In this document: positions 1 through 64,000 of the stretch, one piece after another
Layout: each line of letters begins with the position of its first letter
How positions within the stretch are numbered: the stretch's first letter is position 1
IMG/VR virus record: IMGVR_UViG_3300032323_001407
Coordinates: 1,533 to 65,532 of that record
DNA from: a virus
Taxonomy: Duplodnaviria > Caudoviricetes
Reading direction: 5' to 3' (one strand)
Length of the DNA stretch: 64,000 bases
Notes under the pieces: generated by a model
What the model was told of the DNA's origin: nothing
The model's input: the letters and a program-made list of their open reading frames with translations, nothing else
The model's database searches: none
Made by a program: the position numbers and the translations under genes

Positions 1-140
1 CCGAATGGGGTGAAATGTCTTACCATAACAGATTCACATTCAATACATGTATACCCTGGATCATCTTCTGTAATTGATCTGTTAACTGACATTAAAGCGT
101 GTGCTTCATCATATGAGCACTTGTATTCGTATACTGGCAT
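1..140 (-). CDS. FmdB-family zinc-ribbon protein (3' end outside window)
   Basis: Translated by hand from ATG at 140: MPVYEYKCSYDEAH...YTCIECESVMVRHFTPF; the MPxYEYxC start is typical of FmdB/Zn-ribbon_8. Confidence 0.75.
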   Translation of the reverse strand, partial: MPVYEYKCSYDEAHALMSVNRSITEDDPGYTCIECESVMVRHFTPF

Positions 141-547
141 TACTTACCGCTTTTTTTCCTCGCCTTAGCTAAGGCATCAAAGTCTTTAATTTTTGTTTCT
201 CCCATATAACCCCAAGCATGTCCGTCTTCAATCATCTTATGGTTAATAGATTTATCTGATCCGTCTAAGAAAACCCACCCCAAGATGCGACCATACTTTT
301 CAGATGAGTCCATTTTTTCTGTTTTAATAACAACAGTTTTAGCTGAATCAATTGCATTCTTTAAATACGCCTTTGCTTCTAATCCTAAAGCTTTTTCTAT
401 TTTATCAGCAGTACGACTTTCTGGAGTGTCTATACCAGCAAGACGAACTCTAGAGCTAAACGAAATATCAAATCCAAGATCGATATCGACATCGATTGTG
501 TCTCCATCTACCACTTTACTGACTTTTTTTACATAGTATTCAAACAT
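140..547 (-). CDS. Thermonuclease (SNase-like) nuclease
   Basis: VVDGDTIDV, RVRLAGIDTPE and KYGRILG motifs. Confidence 0.85.
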   Translation of the reverse strand: MFEYYVKKVSKVVDGDTIDVDIDLGFDISFSSRVRLAGIDTPESRTADKIEKALGLEAKAYLKNAIDSAKTVVIKTEKMDSSEKYGRILGWVFLDGSDKSINHKMIEDGHAWGYMGETKIKDFDALAKARKKSGK

Positions 548-557
548 TATTTTCTCC

Positions 558-842
558 TTATATCCAATGCTTAATTATAGCACTCACTGCAAGTATTGTC
601 CAAAGTATGTTGAACCAAATTATTGTGGGGAGAGTTTTTACTGTTGATGACCAGATCAGCGCAAGGCTTGATACTAGGGCAAATATGTATAGCCACCACC
701 ATTGCTTACCAAATAATAACCCTGGAAATATAATAGATATCTTTGTCATGAAAGCAAAGAATTCAACAGTATTAGGTCTGTCCCAATACTTTCTATGTCT
801 CATTGTCTTTAATGCATTTATCCATTCGGTTCTAAATTTCAT
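558..842 (-). CDS. Hypothetical membrane protein
   Basis: 94 aa with about three hydrophobic segments; overlaps the halogenase stop codon. Confidence 0.65.
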   Translation of the reverse strand: MKFRTEWINALKTMRHRKYWDRPNTVEFFAFMTKISIIFPGLLFGKQWWWLYIFALVSSLALIWSSTVKTLPTIIWFNILWTILAVSAIIKHWI

Positions 843-2362
843 TTTAGAGCCTCCAAAAATTCATTGTGGCTAACGCATTTTGAAGCCCTGCTTTTTTGAT
901 ACCCAACAAAATAATTGTACATATCTAATCCTTTTATGTACTCGTCTTCACCATCTATATAAATTGATGCTATAGACTTGTTAATTGTTTCTTGAAATGA
1001 TCCGATAATAAACCAACTATTTGGGCTCCATCTTTCTCCATTATCAGTCTTATTTGGAAGTCTATTTCTCCAAAGATCAATTCGCTTCTTTAAATCTTCT
1101 GGTGCATTTTCATAAGAAAATTTCTTCCAGAACTCTGTGTCTTTTCTTTTAGTCATATAGTGGAAATATATAAAGCTAGCTATGTCATCGTTCATTGATG
1201 CTATAGTGCTATTAAACTGATTCCTTATTTCATCTGACCCGCCATTAATCCAATCGGGTGTTCCAAAAATATGAGAAAGTCCTATAATGCTAACCCAAAT
1301 AGATGTGGCCTCAAGTGGCTCGATAAAGTTTGCTGATAAACCTACTGCAACACAATTTTTTATCCACGGCTCTTCAAAGTAACCAGCGGAGAATTTAAAT
1401 CCTCCTTTATCTTTTCTTGGATATGTTGGAACATACCCTAAAAAATTTTCTATCTCTTCTACTGCTTGTTCTTCAGATATTAAAGAAGAGTCGTAAACGT
1501 ACCCACATCCAAATCTATTTTGCAGAGGTATCTTCCACATCCAACCGTACTTCATGGCTATTGCTTCTGTGTACGGAGGAATATCATCTGTTACGTCAAT
1601 AAAAAATGGAACAGCAGAATCTGATGGAAGGAAGTCGCTGTAGCTTTTCCACTTTGAATTAAATGTTTTTCCAATAATTAACCTGTGAAATCCACTACAG
1701 TCAAATACAAAATCACAATCTATGACTCCAACATTTTCTAAATCTAAAGACTTAATATTTCCTTGATCATCCAACAAAACTTCTTTTATTATGCCATCAA
1801 TTACATTTATGCCTCGCTGTTGGCCAATCTCTTTCAATCTGTTTGCAAGCTTGGATGCATTAAAGTGAATTGAAGTACTTGATATATTATCGTAAGATAA
1901 TGTTGGATCGTTTTCATTGTGAGATTTAAATACAAATGGAACTTTGTTTTCTTCTGAAATTTTTTCTGTAAAGTCCACCTGTTTTAATCCATTGTTTAAT
2001 AGTAGACTCATTGTTAAAAGTGTGCTATTTGCTACGAATGGGGATTTAGAAAAGTTAGGTCCTAAAGACATGTCCTTTGCTGGAAATCCATGATAGAAGA
2101 ATCCCCCATCATTATTCCAATTTGTAAACTTAATACCATTCTTTATTGTTGCATCACAATTTTTTACCAAGTCAGATATTGGTATTCCAAGGTATTCAAG
2201 CAATGTATTCAGGTGTGGTGTGGATCCCTCTCCAGCTCCTAGTATACCTATCTCTTTAGATTCTATAACAGTGATGTTTAAATTAGGTTGAGATCTTTTT
2301 GCCATAAGTGCAGTGAGCCAGCCTGCTGTTCCGCCGCCAACAACTACTACTTTTTTTGGCAC
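839..2362 (-). CDS. Flavin-dependent tryptophan halogenase family protein
   Basis: GGGTAGW FAD motif, GAGEGSTP, ATIKNGIKFTNW (catalytic Lys), GWMWKIPL (WxWxIP), FIEPLEATSI; probable GTG start at 2362 overlapping the upstream TAG. Confidence 0.9.
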   Translation of the reverse strand: MPKKVVVVGGGTAGWLTALMAKRSQPNLNITVIESKEIGILGAGEGSTPHLNTLLEYLGIPISDLVKNCDATIKNGIKFTNWNNDGGFFYHGFPAKDMSLGPNFSKSPFVANSTLLTMSLLLNNGLKQVDFTEKISEENKVPFVFKSHNENDPTLSYDNISSTSIHFNASKLANRLKEIGQQRGINVIDGIIKEVLLDDQGNIKSLDLENVGVIDCDFVFDCSGFHRLIIGKTFNSKWKSYSDFLPSDSAVPFFIDVTDDIPPYTEAIAMKYGWMWKIPLQNRFGCGYVYDSSLISEEQAVEEIENFLGYVPTYPRKDKGGFKFSAGYFEEPWIKNCVAVGLSANFIEPLEATSIWVSIIGLSHIFGTPDWINGGSDEIRNQFNSTIASMNDDIASFIYFHYMTKRKDTEFWKKFSYENAPEDLKKRIDLWRNRLPNKTDNGERWSPNSWFIIGSFQETINKSIASIYIDGEDEYIKGLDMYNYFVGYQKSRASKCVSHNEFLEALK

Positions 2363-2565
2363 TATTTTCTTCCCCATTGTATATAGTTCCATCCACGCTC
2401 ATGTGCGTAGTAGATAAATACTTTAACTACCGTTTCCCAAAAGGCAATCGTTACAGAAAGACCAGCATTTCTTGTAATAACATAGGCAACAGCAACAGAA
2501 GAAAGCGTTCCCCATATGCGATAACTTAATGCCTTGGCAAATGATCTAGCCCTGGTTACTGTCAT
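2362..2565 (-). CDS. DUF2061 small membrane protein
   Basis: RSFAKALSYRIWGTLSS...YYAHERGW signature; this family is often found beside APS kinase. Confidence 0.8.
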   Translation of the reverse strand: MTVTRARSFAKALSYRIWGTLSSVAVAYVITRNAGLSVTIAFWETVVKVFIYYAHERGWNYIQWGRK

Positions 2566-2653
2566 CAGATCCACCCCACTTTTTGTCAACAAAGTAAACA
2601 GCAATAGCAGCAATTATAAGTGAAACAACAACAGCAATAGCATTCTCTAACAT
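2546..2653 (-). CDS. 35-aa single-pass membrane peptide
   Basis: Hand translation MLENAIAVVVSLIIAAIAVYFVDKKWGGSDDSNQG; ATG directly follows the upstream stop. Confidence 0.55.
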   Translation of the reverse strand: MLENAIAVVVSLIIAAIAVYFVDKKWGGSDDSNQG

Positions 2654-3415
2654 CTAGATACCCATTTCCTTACGCTTTTGTGTAGCAGAAATAGCATGAA
2701 TATCTGCACCTAAATCTACCTGCTCAATCTTATAACCTACATCACGACCATATACAATGTTGGTAATGTTAGGTAGTCTTAATACTAATGCGCCATCCAT
2801 GAATTCATCCTTGGCAATATATTCTTTTACCTGATCAAATTTAAGTGGATCCTTTTCGCTTGTGTTGTAGGTATTGCGGACTCCAAGAAGTACTTGGTCA
2901 GTTCTCTTACCAGCCTCCTTATAAAGGGCGTGGTGGCCCTCGTGCCACGGCTGATACCTACCCAGCATTAGAGTTGTAGGTGCAGACCAATCATGCAAAC
3001 CAAACTTTTCAATAATGTGTGAGGCCTTTGCATCTGCATTAAGGTTATGGCTAATAAAGGACACATCAAAATTATCTGGTCTCTCAAACATTTTATTAGT
3101 GTCTTCAAAGCGTCCTTCTGCTAAAGTGTCCATGAATACAAGAACGTCTGGCTTACCAAATGCTGCACGAGTTATTTCAGTTGGGCATACAAAATCAACG
3201 ATGACTGGAGCAACACCTTGCTTAGCAATTAAACGAGCCATCTCACCCATTCGCCTTGCCTGCTCGATTCTGTCTTCTGGAGTAAAGCTTAAATCAGAGT
3301 TTACTGTTGCACGAACCTCATCTGCATTAAGATGAATAGCATTTATGCGTTCCTTTAGTGCTTTGGCTAATTCAGTTTTCCCTGAGCCTGGTAGGCCGAT
3401 AATCTGTATAATCAT
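2654..3415 (-). CDS. Adenylylsulfate kinase-like domain fused to a HIGH-motif nucleotidyltransferase
   Basis: N-terminal P-loop GLPGSGKT, LNADEVR, FTPEDRIEQARR (CysC-like); C-terminal GRYQPWHEGH and ISATQKR. Confidence 0.8.
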   Translation of the reverse strand: MIIQIIGLPGSGKTELAKALKERINAIHLNADEVRATVNSDLSFTPEDRIEQARRMGEMARLIAKQGVAPVIVDFVCPTEITRAAFGKPDVLVFMDTLAEGRFEDTNKMFERPDNFDVSFISHNLNADAKASHIIEKFGLHDWSAPTTLMLGRYQPWHEGHHALYKEAGKRTDQVLLGVRNTYNTSEKDPLKFDQVKEYIAKDEFMDGALVLRLPNITNIVYGRDVGYKIEQVDLGADIHAISATQKRKEMGI

Positions 3416-3480
3416 TTATTTCCCTAACTTTTTGCGATAGATACCAATTGTATCATATCAAATTAAAATAACAATATCGT

Positions 3481-4536
3481 TTAAACTCTGTTTATAGACT
3501 CTAAATTAGACATTGATGAAACCTCAATATATGTTGAGTTTTTTCTAAACTCCATTAAATTTTCTGATCCAGAATAAGACAAAGCGCTCTTTACATTATT
3601 TGTTAACATACTTAATGAATATTCTATTGATCCTTTAGATGAAACAAAGCCTGATACGCCCTCAACATATAAATTTGTTAAGTCTTTTGTAAGCTCTTCG
3701 TTATTATCTTTTTGAACTTCTAATGAGGCAGAGCCTCTAAATACATGTCTGCCATTTTTGTCTGTATCACACTCATCGTGCCCAGAAAAAAATGATCCCA
3801 TCATTACAGCCGAAGCTCCAGCAGCTAAAGCCTTTGCTACATCTCCGTTGTTTTTAATTCCACCATCTGATATTATTCCATTTACTTCAGAAGAATCAAT
3901 ATTTTCATAGCAATCCATAACTGATGATAAAACTGGAACTCCAAACCCCGTGACCATTCTAGTTGTGCATGCAGCGCCACCGCCAATTCCAACTCTTACT
4001 GAGTCTGCGCCAGCATCCATCAGATCTTTATAGGCCTCGTAAGAAGAAACATTTCCACACATAATATGCACACCAGGGCCCGCTAGCAGTCTGAGATCTT
4101 TTACTGCGTCAACAACAATTTTTAAATGACCTAAAGCTACTTCTAAAAGCAAAACCTTTATACCAAGTTTGCCTAGTAGCTCTATGCAGCTTTTATTTTT
4201 TGACTCTTCAATAGATATAGCAAATCCAATAAGACCTTTGTCAACTTTAGGCAATATTGATTTTAGCCTTGCTATTCTTTCTTCAAAATTAGTATATCTA
4301 GGAAGTATGGCAAGTCCGCCAAATGATGTAACCTTTTCTATCATAGAGTTACTTGTAATGAAATCCATAGGAGCCATAATGATTGGATTTCTTAAATTAA
4401 TAAAAGCCTCTGGCCTAATTGGATTTCCAATTACTGTGTCTAGATTTATATTGCCCCTAGTTACTATGTTAGATTTTTTAGGGACAAGTAGTATGTCATC
4501 GAAGCATATTGACCTAGTGTTTGTATCTTTTTGCAT
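3481..4536 (-). CDS. IMP dehydrogenase / GMP reductase family protein lacking CBS domains
   Basis: [24 protein letters not shown] catalytic loop, [25 protein letters not shown]. Confidence 0.88.
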
Positions 4537-4557
4537 TCTTCCCCCTTTTTAATACAG

Positions 4558-4630
4558 TGTCCCCAGATGGTCTCGAACCATCGACCCGCAGATTAAAAGT
4601 CTGCTGCTCTACCAACTGAGCTATAGGAAC
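4558..4630 (-). tRNA. tRNA-Lys(TTT)
   Basis: Cloverleaf: GTTCCTA/TGGGGAC acceptor, AGCTCAGTTGGTAGAGC D-arm, GCAGA-CTTTTAA-TCTGC anticodon arm, GGTTCGAG T-loop; no encoded CCA. Confidence 0.93.
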
Positions 4631-4631
4631 G

Positions 4632-4704
4632 CTGCCCCACCTGGCCTCGATCCAGGGACATTCGAATTAACAGTTCGACGCTCTACCAACTGAGCTATAG
4701 GGCA
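4632..4704 (-). tRNA. tRNA-Asn(GTT)
   Basis: TGCCCTA/TGGGGCA acceptor, TCGAA-CTGTTAA-TTCGA anticodon arm, variant T-loop GGATCGAG. Confidence 0.9.
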
Positions 4705-4739
4705 AAGCTGGTAGTTTTAAGTCATACCAAGGACTTGCA

Positions 4740-5252
4740 TTAAGCCGAAAGGATCTTTGCTAACGCATTAATTGTTGCTGCAATTCTTCCGATATCACGC
4801 AACTGCTCAACTGTGTAGCCTTCTTCCTTCAATGTTTCATAATGTGCTTTAACACAAAAATGACATTTGCCAATAATTGATGAGGCTAAAGAGTAAGCTT
4901 CAAACTTACCCTTTGTTGTTCCACCATGAGAAGAAATAGCATTCATTCTTAGCTGTGCTGGCAACCCCTTTAGGTTTGGGTCATCTGCCATCTCAATGTA
5001 TGGGTACCAAACATTGTTTTGTGCCATGATAGCACCAGCTGTTAAAGCTGCATTTTTTTCAACTTCATCAGTAGCGCTTGCAGTAATAAATGCAAGCAGC
5101 TTAGAGTTTCCAGTTGCAAATGCTGCAGCAATAGAAAGGTATGTTGCATGCTCTGGATCAATAGTTGACCTGTTGATTACAGCATCTAGGTTTAACTTAA
5201 TGTCTTTAGCATACTCTGGCAAGGAATCTTTTAGCTGGTCAACCCATAACAT
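4740..5252 (-). CDS. ahpD: Alkyl hydroperoxide reductase AhpD
   Basis: LPEYAKDIKLNL, MAQNNVWY and KCHFCVKAH CxxC motif; directly downstream of ahpC. Confidence 0.9.
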   Translation of the reverse strand: MLWVDQLKDSLPEYAKDIKLNLDAVINRSTIDPEHATYLSIAAAFATGNSKLLAFITASATDEVEKNAALTAGAIMAQNNVWYPYIEMADDPNLKGLPAQLRMNAISSHGGTTKGKFEAYSLASSIIGKCHFCVKAHYETLKEEGYTVEQLRDIGRIAATINALAKILSA

Positions 5253-5788
5253 TACAAAGTTTCTCCACCTAGTGATCGATTACATGCACAAAGCTCCCCT
5301 GTTTGCAAAGCATCTAGCACACGAAGAGTTTCATCTGGGTTTCTACCTACATCTAGGTTGTTTACTGTAACATGCTGAATAATATTATCTGGATCAATAA
5401 TAAATGTAGCACGGTAAGTTACACCAGAAGAATGATGAACCCCAAGATCATTAGCCAAATGGTGTGCTGTATCTGCAAATGACCATGAATTAGTCTTCTT
5501 TAGATCCTCGTGGGCATTTCTCCAAGCAATCTTACAGAACTCATTGTCCACTGATCCAGTCATCAAGACAGCATCTCTATCGTTAAAGTCATTAACTAAA
5601 GCATCGTAAGCAACAATCTCTGTTGGGCATACAAATGTAAAATCTTTTGGATAAAATGCAATAACCTTCCATTTACCTGGGAACGAATCCTGTGTAATTA
5701 CCTCAAAAGAGGAATCCTCATATGACAAAGCTCCTGGCTTAACACCAGTAACTGCAAAATTTCCTAACTTATCTCCTACTGTTTTCAT
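5252..5788 (-). CDS. ahpC: Peroxiredoxin AhpC
   Basis: FYPKDFTFVCPTE peroxidatic motif, GRNPDETLRVLDALQTGELCACN; AGGAG RBS before ATG at 5788. Confidence 0.92.
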   Translation of the reverse strand: MKTVGDKLGNFAVTGVKPGALSYEDSSFEVITQDSFPGKWKVIAFYPKDFTFVCPTEIVAYDALVNDFNDRDAVLMTGSVDNEFCKIAWRNAHEDLKKTNSWSFADTAHHLANDLGVHHSSGVTYRATFIIDPDNIIQHVTVNNLDVGRNPDETLRVLDALQTGELCACNRSLGGETL

Positions 5789-5825
5789 TTTTCTCCTTGT
5801 GTATAAGTGATGATATTTCATATCG

Positions 5826-5897
5826 CACCCCTGGCTGGATTCGAACCAGCGGCCAACAGATTAGAAGTCTGTTGCTCTTCCTCTGAGCTACAGAGGT
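5826..5897 (-). tRNA. tRNA-Arg(TCT)
   Basis: ACCTCTG/CAGGGGT acceptor, ACAGA-CTTCTAA-TCTGT anticodon arm, GGTTCGAATCC T-arm. Confidence 0.92.
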
Positions 5898-5914
5898 ATA
5901 GATAAATTATACTA

Positions 5915-6244
5915 TTAAAAATCAAAATCTTCAATAGTGTCTAAAGGTATAATACCTTTACTTTTAGCAATTTCATATCCTTCTAATGTAAAATTAAATG
6001 TTGCATTTAATTCTTCATCATATTCAACCTGCATTAAATCATTGTCTAATAAATCTAACAGTTCTGCATCAATATACTGTTCGTGTGCTTCCCATAGTTC
6101 TGGTGCTAAATCCCTAGTAGTATCCTCATTTAACTCAAATATGGCTTCGCCATCTTCAGTAAACCCAGCAATTTTTATTGCGCCTATGTCAATATAATGT
6201 TGAATCCTACTCATCATTTCTTCTTCGTCAAAATCATTAAACAT
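5915..6244 (-). CDS. Acidic hypothetical protein
   Basis: 109-aa ORF with purine-rich RBS, lying between two tRNAs. Confidence 0.7.
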   Translation of the reverse strand: MFNDFDEEEMMSRIQHYIDIGAIKIAGFTEDGEAIFELNEDTTRDLAPELWEAHEQYIDAELLDLLDNDLMQVEYDEELNATFNFTLEGYEIAKSKGIIPLDTIEDFDF

Positions 6245-6255
6245 GTTACCCCCTG

Positions 6256-6329
6256 TGCAACAAGTAGGACTTGAACCTACGATTACCGAATTATGAGTTC
6301 GGGGCTTTAACCAACTAAGCTATTGTTGC
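6256..6329 (-). tRNA. tRNA with CAT anticodon (elongator Met or Ile2)
   Basis: GCAACAA/TTGTTGC acceptor (paired 1-72, so not initiator), CCGAA-CTCATAA-TTCGG, GGTTCAAGTCC. Confidence 0.88.
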
Positions 6330-6337
6330 CTAGTTGA

Positions 6338-6367
6338 ATTATAGTATTTTATTATTGTTTTTGTCAA
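6338..6367 (-). promoter_or_regulatory. Sigma70-type promoter for tRNA-CAT
   Basis: TTGACA-18 nt-TATAAT, 8 nt upstream of the tRNA 5' end. Confidence 0.7.
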
Positions 6368-6587
6368 TAGACTGCTCAACGATTTGCTGAACATACTCAG
6401 AAAAATGCTTTCGTATACTTCCTGGTGGTCTTTTACCTATATCCGCCCATACCCTTTTGTATTCATGTATGTTGTCAAATGTAGTTGGGCAAACCATAGT
6501 GCCCTCGTAATCCTTCAGTCTTGTAGGAAGAGGTACGTGCTTACTGCAGCACTTACACTCTTTAGCCTTTTCTTGATATATACTCAT
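6339..6587 (-). CDS. Hypothetical Cys-containing protein
   Basis: 82 aa with CKCC and CPT; coupled to the terminase stop. Confidence 0.6.
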   Translation of the reverse strand: MSIYQEKAKECKCCSKHVPLPTRLKDYEGTMVCPTTFDNIHEYKRVWADIGKRPPGSIRKHFSEYVQQIVEQSIDKNNNKIL

Positions 6588-8374
6588 ACTATTTCCATTC
6601 CACTTAGTGCATCAGAAAGATCTTTTGGCATTGCTGATGGTGCTTTGATTAAATTAGGTGACTCTGCAGATATTGATTCTCTATACTGTTTTTTTACAGA
6701 TGAATAATCATGTACTTCGATATCTCCAAACGCCGTCCTTGTCATGCTAATAGCATTATATATTGACCCGCATACAGCATCGGCTAAGTCTTTAGATCCT
6801 TTTCTTGGGTGATCTACCTTGTCCCTCATAATTCTTAACTCTAATAATTCATCAACTAGAAGCGGTATGTGTGGACCATTTAATCTTTCTTCCATTACAA
6901 CCATAGCCATATCATCATAGTGTTTTTTAGCTACTGATAAAGTTTCTGTGCTTATTCCATACTGCCTCAACTGCTGCATCATATCATGAGAGTTCCATCT
7001 ATCGAATGTACATAGCCTAATGTTAAATCCCCTGGATCTAAGAGAAAGAATATAATCTCTAACTTCAGTAAAGTCTACAGACTTATCTGATGTTGGAGTC
7101 CAATACATAACAGCATCAACCTTTACTATTGGAGCTGGTTGAGAGTACGTGTCTGTTACCTTTACGCTAACCCATTTTTCAACATGAGCCATTGAGACAG
7201 CGCAATGGTCATGTTTTTGAGCTAAGTCAACATGGATAAAGTATTCTTTATCGTCTTGAGGAACAAACCACTCTTCAAATCTACCGAAGCCATCTACAGC
7301 TATTGATAGATCATTAAAAGCCATTTCAATTTTTTCACGTGACTTAAAAAAAGCATCAATTGCTTCTGGTGGCATACATGCAAATCTTCCTAGAGCATCT
7401 GTAACATCTCGGTAAAAAGCAATTTTAAAATCCTCAATACTTCTGGTTGGATTTACTTCCCATGTAGGTCTACGAATTGCATAAACTTTAGGATACTTAT
7501 ATGAAATAATTTGATCTTCATCCCAGAATATCTCAAACTCATTTCCTACAGTATTGTCTGGCAGGTTTGGATCTAGCTTAAACTTATGAGATCTAGATAT
7601 GATTTCTTTTTCAGAAATAATATTATCATATCTTTGCTGTATATAATCATTCTTAAATCTTGGGAACGATAGAAGAATTACTTTACCGTAGTCTGGAAAA
7701 CGAGAGTCTACAGATGCCCTGTACATGTCATATATTCCGCTAGCTGTCTTTGCCTGATCGTGTCCGCTTGTACTGTCTAAGGCAAAACCAGAAATTTCAT
7801 CGAGCACTGCAACTAAAACGTTGTACCCTTCAAAAGCTTCTCTTTCTGAGTGACCAGAGTACACGGTTACATTTTTATCAAACTTAATTTCAGAAGCTTT
7901 TTCAAAATACTTTCCAGCAAACCAAGGTGAGTGTGTTACTCTATTTTTAAATCCCTTAAAGAAAACGTTGTTTGCCTGCTGAGCGTTAATAGCAATATTG
8001 ATAATATCTATAGAGTCTCCAGGCGGCTTGCCGTAGTAAGATGCTGGGTCTTTCAAGCACAATAGCAAATAAACTATATACGCAACAGATATGGTAGAGC
8101 AGTAATCCTTACCGCTACCCTTGCCTAACTGTGCTACAACTTCATTACAGGTTTGTCTGTATCTTAAAGACCCTTCGCTTTCACCAAAAAGTTTTATTAG
8201 AGTTGACTCTTTATATATCTGAGATGATTTTTCTATCAGAGTATATTGATGGTCAGATAATTCTGGCAACCCTAAATAGTTTTTGTCTGTTACAAAAGTT
8301 TTTAGGTCGACTGGCCTTTCATCAAACTCTTCACCATCCAATATGTCGATGAGGTCATTAAAATCAAACTCCAC
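6584..8374 (-). CDS. terL: Terminase large subunit
   Basis: Walker A LGKGSGKD, Walker B VLDE, RNase H-like HVDLAQKHD and DHPRKGSKDLADA. Confidence 0.88.
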   Translation of the reverse strand: MEFDFNDLIDILDGEEFDERPVDLKTFVTDKNYLGLPELSDHQYTLIEKSSQIYKESTLIKLFGESEGSLRYRQTCNEVVAQLGKGSGKDYCSTISVAYIVYLLLCLKDPASYYGKPPGDSIDIINIAINAQQANNVFFKGFKNRVTHSPWFAGKYFEKASEIKFDKNVTVYSGHSEREAFEGYNVLVAVLDEISGFALDSTSGHDQAKTASGIYDMYRASVDSRFPDYGKVILLSFPRFKNDYIQQRYDNIISEKEIISRSHKFKLDPNLPDNTVGNEFEIFWDEDQIISYKYPKVYAIRRPTWEVNPTRSIEDFKIAFYRDVTDALGRFACMPPEAIDAFFKSREKIEMAFNDLSIAVDGFGRFEEWFVPQDDKEYFIHVDLAQKHDHCAVSMAHVEKWVSVKVTDTYSQPAPIVKVDAVMYWTPTSDKSVDFTEVRDYILSLRSRGFNIRLCTFDRWNSHDMMQQLRQYGISTETLSVAKKHYDDMAMVVMEERLNGPHIPLLVDELLELRIMRDKVDHPRKGSKDLADAVCGSIYNAISMTRTAFGDIEVHDYSSVKKQYRESISAESPNLIKAPSAMPKDLSDALSGMEIV

Positions 8375-8900
8375 TGACTTCCTCAATTATCTCTATTGGC
8401 TCAACGATTCCAGTTATTTGAGATAAGCGTTTAGCTACTTCCATCTTGCACTTTGGACATGACGCAGTTACCTCTTTTAATATCTTTACCAGAACTTCTT
8501 GCTTTCTTTCTGACTCTGCTATTTGTCCAGCAAGTTCTGCATTGTCAAGCAAGCCCACTTCCTGAAGCATTCCAATTCTTTTTCCTTCAATGTCAGCAAT
8601 TAGTTTTAAGGCTCCAGATTTAACGTTGAGCTGACCAGCCTGATCTGCATCCTCAACTGTTTTCCATGCTTCTTTAATTAGCATGGCATAGTGTTGGTCA
8701 GCTCCAGAGATAGCCTCTTTAGCACGTTCACGGGCTGACGTGTCATTGTGGACCACATTCTTCCACTCATCTATAAGCTCAACAACCTCTGCCCTCTTAA
8801 ACCCAGTTAGTGTTGCAATCTGGGTAGGGTTATTTCCTCTAAGTAGTTCTTCAACTACTTTATTCATGCGATCAAAATGATCTGCTAGTTCAATTTCCAT
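8364..8900 (-). CDS. HTH protein, probable terminase small subunit
   Basis: N-terminal HTH-like segment NPTQIATLTGFKRAEV; immediately upstream of terL. Confidence 0.6.
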   Translation of the reverse strand: MEIELADHFDRMNKVVEELLRGNNPTQIATLTGFKRAEVVELIDEWKNVVHNDTSARERAKEAISGADQHYAMLIKEAWKTVEDADQAGQLNVKSGALKLIADIEGKRIGMLQEVGLLDNAELAGQIAESERKQEVLVKILKEVTASCPKCKMEVAKRLSQITGIVEPIEIIEEVSGV

Positions 8901-8917
8901 ATGACTTTATTATACTT

Positions 8918-9259
8918 CTAGTCGACTGAAATAGCAAATTCCTTAGCAACCTTTAGTAATATTAGGTATCCAATTAGATCATCAATATCATTATCGCCTG
9001 GATAATCTGTTCCCTTAATTAATCTATTAAGCTTATCATCAATACGGACATATAGTTGCTCTTTTGGTCCCGCCTTTGAAAATATTCTAACTGGCTCTAA
9101 TGCAGAATTACCATATGCAATATTCTTTTTTATTAACATATGAGCAATCTCAAGGCAGGTTGCCAATATCTCTTTACCAGCTTCTGTACCTACTGTAAGC
9201 AAATATAGATCATCATATCTAAATTCTTTTGAGTCTTCAAAAACTGGTGTGAGGGTCAT
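8918..9259 (-). CDS. Nucleotide-modification-associated domain (DUF1599-like) protein
   Basis: KKNIAYGNSA...VRIDDKLNRL...DDLIGYLIL pattern. Confidence 0.65.
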   Translation of the reverse strand: MTLTPVFEDSKEFRYDDLYLLTVGTEAGKEILATCLEIAHMLIKKNIAYGNSALEPVRIFSKAGPKEQLYVRIDDKLNRLIKGTDYPGDNDIDDLIGYLILLKVAKEFAISVD

Positions 9260-9396
9260 TTAATTAAACCTTTTTCTTTTAGGGCTCTATATATGGTCAT
9301 AACAGTTACGCCACATTCGCTAGCAATTTCTTCCATACTTTTTCTTTGGATAACATATCTTCTATGTAGCCAGTCTTTATTCTTGTACAATTTCAC
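9256..9396 (-). CDS. Small HTH protein
   Basis: Hand translation MKLYKNKDWLHRRYVIQRKSMEEIASECGVTVMTIYRALKEKGLIK; overlaps both neighbours by 4 nt. Confidence 0.75.
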   Translation of the reverse strand: MKLYKNKDWLHRRYVIQRKSMEEIASECGVTVMTIYRALKEKGLIK

Positions 9397-9959
9397 CTCT
9401 TTGTCAACACTTCATTAGCATAATACGCAATGCCAAAACTATCAGCGACATCAAAATCTTCTAAGTTTAAATCATATTTCTTATTAAAATAATCTGCCGT
9501 TCTTTGCTTTCTCATGTTACGTAATTTGTTTTTGTACCACGAGTCTGCGTATCCTGGATTCAATATTCTAATTGCATCTTTTTCATCTTTAGTTGGATTT
9601 TTATTTCCAATGTGTGACTGCCATGCGGAAGGACTTATTGTAATAACTTTAGCTCCAGTTGACATCAACTCAGCAATTACAACTCCATACACATAAGATA
9701 ATTTTATCACAGCATCTGGTGATCTGACAAGTATTGCTCCCTCGACTGCTATGTAGTCTGACTTAAGTTCATCGAGCATAATAGAGGTTTTAACTTTAGC
9801 GTCATATATCTTTTCATATATGTCATTACCAAGTATGTTTATCTTACCCCACTTTAATGGTTTGTTGTTTTCTAGCAAGCAGAAGGCAACTGAAGATGTT
9901 GATGCATCTATTCCTAAAACCCTGTTGGCTTTTGTTTTAGCTAATTTGGCCAGAGTCAT
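9393..9959 (-). CDS. RuvC-like Holliday junction resolvase
   Basis: LGIDAS, VEGA, ISPSAWQ and DVADSFGIA acidic motifs. Confidence 0.8.
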   Translation of the reverse strand: MTLAKLAKTKANRVLGIDASTSSVAFCLLENNKPLKWGKINILGNDIYEKIYDAKVKTSIMLDELKSDYIAVEGAILVRSPDAVIKLSYVYGVVIAELMSTGAKVITISPSAWQSHIGNKNPTKDEKDAIRILNPGYADSWYKNKLRNMRKQRTADYFNKKYDLNLEDFDVADSFGIAYYANEVLTKR

Positions 9960-10230
9960 TTAACATCCTTAATATTTTCTCTTTATCTGAATTAGAAATA
10001 CTTTTTTCACACTTAGCACATATTGTTGAAGAGTTGTACCTACTTAAACTAGATTTACACTTCTTGCAATATCTTTTTTGTCCAGAACGAATAGCTTTTT
10101 TTTCATAGTACTTCTCCATGATTTTTTTGTTTGTTGCAACCCTGCAACATTCATCTGAACAATACTTTTGGTTGTGAGTTTTTGGAGTAAACTCTTTATC
10201 GTTAAGACAGTCTGAGTTTGCACATATCAT
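9937..10230 (-). CDS. Zinc-finger hypothetical protein
   Basis: Several Cys pairs, including QKYCSDECC and two CxxC. Confidence 0.65.
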   Translation of the reverse strand: MICANSDCLNDKEFTPKTHNQKYCSDECCRVATNKKIMEKYYEKKAIRSGQKRYCKKCKSSLSRYNSSTICAKCEKSISNSDKEKILRMLNDSGQIS

Positions 10231-11018
10231 AAAGAAGGCACCTTAAATCTTTCAATCTGTACTGTTCCAGTAGGAGTTTCTTTAGAGTAGCACTGCTTTT
10301 TAATTGGGCAGTAAGTGCAGGGCATCTTAGTTTTTGTGGCTCCTTCTGGCTTCATAGGAAGGTCGCCATCCTTAAAGTTGTCCCACACCTCTCTCATCCA
10401 AAGAAATGTATCCTCAATAATCTTTTTATTCTTATCATTCATGACTACTGGAATAATTAGTATCTCCTGAGTATTCTTATTTTCGTATAAAAAGAAACCT
10501 TCTTTTGCATCCTTTAGTTTCATATAAGTTAAAAGCTGCAGGAGATGGTTTGCAGACGGGCTCATTTCTGCCTGCCTTGCATCCCAAACTTCTTGCTTTG
10601 CAGTTTTAATTTCACCAATTACAGTCTCACCATCGTACTCCATAATAAGATCAATAAAGCCACGAATAGGCGGGTACTCATTAATAATTTCTTCTTCTTC
10701 TGCAACCCACTGAGGCATTGTCTTTATTAGATTCTGAAGCCTTTCGTGGGCCTGAGTTCCTTGTGCCATATTGGCAACCGCAACTGCATCGTTATTATCA
10801 ATGAACACTGCACCTGAGAATGCCATGTACCAGTACCTTGGGCATGTTCCATGCCCATATCCAAGAGAGCTTGGGCTAAATGATTTCTTTGTCATTTCTC
10901 CGTCAGCCCTCTTGGTGTTTTTGTAGGACTCATCAAGCAGTTCAGCAAATGCTTCTGGATCAAAGAACTTTCCAGTATGCTTTTTAAACTTTAAGTTCTT
11001 TACTATATTTCTTCCCAT
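10227..11018 (-). CDS. Cas4-like PD-(D/E)xK exonuclease
   Basis: CPRYWY, GTQAHE, GFIDL...EIKT, QLLTY, and C-terminal CTYCPIKKQC Fe-S cysteines. Confidence 0.82.
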   Translation of the reverse strand: MGRNIVKNLKFKKHTGKFFDPEAFAELLDESYKNTKRADGEMTKKSFSPSSLGYGHGTCPRYWYMAFSGAVFIDNNDAVAVANMAQGTQAHERLQNLIKTMPQWVAEEEEIINEYPPIRGFIDLIMEYDGETVIGEIKTAKQEVWDARQAEMSPSANHLLQLLTYMKLKDAKEGFFLYENKNTQEILIIPVVMNDKNKKIIEDTFLWMREVWDNFKDGDLPMKPEGATKTKMPCTYCPIKKQCYSKETPTGTVQIERFKVPSL

Positions 11019-11356
11019 TACAGATTATACCTAACGACATACTTAAGTGCATCTACAAGTTTGTCTATGGACTCCTTTGCTGAGTAATATATATTTTTCT
11101 TATTATTGTTCATGGTTCCAGCCTTATCCTTTGCTATTGTTGAATAGTAAGATGCCATCATTGCAAACTTAGTTGACATAGCCTGAAGTTCAATAATAAG
11201 TTGAGGAGCTTTTGCAGCAGGAACATCTGGATTTAACAACAGTTTAACTATGACAGCTAAAGCTCTGTCCAGTTGAGCATCATTCATATACTCATGAAGA
11301 TCGTTAAATTCAGTTATAGAGTTAATTAACTCTAATGTATTTTTATCCTCTGTCAT
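11018..11356 (-). CDS. Hypothetical protein
   Basis: 112-aa ORF coupled to its neighbours. Confidence 0.65.
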   Translation of the reverse strand: MTEDKNTLELINSITEFNDLHEYMNDAQLDRALAVIVKLLLNPDVPAAKAPQLIIELQAMSTKFAMMASYYSTIAKDKAGTMNNNKKNIYYSAKESIDKLVDALKYVVRYNL

Positions 11357-11447
11357 TTTTAATCTTTTTATCCCACTTATCCATCAACAACCCAACGCCG
11401 TACCCAGCAACAAAGCCGAATAGGCATCCATAAATAAAGTATACCAC
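11343..11447 (-). CDS. 34-aa membrane peptide
   Basis: Hand translation MVYFIYGCLFGFVAGYGVGLLMDKWDKKIKNDRG; fills the gap between ssb and the next gene. Confidence 0.5.
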   Translation of the reverse strand: MVYFIYGCLFGFVAGYGVGLLMDKWDKKIKNDRG

Positions 11448-11839
11448 TAGAATGGAACCTCAGCGTATGTCTTGTATGAAGGGAAATCGTTATCGCCTGA
11501 AGGCTTATCCTTAGACAATGAATATGCTGTTACAGAAATTGAATCTGCATTGATTTCATAAGAGCTTCTCTTAATTCCATCTTTATCTGTCCAATTTTCT
11601 TCGTAGATCTTTCCAACAATAATAACTTCCATACCCTTTTTAATTACAGACTTTGATTGTCCTGCAAGTGTACGCCAAGCTTTTACTGTCCACCAAGAAG
11701 TGTTTTTGTCTTCCCACTCTCCAGTAGTTTCATTCTTAACACGATCATTAGTTGCAACTCTAAACCTAAGACCATTTGATCCAACAGGTTCTGGTTCACT
11801 ACCAACTCGCCCAACGATTGTAATAATCGGATTAGCCAT
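11447..11839 (-). CDS. ssb: Single-stranded DNA-binding protein (OB fold)
   Basis: ITIVGRVG, FRVATN, WWTVKAW, KKGMEVIIVG and an acidic tail ending in PF. Confidence 0.88.
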   Translation of the reverse strand: MANPIITIVGRVGSEPEPVGSNGLRFRVATNDRVKNETTGEWEDKNTSWWTVKAWRTLAGQSKSVIKKGMEVIIVGKIYEENWTDKDGIKRSSYEINADSISVTAYSLSKDKPSGDNDFPSYKTYAEVPF

Positions 11840-12140
11840 TTTTATTTTCCTCCCAAAATGTGATCAGCTCTTCTAGTACTGACCACTCTATGATTCCAAG
11901 ACGGACCTTGGAATCCCCACCAATAATAATTTTAAGGGCTGGATGCATGTCCCTGCTAACCTTAAAAGTATCTGTACAGATTTTAGCCCATACATCTTTA
12001 TTTAAATTAAATGAAGCTTTAGATTCTTTGTAGTCTACTACAAAATTTTTCCACTTAGCGTCACCCTTTTGATATTCTCCACGGCCACTATTCTTTTGTG
12101 CTTTAGCGCCATCTCTTTTTACTTCTGCTCTTTCTGACAT
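11832..12140 (-). CDS. Small PD-(D/E)xK-like nuclease / resolvase
   Basis: NSGRG...KGDA...VDYKES pattern. Confidence 0.5.
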   Translation of the reverse strand: MSERAEVKRDGAKAQKNSGRGEYQKGDAKWKNFVVDYKESKASFNLNKDVWAKICTDTFKVSRDMHPALKIIIGGDSKVRLGIIEWSVLEELITFWEENKNG

Positions 12141-12331
12141 CAGTTAAGCTTATGCTTTGTCTCATGACCAGATGGACATTTCCAGTACATTTCTAAAGTA
12201 ACCTGATTAAAACTATAGTATGGAGCAGAAAGATCACACTTACTACATGGCCTCTGCTGTTCTATTTTTTCAACTCTGTTATCTATAGACTCTTCAACTT
12301 TTGAAGTAAAAAACTCATTAATGTTTGGCAT
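12140..12331 (-). CDS. Small zinc-binding hypothetical protein
   Basis: CSKC...CPSGH. Confidence 0.6.
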   Translation of the reverse strand: MPNINEFFTSKVEESIDNRVEKIEQQRPCSKCDLSAPYYSFNQVTLEMYWKCPSGHETKHKLN

Positions 12332-13322
12332 TTATTTCTCCTATTAATCTGTCTACAACATCTGGATTTTCCTTTAAATATGCTACAGCCTTTGCACGTC
12401 CTTGAAAACGTTCTCCATTTACTGTATACCATGCGCCACCCTTTTCTACAATGCCACACATTTCTGCAACGTCTAATGTTTCTCCAACATAATCTATACC
12501 AAGAGCTTGCCCTTGGTAGTAAAAGTCATATTGTCCTGATAAATTTGGGGGGCCGACCTTGTTGTAATCAACAATCCAATTAACTGGTCGCCCAACTCTT
12601 TGTTCAATAATCTTGTCACCAACTTTAATACCTGCTTTAATAGCATTAGCCTCAGCTTCAGAAGACCATAGCTTAATGACGGTTGAAGAGAAGAACTTAA
12701 CTGCCATGCCACCTGTGGGGATGTGACTAGCATGCATAGATCCAAATTGATTTCGTTGCTGCGAGATGAGAACAAGTAATGTGTTTTTGTTTGCATAGTT
12801 TAACATCTTGACTGCGTGGGTCATATCCTTTGCTTCTGCGCCGATTTGCTTGGTATCCTGCAAATCTTTCATTTCATTTCCGTCTTTTTCAAAATAGATT
12901 GCTGGTAGCAACGCTGAAATAGAATCAACTACTATCAGATCAACACCAGCCTCCATAAGCTTTGTTGCAACATCAACCATATCATTAACAGTTTTAGCTG
13001 GAGAGTATATTAATTCTTTTGAGTTTACGCCAAGCTTTTCTGCCCACTCAGGATCGTAAGAATGCTCCGCATCAATCCACGCACATGTCTTGCCTTCTTT
13101 TTGAGCTAAAGCAATCATCTGCAAACAGAAAGAAGACTTTCCTGCAGACTTATTTCCCCAAACAAGTATTTGCCTTCCATAAGCAAAACCTCCGTTTAAT
13201 GCGAAGTTTAGTCCTATGCTAGGTGTAGGCTGCTTTTCAATCTGAATATCCACGGCAGACTGAACCCTAGCTCTAGTCTTAGGGTCTAGCTTTGCTAATA
13301 TATCGTCTAGTTGCATTTCCAT
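12318..13322 (-). CDS. recA: RecA-like recombinase
   Basis: GNKSAGKS Walker A, WIDAEH, IVVDSISAL, TGGMAVKF, KGGAWY. Confidence 0.92.
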   Translation of the reverse strand: MEMQLDDILAKLDPKTRARVQSAVDIQIEKQPTPSIGLNFALNGGFAYGRQILVWGNKSAGKSSFCLQMIALAQKEGKTCAWIDAEHSYDPEWAEKLGVNSKELIYSPAKTVNDMVDVATKLMEAGVDLIVVDSISALLPAIYFEKDGNEMKDLQDTKQIGAEAKDMTHAVKMLNYANKNTLLVLISQQRNQFGSMHASHIPTGGMAVKFFSSTVIKLWSSEAEANAIKAGIKVGDKIIEQRVGRPVNWIVDYNKVGPPNLSGQYDFYYQGQALGIDYVGETLDVAEMCGIVEKGGAWYTVNGERFQGRAKAVAYLKENPDVVDRLIGEINAKH

Positions 13323-13327
13323 AACGA

Positions 13328-13552
13328 TTAGTTGTTTGGCAATTCTTCTTCAGATTCAGATGGTTTATCTTCTAGTCTAAATTCAAATGACATAGTTTCG
13401 TCATTATATGTTACAGAAAGCTGTACATCTTGATTGTTGGAGTTTATAAAATCTTCAGTAGGTATACTAATAGATTCAATTTTATTTAAAATAGCAACCA
13501 AAACTCTTGTAGCGTTCATTGTTTTAAAAACATCTTCTGTATTACTTGTCAT
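13328..13552 (-). CDS. Hypothetical protein
   Basis: 74-aa ORF overlapping the dnaE stop. Confidence 0.6.
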   Translation of the reverse strand: MTSNTEDVFKTMNATRVLVAILNKIESISIPTEDFINSNNQDVQLSVTYNDETMSFEFRLEDKPSESEEELPNN

Positions 13553-16500
13553 CTTACATCCTTAACCATAAGTGTTCCATCTTCTAAGGTTTTTAGAGTT
13601 GGCTCGCAAATCATTCCTTCTCGCATTTTAGCCAATGAAATTGGATACATGCTAGAAAAAACAATAGCTCTATTTAAATTCTTATCTTTATCTGACATAA
13701 CAAGGTGCGCCATAGTTTTGCCAGCTTTTGTTTTATATGGTGTATAGCTTATCACGAACCTTTGATTTTCGTCAATAGGGTATGACTTTGCATATAAATA
13801 TTTAACAAATGCATCGTCAGAATCCTTATTGATAGAATCAACATCTATGTACCTTGATATTCTATTATCCCCTACAAGAACAAAATACATTTTATTTGTT
13901 TCTATTTTTGTCTGCTCTATATCGAATAATCCTACAGATCCACTTTCATCGACAAGCTCAATTCTTGACCAGCCATTACCACGCTTGATGCTTTTGGCCA
14001 TACCAAACATTACGAATGATCCCAGCTCTTCAAATTCATCAATAGGTCTTGCTTGTGCTTTAACTCTTGGCTCTAAGTTAGAAAGGTTAAAAGAAGGTAT
14101 CCCTAAAAATTCGTAATAAGACTCTGCTTCTTTGCCGCTTCTAGGATTATCATCAAAAGCAGCGCCCCCAATAGCATTAAGAGAGTTAACGGCCCTAGAG
14201 TTAATGCCGCTACCCTTCTTAGACGCCTTGTCGACAAAATCTTTGTAGTTTTCATACGGTCTCTTTTCAATAATTTTATTTGCAATACTGTCTGAAATAA
14301 ATTTAACTTCAGCTAAACCAAATCTAATTGAATCTTTTTGTAGTGAAAAGTTTACATCTGATTCATTTACATGTGGAAGCTTAACTTTAATTCCAAGCCT
14401 CTTGGCTTCAATTAGATATCCTGTTCTGGCATCCTTGTCTCCTTCATTTTTAAGGATCGAGAATAAAAATTCCAAAGGATAATAGCACTTAAGCCAAGCG
14501 GTATAATAAGAAAGCATAGAATAAGCAACAGCGTGACTACGATTGAATGAGTATCCAGCGTGAGCTTCGAATGTTTTCCATAGGTTCTCTGCTTCATCGG
14601 CGCTGATATGCTTTTTAGCGCCTTGAATAAACTTATCTTTAAACGGACCGAGTTCCTTTGCATCCTGCTTTTTACCAATAACCTTTCTAACCTTGTCAGC
14701 CTCTGACCAAGTCATTCCACCTAGGTGTACGCATGCTTGCATAACCTGTTCCTGATAAATAATAACTCCGTATGTATTTTCTGTAAAAGGTTTCATGATA
14801 GGATGAATATAGTTAACTGCCTCATCCCCGTGCTTTCTTTTAATATATGAAGCACCTACGGTATTCATTGCTCCTGGTCTAACAAGAGCATTTGATGCAG
14901 CCAAATCTTCAAACTTATCTACCTGCATCTTTATAAGTAGATTTGTGTAGGGCGTTGCTTCTGCTTGGAAAACACCTTTAGTGTATCCGTCGTTAAACAT
15001 CTTGTAAACTTTTTGGTCGTCAAGAGGGATGTTGTAAAGATTAATTTCTTTACCGTGTCTATCCTTAACTGATTTTAATGTATCTGAGATTACAGATAAA
15101 GTCTTAAGACCTAGGGCATCTAGCTTAATAAGACCTATATCTGCAACCGTATCCATGTCGTATGCCACGACTGGAATTCTTCCAGACACGTCATCATTTG
15201 CATCTGCTCTGGACTCTATTGGTGCATACTTTCTCAAGTCATCTTTTGCCACAACTACACCAGCAGCATGTACTCCAACGCTTCGAATCTTTCCACGAAG
15301 ACGTTCTGCAAGCCAAGTTACCTCTGGGTACTTTGCTCTAAACTCTTTTGTATTTGGTGAATCCATAAAATCTTCAAATGTATCAATAGACTTCATTGCA
15401 CGATTAACATCAGATAGAGGAACCATAAATACTCTTGCCGCATCTCTAATTACACCCTTATCTTTAAAATAAGTAAATGTAGAAATAGATGCTACGTGCT
15501 TAAACTTCTTCTTCAAATAATCTTTAACCTCTTTACGACGACGGTCCTCGAAGTCTGTATCAATATCTGGAAAGTCATTACGTTCTGGATTAATAAATCT
15601 AAAGAAAAGCAAATCATATTTAATTGGATCTACATCTGTAATTCCAAGGGCGTAGCAAACTAGTGAGCCTGCTGCAGAACCACGACCAGGGCCAACCATA
15701 ATATTATTTGACTTAGCCCATGTAATCATATCTGCAACAACTAAGAAATATGAAGCAAATGCTTTATCTTTAATTATAGATAACTCTTCTGCAATTCTAT
15801 CCAAATAGACCTGATCTTTGTCCAGAGATAGCCTTCTAAGGCCTTCTAAGGCCATATCAGCTAGTTTCTTGTCAGCATTGGTCTTTGGGATGGGTAGCAG
15901 ATCCAATCCCTCATAGAAGTCATACTCTTCAATCTTGTCTGCAATCTCCATTGTATTATCATATATATCTGTACGAGTAATGCCTGCTTTATTAAAGTCC
16001 GCCTCAATTTCAGACCTGCTTTGAATAAATAGATTATAATCTTGAAATGATATTCTACGGTCTGGGTATAAGTAATTAAATCTATCCATCATGTCTGGCA
16101 TTTGTCTAGACATTTCAAAGTCTGCATCTTTATCTGACTTAGGAGATGTTGATAGAATAAGCATTGCTTCTTCTAATACTCTATCTTCTTCTTTAGCAAA
16201 GTGAGCATCTCCTGTTGCCACCGCTTTTATCTTGAGTTGATCAGCCAGCTCCAAAAGCTTTGAGTTGATTTCTGTCGGGTTATGAGATTGGACCTCAACG
16301 TAAAAGTCTTCACCAAAAGTTTTCTTAAGGTCTTGAAGTACAAGTTTTGCTTCTGAGAATTCCTGGCGTTCAATAGCCTTACTAATAAGCCCGTTAAGGC
16401 ATCCAGACAATACAATAATACCTTCTGCATACTCTTTCAATACCTCTCTATCAATACGTGGCTTATGATAAAAGCCTTCTGTCCATGCAAGCTCCTGAAG

Positions 16501-16818
16501 GGTGTTGATATTCTCTAGACCCTTTTTATTCTTAGCTAAAAGAATAATATGGTTATAGGCCTGAATTGATTTATCTGTCTTTGAAGACCTATCAAATCTA
16601 TCTGTTGGAGAAATGTATGCTTCCACTCCAAGAATTGGCTTGATTCCTTGCTCTTTACATGCAATTTGCATTTCACGATGTGAAGATAATGTTCCGTGGT
16701 CAGTAATAGCCAGAGAAGTCTGACCAGCTTCTTTCGCAGCCTTTACAAGTTCGGCAGGAGAATTAAGCCCATCCATTAATGAATAGAAAGAATGCACATG
16801 CAAATGTGTGAAGTTCAA
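13549..16818 (-). CDS. dnaE: DNA polymerase III alpha subunit
   Basis: PHP domain HLHVHSFYSLMDG, GPGRGSAAGSL, PDIDTDF, KLDALGL, YSFNRSHA; no intein seen. Confidence 0.95.
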   Translation of the reverse strand: MNFTHLHVHSFYSLMDGLNSPAELVKAAKEAGQTSLAITDHGTLSSHREMQIACKEQGIKPILGVEAYISPTDRFDRSSKTDKSIQAYNHIILLAKNKKGLENINTLQELAWTEGFYHKPRIDREVLKEYAEGIIVLSGCLNGLISKAIERQEFSEAKLVLQDLKKTFGEDFYVEVQSHNPTEINSKLLELADQLKIKAVATGDAHFAKEEDRVLEEAMLILSTSPKSDKDADFEMSRQMPDMMDRFNYLYPDRRISFQDYNLFIQSRSEIEADFNKAGITRTDIYDNTMEIADKIEEYDFYEGLDLLPIPKTNADKKLADMALEGLRRLSLDKDQVYLDRIAEELSIIKDKAFASYFLVVADMITWAKSNNIMVGPGRGSAAGSLVCYALGITDVDPIKYDLLFFRFINPERNDFPDIDTDFEDRRRKEVKDYLKKKFKHVASISTFTYFKDKGVIRDAARVFMVPLSDVNRAMKSIDTFEDFMDSPNTKEFRAKYPEVTWLAERLRGKIRSVGVHAAGVVVAKDDLRKYAPIESRADANDDVSGRIPVVAYDMDTVADIGLIKLDALGLKTLSVISDTLKSVKDRHGKEINLYNIPLDDQKVYKMFNDGYTKGVFQAEATPYTNLLIKMQVDKFEDLAASNALVRPGAMNTVGASYIKRKHGDEAVNYIHPIMKPFTENTYGVIIYQEQVMQACVHLGGMTWSEADKVRKVIGKKQDAKELGPFKDKFIQGAKKHISADEAENLWKTFEAHAGYSFNRSHAVAYSMLSYYTAWLKCYYPLEFLFSILKNEGDKDARTGYLIEAKRLGIKVKLPHVNESDVNFSLQKDSIRFGLAEVKFISDSIANKIIEKRPYENYKDFVDKASKKGSGINSRAVNSLNAIGGAAFDDNPRSGKEAESYYEFLGIPSFNLSNLEPRVKAQARPIDEFEELGSFVMFGMAKSIKRGNGWSRIELVDESGSVGLFDIEQTKIETNKMYFVLVGDNRISRYIDVDSINKDSDDAFVKYLYAKSYPIDENQRFVISYTPYKTKAGKTMAHLVMSDKDKNLNRAIVFSSMYPISLAKMREGMICEPTLKTLEDGTLMVKDVR

Positions 16819-16843
16819 CTTAATTCTCCGCCTATACTCTCTC

Positions 16844-17518
16844 TTACCAGTCTACGCTGCTGCTTGTTGAAGATGACTCTCGTTCTTCTGGAGCTGACTC
16901 ACCAGTATAGAATGCTTCCTGCTCTGCGTATGGAACACTACGCACTGCTGTCTTTTCTAAATCAAACAGCTCAACAGCAGAAAAGTCAAATGGCTTTTCA
17001 TCTTTAGCCAACGGGATAATTGTGTAGCTTGTGTCTGTCTTAAGACCACTACGCTTTACACGCCACATTAGATTTGTGATACTTCCCATTTCATTTGCAT
17101 ATTCAATCAATGTTGGTGTAATTGTTTTACCACTCACTCCTTGAGAAAGAATTGCTACATATGGTTCAGTCTTTCCGTCATCGACTAGAACGTTAATGTA
17201 TAGACGTTTTCTTGCGCCCCAACCAGCCTTTGGATCCTTGCGGTGCTGCTCTTGAGCCCAGTCACGGCCTTCATCTTCCATTGTGTCTAGTGCCTTACGG
17301 CGATAATCTTTAGGGTTTGTGTGTTCAATTGCAAAAAATCCGCAACCCATTTTTTCATTATAGTGTGGTGAATCTGGATCAAGCTCTTGTAAGAAGCGAA
17401 TCTTTACAGCTTCTCCATCTTCAATCTTTAACCACTTTGCCTTGCTATCTTCTGAACTAGTGTATGTAACCTTGTCCATTGCCTTTGTCATTCCTGACAA
17501 ACCTTTTACTATTCCCAT
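16844..17518 (-). CDS. Phage ssDNA-binding protein (gp32-like)
   Basis: VKIRFL...RSGLKTDTSYTIIP and an acidic Ser-rich tail ending in DW; located between primase and polymerase. Confidence 0.6.
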   Translation of the reverse strand: MGIVKGLSGMTKAMDKVTYTSSEDSKAKWLKIEDGEAVKIRFLQELDPDSPHYNEKMGCGFFAIEHTNPKDYRRKALDTMEDEGRDWAQEQHRKDPKAGWGARKRLYINVLVDDGKTEPYVAILSQGVSGKTITPTLIEYANEMGSITNLMWRVKRSGLKTDTSYTIIPLAKDEKPFDFSAVELFDLEKTAVRSVPYAEQEAFYTGESAPEERESSSTSSSVDW

Positions 17519-17571
17519 TTTATTCTCCTTATGTATGTAACGGTATATATCCGTTTGTAACCACGTATTTT

Positions 17572-18561
17572 TTAAGTTCTGTATTCAAAATTAGATATGG
17601 CATTTGTTATGCAGGCTTTAATATCTTCATCAGACATATCACCTGCATCTTTTACACCCTCTGGATATATTCTACCATAAGAATGCGATGCCCACAAGAT
17701 GTTTTTATTACTTAATTTGTAAGCAATAGCCGAACCTAAATCTCTTCCCGCCTTATCTGCATCAGTCATAATAATAACTGTATTGAAGTATCTGTTTAAA
17801 AGCCCTAAATTATCTCCAGATATATGACCGCCAAGAGTGGCAACTACATTAGGAAAGCCAGCTTGGTGAACACGAATAGCATCAAAGCTAGACTCTACAA
17901 CTATTACTCTGTCACCAATTTTCTTGGCACGATGAATATTAAACATAGTCTTGCTTCTTGGAAGGTCTTTACTATTCTTAAATCTTTTATCGGATATGGA
18001 TCTACCAACAACCCCGACTGGAGTTCCATCTGGACTATGTACTGGAACAGTTATCATGTCCATATTTTCAGAATACCCTAACATAAAATGTTCCATTGAT
18101 TCTAAATTAATTCCACGAGAAACTAGATACTCTTTTGCCTTGCTGCTTTTTACTAAACCATCATATAAATTTTTTAAGGTAGCTTCTGGGAACTCAACAA
18201 ACTCTGGTTTATCTTGCAGCATATCTTTAAGAGACTCATCAAAATTTGCTAATGCTTCAGACTGCTTAGACTCAATAAATCTTAGCGACTGAAACTCATT
18301 TTTATTTAATATCCTTTTAACAAGGTCGCTCAATGTTCCAGCTTCTCCGCAGGATGGATTAAAGCAAATATATGCGCCTTTTGTTTTACTTATACTAAAA
18401 CTTGATGTATGTCTATTAGAATGAAATGGGCAGTACGCAAGATAATCATTTGATGTCTCGCCCACCATATCTATTCCAAGGCTTTGTACTATTGATTTGA
18501 TATGGGCAGGGGTGTACTCCGAGCTATCAACTTGCCTTGAGTTATACCCTCTAATTGCCAT
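17572..18561 (-). CDS. DNA primase
   Basis: CPFH...CFNPSC zinc finger; TOPRIM motifs VVESSFD and MTDADKAG. Confidence 0.9.
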   Translation of the reverse strand: MAIRGYNSRQVDSSEYTPAHIKSIVQSLGIDMVGETSNDYLAYCPFHSNRHTSSFSISKTKGAYICFNPSCGEAGTLSDLVKRILNKNEFQSLRFIESKQSEALANFDESLKDMLQDKPEFVEFPEATLKNLYDGLVKSSKAKEYLVSRGINLESMEHFMLGYSENMDMITVPVHSPDGTPVGVVGRSISDKRFKNSKDLPRSKTMFNIHRAKKIGDRVIVVESSFDAIRVHQAGFPNVVATLGGHISGDNLGLLNRYFNTVIIMTDADKAGRDLGSAIAYKLSNKNILWASHSYGRIYPEGVKDAGDMSDEDIKACITNAISNFEYRT

Positions 18562-18788
18562 GACTTCTTCTTTCCTACATAGACTCCGTGGATAGTCATT
18601 AAGAATTTCCACGTTTGACCATCAAATTCTACCGAAAAGGATGGGTCAATGTCAAGTACTCTGGTGTATCCATATTCTCTCATTTGATCTACAAGCAAGT
18701 TTTCATACTGTTTCTTGATCTTAATCATATTAGAATCATCTAGAAACTCAACCTGTATTTGAAACCTTTTAATGTTTTGATGAGTCAT
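18489..18788 (-). CDS. Hypothetical protein
   Basis: 99-aa ORF between helicase and primase. Confidence 0.6.
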   Translation of the reverse strand: MTHQNIKRFQIQVEFLDDSNMIKIKKQYENLLVDQMREYGYTRVLDIDPSFSVEFDGQTWKFLMTIHGVYVGKKKSWQLEGITQGKLIARSTPLPISNQ

Positions 18789-20019
18789 TGCTCAGCTCTG
18801 GAAGATCTTCGTAAATTGGAGTAATAACACCTCTGTTAATATCCCAATCAAGGAAGAATCTGAAGTCGTGTCCGTGTCTATTCTTTCTAGACACCACCTC
18901 AATTAAATCTGTATTGGCATGCTTGTGAATAGCAATAGCCATATCTGCATCATACTCAATTGCTTTTGACCATGCAACTTGGCTCATCATCGGAGGCTGC
19001 TTTTGGTCTGAGATATCATCTGCAGTTGCTGCAGTAATATCAATAATTGGAATTCCATTTGTAACAGCCAATAACTTAAAGTCTCTTGAGATATTTCTAT
19101 TTCGCTCTACTTCAGAGTTACTTCGCTTGTTATCATTAAATAGTTGATGGTAATCTAAAATTACTAAGTCTGGCTTATGCTGATCAATCTTTCCTTGAAT
19201 TGTTGCTGGTGTTACTTCTCCAGCACCTTCATTAGAAACAAGAATGAAGCTGTTCTTTCCTTCAGTTTTTTTCTTTCCCCAAGTTTTAAAATCATCAATG
19301 TTAATGTCACCTTTTGAAAGGTCGCTTGCTCTAAACAATCCAGAACCAAGCATTGTATATATTCTGTCTCGCATATTCTCTGGTGCCATTTCAAGAGAAA
19401 CAATCATAGGCTTAAAGCCTTGCTCCCAAGCTTTGCATGCTAAGTATGATGTGAACCAAGTCTTACCACGTCCTGGCCAGCCAATAGCAACGATAAGGTG
19501 TCCTGGAGCCATACCTGTTGGGTAAGCTTTATCAATTGCTTCAAATCCAGTTAGGATTCCTGGGCTACCGCCCATTGCCAATGATCTAGTTCTTACTGAC
19601 TCGTAGTGTCTTTCTGCTGAATCTAAATCTGTTATATCTAAATCTTTTACATTATTAGTATATCTGCTTAGGTTTGCTAACTGTGACTGCATTGTACCAA
19701 GAACCCTAGAAGGAGCATCGTCCTTCAAAGAGGAGCCAGCTTGAAGAAGAATGGTCTTTAGTTTGTTGCCAACAAATTCATTTTTAAGTTTATCTAAATA
19801 GTATCCAGTCTCTCCTTTAGTTTCAACTGGCTCAAAGTCTTTAAACTTATCTTGAAGAATAGTTGCTTCTGGTACAGCTCTAAACTTATAATAATATGAC
19901 TTAAGGCCTTCCCAAATATCTTTATGAGAAACGAATAGGTCGTCTGAGTTATCTGCAAGTATGGTGCTGATGTCTTTGTTCTTGCATACCGCTGAGATTA
20001 GCTCGGCTTCTGTATTCAT
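18769..20019 (-). CDS. DnaB-like replicative helicase
   Basis: GWPGRGKT, VSLEM, ILDYHQL, IEYDAD, KNRHG. Confidence 0.92.
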   Translation of the reverse strand: MNTEAELISAVCKNKDISTILADNSDDLFVSHKDIWEGLKSYYYKFRAVPEATILQDKFKDFEPVETKGETGYYLDKLKNEFVGNKLKTILLQAGSSLKDDAPSRVLGTMQSQLANLSRYTNNVKDLDITDLDSAERHYESVRTRSLAMGGSPGILTGFEAIDKAYPTGMAPGHLIVAIGWPGRGKTWFTSYLACKAWEQGFKPMIVSLEMAPENMRDRIYTMLGSGLFRASDLSKGDINIDDFKTWGKKKTEGKNSFILVSNEGAGEVTPATIQGKIDQHKPDLVILDYHQLFNDNKRSNSEVERNRNISRDFKLLAVTNGIPIIDITAATADDISDQKQPPMMSQVAWSKAIEYDADMAIAIHKHANTDLIEVVSRKNRHGHDFRFFLDWDINRGVITPIYEDLPELSNDSSKH

Positions 20020-20333
20020 TCATTACCCTCAATCATTTTTTTTGTTTCCTGCAACAGACGGCTTCTGTTGGCTTTGTCTTCTTTAATCTGCATCATCATG
20101 TCTTCTATTCTTTCAAAGTTGTTATAGAAAAAATTAAGCGGGTGCCTATTCTTTCCAGTCTCAAAATAATAGTACAAAACATCCTTTGCACGATCAAACC
20201 CTATGCTGTCAATCACATCTTGCATAGCCCATTTTTCTTTATATCTATTAATTGTTGGCTTTGAACTGTATAGGCCTTCATATAGATTTGAATATAAAGA
20301 TAGCAGGATATAGGGTTCTTTATTTACTGCCAC
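20016..20333 (-). CDS. Hypothetical protein (possible helicase loader)
   Basis: 105-aa ORF coupled to the helicase; function inferred from position only. Confidence 0.55.
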   Translation of the reverse strand: MAVNKEPYILLSLYSNLYEGLYSSKPTINRYKEKWAMQDVIDSIGFDRAKDVLYYYFETGKNRHPLNFFYNNFERIEDMMMQIKEDKANRSRLLQETKKMIEGNE

Positions 20334-20529
20334 GCAATTCCTCTTCTACTTCTTGAGTCTTTTGAATGAGCTTGTCTTCAACAAACTTGTAAACTCTATC
20401 TGCTGCTGCATCTACTGTTTCGCCGTCTCTAACAAAATCGTCTACGCCGATACCAATTTTAATGCTTTCGAAGTTACCTAAGTTACGTGTAAAAGATAGA
20501 TCAACTCTAACCTGAGTTCCCTTTTCCAT
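20320..20529 (-). CDS. Hypothetical protein
   Basis: 69 aa with a TRNLGNFES motif seen in small phage proteins. Confidence 0.65.
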   Translation of the reverse strand: MEKGTQVRVDLSFTRNLGNFESIKIGIGVDDFVRDGETVDAAADRVYKFVEDKLIQKTQEVEEELRGSK

Positions 20530-20651
20530 TAGTGCTCCGCCTTTCTATGTCTGCTTAAAGTGTCGTGGGCAAAAATGCCCCAACGCACTACCAATTCTTT
20601 CTTACATATTTCACATACTACAACTCTTGCTGGGGCTACTCTGCTTTCCAT
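20529..20651 (-). CDS. 40-aa C2H2-like zinc-finger peptide
   Basis: Hand translation MESRVAPARVVVCEICKKELVVRWGIFAHDTLSRHRKAEH. Confidence 0.55.
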   Translation of the reverse strand: MESRVAPARVVVCEICKKELVVRWGIFAHDTLSRHRKAEH

Positions 20652-21118
20652 ACTGGCACAAAGTTCCCTTCTGTTGTCTTAGTATACAATATAGTGTTGT
20701 GTTTGAGAAGAGCCCTCATTTCATTTCTTGAAGGCATGTTATTAGAATACCCTGATTCTAATATAAACTCATGAATGTCCATAATGTCCGATTCACTATA
20801 CATAAATTTATACCATGTGCTATCTGGATTACCTATTGGATATACTTTTTGAGGATATCTTATCTTCCCGTCCAAAATATAATCTTCTATAGTAACCTTA
20901 TGCTTGCCAAGCATTTGAGCTACTTGACTAGTTGAATATGCATTCTCCATAGTTTTTAAAACTTGTGAATAAGAATACATAAGTCTTTTTTTATCTGGAT
21001 AGCACCAAGCAACCATTTGGTCTTTAGATCTTGAATGACTTAATACTTTATGTATCTTGTTATTTAAGAAGAAATACCGAATGCTTTTAGCTGACTGTTT
21101 TCTCTTTTTTCTATCCAT
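20636..21118 (-). CDS. MerR/excisionase-like HTH DNA-binding protein
   Basis: YSTSQVAQMLGKHKVTIEDYILDG. Confidence 0.65.
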   Translation of the reverse strand: MDRKKRKQSAKSIRYFFLNNKIHKVLSHSRSKDQMVAWCYPDKKRLMYSYSQVLKTMENAYSTSQVAQMLGKHKVTIEDYILDGKIRYPQKVYPIGNPDSTWYKFMYSESDIMDIHEFILESGYSNNMPSRNEMRALLKHNTILYTKTTEGNFVPVWKAE

Positions 21119-21252
21119 TTACCTAGTGCACTCGTATCCTTATTAATCATCCATCTTTTACCGCACATCATGCAGAAAAGCTCTACGTGTAGTTTTTGTG
21201 AAAATACTCTATCTACAAAAACTCTCCCCTGACACTTATTGCATTTCATCAT
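21064..21252 (-). CDS. Small zinc-ribbon protein
   Basis: CNKCQG...CMMCG. Confidence 0.65.
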   Translation of the reverse strand: MMKCNKCQGRVFVDRVFSQKLHVELFCMMCGKRWMINKDTSALGKWIEKRENSQLKAFGISS

Positions 21253-22049
21253 AGCGTAAATAGCTTCCCATCAACAACACATGAGTAATCTGGTGCCACA
21301 TGGATCATTTGAATATGTGGGTAGTCATTTACAATATGTGCAATGGCAAAACCCTTTTGCCAATCATGGTGCTGCATATATTTCATTCCATCTGATTTTT
21401 CATCACACATGTGGCCAAGCTCATAACCTCGAAGAGTTTCTCCCTGTCCACCGTTTCTTAATTCATAAGTAACTAGGTGTGATGCTATTCTGTGAGAATG
21501 TCCTCTCATCAAAGATATCTGAAGGTCTTCCATGTCTTTTCTTACTGAACCAGTTGAAGCAATTGAAAGCCCATGGTGAACGTGTATATCTCCGAATCGG
21601 CGCTTTGGAAGTTCATTATAATAAATATACTCATAGCCTAAAGAGTCTAAGCTCCACATTGATTCTGGAGTTACCTCAGAAATATACTCTGGCAATTTAG
21701 CATCTACATAATTAAAGATTCTAATATCATGATTTCCTAATGCTGAAAAAAGCTGAGCATCTGGAAGCATCTCTCTTGTCTTTGCATAAAAGTCTCTTGC
21801 GCCTTTTGCTTCATGCCTCATCATTGGAACAATAAGATCTTTGCTATCATTCTTATGATAGTTTAAAAACTCTGCTGATTTGCCCTCAGTATACTTGCTA
21901 TAGCAAGCCTGATCATCTGTGTCTCCAAGGTAGTCAACGACATCTGGTTTAAACCACTTCATGACTTTAAACCAAAGCGCAATCATCTTATCATCTTGAT
22001 ACGGAAATTGTTGATCGGATGATATCATCCACTTTAAATCGTTGCTCAT
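21249..22049 (-). CDS. Calcineurin-like metallophosphoesterase
   Basis: SDQQ, GDTDD, GNHD, HHG and GHSH motifs. Confidence 0.85.
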   Translation of the reverse strand: MSNDLKWMISSDQQFPYQDDKMIALWFKVMKWFKPDVVDYLGDTDDQACYSKYTEGKSAEFLNYHKNDSKDLIVPMMRHEAKGARDFYAKTREMLPDAQLFSALGNHDIRIFNYVDAKLPEYISEVTPESMWSLDSLGYEYIYYNELPKRRFGDIHVHHGLSIASTGSVRKDMEDLQISLMRGHSHRIASHLVTYELRNGGQGETLRGYELGHMCDEKSDGMKYMQHHDWQKGFAIAHIVNDYPHIQMIHVAPDYSCVVDGKLFTL

Positions 22050-22070
22050 TAAAACCCTTAATATATATAA

Positions 22071-22090
22071 AAGCCACGATATCGTGGCTT
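22071..22090. promoter_or_regulatory. Perfect 20-bp palindrome (operator or hairpin)
   Basis: AAGCCACGATATCGTGGCTT is its own reverse complement. Confidence 0.6.
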
Positions 22091-22102
22091 AACGTTATAG
22101 CA

Positions 22103-22130
22103 ATTGTAACATATTAAATCAATGTGTCAA
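22103..22130 (-). promoter_or_regulatory. Promoter at the head of the replication module
   Basis: TTGACA-16 nt-TACAAT with a TGn extended -10. Confidence 0.65.
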
Positions 22131-22138
22131 TAGATACT

Positions 22139-22564
22139 TTAAGGGTTACTTATAATCTTTTTACCTGCACTCAACCAGTGAAAATTAACTGGTCCAGAGA
22201 TAGTTTTTTCAGCATACACATTAAGCTTAGTTGATCCCGCCCACTGTCCAGAAATAGACCATCGCATGTTATTAGTTTTAGGATCTTGGTTTCTTGGTGT
22301 TGCTACAACATAAGCAATTTCATATCCTGGTCCCCAACCTAAATCAATGTCAATTGAGCTAACCTTTCCACCAGGCAATCCAGTTTCAAATGTGACTACG
22401 CCAGCCTCTAAATGCATTCTAGATGACTGTGTGATACTACCTGCAGTTGTTGTACTAAGCTTATAAGACTCATCAGACTGAAGCTTAATGTTATCTATTT
22501 GAGTTTGAAGATCCTGTAATTTTTTAGGATCTACTGGCTCTCCATCTTGAAATGTTACAGTCAT
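22139..22564 (-). CDS. Hypothetical virion-associated protein
   Basis: FQDGEPVD N-terminus, coiled coil, beta-rich C-terminus ending FHWLSAG. Confidence 0.6.
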   Translation of the reverse strand: MTVTFQDGEPVDPKKLQDLQTQIDNIKLQSDESYKLSTTTAGSITQSSRMHLEAGVVTFETGLPGGKVSSIDIDLGWGPGYEIAYVVATPRNQDPKTNNMRWSISGQWAGSTKLNVYAEKTISGPVNFHWLSAGKKIISNP

Positions 22565-22752
22565 TATTCCCCCGCTATTTTGCTTTCTATATCTTTAGAG
22601 TATTGATCTATTGCTTTTTCTCTTTCATTTTGAGCGTCTGCCATTATTGTTAGATCTGCTCTCAATATTGAAATTTTTAATTCATAATCAGCGACCAACT
22701 CAGCAATCCTTTGCTGCATGGCTGTAATTATTAACTCTTCCTTTGAAGACAT
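22564..22752 (-). CDS. Small coiled-coil protein
   Basis: 62 aa with a heptad pattern. Confidence 0.6.
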   Translation of the reverse strand: MSSKEELIITAMQQRIAELVADYELKISILRADLTIMADAQNEREKAIDQYSKDIESKIAGE

Positions 22753-22763
22753 TTTTGCCTAAC

Positions 22764-22988
22764 TTATTCTGATAAAGTAGATATCTCTTCAACAAGAGCT
22801 TCTATTTTTTTGTTTACTGCAGCAATTTGAGCATTAACAGATGCGACAGCATCTGCAGATGGCACATCTGCTGCTTCCTCTTCCATCAAGTTTACTTGTA
22901 GGTTATACTTTGAGTAAGCAAGGGTTCTTAGGTGAGACTCAATGATTGAGCTTTTTTCTTCGTTTGATAGTGTGTATTCTGACATCAT
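22764..22988 (-). CDS. Small coiled-coil protein
   Basis: GGAGG RBS and an upstream TGGTATAAT -10. Confidence 0.65.
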   Translation of the reverse strand: MMSEYTLSNEEKSSIIESHLRTLAYSKYNLQVNLMEEEAADVPSADAVASVNAQIAAVNKKIEALVEEISTLSE

Positions 22989-23011
22989 TACCTCCTATTT
23001 ATATTATACCA

Positions 23012-23248
23012 TTACCATTTGCCGATAGGGCAGGTGGCACCTTGAAGCTTTGTTTTTGCTGGCATAAAACAGCCACATTCCTGACATGTCTTTACACCAT
23101 TATTAAATTTTGGGCACACCTGACATAATAAATATCTTTTGGAAGACTCTTCTTCAGATGCATATTCTGTGTTAGGATTTAAAAAATCCCATGGCTTTAC
23201 ATCATTTGAAGATATAAGCTTTTTTGCTTGTTCCCACTTACTTGTCAT
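23012..23248 (-). CDS. Cys-rich small protein (DUF6171-like)
   Basis: CQVCP...CQECGCFMPAK...CPIGKW. Confidence 0.65.
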   Translation of the reverse strand: MTSKWEQAKKLISSNDVKPWDFLNPNTEYASEEESSKRYLLCQVCPKFNNGVKTCQECGCFMPAKTKLQGATCPIGKW

Positions 23249-23474
23249 TGATTCCCCTAAATTCAAATCCATATCCATTCCAATAATAATCTGCACCTGC
23301 TTTAGGCAAATCTGGAATATCTATTTGTACTTCAGATAAATCAATTAAAGTCGGACTGCTTGAAAGACCAGCCCTAAGCAGGTCAGTTCCTGGACCATCG
23401 ATATTAAACCACCCAGCATATTCCCCATCTACTAAAACAACATAAGTGCTTCCGCCCATGCTTGATTTATTCAT
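23238..23474 (-). CDS. Hypothetical protein (possible tail-fibre assembly type)
   Basis: 78 aa, VVLVDGE...YWNGYGF; AAAGG RBS. Confidence 0.55.
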   Translation of the reverse strand: MNKSSMGGSTYVVLVDGEYAGWFNIDGPGTDLLRAGLSSSPTLIDLSEVQIDIPDLPKAGADYYWNGYGFEFRGINDK

Positions 23475-23496
23475 GTTAGACCTTTCTACTTGTTAT

Positions 23497-23524
23497 ATTC
23501 TATCATTTTATATCAGATTGTCAA
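23497..23524 (-). promoter_or_regulatory. Promoter downstream of the FFPP gene
   Basis: TTGACA-16 nt-TAGAAT with a TGn extension. Confidence 0.55.
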
Positions 23525-23538
23525 CACTTAATATTTTA

Positions 23539-26500
23539 TTAACGCTCATCACCCTGGAATGATGGGAAGAATGGTCCATCAAAGAACGGTGGGAAGAATG
23601 GTGGGAAGAACGGTGGGAAGAACGGTGGGAAGAACGGGTTAGCAGGGAAGCTAGGGCCACCCTTGAATGATGGGAAGAACGGTGGGAAGAATGGGAAGAA
23701 CGGTGGGAAGAATGGGAAGAACGGTGGGAAGAATGGGAAGAACGGTGGGAAGAACGGTGGGAAGAACGGTGGGAAGAACGGTGGGAAGAACGGTGGGAAG
23801 AACGGTGGGAAGAACGGTGTTGTAGAGCATGGAATATATTCAGCTTCAAAACCACTTACTTCACGAGATGAAAGAACATCACAGCTTGAGTTTATGCAAG
23901 TTTCTATTGCAGTCCAAGTTCTAGTCCTTCCACGTTCACCTTGCACACAACTACCGTAAGCACTCCAGGCAGAATATGAACGTGCTCCAGTTGTACATCC
24001 TGCCGTACAGCATGAAGTATATTCAAAATCTGTACCGTTAACTTCTGTTGTGCTAGTGCCACAGCTAGAATTTATATTAGTTTGAATTGCTGTCCAAGAT
24101 CGTGATCTGGCACGTTCTCCTTGCACACAAGATCCGTAAGCAGACCATGGACCATAAGTTTTCTCACCAGTTGTGCTACTTGGTACACAACATGAAGTAA
24201 ATTCAAAATCAGTTCCAGAAATTGTAGTGGTTTCTGTTGTACAGCTTGTAGTAAAGCATGTTTGTTCTGCTGTCCAGGATCGTGATCTGGCACGTTCTCC
24301 TTGAATACAGTTACCATATGCAGACCATGCTCCGTAAGTCCTTGCTCCAGTTGTACAAGACTGGACGCAACATGAAGTATACTCATATTCAATGCTATTT
24401 ACTTCATTCTGTGAAACTATACCACAGCTTGAATTAATGCATGTATTTATTGCTGTCCAAGATCTTTGCCTTCTTCTTTCTCCTTGCACACAAGATCCGT
24501 AAGCAGACCATGGACCATAAGTTTTAGTTCCAAGTGTACACCCAGCAGTACAGCAAGGAGCGTATTCAAAATCTCTACCGTTAACTTCGTTTGAAGTTGT
24601 TGTACAGTTAATTGTGTTGTTTGTCTGTATTGCTGTCCATGAACGTGATCTAGCACGTTCTCCCTGTATACAGTCGCCATATGCTGTCCACTCTCCATAA
24701 GTTTTAGGTCCAGTAGAACTGCTTGCAACACAACAATCTTTATACTCAAAATCAAGTCCACTTTCTTGCGTTGTAGTTGTAGTACAGTCTCTAGTGAAAT
24801 TAGTTCTTGTTGCTGTCCACGGCACAGATCTTGCAATTCTTCCATCTTGAATATTACATGTTCCCCAAGCATTTGGTGTCCCATAAGTTTTTGCTCCAAG
24901 GGTAGATGTTGGTACACAGCAATCAATCTGTTCTATATCTACACCAGAAAGCTCTACATTTGTAATAACACAATTTTGAGCAGTTGTTTTTTGAATCTGG
25001 GTCCATGTCCTTGTTCTTGTTCTTTGTGGATCCTGTGGAGCTACTGTGCAAAGTCCTGTGACCCATTCACCGTAGACTTTTGGCTCAAGAACAACTGAAG
25101 GGCAGCACAGGTTATCTGTTTGAGAGCATATTACTGCATAGTATAATCCATTTATAGTTTTATCAGATATCTCGGTTGATTTTGAGCAGAGTCCACCAGT
25201 TACCAAAGTTAAGCAATACCAAGTACCTCCGATAACAATACATCTAGCAGCAGACTCTTTTGACTCATAGGAAACTGAAGTTAAGTTTACATTATCAATT
25301 TTAGATGTTATTGCTGTTAGACATGAATTGGCTCCCGATGTAACATTGCTTACAGATATAACTTCGGAGGACCTTGTTGCACTTCCACTTGTTGCAGAAA
25401 CTGTTATATCAAATGAACTGATGGTGCTCCAATTTGTTATGTCAACCTTATACCCTGTTGATGTTATGTCGTAAGGCATTCCTAATTCTGCTGCAATTCC
25501 AGACGACAATGTTCTAAAGCTTTTAGAAACCTCGTCGCTTTTGTACTTGTCTCCTTCTCCAGCAAGTGCCGTTACCAAAACGGTATACAGTCTGTTTTCC
25601 GTTAATCCAAAAGGGCTGGCAGAAGTATTTGTTGTTGAGGTTAATGGATAGCCAGGCAAAGAGTTACCTGTGATAGAATCAATTAGATTAACTTTATATC
25701 TTTCTGCATCTGGAGAATACCAGGATATATCTACAGAGCTTTTTGTCCTATTTGATATATCTATTGTTGGATTTTCTACTTCTCTTGGGGGCACAAATAC
25801 ATAGGATGCAATCTGTATAGTTTCATTTGGATCTGATAGATGTCCATCTAAAGACAACCCGCTATTATAATAATAATCATTTGCAACTGAATAAACGTTT
25901 ATAATATAGTCTTCACCAGAATCTATCATGGCTTGAGTATAAGTTATAGTTCCTGAATATTGATGATTTGGCAAAACATCTTCGCTTTGCAGTGTGCCTA
26001 TTCTTGTTCCGTAAAAATCGGTTAATTCAATTATTTGCTTTCCAATAAACTCATCTGTTCGAGATGATGGAAAGTATTGTCCATTTGGATAAGATGCTGC
26101 AGATGAAGTTAGGTACTGCCATTTAAAACCAAATATTTTAAATTCAGGCATGCTCAATGTTTCATCTTCAACAATTTGATCACCTGTGCTGTATGTAGTA
26201 AATCCAAATGTTAGTCTTGGGAATATTCCTGTTGCACTTGGATACCATGTTGTTGCTTCTAGGTAATCTGATTCTGAAGGATCTTTATCTTCTGCCGCCT
26301 GGATTTTTGCCCTAAATCCATTTTTATTTTTTATATCTTCTAATGTTATAGTTGGGCGATTTGATGCTGATGTCGGAACCTGATCTAAATAATCAGAATC
26401 CCGATATTGAGAATATTCAAGTTCTTGGCTAACTAAATCTATTGCAGATCCCCAACTAGACATAGCTGCTTTTTGAATTTTTATTAAAAATGATTTAGGA

Positions 26501-26820
26501 TTTTCATACCACTTACCTCTAACAACATACATTTTGTCTTGCTGTGTACATGAGTATTCAGAAGTTTGAGAATTTGGTGATATAAAAACAAGTGCGACAT
26601 CTGATTTTGGATAGGGGAAAACTGCTCCAAATATTCTTCTCCATATTCCAGAACCTTCATATCGCCATATTGTTCTAAGCTTTACCCACCCATTTACTGC
26701 TGCAGAAACTTCTCCACCTGAATCATTGATTCTTCTCCAGATGTTTTTTATTTTTACCCAGCCATTTGTTGCTGCAGAGACTTCGCCTCCTGAGTCATTT
26801 ATTCTTCTCCATATGGTCAT
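23539..26820 (-). CDS. Tail-fibre-like protein: Trp-rich N-terminal repeat, FN3 domain, seven Cys-rich TSP1-like repeats, C-terminal FFPP repeats
   Basis: Last large gene of the tail module; FN3-like SVDISW...GLTENRLYTVLVTA; repeats visible in both protein and DNA. Confidence 0.75.
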   Translation of the reverse strand: MTIWRRINDSGGEVSAATNGWVKIKNIWRRINDSGGEVSAAVNGWVKLRTIWRYEGSGIWRRIFGAVFPYPKSDVALVFISPNSQTSEYSCTQQDKMYVVRGKWYENPKSFLIKIQKAAMSSWGSAIDLVSQELEYSQYRDSDYLDQVPTSASNRPTITLEDIKNKNGFRAKIQAAEDKDPSESDYLEATTWYPSATGIFPRLTFGFTTYSTGDQIVEDETLSMPEFKIFGFKWQYLTSSAASYPNGQYFPSSRTDEFIGKQIIELTDFYGTRIGTLQSEDVLPNHQYSGTITYTQAMIDSGEDYIINVYSVANDYYYNSGLSLDGHLSDPNETIQIASYVFVPPREVENPTIDISNRTKSSVDISWYSPDAERYKVNLIDSITGNSLPGYPLTSTTNTSASPFGLTENRLYTVLVTALAGEGDKYKSDEVSKSFRTLSSGIAAELGMPYDITSTGYKVDITNWSTISSFDITVSATSGSATRSSEVISVSNVTSGANSCLTAITSKIDNVNLTSVSYESKESAARCIVIGGTWYCLTLVTGGLCSKSTEISDKTINGLYYAVICSQTDNLCCPSVVLEPKVYGEWVTGLCTVAPQDPQRTRTRTWTQIQKTTAQNCVITNVELSGVDIEQIDCCVPTSTLGAKTYGTPNAWGTCNIQDGRIARSVPWTATRTNFTRDCTTTTTQESGLDFEYKDCCVASSSTGPKTYGEWTAYGDCIQGERARSRSWTAIQTNNTINCTTTSNEVNGRDFEYAPCCTAGCTLGTKTYGPWSAYGSCVQGERRRQRSWTAINTCINSSCGIVSQNEVNSIEYEYTSCCVQSCTTGARTYGAWSAYGNCIQGERARSRSWTAEQTCFTTSCTTETTTISGTDFEFTSCCVPSSTTGEKTYGPWSAYGSCVQGERARSRSWTAIQTNINSSCGTSTTEVNGTDFEYTSCCTAGCTTGARSYSAWSAYGSCVQGERGRTRTWTAIETCINSSCDVLSSREVSGFEAEYIPCSTTPFFPPFFPPFFPPFFPPFFPPFFPPFFPFFPPFFPFFPPFFPFFPPFFPSFKGGPSFPANPFFPPFFPPFFPPFFPPFFDGPFFPSFQGDER
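23560..23820 (-). repeat. 12-bp/9-bp tandem repeat encoding (FFPP)n
   Basis: Plus-strand units GGGAAGAACGGT and GGGAAGAAT. Confidence 0.95.
23825..25105 (-). repeat. Seven ~180-bp repeats encoding ~60-aa Cys/Trp units
   Basis: Consensus CC...TYGxWSAYGSCVQGERxRxRSWTA...C...E(Y/F). Confidence 0.9.
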
Positions 26821-26832
26821 TAAATTACACCA

Positions 26833-29301
26833 TTAAATTCTTGAAAGCCATATGTCTCCAGGGTTAAACGTCACACTTGTTCCGCCAACATCTCTAGACA
26901 AAGCCCCGTTGGGCAGGTTTGCTCCTCCATAATGGAATGCTCTACCAGTTGTTAAGTATCCATCTTTATCTTGAACAACGGTTGTGTCTCCACCATATCC
27001 GTCATTGTTAGATGAAATACTAAGTCTAATTTTAAATTGGCTATATGGTAAACCGCTTGGATTTATTGAAACAGAGTTAGATGCCCTATCATAAACTAAA
27101 GAACCATTTCCTAATGCAAAACTTCCTGCTGTTTTTGTTGTTCCAGATATGGTTGTGTCCTTACCAAGCAAGTAGTCATTTGAAAAATTAACTCCTGTAC
27201 CTAAAAATATATTAGAGGCTACAAGATCTGTTTGCACATTAAATACTGTTCCATCATATGTTAGCTTTCCGCCTGCTAATCTAAAATTTCCACTAGAAGA
27301 TATATAGTCTATGTTTCCTGGGTTTCCACTTCCAGCTCCTGGATTAGCAGTGTTCCATACGGAAGGACTTGTAAAATAATGATTTGATCCTACTATGTTA
27401 CCACCAATTATTGAACCCTGAAGACCATTCAGTCTTATTTCAGAAGATACGTTTGTAGACTTTATGTCTGCTCCGTCAACTTTCCATCCCTGATCAAGCT
27501 TGTATCCAGTTGCTGTTGTTGCGTCAGGTATTAATGTTCCAAAATATGCTTCTCCAGTCTGTACCATTCCCTTAAGCACTGCATCTCTAGCTACAAGTTT
27601 ACCTGCGTATGTTACGGAAAAATTAGGACTTACCGTTCTAGATCCACCAGCCCATATGGCTACATCTCCTGGTGTAGTTGTAGCAAAAAATCCAATATTG
27701 CCAGCTTTGTTTATAGATGTATCATCTATTGTCCAACCAGCAATTGTTCCTTTGTTAGCAATAATTCCAGATTCAGTGTCTAGCTGGAAAAGCTTACCAG
27801 ATGAGTTGGTTCCTTGGATTCCAATACCAATCTTTTCTCCAGAAATATTTGTTAGCTTTCCTATTTCAAATTTTCCAGATGATGTTGTTACTCTAAGTTG
27901 TCCATCTACAGATGATGTTCCTATGTCTACAGAACCAGTAAATGCTCCAGCATTGGCATTTATTTTTCCAGTTATTTCTAAATTAGTTCCGTTCCAAAGT
28001 AACCAGTCGTTTGTTCCTCCAACTTTAAATCTTGCAGCAGATGAAACGCTAGTGTTTCCAGTTACATACCAATAATTTTCTGGAGCGATGTATAAACCTT
28101 TATTTGAGTTGCTTCCACCAATTCCATATCCAAGCTTCATATCTCCAGCAGAAATTGCTACATCTGTTTTTAATGATGTGTTTGCTGGGATAACTATATC
28201 TGGATACTGCTTATACTCAGAGTTATCATTTCCATAAACATCGTATGTTGTTACAGCGATCTGATAAGTTTGTCCAGCTTTTAATCCATATAGATATGTA
28301 GATAGAGTTCCTCTTCCTGGAACAGACATATATGTATAATTAGCATCAGAAGCAGTCTTGTATCTTATTCTATATCCAGAAGTTGAAGTATCTGTGTTTT
28401 GTGTCCATGTAAAAAGAATCTTTTTATCAAAATTAAATAGACCATTTGAATCTTCTTCAACAGTAGTAGATCCTAAATCAAAGTTATTTTCTGGTGGTAA
28501 ATCGTCAAAGACTATTGGGTCGTATGCTTTTCCTTCTTTTATATCTGAATTTAAAGACTCACAGTCTGAATAAGAAAGATGATTTAGTTTAACATAAACT
28601 GTTGCTAGGGTATCTAGTGTTATTGAAGCTGGACCAATTCCAGTGTATCTAAGCTCCCAGTTATAAGGACTTTGTGTTTCTGATACGTAAACTCTTGTTT
28701 CCCTGTATGTACCATAAGCTGTTCCGCTATCTTGCCATGATACAAGTATTCCGTTGTTCTGGCTAATAACATTCCAAGATGCTGCTGATATTGTATGCGT
28801 ACAAACCTGATCAACAAAAGGCTCTACAGTTACTGGGCACTGATCTGAGCTTCCATCTCCATAGATACTCTGTATTGAAAATGATGTAAATGAAGTTCTA
28901 AAAACTCCACCGAACTGGAATATGTTATTTTCTCTTGTTAACACCCATGAGTAGTTTAGAGAAGTACCAGTTGCTGGTATAAGGTATGATCTTGTGTACC
29001 CACCTGCTTGAAGATTAACCACATAGTTTCTTACACGCTGATCATTTTTTGTCCATGCGACATTAAGACCAGCCTTGGCATCCCAAGTTGCGGTAACATT
29101 TGATGGACATATGCGTGATGGAGCTGGTGTTTTAAAATTAAATCTATCAGAAAATTCGCTTGTTCCTAAAGCTTTGTCGCTATATATCCAAGCAACCTGC
29201 AATGCATAATCTGTATTACAATCTAGATCTGGTATTACAACATCCCAGTAGTCTCCATCTTGACTCTGAGTTATTCCTAGATCTGGATATTGTTCTGACA
29301 C
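26833..29301 (-). CDS. Minor tail protein with FN3-like domains
   Basis: GYRIRYK...GLKAGQTYQIAVTTYD FN3; Gly-rich beta segments GTIAGWTI; C-terminal GDIW. Confidence 0.75.
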   Translation of the reverse strand: MSEQYPDLGITQSQDGDYWDVVIPDLDCNTDYALQVAWIYSDKALGTSEFSDRFNFKTPAPSRICPSNVTATWDAKAGLNVAWTKNDQRVRNYVVNLQAGGYTRSYLIPATGTSLNYSWVLTRENNIFQFGGVFRTSFTSFSIQSIYGDGSSDQCPVTVEPFVDQVCTHTISAASWNVISQNNGILVSWQDSGTAYGTYRETRVYVSETQSPYNWELRYTGIGPASITLDTLATVYVKLNHLSYSDCESLNSDIKEGKAYDPIVFDDLPPENNFDLGSTTVEEDSNGLFNFDKKILFTWTQNTDTSTSGYRIRYKTASDANYTYMSVPGRGTLSTYLYGLKAGQTYQIAVTTYDVYGNDNSEYKQYPDIVIPANTSLKTDVAISAGDMKLGYGIGGSNSNKGLYIAPENYWYVTGNTSVSSAARFKVGGTNDWLLWNGTNLEITGKINANAGAFTGSVDIGTSSVDGQLRVTTSSGKFEIGKLTNISGEKIGIGIQGTNSSGKLFQLDTESGIIANKGTIAGWTIDDTSINKAGNIGFFATTTPGDVAIWAGGSRTVSPNFSVTYAGKLVARDAVLKGMVQTGEAYFGTLIPDATTATGYKLDQGWKVDGADIKSTNVSSEIRLNGLQGSIIGGNIVGSNHYFTSPSVWNTANPGAGSGNPGNIDYISSSGNFRLAGGKLTYDGTVFNVQTDLVASNIFLGTGVNFSNDYLLGKDTTISGTTKTAGSFALGNGSLVYDRASNSVSINPSGLPYSQFKIRLSISSNNDGYGGDTTVVQDKDGYLTTGRAFHYGGANLPNGALSRDVGGTSVTFNPGDIWLSRI

Positions 29302-29302
29302 A

Positions 29303-30163
29303 CTAAACTCCGAACGACAAGTCTAGTTTAAATTCTATTGCTGCTTCTCTTCCAATTACTTTAATCAATGTTGAGTCTAATATAGACCTAGCAATAAGAC
29401 CATACTCTGGATCAAATGTATCTTCGTCATTTATTCTAAGACCATCCATAGATACAGATGTTTGAGCAGTTGTTGGAGTAACAATAATTCCTAACTTAAC
29501 AACACTTTGTGGATTAAATGTTCCTGTTGATACCCCAGAAGACATGTTTAAATTCTTTATATTGTTTCCAACTGAATGTCCAGTAAATGTAAATTCTAAG
29601 TAATCGGTATCTGAGCTATATAACCTTACCTTCAATGAGGATAGATTTGCATCATTTGCTTTGTATGAAAGTGATAATGTATCTAATGGGTTGTATCCAG
29701 ATATATCCATACTATCAAGTAAGTATGTGTACTCTTTTGGAGCCGCCGCATTTGATGTAAATGTTAGCGAGCTATCTCCAACTCTAGAGTTTGTTTGATC
29801 TAGCTCTGGCTCTGGACTCCATTGATATGGCAATTCAAAGTTAGATATAAATTTGCTTTCGTATAAATTTCTTGAATAAGACTGGCCAGAGTAGATTCCA
29901 ATTTCATTAATCTTACCTGCAATGTTTGTAGGAAGTGTAGCTGAATATATTACTGTATATTTTACTGGTGATACAGAAGAGTCTATATCAATTCCGCCAA
30001 CCCTAATTGGAACACGATAAAACTCAAAACCAAGTCTTGAGTTTGTATCCGATAAAGCATATTCAGTTCCTGTTGCAATTCCAATAGCCATTTCTTTTGA
30101 AGAAAATGATGAGTTGCCAGCTACAAAATTAGTAAGAAATCTTTTACCAAATTTAGTTATCAT
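29303..30163 (-). CDS. Minor tail / baseplate protein
   Basis: MITKFG...INEIGIY pattern; position in the tail module. Confidence 0.65.
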   Translation of the reverse strand: MITKFGKRFLTNFVAGNSSFSSKEMAIGIATGTEYALSDTNSRLGFEFYRVPIRVGGIDIDSSVSPVKYTVIYSATLPTNIAGKINEIGIYSGQSYSRNLYESKFISNFELPYQWSPEPELDQTNSRVGDSSLTFTSNAAAPKEYTYLLDSMDISGYNPLDTLSLSYKANDANLSSLKVRLYSSDTDYLEFTFTGHSVGNNIKNLNMSSGVSTGTFNPQSVVKLGIIVTPTTAQTSVSMDGLRINDEDTFDPEYGLIARSILDSTLIKVIGREAAIEFKLDLSFGV

Positions 30164-30507
30164 GATCTTCCTCCCTGGTTATCTGATATTGTTATTGCGT
30201 ACAAGAAACCGTCTATCTGCTCTTCGCTTGAATTATAAATTCTAAACTTAGCTCTTGCTCTTTGCATTCCAGACGCATCTTCATACAGCTCAAATCCTTT
30301 TAAAACTATGTCTGAAAGCTGAGGCCTTTTACCGCCTTTGGGATCTTCGTCTCCATCTTCGTCCCCAGAAGATCCTGCAGAACTGTTTGATCCAAATGGA
30401 AATGACTGAGTAATAGATTTAGTTTCCCCAGACTTGCCCTTCCACACTTCGGCTAAACGAGGGTCATCATCAAAAATGACTGGTATTTTTCCTACTTCAA
30501 TTCCCAT
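30160..30507 (-). CDS. Hypothetical tail-region protein
   Basis: 115-aa ORF with its own -10 element. Confidence 0.6.
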   Translation of the reverse strand: MGIEVGKIPVIFDDDPRLAEVWKGKSGETKSITQSFPFGSNSSAGSSGDEDGDEDPKGGKRPQLSDIVLKGFELYEDASGMQRARAKFRIYNSSEEQIDGFLYAITISDNQGGRS

Positions 30508-30530
30508 TTATTTATTATACCATTACGCCA

Positions 30531-33500
30531 TTAGATTGCTCTACATGAAAGCGTAGTGGTTACCCCCTCACTATATTGTAAAGAGCATTTAACAACTAAA
30601 TACTTAGTATCTGTTTCAGACATTCCTAAAACTGGGTATTTAATACTTACAATATCTCCAGCAGAAATTAAAGGGTTTCCAAAAACCTCTATGTCTACAA
30701 ACCTTCCCTTATTTAATACGCTTGACTTTATCCAATCTGCTAAGGTCTTTGCGTCCTCTTCAGACTGAATCCAAGAAGATTCAAAAACAACAAATTCTTT
30801 ATTTGAGGAGTCCTCTGACTGATCTGTATCGTAGTCTATCGAGCCTGACCTTCTTATAGAGTTTCCCAAAACATAAAAACTTGTATTGTTGCTATCATCC
30901 AAAACCACAGTAGTTGAAGTGTTATTTAAAACGTAAGCTTCGGCACCGAAAGGCTGTAACCTTTGATCTAATACTTTAACATATTTATTTAATGCGGTTC
31001 TAAAAGTAATTGGTACGGCTGGTCTAGACCCATCATCATAAGACTCTTTTACTTTTCTTATTTCTCTAGCAGTAGTTCCAAATTCAAAAAGGGCACCTTT
31101 TTCGTCGGCAACGGTTTGTCCAGCATTGTAAATTAAATCTCCAAATAGCATAGAAAGAGTATCGTCTGCATAAACACCATTGTATTCATAACCCCTCGTT
31201 AACGATCTATTTTTGTATACATCTTCATCAATACTTTTAGCATACAGATATTCAAAGTAAGCAATTCCTTGACCACAGTGTAGTCCAACATTTTTTGTTA
31301 TTGAAACTGGAGGTATGGTTAAGTTAACAGAATCAGTTCCAGAGTCTACTGCTTCAATTTTAAATCCATTAATAAAAACAGTTATTGTGTTTTTTATAGA
31401 TTCTTTTTTTACAAGAACGTCTATGTTATATGAACTTCCAGCATAAATTCCAGCTAATGTTTTAGTAGATGTTTGCTGACTATCTTTTAAAACTGTAAGC
31501 TTCCCATTTTTTACTCTAACAATCATTATGTCTTTTTGAAGACCAGCGTATGCTGTAGTTCTTACTAAAAGATAATATCCATTCTCACCAGTTTGGTCTA
31601 AGCAAAAACCTATACCGCCTGCCTGCTCTGGAGAGTTGAGTTGGCTATCAAAAAACATTCTTGTTCCAAAACAGAAATGGGATTTTGATAAATCTATTGA
31701 ATTAAATTCTTTTACTGCAATATCAAAAGTTCTTTTATCAGTATCTAAATTAGATATTGCCATAAAGCTTTTAGATACTGTTTCGCTTGATTCGCTGGCT
31801 GGTGTACTAAGACTGCTCACCCCAGGTTTTAATTTTGCAATATCTGGAGTTGTAAGCTTTAGCTTTTTGTTTAAAGTAAATTTATTTGAATTAGACTCTC
31901 CTTCAGAGTTTAGGTAAGAGCTTAAAGTTTTTTTGTGAGGCATTCTAGAGGTATCGAAAGCTCCTCTAGTTTTTATATTATACTCTCCAGTAGGATAAAA
32001 ATTTTTATAACCTGGTTTAGCTAAAGCTGAATACTTCCATATGTCAGATTGATTTTTAATTAAAACTCTAATTGGAGGTTTATCACGTGGAGGAGTAAAT
32101 GTTATGTCTTTCTCGTTAGGTACATACTGGTACCAGGCTCCATCATACTCAATAACCTCTCCGTTTATTAAAACATAACCGTTAAACTGATCTAAAATTT
32201 TATCTACTCTTGCAGAATTTATTGTATTTTGATTAAGCTGAAACTTTGTACTGTCGTCATCAATATCTGTTGCAAGTGATCCAGCCCCAAGGAAGGAGGG
32301 TTCTGATTTCCAGAGAGGCGAAGATGATTCTGAGTTGGTAGAGGCAAATGCTGTTTTATATCTTACTCTAACGTTGTTAGCTGAAAACAGCTCTTGGGTA
32401 GACAATCTAATTATGTTAGGTGCATATTCTACATTAGATCCAGATTTGATCTCTTCATTTGTAAATATCCATGAGCTTGGCAAATCTTTGTCGTATATAA
32501 AATTTCTACTGTAAAAGTTTAATACATTGTATTCATCTACAAATGCGTTCATCTGGATGTCTCTACATAGTTCTTGCAAAACTTCCCAGACTGTTTGTTC
32601 ACCGTCCGACCACCAATAAATTAAAGATGGAATGGAGTCGTCATCAACCTCTCCATCTGTTTTTTTAATATTTATCTTATAATTAGAAAATCCAACTGAG
32701 TCTAAAACTCTTTTAATTACTGAAGTTACAGGTGAAGACTCTACTAAAAGCTGAGGGCACACAGTATCCTGAAGTATTTTTGCAGCATCTGTTGCATCTA
32801 TAGATGCTTCTCCAAACTCTGACAATGACCAGGAGGTTACATAAAAAACTCCTTGAGGTATCTTTTGCACTGAAGATCCGTCTCCAATATTTATGTATGG
32901 TTTTATAATTGCATTCTTAAACAAATATAGTTTTGAATTATCTATTGGGCCAGACCTATCATATTCAACTATCTGTCTAGATGTAGTATTATATTTTGTT
33001 ATTATAAGGCTAAGGTAGTTTGCCGTTATTATTCCAACTGGAACAATTGATGTACTGTCTGAAGTAGTTTCTTTATTTACTGTAAAAGAAACAATATCTG
33101 AATCTATTGGCATAACCCATCTTGGACTAAACTCAATTACTCCCAAAAACTTTCCTGTATTTGAATTAACTGCAGTCAAAGATATCTTCTTTAAATATTG
33201 CGTTGTTGTGTATGCAGTAGGTTCTGTTGTTGACCAAGTGGTGCCGTTGTAATATATTATTGCTTCCCCGCTTGAATTAATATTCGTGCCAGATGAGCTT
33301 ATTGTTGTTCCGTCTTGCTTAACTCCAGATATTGTCCAAGATGTAGGTGTATCATGACTTGTTTCAAACCTTGCAACAATTTTATTAGCAGGTATTACTT
33401 TTACTATAGACTTTGCTTCATCAGAAAAATATTCAAGCGATATATCTATATTAGTGTTTTTAGGCGCTAACCAATATTTATAAACCATATCTGGTCCAGG

Positions 33501-33815
33501 ATAATAAAGCCTTGGCCTTGTTCCAATATCTAAATCCCTTGGTCTTTCAAAAGAATCAACGGGGGTGTCTGTGTTATTATTTGTATGAACTAGATATTTA
33601 ATTCCTGGAGATAGTGGTCTAAATGGCTTGTAAATAGTATCTATTGGAAATAGCTTTTTAAAAGCAGGACCAAACGGGTTTGTTAAAGCAGATGATGTTG
33701 CTTTTATATATTCAACCATAGAGTTTAGATTGTATTCAATTGTAGCTCCAGCTGAAGTTGATAAAGAATATCCTTTTTTAATTAAATCTTTAGTTTCATT
33801 TGATACAGCTATCAT
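30531..33815 (-). CDS. Large minor tail (hub/tail-tip-like) protein
   Basis: 1094 aa, second gene after the tape measure; FGNPLISAGDIV C-terminal motif. Confidence 0.7.
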   Translation of the reverse strand: MIAVSNETKDLIKKGYSLSTSAGATIEYNLNSMVEYIKATSSALTNPFGPAFKKLFPIDTIYKPFRPLSPGIKYLVHTNNNTDTPVDSFERPRDLDIGTRPRLYYPGPDMVYKYWLAPKNTNIDISLEYFSDEAKSIVKVIPANKIVARFETSHDTPTSWTISGVKQDGTTISSSGTNINSSGEAIIYYNGTTWSTTEPTAYTTTQYLKKISLTAVNSNTGKFLGVIEFSPRWVMPIDSDIVSFTVNKETTSDSTSIVPVGIITANYLSLIITKYNTTSRQIVEYDRSGPIDNSKLYLFKNAIIKPYINIGDGSSVQKIPQGVFYVTSWSLSEFGEASIDATDAAKILQDTVCPQLLVESSPVTSVIKRVLDSVGFSNYKINIKKTDGEVDDDSIPSLIYWWSDGEQTVWEVLQELCRDIQMNAFVDEYNVLNFYSRNFIYDKDLPSSWIFTNEEIKSGSNVEYAPNIIRLSTQELFSANNVRVRYKTAFASTNSESSSPLWKSEPSFLGAGSLATDIDDDSTKFQLNQNTINSARVDKILDQFNGYVLINGEVIEYDGAWYQYVPNEKDITFTPPRDKPPIRVLIKNQSDIWKYSALAKPGYKNFYPTGEYNIKTRGAFDTSRMPHKKTLSSYLNSEGESNSNKFTLNKKLKLTTPDIAKLKPGVSSLSTPASESSETVSKSFMAISNLDTDKRTFDIAVKEFNSIDLSKSHFCFGTRMFFDSQLNSPEQAGGIGFCLDQTGENGYYLLVRTTAYAGLQKDIMIVRVKNGKLTVLKDSQQTSTKTLAGIYAGSSYNIDVLVKKESIKNTITVFINGFKIEAVDSGTDSVNLTIPPVSITKNVGLHCGQGIAYFEYLYAKSIDEDVYKNRSLTRGYEYNGVYADDTLSMLFGDLIYNAGQTVADEKGALFEFGTTAREIRKVKESYDDGSRPAVPITFRTALNKYVKVLDQRLQPFGAEAYVLNNTSTTVVLDDSNNTSFYVLGNSIRRSGSIDYDTDQSEDSSNKEFVVFESSWIQSEEDAKTLADWIKSSVLNKGRFVDIEVFGNPLISAGDIVSIKYPVLGMSETDTKYLVVKCSLQYSEGVTTTLSCRAI

Positions 33816-34402
33816 ACCTGCTCCAAAGATATGTTAACACTCCAAAATGTTTGTAGTCCTCTTTTAATAACTGAAAAACTGCAAGATGTAAACATTACTG
33901 TGTAAGTATAGTCATCTGATAAAGCTCCGTCAGACTGCTCAATTAAATCGGTACTAAAAACTGTTGGGTTTAATTTAATTCTAAAGGGTAGTTTACCAGC
34001 AGAACTTTCATAAAAGTTTTTCAAATCTTCTGCGCCCCAAGCACCGTCAACTGTTTCATTTCTAAAAGAAGGTAACATTTCCCATGAAATATTTATATTA
34101 ATCTTATCGGCCACAACATACTTTCTGAGTGTACCGTTTGACATTCTAGATGACTTCTCAATTCTATTTGTATCTATTGAAATTGGCTGTCTATTGTGCT
34201 CAGTAACTCTTCTAAATCTTAATTGATTTTTAGAGCTATAAGCCAAGTTGTTTCTAGTTGCTACAGATGATGTATATAAATTACCTGGGGCAACAACAGA
34301 AGCCCCCTTATAATCAAATGAGTTATTTGCTGTATCAATTGCAAATGGGTCTAATGCCTCTATGTATAAAATTGAGCCTTTACTTAAATTTTGAAAACTC
34401 AT
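33812..34402 (-). CDS. Distal-tail-like protein
   Basis: Directly after the tape measure; RMSNGTLRKY...ISWEMLPS. Confidence 0.65.
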   Translation of the reverse strand: MSFQNLSKGSILYIEALDPFAIDTANNSFDYKGASVVAPGNLYTSSVATRNNLAYSSKNQLRFRRVTEHNRQPISIDTNRIEKSSRMSNGTLRKYVVADKININISWEMLPSFRNETVDGAWGAEDLKNFYESSAGKLPFRIKLNPTVFSTDLIEQSDGALSDDYTYTVMFTSCSFSVIKRGLQTFWSVNISLEQV

Positions 34403-37400
34403 TATGACCCAACCTTTCTATTTACTCCAGCTGCCATTTCTTTTAATCTCATTTCATTACGTATTTCTAGTGCAACATCTTTTGCTGTCACGTTTGTTCC
34501 ATTTAATTCTACATTAATATTATATACTGATCCTGATGCTGCCGCCGTAGCATTTGGATTAAATGGATTCATGTTAGCTGGAATAACAGCTTCATTTTTA
34601 TGAAGCATTGCCAACATATTTGCAGGAACCATATTGATTCCGTTTTCAAACATTGGTAAACCTAGATTTTTTAATGAAGAATTTGAGAAGTTTTGGACAA
34701 GTCCACCAGCTGCCATCCCTGTAGGCATCCATCCTTGAGCAGCTACTTGTGCATACCTTATATGATCAGGTATATCGGTTTTTCCTGCTCTTATTGCATT
34801 TTCTAAAGCAATAATTCTTTGTAGCTCTGGTAAAGCTGCTGGCTCTATATATCCGCCTGGACCATATGGGAAGTTTTCTGATGTGCGCCCCATGGATTCA
34901 ATCCATCTTACAGTTTCTGGCCTAAGAGCATTTCTTAATTCATCATTATACCAAGTCAGTCTGTCTTGTTGCTGTCCAATTATGCTATTTGGATCATTAA
35001 ATTCGTCATAGGGGTAGCGAGGAGTTGGTGTTGCAGAGGATACGGCTTCAGTTTCATGATTATTTTCCCAAGATCCGATACCTTTCCTTGGCTCTCCAGT
35101 TGATGGCTTTGCTTTCTTAGACTTTTTAAGTTTCATTAGTGTATCTAGATAGCTCTTTATGCCAGTAATTGAAGTTGCACCATAGTAAGGATCATCTGCC
35201 ATAAACCCACCGATACGAAGAGCTGATGGCCTTCCCATGTCAGTTAAAGTAGGTGAATGTTTTATTCTAGTAATTGAAACTGCTTTATTGTATAAAGCTT
35301 CTGAAAGATGAAGCCATCTATATTCTGGATGTGTTCCACGATAGCTAATGTGTCCAGTAACTGGATCATAGTTTATCCAGGACATTTGTTTTTTAGTAAC
35401 AGGATCTAGAATCTCTACTTGGTGCATTCCACCTGCGCCAAAGCCTTCTGAAGTTACTCTTCCTTCTTTTAAACCTTCAATAAATTTGTCTATGTATTTT
35501 GCATCAGTAGGTAAAATATCTGCTTTCTCAAACCTAAAAATATAATCTTTTCCGTTTACCTTAATAGACTCTTCTATAATTTTTGGCAAATTCTTATTTT
35601 CTTCAATAAGATTAGCGGCAGTGGTATTTTTTAAATCTGGTAGTGAAGTAAAATTATTTCTCCTTGCTGCTCTTATTGCATCAGATAGCGCAAGTTCATA
35701 TCTTGCTTTTGCAAACTCTGGTGTGTCAACCTTATCTGCTTTTTTAAGAGCCACAAAATTACTTCTAAGTGTAGCGTTTGGAATAAGGCTAACTCTAGCT
35801 TCTGTTGGTAAATCTAGAGTTGCTTTATTTATTAAATTATATGCTGCAGAACGTGCACGAAGTGTATTAACTCCCTTTAGAGCACCCACTCCTGGAACAA
35901 AATTTAATCCTGCATTAGCCCAATCACCTTTAGTTGCGCTTCCCTTTGCAATTTCTCCGAAAGGATGAATCATAGCTTTCATCAAGCTAGAAACATCTGA
36001 TTCATAAGATGTTGGATTTAAAGCTTTTCCAATTCCATCTTTTCCAAATGTTGGAGTTTTACCTTGAAAGTAAACACCCAAAAGATCTGAAGCTAATGAT
36101 GTAAGTGGCGCAAGAATTCCAAATGGGGAACGAGTGAATACTTTACCAAATCCCTCTGAGTAGTTATTTATAGGATCATCTATTTTAGATTCATAATATG
36201 AAAGATTTTTGTTTTCTTTTGCTTTTTGTTTTTGGTTTTCAGCCTTAAGTGGAGTAAGCTGAAGTCTCATCTTCTCGGCTTCGGTTTGCTTTCTGCTTAA
36301 ACCAAACGATCTCATGCCTAGGTCATGAGGTGCACTTGAATGAGTGTGCCCTACTGGACCCCCAGCATGGAACATTAATGGGCCAAGTCCGTATGCTCCA
36401 TTACCAATGCCACCCATAGAAGCTCCAGAGCCTGCCAAACGTATAGGGTCTCTATCTATACCCATCCCTGGGCTTGCAAACGGCTTACGTGGCTGCTCAG
36501 CCATTTGATGCATGTAGTCTGAGTGCTGTGGAACATCTCCGCTAAAATTAAGTCCTGGTATTTCTGTTCCGCCCCATATGTCCATACCTGGGCTACGTGG
36601 TCCAATAAATCTTGAAAGCTCTCCCCAATATTGTCCAAAAGGATTTCCTATTGGTTTTCCAGATCTTGAATATGGAACCCCTGGCTTCTTTTGTCTTGGT
36701 ACTGTTATAGGCCCACTAATCCAATTTCCAGAATTAGTTAATGAGTTTACGACTTTTCCACCTTCTGCAAACTTCTTTATGCTTACCTTTGTACCTGCAA
36801 AAATTCTTGACCCACCCATATACTTTGGATCTTTTAGCTGAGGATTCATTTCCATTAATTGCTTAACAGTAATACCATACTTTGCAGCAATACTAGATAG
36901 TGTATCTCCTCTGTTTACTGTGTATCTTTCATTTTCATAATCTGATTTAGCATCATCTGCGCTGTAGTATTCTTGTGTGCCGTATCCATATTTAATGTTA
37001 TCTACTGGCTTATATGAAGGTCTTCCAAATCCTACAATTGGAGCATTCTTTAAATTGTATTGTCTTACTTTTCTAAGTACGGCTCCGCCGCTTCTTTGAC
37101 TTCCAGAGCCTGATGTGTTTCCTTCTATAGTTGAAACTGAACTCTTTCCTAAAACATTTCTTACAAGACCAACGTGAGAAATTCTGTTTACGCCGTCTCC
37201 TGGGAAATCCATAAAGGCTAAATCTCCACGACGTGGATTCATGGTTGTCCACTTGCCACTCTTCATAAATGATTGAGCTCCGCCAGGAGTCCAAATCATA
37301 CTTGACAGATCTACTCCAGATTTTTTTGCTGCCCAATTTATAAAGGCGCCACACCATGCAATAAATCTAGTTTTTAGATCGTAGGCTTTTTGTGCAAAGC

Positions 37401-40400
37401 TACCGAATATTGTGTCATTGCCTCTTCCTTCTTGATAGCCTAGCATAGACTCTGCTGTTTTGATCATTGCGTCTGCTGTTCCCATAGTGCCAACTTTTCC
37501 ACCATTTGCAAATCTGCCAGCGTTTAAGTTATCTAAGAAACCTGATCCAAATTGTCTTTCAGCTTTTTCAACTGAACTTGCTCTAATTACATACTCTCCA
37601 TTTGAAAGATAAGCTGGAATAGAATCAGATGTTCCTGTGCCTGGGCCTCTTACATCTCCACCTGGATTAAAGTGTTTAACTGCTCCTCCAGTGGCCATCT
37701 TAACTCTGGCACCCTTTGTTTTCTTCTGATCATCCCATGAATAAACTTCTGTTCCAGAATCATTGCTTATGTAGTCTTTCCCATTCCAGCTAAATCTATA
37801 CCATACAACATCATTAATGCTAACCATCTTTGAAGATCCAGAAGATCTTGCATTTTTAGCAGCCTCTATTGCATTTTTTCCTCTGCCTTGCTGAACTGTA
37901 TCTTTTCCAAATTCAACAGTACCCTTTGGTGTGGGTGCCTTGTAACCTCCTAGTGCTTTCACAAGGTCATCACGAAGTTTAGATAGGGTTACTCCTCCAG
38001 TAATTAAAATTGCTAGCTTGCTTACAGCTGCAACATCTTTATCAAACTGGGAAAGAGAATCATTGTTTACTGTTCTATTTTCTGAAAGAATAGGTCTTCC
38101 CTGTGCATCAAATCCAGTTGGAGATCCAGTAGTTACTTTTTCAGGAACTTTTGGCTTTCCGTCTGAATTAAAATATCCTGGGAATGCATTTCTTATTGTT
38201 TCTGCAAGCAGGCCTGGTCCAGTCCCAGCCTTTTGCATTTCTTTTAGGAAACTAATAAGCTGTCTCTTAATATCTGCTTCTTCTTCAACTCTATCTTTAC
38301 CTGAAAGAAGCTGTGCATTAACAGCTCTTGTACTAAGCTCGTTATACTTTGACTGAAATTTTTCAAGAGTGTCTTTTATATCAGCTGCTACTGCAGAGTC
38401 ATCTTGATTATTTTGGAAAACAGTATTCTTTTTATCTTGTGCGTCTTGTATTGCTTGTGCATCTTTTTCCAATGGTGCTTTTGCCTTATTAGCCGCATCT
38501 TCTATAGCCTTCTGGGCTAACTCTGATTGCCTATTTTGAGTAAGCTGATCTATATCAAGCTTTGCTTGATTTGCTGCAGCCATATCTCCACGAGAAACTG
38601 CATCTGCATATTTTATCTGTAGCTTTTGCAATTCTAATGCATAGTTTGAAGCATCTTGAGTTGCCCTTAAGGCTTCTAGCTTTTTATTTTTCTCTTCATC
38701 GATAAGTTTGATCTTTTTTGCAATTACTTTTAATTCTTCCTGTGCACTTCTTTGAGAAGCTGCATTTGCTCTTTGAGCTGCTGCAGAAGTTGCAGCAATT
38801 GTTTTTTGAAGTTTAGATAAAGCAGATCCAACAGTTGCGTATGTGGTAGCAGAATCAGCAGCTTGTGTTAGCTGGGAAATTCCTGTTCCGATTGCTGAAG
38901 TAAATCCAGCAAGTTTTGATGCTAGAGTAGAATCTATTTTGCTTAGATCAATATTTATTCCAGCAGTAAAAAGTTTCCACTTTGCAAGTATTCCCTTTAT
39001 AGTGTCTGATTCATTAATTATTCCTGCTAGCAAAGGTTGTGTTTTTTGAAGATTTAAGTATACGTCGCTACCTATTTCTTTATTCATGCCTGGGTTATTT
39101 GTTTCTGCTTTAGACATAACCATTTCATAAGCTTTAAACTCATCTATAACATTTCCAAGCTCATCTTTTGTTCCAACTAAAGATTTCGTTGCTTCAGAAA
39201 ATACACCTATTAGTCCTTCAAAACCGTTTCCTACCTCTTTATACCAATCAGCAGTTCCTGTTCCTTTGCTTAAGGTGTTTACCAAATTTCCAACAGAAAA
39301 TTCTGCCGCTGTAGCTTTATCTGTTATTGCTCCAAATTCTGTATTTGCAAGCAATTTGTATGCTTGAGAAGCTTTATTGCTATTTGCTAAAGCACCGTAT
39401 ATTTTTTTATTTGCTTCTTCAACGCTCATCCCAGCAGCAACCATTTGTGCTTTTTGATTATTAATTAATCTTTGTGTTTCTGCTGTTGTTTCTGATCTAT
39501 TCAAGGATTCAATTACATCTTTTAATTCTTTTCCTTCTTCTTTTGCCTTCTTAAGTTCCTCTATTGATTGAGGTAGTCCAGGCATACCAATTGAGTTTCC
39601 TTCTGCCCCCTTGGCTGCTGCGGTTGCTAATTTTTGTTTATCTATGTAGCCCTGCATGGTTTCTTTAAGATTAAAATACTTTATTCCAGCCTGCTCCGCA
39701 GCTTTAGCTGTCATAGAAAGTCCTATAGAGGCATCTTGCTGAGCATCCTTGTAATCTTTATAAAGTTTAAACGCTAAGCCTGCGGCACCGATTGCTGCTC
39801 CTATTAAGCCAAAGCCTTTAGCAAATCTTCCAATCATTGCTCCAAATCTTGCCATCTTGTTAAGACCAGTAGTTAATTCTTTTAATGCAGACCCTGCGGA
39901 TTTTATCCCTGCACCCATTCTACCAAATGGAAGCATTGGAAGTATTGAAGTAGCAGCCATAAGACCCATTCCAGCGGACGCTCCTGACACTTCTTTTCCT
40001 AGGATGTTAACTTTTTCTTTGCCCATCAATGCCATGCCGCCCATTGATCCAGCCATTCCAATTCCCATTTGAGAACCCATACTCATACCATTGTATCTTC
40101 CAGGAACAGAAATTCCAGCTGCTTTGGCTTGCGCCTTAGTCATTGAAACATCTCTACCACCAGTTGACTCATTGTTTACAAGATACTCTGTTCTTCTCAT
40201 GCCAATAGTTCCGACTTTTCTGGATTGAACTCCTTCTACACCAGTATCTTTATAGCCTCCAACAAATCCTGGTCCGAATAGTCCCTGCGATGGTGCTTGT
40301 CCAGCAGGATATCTAGCTGCAGCATAAGCATTTTGTTCTCTTATGATTGCGTTTTGCGCTCTTTTGGCAAAATTTAATGTTGATGTAGCAGCTGATCTTA

Positions 40401-43400
40401 CAGCACTGCTCATATTTGTAGCAGTATTCTTTATAGACTGAGTAATAACTCTTGCATTTATATCTATAGCTTTTGCTAGCTGCATAGAGTCTACCTTAAT
40501 TGAATTTCCCATAGATCTAAAAGCTGCTGATAAATATTGAGTTTTCATTGCTGCTGAATTTCTAAATGGGTCAAGCATGCTATTAACCATTACTTGTCCA
40601 GGGTTGTAGAAGCTTGTTGTTCCAGTTCTTACCGCTTCTCTACCTAAGCCGCTTGTTAAAGCCTGTTGACCAGTAATTTGACGAGATGAAGCCCTAGATC
40701 TTTCTGCTGCTAAATCTCTTTCTCTTTGTGCACGTTGTTCTGCTTCCCAATTAGCTCTTGCAGCAGGGTTTCCTGGTCTGCGTGATCCATCTTTTTTAGG
40801 ACCGTAAGCATATCTTCCTCGTCTGATTGGACCGCCACCAACTGGTCCTCCAGCATTAAGATATTTTGGATTAGCATGCACGGCATGATATTTACTCCAA
40901 TCAACCTCAATACCATCATCTAATCTTTTGAGCATTGCTTGATAAGGAGGTCTAAGATCTACAGGTAAATCATTTATTATTTTTAATAATTTTGGACGAG
41001 CATCTTCTAATATTTTCTTCATTCGTCGACCATATTTTTTTGGGCTCATCTTAGCAATTATTGGGGCAGTGTCACGTGCAAAATCTTTTCTTGCTCCACC
41101 TTTAACGGCAAGTAGATTAATCATTGCTTGCTTTTCCATAGAGTTCATTTCATGAGGTTCTGCAAGACGTGTATTACCAGATGCTTTAGGTAATACTCCA
41201 GCTTGCCCGACATCTGGATTGAAATTACCATACACGTTTGCCCTAGATAAATCTTTGTTGTTCAAAAGAAGAGAGTTAGCAAGCTGTCTAAGCACTGTAT
41301 CTTCATCCCATGGCACATTAGTGTTTGCAAAGCGTGGGTCGTAATCTGATTCTAAAGCAAGGAGCTTGGTTTTTTTTGATGGATCTACTGGATTTGCAAC
41401 TGTTCTAGCTGTTTGTACTGGAGAATGTATTCCAAAAAGATCTCTTGTAATTTGAGTGCCAATTGGCTCATGGACGGCAGTTAATTCATTAGGAACACCT
41501 TTAACAAAAACTTTTTTGTTACCGACCTTATACAATCCAGATACACCAGGTACAGGATAACTCATTCCTGTGCTTGCAGAAATTTGATGCCCATATTCAG
41601 TTACTGGCATATCGGCAAATTTACCTAGCGAGCCTCTCGAGCTTAATTCTCTTGCCTTTGCTAAAATCTTTAATTGTTTATCTGGTGCAAGCAATCTTAA
41701 TGCAGGAGCAATATTTCCATAATTTGATCTACCCTTAGATATGGATCCACCTGGAATCATTCCTCCCATATTGAATGCTCCTGCTACAAGCATTGGCCTT
41801 GGAGGTCTTCCAGCAAATATCCATCTTGATCTTTTTGCTGCTGCTTCTAAAAGCATACTTAAAGATTTTCTTTGATCTTTATTTGCCCGTACTACATTTC
41901 CAGATGCAATTTGAGCATTGCTCTTAAATAATCCGTCATCTTGCAACGCTGTGTATATATCATCTACACTTGCAAATTTATCTAGACCTGTTTTCTTTAA
42001 TGCCATAGCAAGGTTTTCTTTTGCATCTTCTGAACTTAAATTTAAAATATCTCTTGATAAGCCTATGGTTTCAAGTGTGCTCATTACATTATTGATACCA
42101 GCAGGTAATACAGCACCAACCCCCATATAACCACTAGTTGTATATCCAACTAAATCTTTGCGTCTAAAATGTGCTTTATCGTGCAATCCTTGAATAGATG
42201 GGGATCCATCAGCATTTGCAAATGTTGTTGGAGCAATTGCTTCTATAAGATCACGTACTCCAGCAAATCTTTTATCACTTAGCATCGCTTCTCTAACGCC
42301 ATTTAATTGATAATTTAAAGCTTTGCTACCACTTCTTGGATATACTGTTTCTCCATCTGAATTTTTAACACCAGCCGCATCTTTAACACGGGGAACCATT
42401 CCATCTCTTTCTAGCCCCTGCACCTGCTTGATTCTTATTTTTACAAAATTTTCATCGCTTCCGCCAGCTTGAGCTTTAGCTTTATCAAAATTGCTTGTTG
42501 CAATACTTATAGCTTTATGAATTGGCAAGTTTTTATGGTTAGCCAATTCAGCTGCATCAAGCATAATCATTCTTACTCTTATATCATCTTCGTATCTTGG
42601 ATTATTAATAAACTTTAGATACTCTCTATACTGTCTCTTAAAGTTTTCTTCTTTCATTCTAGCCTTAGCAGACTTAGACATTTTTTTACCATATGAATTA
42701 ATGCCACGCATGATCTGCCCGCCAAAACTATATCCACTATTTGCTGCATCTACTGCTGCATATAGCTCAGGCATTCTTTGAATTTCAGGACCAAAAACTA
42801 CTTCCCTTGGAGTAAGCGCTGCAGTAATATTTCCGCCATCATTTAAATAAGTGCTTGGAGCCATTGCAACTAATGCAGCATTTGCTGGATCCATTGAAGC
42901 TTGCTGATTTAAAACATACCCGCCGAGTGGAACGCTTCCTAGTCTATCGTCGTAATTAATTGAAGATGGACCAGAAACCGTAGTCTTGCTTGGGCCAAAT
43001 GACTCGATGTCTCCACCAATATTAAACTTAGGCATTCTTGTTGTTTGAATACTATATGGAGCTCCAAATGTTCTAACCCCACGAAGTCTGCCGAACTCTT
43101 CCATAACAGAAGCATTTGTTTTTTTCTTATATAGATCTCTAAGAGTAAACTGCCCATTTGCATCAACAACTGGCTGATCCATCATTGGAGCTCTTGTTAA
43201 ATCAATTGTTCTACCTCGTCCAGCAGCATACATACTTATTGCTGAACCCATATCTGTCTCTATCTGTGCATTAAGAGCAAGTATTCTTGCCTTTGCTTGA
43301 TCAACAGTTATTTCTGCATTTCTCATTTGCTGAACAATTAGTGCAGATTGAGTTGCTGCGCTATCTGCAAATCTTTGAGTTATTGGAAGAATGTCGTCGA

Positions 43401-45726
43401 ATGTATCTAAAAGCTCTCTACTTACTGTTCCACCCATTGCAATTGTTTTCTTTAGATTTGCAACTTCTTGCTCTGTTTGCATTCCTAGAGTTGCCATCAA
43501 CGCATGGAATTTTGCAGCCTCTGGCGCAACAATTCCTGTTGATATTCCCTTTACACTTGTTAGCCCTTCAACATTCGGAAGTCTATCGTGCATATAAATT
43601 TGAGGGGTTCTAGATATTCCTCTATTTACTGGTATAGCTCCTGGCACACCACCAAACAAGGTGGCTGGGTTATTAGGATCTCTTGGTCTAATGTGAGACA
43701 TTGCTCTAGTATTAAGATCTCCAACATATGGATCGTTAGGGTCAACTACTCTTCTTCCATGAGCAGGAGCAACAATTGCATTTCCAGCAACAGTAGAGAC
43801 TCCTGCGTTTACTGGAACTGCGCTCTTCATTGATGCTGCTTGAAGGTTTTGATAATCTAAAACAAGTTTTTGTAATGCATTATGAAGAACTTGAGCTGCA
43901 GCGGCATCTGAATAAAATGCATTCTCAACCATTTCTGCTGCTTTTTGAGCAGCAATAATTTCTGGAGTAAGCATCTTCCATCCATTTGCTCTCATAAAGA
44001 AAGATCTAAGCTGGACTATTCCCTTTGTTATATAACCAAAGAAGTTAGCAAGTACACCAGTTAGCATAATTAGTGGACCAACTAATGCTGTAAATCCTGC
44101 CATAAATGTGAGAGCTTTTTTAATTGGTGTTGGCAACTCAGTAAAGAAGTTTAGAATTTTTGATGCTGCATTTATAAGCTTTGTTGCTACTCCAAGAAAC
44201 TCTTCTCCAACGCTTGCAAGCTCTGCTTTAAGGCTTTCCATTGCCTTTCTATATTTACCAGATGCAGACTCTGTAATCATTCCTAATTCTCGCTCTGCAA
44301 TTCCCGCCAAATCTGAGGTACTTGCTTTCATTAAATCCATAACCTGAAGCGTCTGGCTTCCTTCTTTTCCAAGGTTGTTTAGGAGTGCGCTCATTCTTGC
44401 AAACTGGAACTTACCAAACATTTGCTCTAGAGCTCTGGCTTTGCTAAGTGGATCTAATTTATTTAAAGCTGTTTGTAAATCTGTAAGCATTCCAGTTGTG
44501 TTTCCAGTATTTTTTGCAACCATACCCAGAACATCTATGCCAAAATCAGACATCATGCCAACTGTTTGCTTTGTTGGATTAATAAGAGAAGCTAAACCTG
44601 ACTTTAATGCGTTTGCACCTTCAGATGCGTTAATTCCACCCTCTCTCATTGCAGTCATGTAAAGAGCTAAATCTTCAATGCTGCCTCCGAGTTGCTGTAT
44701 AACTGGACCAGCTTTTGGAATTGCTTCTACTAAATCGTTAAGTGTTGTAGAAGTCTGGTTTTCAACTGCGTTAAGAAAGTTAATTGATTCTGTAAGTTGC
44801 TGTGTGTTTTGCTTAAAAGCTGTTTGAATTGAAAGAGTAGCTTTCATTGCATCTTGTCTATCTACTTCTCCAAGAATTGCAAGTCTGGTTGTTTCTTCTA
44901 TAGAGCCTAAAAGGTCGTTGCCCATCTTTCCAGTTGCCGCAATATCAGCACCTAGTGCAATTGTATCTTTAAAAGAAGCTCCCATTGTTTGAGATAAAGA
45001 TTTTGCTGTTTGCACAACTTCTTCTCTAATTGCTTTCAAGTCTGTTGCAGAAGTTGCAGCTAGTCCACCGTAAACCTTTGTAAGTCTTACAAGCTCTTGA
45101 TCTGCTTCTCTAAATGCTTTTCCTGCTGCAGCACCAAACATTGTTAATGGAACTGTAAGTCCAACTGTAAGCTGACGACCTGCCCACTGGGTGTTTTTAC
45201 CCCAGTTAATTAAAGATCCTGCTCCTTCAGATAGTGCACGATTCATTATCTGAAGTTCCATGCGAGCTAGCTGTGCACTATTTTTTACAGCGTCTAATCC
45301 TCTTGGGATCATAACGTTGTACTGCATTAATCCTTGAGCATTTCTACCTAAAGGCTGGAGCACTGAGTTTTGAAGCATTACCTGCTCTTTGGCAAGCTCC
45401 CTTATCATTCCCTTTTGAGTTGTAGCGTGTTCTCTGAATGTCTGGAAGTAATTCTTAAGCTTTAATCTACCAGAGTCTAGGTTTTTACCAAACTTATCTA
45501 CATCTGAATTAAGGTTTACAAAGTGACTAGAAAACTGTCCGCTTCCAGTTAGTGTATCTCTAAATAAGTTATTTGCTAATTTTGTTGAAGCAGATATGGC
45601 TCTATTAGATGCAAGAAGTTCTCTTTGTAATTGTTGGAGACTAGAACTAGCCCTGTGTACTTCAGACACAAGGCTAGATAAGTCGGCTTTGGCGACTATA
45701 CTGGTTACAATTTGTTCGTCAGCCAC
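34402..45726 (-). CDS. Tape measure protein with kinase-like, CHAP, LysM and GNAT-like modules
   Basis: N-terminal helical TMP domain following the tail chaperones; GPGTGTSDSIPAYLSNGEYVI motif; CHAP WCGAF...HVGLV...EGNT; LysM YTVNRGDTLSSIAAKYG. Confidence 0.9.
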   Translation of the reverse strand: MADEQIVTSIVAKADLSSLVSEVHRASSSLQQLQRELLASNRAISASTKLANNLFRDTLTGSGQFSSHFVNLNSDVDKFGKNLDSGRLKLKNYFQTFREHATTQKGMIRELAKEQVMLQNSVLQPLGRNAQGLMQYNVMIPRGLDAVKNSAQLARMELQIMNRALSEGAGSLINWGKNTQWAGRQLTVGLTVPLTMFGAAAGKAFREADQELVRLTKVYGGLAATSATDLKAIREEVVQTAKSLSQTMGASFKDTIALGADIAATGKMGNDLLGSIEETTRLAILGEVDRQDAMKATLSIQTAFKQNTQQLTESINFLNAVENQTSTTLNDLVEAIPKAGPVIQQLGGSIEDLALYMTAMREGGINASEGANALKSGLASLINPTKQTVGMMSDFGIDVLGMVAKNTGNTTGMLTDLQTALNKLDPLSKARALEQMFGKFQFARMSALLNNLGKEGSQTLQVMDLMKASTSDLAGIAERELGMITESASGKYRKAMESLKAELASVGEEFLGVATKLINAASKILNFFTELPTPIKKALTFMAGFTALVGPLIMLTGVLANFFGYITKGIVQLRSFFMRANGWKMLTPEIIAAQKAAEMVENAFYSDAAAAQVLHNALQKLVLDYQNLQAASMKSAVPVNAGVSTVAGNAIVAPAHGRRVVDPNDPYVGDLNTRAMSHIRPRDPNNPATLFGGVPGAIPVNRGISRTPQIYMHDRLPNVEGLTSVKGISTGIVAPEAAKFHALMATLGMQTEQEVANLKKTIAMGGTVSRELLDTFDDILPITQRFADSAATQSALIVQQMRNAEITVDQAKARILALNAQIETDMGSAISMYAAGRGRTIDLTRAPMMDQPVVDANGQFTLRDLYKKKTNASVMEEFGRLRGVRTFGAPYSIQTTRMPKFNIGGDIESFGPSKTTVSGPSSINYDDRLGSVPLGGYVLNQQASMDPANAALVAMAPSTYLNDGGNITAALTPREVVFGPEIQRMPELYAAVDAANSGYSFGGQIMRGINSYGKKMSKSAKARMKEENFKRQYREYLKFINNPRYEDDIRVRMIMLDAAELANHKNLPIHKAISIATSNFDKAKAQAGGSDENFVKIRIKQVQGLERDGMVPRVKDAAGVKNSDGETVYPRSGSKALNYQLNGVREAMLSDKRFAGVRDLIEAIAPTTFANADGSPSIQGLHDKAHFRRKDLVGYTTSGYMGVGAVLPAGINNVMSTLETIGLSRDILNLSSEDAKENLAMALKKTGLDKFASVDDIYTALQDDGLFKSNAQIASGNVVRANKDQRKSLSMLLEAAAKRSRWIFAGRPPRPMLVAGAFNMGGMIPGGSISKGRSNYGNIAPALRLLAPDKQLKILAKARELSSRGSLGKFADMPVTEYGHQISASTGMSYPVPGVSGLYKVGNKKVFVKGVPNELTAVHEPIGTQITRDLFGIHSPVQTARTVANPVDPSKKTKLLALESDYDPRFANTNVPWDEDTVLRQLANSLLLNNKDLSRANVYGNFNPDVGQAGVLPKASGNTRLAEPHEMNSMEKQAMINLLAVKGGARKDFARDTAPIIAKMSPKKYGRRMKKILEDARPKLLKIINDLPVDLRPPYQAMLKRLDDGIEVDWSKYHAVHANPKYLNAGGPVGGGPIRRGRYAYGPKKDGSRRPGNPAARANWEAEQRAQRERDLAAERSRASSRQITGQQALTSGLGREAVRTGTTSFYNPGQVMVNSMLDPFRNSAAMKTQYLSAAFRSMGNSIKVDSMQLAKAIDINARVITQSIKNTATNMSSAVRSAATSTLNFAKRAQNAIIREQNAYAAARYPAGQAPSQGLFGPGFVGGYKDTGVEGVQSRKVGTIGMRRTEYLVNNESTGGRDVSMTKAQAKAAGISVPGRYNGMSMGSQMGIGMAGSMGGMALMGKEKVNILGKEVSGASAGMGLMAATSILPMLPFGRMGAGIKSAGSALKELTTGLNKMARFGAMIGRFAKGFGLIGAAIGAAGLAFKLYKDYKDAQQDASIGLSMTAKAAEQAGIKYFNLKETMQGYIDKQKLATAAAKGAEGNSIGMPGLPQSIEELKKAKEEGKELKDVIESLNRSETTAETQRLINNQKAQMVAAGMSVEEANKKIYGALANSNKASQAYKLLANTEFGAITDKATAAEFSVGNLVNTLSKGTGTADWYKEVGNGFEGLIGVFSEATKSLVGTKDELGNVIDEFKAYEMVMSKAETNNPGMNKEIGSDVYLNLQKTQPLLAGIINESDTIKGILAKWKLFTAGINIDLSKIDSTLASKLAGFTSAIGTGISQLTQAADSATTYATVGSALSKLQKTIAATSAAAQRANAASQRSAQEELKVIAKKIKLIDEEKNKKLEALRATQDASNYALELQKLQIKYADAVSRGDMAAANQAKLDIDQLTQNRQSELAQKAIEDAANKAKAPLEKDAQAIQDAQDKKNTVFQNNQDDSAVAADIKDTLEKFQSKYNELSTRAVNAQLLSGKDRVEEEADIKRQLISFLKEMQKAGTGPGLLAETIRNAFPGYFNSDGKPKVPEKVTTGSPTGFDAQGRPILSENRTVNNDSLSQFDKDVAAVSKLAILITGGVTLSKLRDDLVKALGGYKAPTPKGTVEFGKDTVQQGRGKNAIEAAKNARSSGSSKMVSINDVVWYRFSWNGKDYISNDSGTEVYSWDDQKKTKGARVKMATGGAVKHFNPGGDVRGPGTGTSDSIPAYLSNGEYVIRASSVEKAERQFGSGFLDNLNAGRFANGGKVGTMGTADAMIKTAESMLGYQEGRGNDTIFGSFAQKAYDLKTRFIAWCGAFINWAAKKSGVDLSSMIWTPGGAQSFMKSGKWTTMNPRRGDLAFMDFPGDGVNRISHVGLVRNVLGKSSVSTIEGNTSGSGSQRSGGAVLRKVRQYNLKNAPIVGFGRPSYKPVDNIKYGYGTQEYYSADDAKSDYENERYTVNRGDTLSSIAAKYGITVKQLMEMNPQLKDPKYMGGSRIFAGTKVSIKKFAEGGKVVNSLTNSGNWISGPITVPRQKKPGVPYSRSGKPIGNPFGQYWGELSRFIGPRSPGMDIWGGTEIPGLNFSGDVPQHSDYMHQMAEQPRKPFASPGMGIDRDPIRLAGSGASMGGIGNGAYGLGPLMFHAGGPVGHTHSSAPHDLGMRSFGLSRKQTEAEKMRLQLTPLKAENQKQKAKENKNLSYYESKIDDPINNYSEGFGKVFTRSPFGILAPLTSLASDLLGVYFQGKTPTFGKDGIGKALNPTSYESDVSSLMKAMIHPFGEIAKGSATKGDWANAGLNFVPGVGALKGVNTLRARSAAYNLINKATLDLPTEARVSLIPNATLRSNFVALKKADKVDTPEFAKARYELALSDAIRAARRNNFTSLPDLKNTTAANLIEENKNLPKIIEESIKVNGKDYIFRFEKADILPTDAKYIDKFIEGLKEGRVTSEGFGAGGMHQVEILDPVTKKQMSWINYDPVTGHISYRGTHPEYRWLHLSEALYNKAVSITRIKHSPTLTDMGRPSALRIGGFMADDPYYGATSITGIKSYLDTLMKLKKSKKAKPSTGEPRKGIGSWENNHETEAVSSATPTPRYPYDEFNDPNSIIGQQQDRLTWYNDELRNALRPETVRWIESMGRTSENFPYGPGGYIEPAALPELQRIIALENAIRAGKTDIPDHIRYAQVAAQGWMPTGMAAGGLVQNFSNSSLKNLGLPMFENGINMVPANMLAMLHKNEAVIPANMNPFNPNATAAASGSVYNINVELNGTNVTAKDVALEIRNEMRLKEMAAGVNRKVGS

Positions 45727-46103
45727 TAATTACTCCTAGAGTATCCTAACCCTGCGCCAATTCCAAATCCAGCTTTCGCTGCAAAGGGCCCTTGTAAAGC
45801 AACAACATCATCTGCTGATGCATTTATTCCAAGCGCTCTTCTTTGGATATCTTCAAAGGTAGAACCTTTTTCTTTTTCTTCTACACCATCATCTAATTGT
45901 ATTCCTTTTAGTGACGCTGCAAACTTTCTTTGGTTATGCTCTTTCTCATTCATCGCTGTTATGGTTTGAACCAATTCTGGCATTGATAAATTTTCTTCTA
46001 GTTCCTCATAATTCTTCCAGTGACCCAGAAGAAAAACTTGGCCTTCTAAAGCGGCTAAATCTAGTTCTGACCAGCCAGTACCGCTGCCGCTATTAGGTTT
46101 GGG
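45726..46103 (-). CDS. Tail assembly chaperone, C-terminal part reached by -1 frameshift
   Basis: The -1 frame stays open from CCCAAAC through GWSELDLAALEGQVFLLGHWKNYEELEENLS into the 45726..45983 ORF. Confidence 0.8.
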   Translation of the reverse strand, partial: PKPNSGSGTGWSELDLAALEGQVFLLGHWKNYEELEENLSMPELVQTITAMNEKEHNQRKFAASLKGIQLDDGVEEKEKGSTFEDIQRRALGINASADDVVALQGPFAAKAGFGIGAGLGYSRSN

Positions 46104-46393
46104 TCGTCCATCTTAATTCCTCCGCAAACTTCAAGGATTCTATTAATTGTTGGAACATCCAATGCATCTTCTAGCTTGTCAAGGTCTGCAACTAGATCTG
46201 GAAGCTGTGTTTCTAATGCTACTCCGCATGCTTCAACTAAAATTCCAAGTGTCGCTGTTTCATCTTCTGCATCTTGAACTTTCTTAATTACTTCCATAAA
46301 CTTTCGTAGCTGCTTGATTGATAATGGCTTGAGCTTTACTTTAGCTCCGCTTTGTAGTTCAATCTCTTCTACATCATATACTGTTGTTGCCAA
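46061..46393 (-). CDS. Tail assembly chaperone (gpG-like)
   Basis: Between major tail and tape measure; AGGAGG RBS with TTG start. Confidence 0.8.
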   Translation of the reverse strand: MATTVYDVEEIELQSGAKVKLKPLSIKQLRKFMEVIKKVQDAEDETATLGILVEACGVALETQLPDLVADLDKLEDALDVPTINRILEVCGGIKMDDPNLIAAAVLAGQN

Positions 46394-46453
46394 TTTATCC
46401 TCCTTAAGGATCGTCTAAATTATTATAGCATAACCATTATACGGATACAAGAA

Positions 46454-46481
46454 CAAAGCCCCCAATTTCTTGGGGGCTTTG
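46454..46481 (-). terminator. Rho-independent terminator after the major tail gene
   Basis: CAAAGCCCCCAA / TTGGGGGCTTTG hairpin. Confidence 0.75.
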
Positions 46482-46500
46482 ATATTAATTATTAATATAA

Positions 46501-47262
46501 TTAAATTGATAGAACGCGGTCAATAATCTTACCGTATTCTGAACCAGCGTGAGCTGAGTCACCTGATGGTAGAAGACGGAATGTTACTGGGAATGTTGTT
46601 GCTGCTGTACGAGCCAAAGAGAACTGTGACTGTTCAACAGACAAAACGCGACGTGCATAATATACACGCTCAGTTGCTGATGCTTCTGAAGTTGGAGCCT
46701 GTCCAACTGCAATTAGCTGACGCTCTGTTGGAGCTGCACCTAGTGCACCTGCTTCCAAACCTAGTGTGTCAACTGCTGTTGAACCAGTTCCTGTTGATGT
46801 AAGTGTTGATCCCTTTTGACCAAATACTGCAAGAACGTTCTCTAGAGTACCTTCTGCCATTTCTGTTGAGATTTGAACCATCATCGCAGACTTGAACAGC
46901 TTAGCTGTATCTAGCAACTGGTCAACAGTTACTGAGTCAAATGTTGGCTGGTAGCTGATCTGAAGACCGTTATTTGTGTAACCTACGTTGCGGTAAGCTC
47001 CACCGATTGCTGGTGTTGATTCTGAAGGTGTTGCTGTTTGAGTAGCACCTGTTGTTGTTAAAACTTTATTTAGTGTTGTAGTGTAAGACTCTCCTGATGA
47101 GAATGCTGGTACAAAACGGTTCTTTGATGCAACAAAAGCGTTTGCTTCGCCTGCATCCATGCTTGAATCGTAACCAGATACTGTTGAATCTTCTACTGAC
47201 AAGAATAGCGGTGATGCACCAACAAGAATGTTTCTTGCGTCACCTGTATTTTGATATGCCAT
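46501..47262 (-). CDS. Major tail protein
   Basis: NILVGA...VGYTNNGL...VDQLLD...FPVTFRLLP; flanked by a promoter and a terminator. Confidence 0.82.
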   Translation of the reverse strand: MAYQNTGDARNILVGASPLFLSVEDSTVSGYDSSMDAGEANAFVASKNRFVPAFSSGESYTTTLNKVLTTTGATQTATPSESTPAIGGAYRNVGYTNNGLQISYQPTFDSVTVDQLLDTAKLFKSAMMVQISTEMAEGTLENVLAVFGQKGSTLTSTGTGSTAVDTLGLEAGALGAAPTERQLIAVGQAPTSEASATERVYYARRVLSVEQSQFSLARTAATTFPVTFRLLPSGDSAHAGSEYGKIIDRVLSI

Positions 47263-47336
47263 AATTGTATTGCCTCCTGATTTCATATGAAATTAATATA
47301 TATATTTTGGCTGGCTAGGCCCTTTCCTCTGTTCTA

Positions 47337-47365
47337 ATTTTACTCTACTACCTTATAAAAGGCAA
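47337..47365 (-). promoter_or_regulatory. Promoter for the major tail gene
   Basis: TTGCCT-17 nt-TAAAAT. Confidence 0.55.
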
Positions 47366-47366
47366 A

Positions 47367-47876
47367 CTAGGCAAATCTGCCTTTGCCATCTAGTATTCTT
47401 GAGTACTTTATCTCTAATACTACATCTGCTGAATAGAATCCTTGGATTTCTTCTGATGGGGCTGTAGATGATATATCTGCTACTTGAATACTATGGAACT
47501 TGAATTTATCTGATAATCCCGCCCATTTATTAACATCTCTGGCAGACTCATCCATTCTTCTAAATTCATCAGTTAGGAAGTTTCTTATTTCAACAATATC
47601 CAGGATCTCTGGTGAATATAGGGTTAATAGGATTTGCTCGCAACATATCATCCAGTTATTCTCATAGGACATGCCTACTTTATCATAGACTATATGCTTC
47701 TTGCCGCTCAAGAATTGATTCATTTCTGGCTGTTGCTGAACTGGGACTATTGGCACAAGTGCCTCTCCTAGGTTATCTGAATAGTAATCATTCTCATCAA
47801 ATATGCCCAGCCATGTAAGTCTGTTCCATAAGAACTTTCTTATTTCAAACATTGAATCTAATTTATAATTAGCCAT
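47367..47876 (-). CDS. Tail completion/terminator-like protein
   Basis: Position immediately upstream of the major tail gene. Confidence 0.55.
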   Translation of the reverse strand: MANYKLDSMFEIRKFLWNRLTWLGIFDENDYYSDNLGEALVPIVPVQQQPEMNQFLSGKKHIVYDKVGMSYENNWMICCEQILLTLYSPEILDIVEIRNFLTDEFRRMDESARDVNKWAGLSDKFKFHSIQVADISSTAPSEEIQGFYSADVVLEIKYSRILDGKGRFA

Positions 47877-48660
47877 TTACGAACCTCGCAAATGCTGCTG
47901 ATGTGGCAGCCTCTGCTTCATTTGCCAGCTGATTTGGCGAGAAGCTATATTTAACTGTTTTAACTTGTGCTGGAACTCCTAATGCTCTAGACAATGATGA
48001 ATTAAATAGTCTTTGGAATCCCGATTTTTTTATTGACATGTTAACTAGATTGCCAGTAAAGAAGTATCTATATTGTGCAAAGAATGCATTTTTAGTTGCC
48101 GCTCCGCCTGGCTTTCTAACAGTAACTGATTGCCCCTTTGGCATAAATATAGTATATCCATCTATATCAAACACAAGTCTTTCTGAAAATCTTGGAGCAA
48201 TAACTACAGTCTTTCCCTGCTCCATGATTTCAGCCTTTTTTACAAAGACATGTTTATTCTTAGAATTTTCAGAAGGTACGAAAGATTTGGAATCGGTCAA
48301 TTCATAATTAAGTTTTAATGATAAGCCATCTGCTGGAAGTTGTTTTAATTTAAACAATCTTGCCTCGTCTTGACCTACCCTATCCCACTCATAAACGTGG
48401 TGAAAAGATTTTGGAGAAGTTCTTGATTTTGCATCAATATAATCGCCAAAGTCAACTTGCAATTGATCAAATATTACATTTCTAAATGCTGATTGAAATT
48501 GAGCATTTGATGCTAGCTTTGCCATTACATTTGTTTTATAGAATAGTGCTGCAGATATCTGTGCTACTGTGCTGTCTCTTAGAGCACCGCTCACGGGCTT
48601 ATTGGCCATAAGGTTTACTAATCCGCTTGCTGCTTTAATAGCTAAAATTTCAGATGCCAA
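47869..48660 (-). CDS. Neck-region virion protein
   Basis: HHVYEW motif; position in the head-tail connector block; probable TTG start. Confidence 0.55.
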   Translation of the reverse strand: MASEILAIKAASGLVNLMANKPVSGALRDSTVAQISAALFYKTNVMAKLASNAQFQSAFRNVIFDQLQVDFGDYIDAKSRTSPKSFHHVYEWDRVGQDEARLFKLKQLPADGLSLKLNYELTDSKSFVPSENSKNKHVFVKKAEIMEQGKTVVIAPRFSERLVFDIDGYTIFMPKGQSVTVRKPGGAATKNAFFAQYRYFFTGNLVNMSIKKSGFQRLFNSSLSRALGVPAQVKTVKYSFSPNQLANEAEAATSAAFARFVNG

Positions 48661-49075
48661 TTTGCTGGTTCTCCGCTCTCTGCAATGATGCGTTATATCC
48701 AACAACATTTCCAAAAGGATCTGATATAGGAGTTGTTCCTATTACATCAAACACTGTTGGTGTGTCGCTTGGATAATTTAGCTCGTACCATATAGGCTTA
48801 CCGCTAGCATCTCTAATATTTTTTATCTTGTCTCTAGGGGTTAGCCGCTCTGCAGTTCTAGTTTCTACATATTGATTGTTTGAGTACCTATTTGAAAAAT
48901 TTTGATTGTCGTTTGTTCTATTTCGGCTTTCTGTAATAATTCCTCTAGCATAGCAGTCTAATGTTTTTATGTATGAGAACTCTCTAATAATTGCACCAGT
49001 ATCTTTATCCTGCTGCTCTTGTTGTCTGTATACATCCATTTTCATGGTCATTAAACCATCTACTGCTTCAAACAT
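48650..49075 (-). CDS. Head-closure-like protein
   Basis: Size and synteny within the connector block. Confidence 0.55.
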   Translation of the reverse strand: MFEAVDGLMTMKMDVYRQQEQQDKDTGAIIREFSYIKTLDCYARGIITESRNRTNDNQNFSNRYSNNQYVETRTAERLTPRDKIKNIRDASGKPIWYELNYPSDTPTVFDVIGTTPISDPFGNVVGYNASLQRAENQQIGI

Positions 49076-50058
49076 TACAATAAAACCATTTGAGTTATGA
49101 CGTAGTCTGCAAGAAGCTTGTCTGCGTAAGATGATCCTGTTCCGCTAAATGCTTCAGATGAATATTCAAAATCCCAGTCTGTAGTAGATATCTTTTTAAT
49201 ATATCTTTCTCTCCAGATTCTATCTTTAGCAAAGTACATCTTCATTAGCTCTACTGTTGCGTCTCGGACCTCATTTGGAACGTAGTCCCAACCAAATCTA
49301 GCATAAACCTTATAAGATTGAGTTCTTCTAAATATATTTGGAGATGAATCATTTATTGATGGAGGAACCATTCCGTTTGCAATATATACATCATTATCAA
49401 GTATTGCAGACTGATTTACTCTTATTCCAAAACCGCTCAACGTGTTTTCTATTACCATGCCTAATGCATTTACATTATTGATTCTATCTATTAATAGCTG
49501 ATCATTTGCATGCAACGTGTGTAACTGGTTTATCTTAATTGGAAAAGAAAGAGTGTCTGAATCGTTTCCTATTGTGTAAAAGTTTGAATCATATAAGTAA
49601 AACTTTTGACCAGTATGTCCTTCAATTATATTTCTAGCATATCTTTCTGCCAGCTTTAGTTCTTGATAAGTTTTGTGATTAGGATCATTTGCATCTGACC
49701 CAAAACCTAGCTCCTGTGCAGCTTCCTGTATGTCTACATACGGGGTTACAACATCAAGGTACGTGGTATTTGAGTACGAAGCTGAGTTATATTGCCAGTC
49801 CCAAACTAATCTAAACTTTCTATTTCTTGTTGTATACTGAGTTGGAAGGTAAACACTAAAAGAGCCCTGATCAACTTCGCTTGCTTCCGCTATAAGGGTT
49901 GCAAGAATTGTTGATGGGCTAATTAGTGGAGAGATAACGGGATCTCCAGTTATGTCGTAAACTTTTACAGTAACTGTAGAGCTAGGCGTAATTGCTTCAC
50001 CTTTTACGTAAAGCTTTGTTGTTGCCGCCGTGCTTGTGTTCTGGTATATCTCTGCCAT
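49075..50058 (-). CDS. Head-to-tail adaptor-like protein
   Basis: ARNIIEGHTGQKF...FGWDYVPNEVRDAT, an adaptor-like pattern. Confidence 0.65.
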   Translation of the reverse strand: MAEIYQNTSTAATTKLYVKGEAITPSSTVTVKVYDITGDPVISPLISPSTILATLIAEASEVDQGSFSVYLPTQYTTRNRKFRLVWDWQYNSASYSNTTYLDVVTPYVDIQEAAQELGFGSDANDPNHKTYQELKLAERYARNIIEGHTGQKFYLYDSNFYTIGNDSDTLSFPIKINQLHTLHANDQLLIDRINNVNALGMVIENTLSGFGIRVNQSAILDNDVYIANGMVPPSINDSSPNIFRRTQSYKVYARFGWDYVPNEVRDATVELMKMYFAKDRIWRERYIKKISTTDWDFEYSSEAFSGTGSSYADKLLADYVITQMVLL

Positions 50059-50067
50059 GTGTTAGGC

Positions 50068-50466
50068 TTAGTTGTAGTACTCCTGTACTTCTCTAGGTGT
50101 AGCCAATCTAAACCCTTCCTCCTTATCAAAAATTTCTTGAGCCACATCTGGCTTCATTGCTACGAATGGGTGCTCTAAGGTAAATGTAAAACCAAGTGCA
50201 TCATATCTGTAGTTTGGTCGATCCATCTTTACAAGAACCATATCTTCATCAAGTTTTTGATTTGGATCTAGTCTAGGAAGAATTTCATCTGCGTCTTCTT
50301 TTGCGTTCTCTATGTTTTTAAGTGTACCTTGGTAAACTGACCAAGTTACTCCTTCTTCTGCTAGGGCTGCAATAACATCTGCTTTATTTTTTAGGCCATC
50401 AACATCAACTGCGAAGTCCGCTGCTAATGTCTTTAGTTCTTTGACCTTAAGTGTGTCAAATGACAT
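50068..50466 (-). CDS. Hypothetical protein with N-terminal Rho_N/HeH-like motif
   Basis: LKVKELKTLA...LKNKADVI; AGGAG RBS and TGCTATAAT -10. Confidence 0.6.
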   Translation of the reverse strand: MSFDTLKVKELKTLAADFAVDVDGLKNKADVIAALAEEGVTWSVYQGTLKNIENAKEDADEILPRLDPNQKLDEDMVLVKMDRPNYRYDALGFTFTLEHPFVAMKPDVAQEIFDKEEGFRLATPREVQEYYN

Positions 50467-50517
50467 ATATATACTCCTTTGGTATGTATATAAATTATAG
50501 CACTATAAAATTAAAAT

Positions 50518-50549
50518 GAAAAGCCCCCAAAATTAATTGGGGGCCTTTC
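50518..50549 (-). terminator. Rho-independent terminator after the major capsid gene
   Basis: GCCCCCAA / TTGGGGGC hairpin followed by a T-run on the minus strand. Confidence 0.75.
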
Positions 50550-50569
50550 GGTAGTTATTTCTTATTTAA

Positions 50570-51625
50570 TTAAGAAGCAACCTTAACGTCTTTTACGACT
50601 ACCCATGCATCTGCCTGCTCAATTTGGGTACCAACACGAGTATACATTGTATATTCGATTGAGTCCTTCTTTGGCCAGAAGAAGCGGTAAACAGTTACAT
50701 CGCGCTTGATACCAATAACAACGTTATTTGGGAATGTCAAGTGGACGTCTCCGTGCTCTCCTGTTGGTGTTGCATATGAACCTGTCTGTGTTTCCTTAAG
50801 TAGTGGAACTTCAACAATTGGAATACCAAATGCGAATGGTGCTACGTATCCTGCTGGACCACCAAGTCCGCCTTCGTTTCCACGGATAATGCTTGAAGCA
50901 ATATCTTGTGGGTTAGAAGAACCGTATTGACCCAACTGTGAAGTTGAGTACAAGTAGTCTTGAATTAGGTTTGAGCCTGCAAGGAAGCGTAGGTCTGGAC
51001 GACGCTGCTTGTACTTACGTGGCATAGCCTTTAGTGCCTTGTTGAAGATGTCACGAGATACTCCTGCACCCGCTCCAGCTACTACACGACCATTTGTCTT
51101 TGCAATCTTGACAATACCATCAAATGCCTTGTATAGGTTATCTGAAGATAGAGCTGTGTTACCGTTAAGGACTACGTCCTCTAGGTCATTACCAGCCTGT
51201 GTTGCCATCAGTCTTGCAATGTGATCTTCTAGATCTGCACCTTCAATGTTGTCTTCTAGAGACTCAGTTGAAAGTTCCCAATCTAGGCGAAGCTTCTTTG
51301 TTGTGAGAGAAATCTTTGAGAACTGTACTGCTGCGTTTGAGCCAGTGTTCTCTGCTTCAGATGCAAGCTTCATAAGCTTTTCTCCGACGCCGATACGATC
51401 AATCTCTGTAGTGTCAGCTCTCATTCGAACTGTACGTGCTACTTTACCGATTACTGTTGCATCGAACATGTAATCGAGGAATCTTGCGGATTGCTCAGGA
51501 TTGAGCAAGCCTCCCTTACCCTCGGAACCTACGTGAATTCCGTCGGTAGGGTTTGCTGCGCCAGTCATTCCACCTGTTAGTGTTGTGCCTGCTTCAGCTG
51601 CTTTTGCTAATAGTTCATTACTCAT
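50570..51625 (-). CDS. Major capsid protein
   Basis: GGLLNPEQSARF...LEDNIEG...GNDLEDVVLNG; follows the protease and precedes a terminator. Confidence 0.88.
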   Translation of the reverse strand: MSNELLAKAAEAGTTLTGGMTGAANPTDGIHVGSEGKGGLLNPEQSARFLDYMFDATVIGKVARTVRMRADTTEIDRIGVGEKLMKLASEAENTGSNAAVQFSKISLTTKKLRLDWELSTESLEDNIEGADLEDHIARLMATQAGNDLEDVVLNGNTALSSDNLYKAFDGIVKIAKTNGRVVAGAGAGVSRDIFNKALKAMPRKYKQRRPDLRFLAGSNLIQDYLYSTSQLGQYGSSNPQDIASSIIRGNEGGLGGPAGYVAPFAFGIPIVEVPLLKETQTGSYATPTGEHGDVHLTFPNNVVIGIKRDVTVYRFFWPKKDSIEYTMYTRVGTQIEQADAWVVVKDVKVAS

Positions 51626-51643
51626 TAGTTTTTCACCATACCC

Positions 51644-52960
51644 TTATTTTGTTAATTCGCTAACGGAACCGAGGAAAGTGCCGTTCCATTTTGATTTTTT
51701 GATTGTTACTCCAGCTGACCCGCCAAGGTCAGAGGACTTCTTGATTGCAGTGTCTGATTCTACTGCGTCTACTCTTTTTTCAACTGTGTCCATAATGGAC
51801 TTAATTGAATCAACTGCTGTTGAGAGTTCTGTGTGCTTTTCTGCTAATTCTGAAATTCTCAAATCGACATTCTTGCTAAAAGCTTCGACTGTCTCCTTGA
51901 TTGTTGAAACCTGAGCAGCGTTTGCCTCAGAGGCCTTTTCCAAAGTCTCTGAGAAGAAACCCTTAAGGTCGCCTAGCATTTTAACAAAATCAGGTGATTC
52001 CTGAACTGTTAGTTCTGCTGATTTTTCCAGAACTTCGGCAGAAGTTTCTTCAGCTACAACTTCAGCAGACTCTTGTTCTACTGGGGCAACTTCTTCAATA
52101 ATTTCTGCAGGTGCTTCTGGAGCTACTGCTTCTTCTACTACTGGAGTTGCTTCTGTTACATTAAGCTTTTCCACTTCATTTCCTCCTTCTGCAATTGCCA
52201 TATTTATATTTGTGTTGTCAGGCAATGTTTGCAATCTTGATCTACGTGAATCAAGAATCTTCTCTATTTCTTTTCCTTTGTTTACGTCGTTTGATTCTAC
52301 CCATCCAATGAGTTCTGTTTTTTTACCAGTAACTGGAGATATGTATTCTGATTCTGTTGACATAAATACAGAATCGCTTTCTGCACAATAAAAAATATTT
52401 TCCATTTTAACATCTGCTGCGATGCCTTTAAAAATCATTTGTCCATTTACTTTTTCGATAGATAAAATGTTACATAGTTCATTTGCTGGTGAATCAACGA
52501 TTGATAGTTCAACTAGTGCATAGTCTTTGATAAATCTTACTGATGCTCCTGTTGATTTGTTTACTTCGTTATCTGATTCAATAATCTTTCCGCCGATGGA
52601 AAATCCTGTTAGTGTTCCGTCTAGAACCTTTTCCCAAGTATCCTGAGCGCCCTTAGAAATGTATGCATCAACGTAAACTCCGTTGTAAAATTCTTTTGTT
52701 GCAGGGTCATAAAAAGTTTCTGGTCTAAATGATGCCACCTTGCCAACTGCAAGTGGCTGATGCATTTCTCTTAGGTTTCCTCTAAAGCTTTCAAACGCTT
52801 TCATGCTGGCTTCTTGAGTAACGACATCACCAGTCTGATCCAGGTTATCTAATGTTGCGAATCCTGAGACTGTTCTTTTTTCTCTATTGACCTTCGTAAA
52901 TGGAACTGATAAATTAATAGCATTTCCATTAGAAGACCAATGTGACTTTTCTATGATCAT
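51644..52960 (-). CDS. Prohead protease with scaffold-like C-terminus
   Basis: LREMH, GFSIGG, ELSIVDSPAN (HK97-type protease); acidic linker and coiled coil. Confidence 0.88.
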   Translation of the reverse strand: MIIEKSHWSSNGNAINLSVPFTKVNREKRTVSGFATLDNLDQTGDVVTQEASMKAFESFRGNLREMHQPLAVGKVASFRPETFYDPATKEFYNGVYVDAYISKGAQDTWEKVLDGTLTGFSIGGKIIESDNEVNKSTGASVRFIKDYALVELSIVDSPANELCNILSIEKVNGQMIFKGIAADVKMENIFYCAESDSVFMSTESEYISPVTGKKTELIGWVESNDVNKGKEIEKILDSRRSRLQTLPDNTNINMAIAEGGNEVEKLNVTEATPVVEEAVAPEAPAEIIEEVAPVEQESAEVVAEETSAEVLEKSAELTVQESPDFVKMLGDLKGFFSETLEKASEANAAQVSTIKETVEAFSKNVDLRISELAEKHTELSTAVDSIKSIMDTVEKRVDAVESDTAIKKSSDLGGSAGVTIKKSKWNGTFLGSVSELTK

Positions 52961-52969
52961 ATGTTATAT

Positions 52970-52998
52970 ATTATAGAGATTGTTGTATCAAAAGGCAA
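52970..52998 (-). promoter_or_regulatory. Promoter for the protease-capsid genes
   Basis: TTGCCT-17 nt-TATAAT. Confidence 0.6.
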
Positions 52999-53016
52999 AT
53001 AACTAGTTGAGTAGGA

Positions 53017-54597
53017 CTAGTTGACTTGTCTTCCATCTCCCTTTGCATTTCTACCCTCCCCAGATTTATCTGGAGAATTTGCAGATCTTTCTTGGTCACG
53101 TGCTCTGCTTTGGTTGGCCTGAGCCTTAATTTCGGCGGCTTGGGCTGCAAGATCTACTGGGACATCCCCACCATCTCTTGGAACCATTCCCATTCTAACT
53201 CTAATTTCATTTGGAGTTATTACCTGGAATCTAAGGTATCTTTCATCAATCTTTGACTGGGTATCTGCATCTGTAAGACTTAATTCATTAAATTTAAGTT
53301 CTAAAGCATCGGTCATTTCTTGAATAATCTTATTTAATTTCTTTTCTAGATTTTCTTGGGCTGGTCTGCAAACTTGCTCTTTAAATGTTTTATCTGCATC
53401 TCTGGCTGCGGCAAGGTTGATTCCTGCTGGTGTGCCAATTTTATTAATTGGGACTCTATGAGCCATTAATATTTCATCTCTATTGGATTGGCGATATATA
53501 TTAAATGAAGACTCTTGAGATCCCGCCTCAATTGGCTCCATCTTAAATTCAGTCTTTGAGTCTGGAGAATCTGGAGGAAGTGGAATGTATAGCGACCTGT
53601 GGTTCTTTCCTCTTAATCCTACTTGGAAAAACTCAAGCAACTTTCTTTCTGATTCTGTAGAAAGCTTTGCGCCCTTTACCGTAATAATGTATCTTGGAAC
53701 AGCCTTATTTTCAAAGTAGTCAAGGTTATACTTACCAGCAAATTCATTTCCAGCCATAGCATTTTGTGCAGCAATAATGTCTGGGATTCCGTAATAATTA
53801 TTCTTTGGGGTATACTTCTTTAAATGAATAATTTCGTTAGGTCTGTCTTCTTGACCAGCGATTGGATTTACTGTTTCCGTGTCTCCAAAATTTCTAAAGA
53901 AAACAGCCTTGCCATAAAGAAGCTGTATAAAACCGTCTCTAAGGCGTCTTACACGCATTGTCTTTGAAGGGATGTGCCCGATGTACCCTATCTTGCCAGT
54001 CGTTGTTCTACCGACCTCCAGATAGCCATTACCAGTAGCCTCTATGTCGGTGTAGAACTTTATAAGAGTTTCTTTAAATGTTTCATCTTCGTTGCAATCT
54101 TCTAGCCAACGGTGAAGGTCTTGCTTAATTCTATTCAGCTTCTTACGTGCTCTTTCTAGCTGTTTCTCATCTTCTATATCTTCAAGTGTGTCTGTAGTTT
54201 TTTTGGATTCAATAAAATCAAATCCTAGGCCTACTATGTTAGCAACCTTTGCATTTATTGCTGCGTAATTGTAAGGCGAAATTTCATAAATTGTTGAAAG
54301 ATAATCTAAATTGTATTCTGGTTGAATTAGATCAAATGTAGCGTAACCGCTGACTGCCTGTTGGTGTTGAAGCTGCTGGCTTACAGAACCATCTTTACCA
54401 GTAAATGCTTTTTGTAGATCTCTAGATACTTTTCTTCTAAATGAGGCACCAAGTCCTGAAAGCTTTAATATTTCTTCAGCATCTATATCAAACAGGTCAT
54501 CAGATTTTTGTGTTGTAGGATTGTTAAATCTCATCCAGTCTGCAACATTAGATATCTCTATATTGTCTTGAACTGTATCTTCGTCATATTCAATCAT
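53017..54597 (-). CDS. Portal protein
   Basis: GNGYLEV, EIIHLK, YYGIPD, YFENKAVP, ITPNEIR. Confidence 0.9.
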   Translation of the reverse strand: MIEYDEDTVQDNIEISNVADWMRFNNPTTQKSDDLFDIDAEEILKLSGLGASFRRKVSRDLQKAFTGKDGSVSQQLQHQQAVSGYATFDLIQPEYNLDYLSTIYEISPYNYAAINAKVANIVGLGFDFIESKKTTDTLEDIEDEKQLERARKKLNRIKQDLHRWLEDCNEDETFKETLIKFYTDIEATGNGYLEVGRTTTGKIGYIGHIPSKTMRVRRLRDGFIQLLYGKAVFFRNFGDTETVNPIAGQEDRPNEIIHLKKYTPKNNYYGIPDIIAAQNAMAGNEFAGKYNLDYFENKAVPRYIITVKGAKLSTESERKLLEFFQVGLRGKNHRSLYIPLPPDSPDSKTEFKMEPIEAGSQESSFNIYRQSNRDEILMAHRVPINKIGTPAGINLAAARDADKTFKEQVCRPAQENLEKKLNKIIQEMTDALELKFNELSLTDADTQSKIDERYLRFQVITPNEIRVRMGMVPRDGGDVPVDLAAQAAEIKAQANQSRARDQERSANSPDKSGEGRNAKGDGRQVN

Positions 54598-54938
54598 TTT
54601 TTACCACCATTTAGTCTAGCCATTTCTTCTTTGTGAACACCGATGTCTAGTGGATCTGGAGTTAGACCCCATCTTAATCTTTGCTTTTGATACTCAAACT
54701 CTTCTTCATCAATTTGTCGGCTTCCCTCAATAAACTTAGGCTGACCAACATCAATTCCATAGTGTGCTACGGCTGCTGCAAGCAAAGCAATTCTTTCCTT
54801 GTTTCCAATCATGGACTGTATAGATAAAAAGTTATTGTCTTCGTCGCCAACCCATCTTCCGTCAGGCATCTCCCACACGTAGACTCCTAGCCTGGTTTCA
54901 CCAGACTTCATTTGGGCATTAATTCTTTTTATATCCAT
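54594..54938 (-). CDS. Hypothetical protein
   Basis: 114-aa ORF coupled to the portal. Confidence 0.7.
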   Translation of the reverse strand: MDIKRINAQMKSGETRLGVYVWEMPDGRWVGDEDNNFLSIQSMIGNKERIALLAAAVAHYGIDVGQPKFIEGSRQIDEEEFEYQKQRLRWGLTPDPLDIGVHKEEMARLNGGKK

Positions 54939-55000
54939 AGTTAATTATTTTACCATCTTTGTGTGCTTAAGTCCAGCTTTTGTCACTCAATATGACAAAA

Positions 55001-56764
55001 TTATATAATTTGCAACACAACTCTGTCTCTAGAGTATGTAGATACCGACTCTTCTGTCACTTCCATTGACGAACCTTGCCCAACAGCTGCAGATTTGCCT
55101 ATATACAGGTCATAATGATCTTGGTGGCTAATATCTGGATTTGAGTATAGGGCAATATTCTGATACATATTGTCATCAAGAACATTGGATCTTACTCCTA
55201 AAAGCTGCTTGCCATTAAACCAAATTTGACCAGATATTATGCTAGAGGTTTTTATTAATATATAATTTGGCTCACCTATATATAAGTAGGATGATATGTT
55301 GGTTGCTGATGACACATCCTGACCATTTATATATATGTTGCTAATATTAGATTTTGATATCCCTCCGCCTGCCGCCCAGGAAAGAGATGTCTCTACTGCG
55401 CCAGTCTTATTAAATATTAGGTTTCCGCTAGAAAGCGTTTTTGGAGTAAATATCATCTCAATATTCCGAACATCATTTACTGAGTCTATAAAGAATGCTG
55501 AAGATTTTGGTCTTATTCCGTTATGGTAGTTTCTACTTCTAACTGGGTAGCTGTTGTTAGAAACATCAAAATCCCAAGTTGATCCAGAGGTTGGCTGAGA
55601 TACTGAAAGCGTACTTCCTCCATTATGTGCAAACATTTTCTTTTCAGAATGAAAATAAATCTTTAAGGAGTATAGTTCTGGAATGTAAAGATCTGGATTT
55701 GATGAATCAAAGACTACTCTAAAGTAAAGTATCTTTTGTGAAGAAAAGCTAGAACCTTGTGTAAATTCTGGAATAGAAGATCCGTTTGAACATATTCTCC
55801 ACGGGCCAAGTGATGATGTTTCTGAGACATATACTGAAACCCCTTTAGATGACACCCATTCTATTTTTGAAGATACGTATTGCTTTGTAATATTTAAAAC
55901 CAGATCTTCTACAAACTCTCCATTGGAGAATCCTGAATTTAAACGTATGCTATTATTGCTTGGGTTGTATGACAAAGCCTCATTATCATAAATCAAAGTC
56001 TCCCAGGATTCCTGAACTGGATAAACATATTTCGTCTCTATATCTTGATATTTTTCTGCAGCCCTAAAAAGTTCTCCCAAATCTGGAACAGATACCTGCT
56101 CGTCATTGTTTAAAAACAAATTGCTGTAATGTGATGATATTGCTCTTTGTGACAACGAGTATCTGTACACGGCTGGACAATCTATCAAGAAGTGTTCTGT
56201 ATTGGAGGCTGGTCCAGAATAAAGAGTCACACTAGTATTTGTAAACTTAAAGTCTATTGCTTTAGAAGCAACTAGAGCCCCATCTACATACAGCAACATT
56301 GAATTAACTGAGTAAACTCCAACGGCATGTATCACTCTATCTGAGTTTGGAACTGAATAATCAACTCTTTCATTTTCTAACTTAAATACCACATTGCCTT
56401 TGTCCCAATACAAGCCTATACCGCTTGAGTCTGCAAGTATCGGGGTTAGGGATGTTAAAGTTTTTGGGTGAAACCATACCTCTAAAGAAAAATCATTATC
56501 ATATGTATCGATGGTTGCAAAACCACCAGTACCAGTTGTGCCAGAAAAATCTTTTGATAAAGTAAATTGTAAATAGTTGTTGCTATCTACTTTGCTTGAG
56601 TGTGAGCCACCAGAAACAATTGGCATTCCAGATTTAACAATTTGTCCAACATAAGACCCATTATTACCACAGCCAGATATATCATAAGCTACTGAGCCAG
56701 ATAGCTCATCTAGTTTCCACATTCCAATTGGAAAATCTTTTATAGCTGATAAATAGTACGACAT
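55001..56764 (-). CDS. LamG/concanavalin A-like domain virion protein
   Basis: WKLDE...DISGCGNNG...FSLEVWF...LYVDG...PAVYRYSLS. Confidence 0.78.
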   Translation of the reverse strand: MSYYLSAIKDFPIGMWKLDELSGSVAYDISGCGNNGSYVGQIVKSGMPIVSGGSHSSKVDSNNYLQFTLSKDFSGTTGTGGFATIDTYDNDFSLEVWFHPKTLTSLTPILADSSGIGLYWDKGNVVFKLENERVDYSVPNSDRVIHAVGVYSVNSMLLYVDGALVASKAIDFKFTNTSVTLYSGPASNTEHFLIDCPAVYRYSLSQRAISSHYSNLFLNNDEQVSVPDLGELFRAAEKYQDIETKYVYPVQESWETLIYDNEALSYNPSNNSIRLNSGFSNGEFVEDLVLNITKQYVSSKIEWVSSKGVSVYVSETSSLGPWRICSNGSSIPEFTQGSSFSSQKILYFRVVFDSSNPDLYIPELYSLKIYFHSEKKMFAHNGGSTLSVSQPTSGSTWDFDVSNNSYPVRSRNYHNGIRPKSSAFFIDSVNDVRNIEMIFTPKTLSSGNLIFNKTGAVETSLSWAAGGGISKSNISNIYINGQDVSSATNISSYLYIGEPNYILIKTSSIISGQIWFNGKQLLGVRSNVLDDNMYQNIALYSNPDISHQDHYDLYIGKSAAVGQGSSMEVTEESVSTYSRDRVVLQII

Positions 56765-56931
56765 TATTTTTTAAACCAGATTCTTTGAAAAAACTTAATT
56801 ACAGATCTCAAGTCTTCTTTATTTTTTTTATCTACTTTCTCCTGCTTTTCCAAAAACCCATGACTTTGAAAGTATGGGTTAAATTGAAGATCTGTAAAAT
56901 GTCTTCTGGGGATTCTTTTATAAGGAGTCAT
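56764..56931 (-). CDS. 55-aa hypothetical protein
   Basis: Hand translation MTPYKRIPRRHF...FFQRIWFKK; stop overlaps the next start. Confidence 0.55.
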   Translation of the reverse strand: MTPYKRIPRRHFTDLQFNPYFQSHGFLEKQEKVDKKNKEDLRSVIKFFQRIWFKK

Positions 56932-56960
56932 ATTTAATATTATACTACATAATCATAAAA

Positions 56961-57425
56961 TTAGCAGTCTAGCTTTTTTTTAATACCCAAATTTAAGAGG
57001 AATCTTTCTGGGTCAAATCTCCAGTTATCTTTGGCAAATGAGGTCATTATTTCCATGCAGGTATTTTCGTATGCCTGATCTGAAATTAAAGGCTTTAGAC
57101 CCAATAACGTTTCTGTGACATCTATATAGTTTGTTCTAAGAAATGTTGGATCCCCCGCCTGATTTCTCTTAAACACCTTTTCATTTACTTTTCCTGTAGG
57201 CTCATATAATCTTACTGTAAGGTATTGTTTTGCAAAGCCCCAGTCATTGTACATGTTATATGCTTCTGCTGCCTCAATCGCATTTGGGAAAAATATAATT
57301 GATCTCGCTGGCTCTTCCCCATCCCTTGCAATTGTAAGCATGTAAGCGTCGCTTCTTTTTTCATTAACTGAATTAACATACTCTTTAACTACATCATGAT
57401 GCTCTTGCTTTAGTTGCCCACTCAT
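56961..57425 (-). CDS. Hypothetical protein
   Basis: ORF coupled to the methyltransferase stop; DNWRFDPERF motif. Confidence 0.65.
   Translation of the reverse strand: MSGQLKQEHHDVVKEYVNSVNEKRSDAYMLTIARDGEEPARSIIFFPNAIEAAEAYNMYNDWGFAKQYLTVRLYEPTGKVNEKVFKRNQAGDPTFLRTNYIDVTETLLGLKPLISDQAYENTCMEIMTSFAKDNWRFDPERFLLNLGIKKKLDC

Positions 57426-64000: not shown

What the first reader, a model, noticed from the sequence alone, without database searches (positions are those of the whole stretch)
23539..23820. About 90-residue (FFPP)n C-terminal tail on a tail-fibre-like protein
Seen: the protein ends PFFPPFFPP...PFFPFFPP...PSFKGGPSFPANPFFPP...DGPFFPSFQGDER. This is very hydrophobic yet too Pro-rich to be a transmembrane helix. 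Repeat units are 12 and 9 bp, so slippage changes length while keeping frame. Inference: it is a shared tag (docking, self-assembly through Phe-Phe stacking, membrane adhesion or modification site) attached to more than one protein in this phage.
Basis: partly seen in the sequence, partly recalled or inferred. Interest (0 to 1): 0.75.

Follow-up and report, generated by a model that had tools for sequence, protein, structure and literature searches.

The report
Proline-phenylalanine polymer tail on phage fibre
A lake phage's tail-fibre protein really ends in a 94-residue phenylalanine-proline polymer, a swappable module found on many uncultured phage fibre proteins and usually followed by collagen-type hydroxylase genes, so it is probably a modified fibre tip, although no chemistry has been shown.

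Summary
ORF 23539-26820 (-), 1093 aa, ends in 94 residues that are 82% Phe+Pro, encoded by 12/9/21-bp units. A second such tail lies at 63800-64000, where the contig ends.

It is not a neutral minisatellite:
- The same (FFPP)3 coding pattern occurs in at least 124 IMG/VR stretches. It is the longest frame in 74 of 81 ORFs.
- It occurs in only 24 stretches across 596 Gb of prokaryote genomes.
- Its codons are atypical (Phe TTC 40/41 against about 20% genome-wide).

It is a discrete cassette. In a 98%-complete relative the same site carries (Thr-Ile-Asn)n + Gly5 + a Hint self-cleaving domain + an oxygenase gene. Tail type does not follow the fibre's tree (AU p 0.0001).

Elsewhere the repeat is followed by nothing (ends in ...FK), a Cys knot, a Hint domain, an S74 chaperone or more FN3 domains. 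P4H-like 2OG oxygenases start within 1.5 kb downstream of 39 of 73 such genes and upstream of 0 of 59.

Best reading (about 0.5): an extended, non-globular distal whisker or stalk that the phage's hydroxylase array probably modifies. Hydroxylation, oligomer state and adhesion are untested.

This scan noted the Pro/Phe-Hint-hydroxylase theme before, on eight other genomes. My six literature searches found no paper on it.

The parts
23539..26820 (-). Fibre-like gene, 1093 aa (P0001). It has N-terminal 24-aa tandem repeats, a weak FN3 domain, seven Cys-rich repeats of about 60 aa, and the FFPP tail.
   Evidence: 12 related IMG/VR loci at 59-81% identity over residues 1 to about 1000
23542..23823 (-). 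The finding: a (FFPP/FFP)n tail, residues 1000-1093, with 41 Phe and 36 Pro. It is followed by the stop codon at 23539-23541.
   Evidence: In the AlphaFold2 model of residues 879-1093 the tail has pLDDT 40-61 and no secondary structure.
23659..23823 (-). Tail block 1 (residues 1000-1054), ending ...PFFPSFKGG. The end resembles the '...FK(G)' ends and the pre-Hint junctions seen in other loci.
   Evidence: read; compared by eye (inference)
23542..23658 (-). Tail block 2 (residues 1055-1093), PSFPANP(FFPP)4FFDGPFFPSFQGDER. It ends in the same PFFPSF[K/Q]G motif as block 1.
   Evidence: read (inference: the whole cassette was duplicated)
23474..23836 (-). Cassette with no DNA similarity to the 98%-complete relative G001. 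The flanks 26651..23837 and 23473..21000 are 83-84% identical to G001. At this site G001 carries 1359 bp: (TIN)n + Gly5 + Hint + a 192-aa oxygenase gene.
   Evidence: blastn; G001 ORFs
23824..25101 (-). Seven Cys-rich repeats (residues 574-999) with the pattern W..Y/W..C...R.R.R.W, resembling thrombospondin type 1 repeats. The tail is attached directly to the last one.
   Evidence: modelled at pLDDT >90; phmmer E 3e-9 to P0007, a protein with 11 TSP1_spondin repeats; structural matches are weak
25525..25764 (-). FN3-like domain, residues 353-432
   Evidence: Pfam fn3 E 1.2e-4, 22.6 bits, below the cutoff of 25
63800..64000 (-). C-terminal 66 residues of a second Phe/Pro-tailed protein, (FFPP)n then (PFFPGFG/PYFPGFG)n. 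The gene is cut by the contig end.
   Evidence: In synteny with a 308-aa FN3x2 + (FFSPPFFPPG)n protein of G001. Similar tails occur in L022 and L062.
58002..63720 (-). Array directly downstream of the second tail gene: six 2OG-FeII_Oxy_3 (P4H-type) paralogues (63016-63720, 61534-62283, 60096-60827, 59356-60099, 58598-59356, 58002-58589), a DUF6065 protein (60840-61553) and an unassigned 265-aa protein (62259-63056).
   Evidence: Pfam. All six paralogues keep HxD...H. The best PDB sequence match of 63016-63720 is Bacillus anthracis prolyl 4-hydroxylase (3itq/5hv0, E 1e-5), then lysyl hydroxylase LH3.

Best explanation
The tail is a translated, selectable and horizontally exchanged protein module. 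It is a proline/phenylalanine polymer that forms the distal C-terminal end of a tail-fibre-type protein of an uncultured lake phage related to large Streptomyces siphoviruses.

Shown:
- It is in frame with a 1000-residue fibre body.
- It is a discrete cassette with sharp recombination borders.
- The same module sits on a second protein of this phage and on many other phage proteins that carry FN3 or Cys-repeat domains.
- In those proteins it is either the end of the protein or the stalk in front of a small Cys knot, further FN3 domains, or a self-cleaving cap (Hint or Peptidase_S74) whose removal would again leave the repeat as the mature C-terminus.
- Genes carrying it are typically followed by arrays of prolyl-4-hydroxylase-like 2OG oxygenases.

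Inferred:
- With 13 Pro-Pro pairs in 94 residues, the chain cannot form helices or sheets. It is probably an extended, polyproline-II-like whisker, up to about 29 nm if fully extended.
- It probably displays about 40 phenyl rings at the tip of the fibre.
- The six-paralogue hydroxylase array encoded beside the second tail gene probably hydroxylates it in trans. That would make so hydrophobic a polymer soluble and stiffer.
- It probably serves as a sticky or spacing tip in first contact with the host envelope.
- This copy has no Hint cap. It either never had one or lost it. The internal ...FFPSFKGG and the terminal ...FFPSFQGDER look like two former cassette ends.
For: Real and in frame.

Second copy in this phage.

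Recurrence across viruses:
- In the 80 loci fetched, the FFPP frame is the longest of six frames in 74 of 81 ORFs.
- 66 of 81 have at least 100 residues upstream in frame or run off the contig.
- The lead-in parts fall into 46 clusters at 70% identity and 15 at 40%.

Virus-specific: the same pattern gives 24 stretches in 596 Gb of prokaryote genomes, and the FFPP frame is the longest in only 8 of 25 ORFs there.

Codon signature: Phe TTC 40/41 in the tail against 3/26 in the gene body and 94/462 in 16 other genes. Pro CCG 14/36 against 14/434. Across the 81 viral ORFs, TTC 1745 against TTT 290. This avoids T6 runs and suggests a shared DNA origin.

Cassette: homology to G001 breaks at 23837/23836 and resumes at 23473.

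Tail type is incongruent with the body tree: the three FFPP-tailed rows are not a clade, AU p 0.0001, with at least 3 changes among 8 rows.

Other fibres of this family:
- P0004 has FFPP/HFPP + Hint.
- P0005 and L017 have FFPP alone.
- L299 and L313 have an FFPY-type repeat + (TIN)11 + Gly5 + Hint.

Self-cleaving caps:
- The orthologue C-terminus models at pLDDT 86.7. It matches BIL and intein structures: 6y75 E 7.8e-9, 2lwy E 2.9e-8.
- It has Cys1, TYEH and HN.
- L056 and eight relatives carry repeat-PPAFK|SDVRDK-Peptidase_S74 (Pfam E 3.6e-11).
- 22 of 81 ORFs stop exactly at ...FK.

Hydroxylase link:
- A same-strand oxygenase starts within 1500 bp downstream of 39 of 73 ORFs that have enough DNA held, and within 1500 bp upstream of 0 of 59.
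- 127 oxygenase ORFs lie downstream and 2 upstream.
- The link holds in every C-terminal class.

The window's six paralogues are PF13640 with an intact HxD...H. The nearest PDB sequence match of the one paralogue searched (63016-63720) is a bacterial P4H.

Non-globular: tail pLDDT 40-61 with no secondary structure, next to repeats at pLDDT >90.
Against: - The orthologue lacks this tail in 11 of 12 related loci. The fibre therefore works without FFPP.
- (TIN)n, which has no proline, occupies the same place and has its own adjacent oxygenase in G001. The oxygenases need not be proline-specific, and the repeat may matter mainly as a spacer.
- The finding's own gene has no oxygenase next to it. 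The ORFs downstream are small and unassigned.
- 23 of 73 FFPP genes with at least 1500 bp of downstream DNA held have no oxygenase in it. The loci are related phages, so the counts are not independent events.
- No result shows hydroxylation, oligomer state, binding, or presence of the tail in virions.
- A low AlphaFold confidence is also what a meaningless sequence would give.
- No contig in four runs bridges the repeat, so even its length in nature rests on one assembly.
Confidence: 0.5

Rival explanations
1. Passive spacer or leftover. The repeat is only a low-complexity linker, interchangeable with (TIN)n or (PT)n. Its natural role would be to hold a distal element (Cys knot, FN3, Hint cap) away from the fibre. 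In this phage the distal element has been lost, leaving a stalk to nowhere with no activity of its own.
For: - FFPP lies between FN3 domains in L027, L029, L030, L038 and L068, and in front of a (PT)n linker in L097.
- (TIN)n is used as an interdomain linker in L276. (PT)n and (TIN)n occur together in L287.
- The orthologues use (TIN)n at the same site.
- L017 ends ...GFGGGGQIPV, which resembles the Gly4|Cys junction of the Hint-capped forms.
- The window tail contains an internal ...SFKGG, like a former end.
Against: - 34 of 81 ORFs end in the repeat or a few residues after it. After Hint or S74 cleavage the repeat would also be the mature end. A terminal repeat is therefore the common state, not a defect.
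- A plain spacer does not explain 44% Phe, the codon signature, or the downstream hydroxylase arrays.
Confidence: 0.2
2. Structural shaft. Three chains of a trimeric fibre pack their (FFPP)n segments into a Phe-cored, collagen-like or polyproline-II bundle. The bundle would be nucleated from the C-terminus, in other loci with the help of a cleavable cap. The function would be mechanical (length, stiffness), not adhesive.
For: - In nine loci the repeat abuts a Peptidase_S74 domain directly. By established knowledge of endosialidase-type fibres (recalled: Schulz et al. 2010), that domain trimerises and folds the segment just upstream and then cuts itself off.
- In that small family the mature protein would be little more than a 60-90-residue N-domain plus the repeat.
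- Hint caps occupy the same position in 12 loci.
Against: - There is no Gly in every third position, so a collagen triple helix is excluded by the sequence.
- Solved polyproline-II bundles are glycine-rich (abstract of bioRxiv 10.1101/2023.11.25.568672, seen in the listing).
- The monomer model gives no structure for the tail.
- This protein has no S74 or Hint domain.
Confidence: 0.17
3. Neutral minisatellite. A slippage-prone 12/9-bp DNA repeat expanded at the 3' end of the gene and is merely tolerated.
For: - The units in the window are nearly identical, which points to recent expansion.
- Length differs between near-identical genes in 2 of 5 pairs.
- Closest relatives lack it.
- All three frames are open across it.
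Against: - The FFPP frame is used in 74 of 81 viral ORFs, and functional domains follow in the same frame.
- It is nearly absent from 596 Gb of cellular genomes, where most hits are out of frame.
- TTC is preferred over TTT against the genome's own usage.
- Oxygenase arrays lie downstream and almost never upstream.
- The same peptide recurs on unrelated lead-in domains (15 clusters at 40% identity).
Confidence: 0.06
4. Membrane anchor or membrane-inserting segment. The hydrophobic tail would insert into a lipid bilayer of the host or of the virion.
For: Only its hydrophobicity (44% Phe).
Against: - Pro-Pro occurs every four residues, which prevents a transmembrane helix (sequence).
- The nearest cultured relatives are tailed Streptomyces phages, with capsid 62% and portal 59% identical. 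The likely host is therefore a Gram-positive actinobacterium without an outer membrane (inference).
- The same repeat serves as a linker between soluble FN3 domains.
Confidence: 0.03

Closest known systems
Chlorovirus PBCV-1 prolyl 4-hydroxylase and that virus's own proline-rich repeat proteins
   Same: A virus encodes both P4H-type 2OG oxygenases and proteins with short tandem Pro-rich repeats that are plausible substrates. Here there are six PF13640 paralogues with intact HxD...H, placed directly after a Pro/Phe-tailed gene.
   Different: This is a tailed phage of bacteria, not a giant algal virus. The repeat is FFPP, with aromatic residues and no charge. The enzymes come in arrays of up to six or more paralogues together with DUF6065. 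No hydroxylation has been shown here.
Bacterial intein-like (BIL) / Hint domains, e.g. Clostridium thermocellum BIL (PDB 2lwy) and Tetrahymena BUBL BIL2 (PDB 6y75)
   Same: In the orthologues and in 12 FFPP loci the repeat is capped by a domain with this fold. It has Cys1, TxxH and often HN, and no +1 nucleophile, so it would cleave and not splice.
   Different: The window's protein has no such domain. The relation is to the module's family, not to this copy. I found no paper on a Hint cap on a phage fibre.
Endosialidase-type C-terminal intramolecular chaperone (Peptidase_S74) of phage tail fibres and spikes
   Same: L056 and eight relatives carry the repeat, then ...PPAFK|SDVRDK, then S74. 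Cleavage would leave ...FK as the mature end, which is exactly how 22 of 81 FFPP proteins end.
   Different: Known S74 fibres have a triple beta-helix or similar segment upstream, not a Pro/Phe polymer. The window's protein lacks S74.
Extended Pro-rich linkers and wall proteins: PT linkers of glycoside hydrolases, plant extensins and proline-rich proteins, gamma-zein (VHLPPP)8, mussel foot protein 1 (all recalled)
   Same: All have short tandem units with Pro-Pro and an extended polyproline-II character. Several are hydroxylated by P4H-type enzymes. Mussel and plant examples combine aromatic residues with hydroxyproline for adhesion or cross-linking. L097 places FFPP directly before a (PT)n linker.
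   Different: None has the FFPP unit or about 44% Phe. Those proteins are cellular secreted proteins. The likeness is in how it may work, not in descent.
Proline-rich antimicrobial peptides with xFPP units (PR-39, Bac5; sequences recalled; papers on PR-39 hold the string 'ffpp' in the listing)
   Same: They have short FPP-containing units in an extended conformation.
   Different: Those peptides are strongly cationic, with Arg in every unit. They are short and act inside bacteria. The phage tail has only one Lys and one Arg in 94 residues.

Membership tests
Phage Pro/Phe-repeat fibre module (unnamed; defined here and noted earlier by this scan) | At least three tandem [F/Y]FPP units read in frame with an upstream folded domain | tested here: met
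   about 13 FFPP and 5 FFP units directly after the last Cys-rich repeat. The same holds in 74 of 81 comparison ORFs.
Phage Pro/Phe-repeat fibre module (unnamed) | A characteristic C-terminal continuation: an ...FK end, a Cys knot, a Hint or S74 cap, or a further FN3 domain | tested here: inconclusive
   The window tail ends ...PFFPSFQGDER and has an internal ...PFFPSFKGG. It resembles the FK-type ends but is not identical to them. It has no cap.
Phage Pro/Phe-repeat fibre module (unnamed) | P4H-like 2OG oxygenase genes directly downstream on the same strand | tested here: not met
   Not met for the finding's own gene: the ORFs downstream (23474 to 22139) have no oxygenase hit. Met for the phage's second tail gene, with six paralogues at 58002-63720. 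Overall 39 of 73.
Hint / bacterial intein-like domain | Hint fold with N-terminal Cys and a TxxH block, placed after the repeat | tested here: not met
   A profile of 13 Hint domains finds nothing in the 65.5-kb record, which is 49% complete. The same profile finds one in each of G001 and G002, E 1e-54. The orthologue domain is a Hint fold.
Peptidase_S74 intramolecular chaperone fibres | An S74 domain with an SDxRxK cleavage motif at the C-terminus | tested here: not met
   Pfam scan of P0001 at E<=1 gives only fn3. The domain is present in L056, E 3.6e-11.
Collagen-like triple helix | Gly at every third residue (Gly-X-Y)n | tested here: not met
   The sequence has 5 Gly in 94 residues, none periodic.
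Thrombospondin type 1 repeat (for the Cys-rich repeats that carry the tail) | A W/R layered motif, conserved Cys pattern, and a match to TSP1 profiles or structures | tested here: inconclusive
   No Pfam TSP_1 hit at E<=1. phmmer E 3e-9 to P0007, which has 11 TSP1_spondin repeats. Structure: thrombospondin-1 TSR2-3 Z 4.0, rmsd 7.4, 101 aligned, tied with unrelated rows. Foldseek gives E >0.05.
Prolyl 4-hydroxylase-type 2OG oxygenases (for the neighbouring array) | PF13640 domain with the HxD...H iron triad and a basic residue about 10 positions after the distal His | tested here: met
   Five of six paralogues are above Pfam's cutoff and the sixth reaches 26.9 against 27 bits. H149, D151 and H202 are invariant in 8 of 8 sequences. 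The best PDB match is B. anthracis P4H.
Prolyl 4-hydroxylase-type 2OG oxygenases | Hydroxylation of proline in the FFPP repeat | not testable with these tools
   Needs mass spectrometry or an enzyme assay.

The most novel reading that the evidence does not exclude
Lake actinophages carry a protein-tailoring system for their fibre tips. In this reading, ribosomally made Pro/Phe (or Thr-Ile-Asn) polymers are decorated by arrays of up to six or more different 2OG oxygenases. The result would be a hydroxylated, glue-like or glycan-bearing whisker comparable to mussel foot protein or plant extensin. In Hint-capped versions the polymer's C-terminus would be activated as a thioester and either released or ligated to another molecule. 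The FFPP tail in this window would be the cap-less form of that system, modified in trans by the array at 58002-63720.
Probability: 0.25. Interest if true: 0.85.

Novelty: new variant of a known kind. Interest (0 to 1): 0.62.

Why it matters
Many aquatic phages carry several 2OG-Fe(II) oxygenase genes whose substrates are unknown. Here and in 39 of 73 comparable genes, these enzymes sit directly behind a gene whose product ends in a proline polymer. That names a concrete candidate substrate, which can be tested by co-expression and mass spectrometry.

The module also shows how phage fibre tips are rebuilt by swapping whole repeat cassettes, with or without self-cleaving caps, at a fixed junction. 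This is a route to host-range change.

A 44%-Phe, 38%-Pro polymer is an unusual material. If it forms an ordered or adhesive structure, it would be a new kind of fibrous protein segment.

There is also a practical point. The repeat breaks short-read assemblies. This contig and many IMG/VR contigs end in it, so the genomes of these phages are systematically truncated at these genes.

Tried and rejected
- **Trimer prediction of the tail** (residues 985-1093, three copies): the tool returned 'no answer' (score 0.00, controls not run). This counts neither for nor against self-association.
- **The search for homologous proteins with the tail alone**: 7482 word-sharing candidates, but only one passed E<=0.001, because HMMER discounts low-complexity matches. 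It is useless as a census.
- **ESM Atlas with the tail**: no usable hit.
- **tblastn against 50,697 GenBank phage records**: P0001 and the L022-type small FFPP protein both gave no match. The low-complexity filter was on.
- **PHROGs for P0001 and its 822-aa neighbour**: none.
- **Sequence search of the orthologue's C-terminal domain against PDB**: only a chance-level row. The Hint fold was seen only after modelling.
- **PDB sequence searches for DUF6065 (60840-61553) and the 265-aa ORF (62259-63056)**: nothing usable.
- **Foldseek and VIA-align on the Cys-repeat model**: TSR entries appear, but at scores tied with unrelated folds.
- **Copy-number variation from public runs**: contigs of four runs were laid, and none bridges the repeat, so the length of this tail in nature could not be measured. 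The runs were contigs, not reads.
- **(TIN)4 DNA pattern**: 89 stretches. Most are chance hits in AT-rich giant-virus bins, and only about 20 of 81 ORFs are real (TIN)n + Gly-rich + Hint proteins.
- **Literature** (listings and abstract starts only, no paper opened): nothing on FFPP-type repeats in phages, on Hint-capped fibres, or on phage P4H substrates. bioRxiv and PMC Creative Commons holdings only.
- **Considered and rejected**: a collagen-like helix (no periodic Gly), a transmembrane anchor (Pro-Pro every four residues), and an artefact of another reading frame (the other two frames give short ORFs of 115 and 59 aa only).
Full report
**1. Observation**

The window is bases 1533-65532 of a 65,532-base IMG/VR virus record classed as linear and 49% complete. 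All 65 long ORFs lie on the minus strand.

ORF 23539..26820 (-) encodes 1093 residues. The last 94 residues (window 23542-23823) read TTPFFPPFFPP...FFPSFKGGPSFPANPFFPP...FFDGPFFPSFQGDER. They hold 41 Phe and 36 Pro.

Tandem Repeats Finder reports periods of 12, 21 and 9 bp over 23582-23819, with a score of 262 for the 12-bp unit.

A second Phe/Pro tail lies at 63800..64000 (-). Its gene runs off the record, which ends inside the repeat.

**2. The protein and the phage**

The gene closes a tail block:
- a 3774-aa tape measure with lysin domains
- a 1094-aa minor tail protein (phrog_10359)
- a 286-aa tail protein (phrog_9983)
- an 822-aa FN3 protein
- this gene

P0001 itself has no PHROG hit and only a sub-threshold FN3 hit.

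Between residues 574 and 999 it has seven Cys-rich repeats of about 60 residues. They model at pLDDT above 90. By sequence they reach a protein made of 11 TSP1_spondin repeats (E 3e-9). Structural matches to thrombospondin repeats are weak and tied with unrelated folds. The repeat type is rare: 11 proteins at E<=0.001 among 1.84 billion representatives.

The capsid and portal proteins are 62% and 59% identical to those of Streptomyces siphoviruses of about 130 kb.

Contigs of three runs from three studies cover both flanks of the repeat with 0-3 differences. Two of the runs are labelled lake water. The best holder may be the sample of origin. The phage is therefore most likely a lake phage of actinobacteria. 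The host is an inference.

**3. The tail is a cassette**

Twelve IMG/VR loci encode orthologues at 59-81% identity over residues 1 to about 1000.
- In 11 of them the FFPP tail is replaced by (Thr-Ile/Val-Asn/Asp)n, four or five Gly, and a C-terminal domain of about 160 residues starting with Cys.
- Only L017 has an FFPP tail, ending GFGGGGQIPV.

That C-terminal domain was not recognised by Pfam or by PDB sequence search. Its model (pLDDT 86.7) matches bacterial intein-like domains, inteins and Hedgehog: 6y75 E 7.8e-9, 2lwy E 2.9e-8, 1at0 E 9.4e-5. The alignment shows Cys1, a TYEH block and a terminal HN without a following Cys, Ser or Thr. This is the make-up of a cleaving, non-splicing Hint domain.

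DNA comparison with the 98%-complete relative G001 shows 83-84% identity on both sides. The break is clean. Window 23474-23836 (363 bp: tail, stop, spacer) stands against 1359 bp in G001. Those 1359 bp encode (TIN)n, Gly5, the Hint domain and a separate 192-aa 2OG oxygenase whose start overlaps the fibre's stop.

A maximum-likelihood tree was built from the fibre bodies with the tails removed. It had 8 rows.
- Left out as identical to rows kept: L010, L011, L013, L018 and L020.
- Left out as truncated: L019 and P0004.

The tree does not group the three FFPP-tailed proteins. Forcing them together costs 130 log-likelihood units (AU p 0.0001). At least three changes of tail type are needed.

Other members of the same fibre family show further combinations:
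- P0004 has Cys repeats + (FFPP/HFPP)n + Hint.
- P0005 has a 30-residue FFPP tail without a cap.
- L299 and L313 have an FFPY-type repeat, then (TIN)11, Gly5 and Hint.

**4. The module elsewhere**

For the 80 loci fetched:
- The FFPP frame is the longest of the six frames in 74 of 81 ORFs.
- 66 of 81 have at least 100 residues upstream in frame or run off the contig. The other 15 are small proteins with 33-96 residues before the repeat.

The same pattern finds only 24 stretches in 596 billion bases of prokaryote genomes. There the FFPP frame is the longest in 8 of 25 ORFs. By eye those eight look like the phage proteins, probably phage contigs binned into MAGs.

The domains in front of the repeat fall into 46 clusters at 70% identity and 15 at 40% (70 sequences). 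Where Pfam sees anything, they are mostly FN3.

A script sorted what follows the repeat:

| Continuation | ORFs of 81 |
|---|---|
| Ends exactly at ...FK | 22 |
| Ends within a few other residues | 12 |
| Short Cys-rich end | 14 |
| Hint domain, flagged by regex | 8 |
| SDxRxK motif | 2 |
| Runs off the contig | 4 |
| 'Other domain' | 19 |

Reading the 'other' rows brings the Hint loci to 12. One of the two SDxRxK ORFs, L056, is confirmed as Peptidase_S74 (E 3.6e-11). The remaining 'other' rows include further FN3-like domains.

Eight more full-length relatives of L056 have the same N-domain, repeat...PP[A/G]FK|SD[V/L]RDK and S74. In ordinary S74 fibres fetched by the same call, the cleavage motif follows ...TSIT[A/S]L|SD. 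Cleavage at the Ser is established knowledge for this family (recalled). It would leave ...FK as the mature end, which is how the largest class of FFPP proteins ends.

Several contigs carry two FFPP genes: L065, L079/L080, L085/L086 and L087/L088.

**5. DNA-level signs of selection and of a common origin**

In the tail, Phe is TTC in 40 of 41 codons. In the rest of the gene it is TTC in 3 of 26, and in 16 other genes of the window in 94 of 462. Pro is CCG in 14 of 36 against 14 of 434.

L017's tail and the window's second tail use the same TTC TTC CCA CCG unit. Across the 81 viral ORFs TTC outnumbers TTT by 1745 to 290. TTC TTC avoids runs of six T. I read that as selection against frameshifting, and the shared unit as a sign of exchange at the DNA level. 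Both are inferences.

Evidence for in-frame length change:
- Near-identical gene pairs differ in repeat length in 2 of 5 cases (15 and 1 residues). In one of them a Cys knot is kept in frame downstream.
- L012 and L014 differ by 24 residues of (TIN)n.
- All four indels listed in the lake-metagenome contigs are 3 bp.

In those runs the summed contig depth inside the repeat is 10 to 130 times that of the flanks. Many contigs leave the repeat into different sequence. The same DNA unit therefore sits in many genomic contexts in these lakes. No contig bridges the repeat, so the copy number in this phage could not be checked.

**6. Link to hydroxylase-type enzymes**

Directly downstream of the window's second tail gene lie six PF13640 (2OG-FeII_Oxy_3) paralogues, a DUF6065 protein and an unassigned ORF. 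The 587-aa laminin-G protein behind them is in synteny with G001. There the gene in front of the array is a 308-aa FN3x2 protein ending in (FFSPPFFPPG)n.

All six paralogues keep HxD...H. The best PDB sequence match of one paralogue is Bacillus anthracis prolyl 4-hydroxylase (E 1e-5), then lysyl hydroxylase LH3.

I built a profile from these enzymes and iterated it once. It finds 145 ORFs in the 80 FFPP loci.
- Of 73 FFPP ORFs with at least 1500 bp held downstream, 39 have a same-strand oxygenase starting within 1500 bp, and 50 have one somewhere downstream.
- Of 59 with at least 1500 bp held upstream, none has one within 1500 bp and 2 have one at all.
- In all, 127 oxygenase ORFs lie downstream and 2 upstream.

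The link holds in each C-terminal class. A DUF6065 profile finds 33 ORFs.

Caveats:
- The loci are related phages and are not independent.
- These phages carry many such oxygenases elsewhere (13 matches in G001).
- The finding's own gene has none next to it.
- In G001 an oxygenase also follows the proline-free (TIN)n-Hint cassette.

**7. Structure**

In the AlphaFold2 model of residues 879-1093 the two Cys repeats are confident. The tail has pLDDT 40-61 and no secondary structure. With Pro-Pro every four residues this fits an extended, polyproline-II-like chain. At 0.31 nm per residue (textbook value), 94 residues could span up to about 29 nm. This is inference.

**8. Interpretation**

The tail is a genuine, mobile protein module of phage fibre proteins. 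It usually forms the mature distal end, either directly or after a self-cleaving cap is removed.

I favour (about 0.5) an extended whisker that the hydroxylase array modifies and that acts at the fibre tip.

The main rivals are:
- a passive spacer left without its distal element (0.2)
- an ordered trimeric shaft (0.17)

A neutral minisatellite (0.06) and a membrane anchor (0.03) are disfavoured by the frame, codon, distribution and synteny data.

**9. Prior knowledge**

Eight earlier notes of this scan, on other genomes, describe Pro/Phe repeat + Hint proteins beside hydroxylase clusters and DUF6065 in lake actinophages. There were no notes on this genome. I had seen the Hint-like ends and the oxygenase cluster before that look-up. 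I tested the Hint fold and the synteny myself.

New here:
- the cap-less form on a TSR-like fibre
- the exact cassette borders against (TIN)n-Hint-oxygenase
- the tree incongruence
- the S74-capped family that explains the ...FK ends
- the virus-versus-cell census
- the codon signature

Six literature searches found no description of this module. They covered listings and abstract starts only, and no paper was opened. Subscription journals are not covered.

Noticed in passing
window 23824-25101 (-): Seven Cys-rich repeats of about 60 aa (KTYGxWSAYGxCxQGERxRxRxWTA...CC) resemble thrombospondin type 1 repeats. phmmer gives E 3e-9 to a protein with 11 TSP1_spondin repeats. The repeat type is very rare: 11 hits in 1.84 billion representatives. 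TSR-like repeats in a phage fibre would be unusual.
   Followed up: partly
window 26681-26815 (-): The fibre starts with two 24-aa tandem repeats (IWRRINDSGGEVSAA.NGWVK). Similar Trp-rich N-termini (W..I/V K..W.K) open other large FFPP proteins (L029, L038, L043, L087, P0005). This may be a shared virion-attachment motif.
   Followed up: no
window 64000 (contig end); L025, L034, L054, L055, L062, L073, L074, L081, L090: This record and many IMG/VR contigs begin or end inside an FFPP repeat. In four public runs no contig bridges the repeat at 23600-23790. The repeat systematically breaks short-read assemblies of these phages.
   Followed up: partly
L160:4289-5584 (relative G001): The alternative cassette (TIN)n-Gly5-Hint carries its own 192-aa 2OG oxygenase gene, although the repeat has no proline and has Asn in every third position. 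The enzyme's target may be Asn, or something other than the repeat.
   Followed up: no
L276, L287, L299, L344: (TIN)n also serves as an interdomain linker between small Cys-rich domains (L276) and follows (PT)n linkers and a TSR-like motif (L287). L299 and L313 combine an FFPY-type repeat, (TIN)11, Gly5 and Hint in one tail.
   Followed up: partly
window 839-2392 (-), with 2654-3415 and 3481-4536: A full-length flavin-dependent tryptophan halogenase homologue (PF04820, E 1.5e-104) lies next to a kinase-like and a dehydrogenase-like gene. This is another possible tailoring enzyme for aromatic residues in a phage. Some FFPP repeats elsewhere contain WFPP units.
   Followed up: no
window 60840-61553 and 62259-63056 (-): A DUF6065 protein and an unassigned 265-aa protein (phrog_7084) are embedded in the oxygenase array. 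A DUF6065 profile hits 33 ORFs in the 80 FFPP loci. There is no PDB relative by sequence.
   Followed up: partly
window 55001-56764 (-): A 587-aa laminin-G/concanavalin-like protein (PF13385, E 3e-11) follows the oxygenase array here and in G001 (L159:14158-15921). It may belong to the same unit.
   Followed up: no
window 34402-45726 (-): The tape measure protein is very long at 3774 aa, with internal endolysin-like and transglycosylase-like segments (residues about 2750-2990).
   Followed up: no
window 23508-23855 and 23651-23830 (-): The other two frames of the repeat are also open, giving (SSHR)n at 115 aa and (VLPT)n at 59 aa. They are not joined to any long ORF, and I treated them as by-products of the repeat.
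   Followed up: partly
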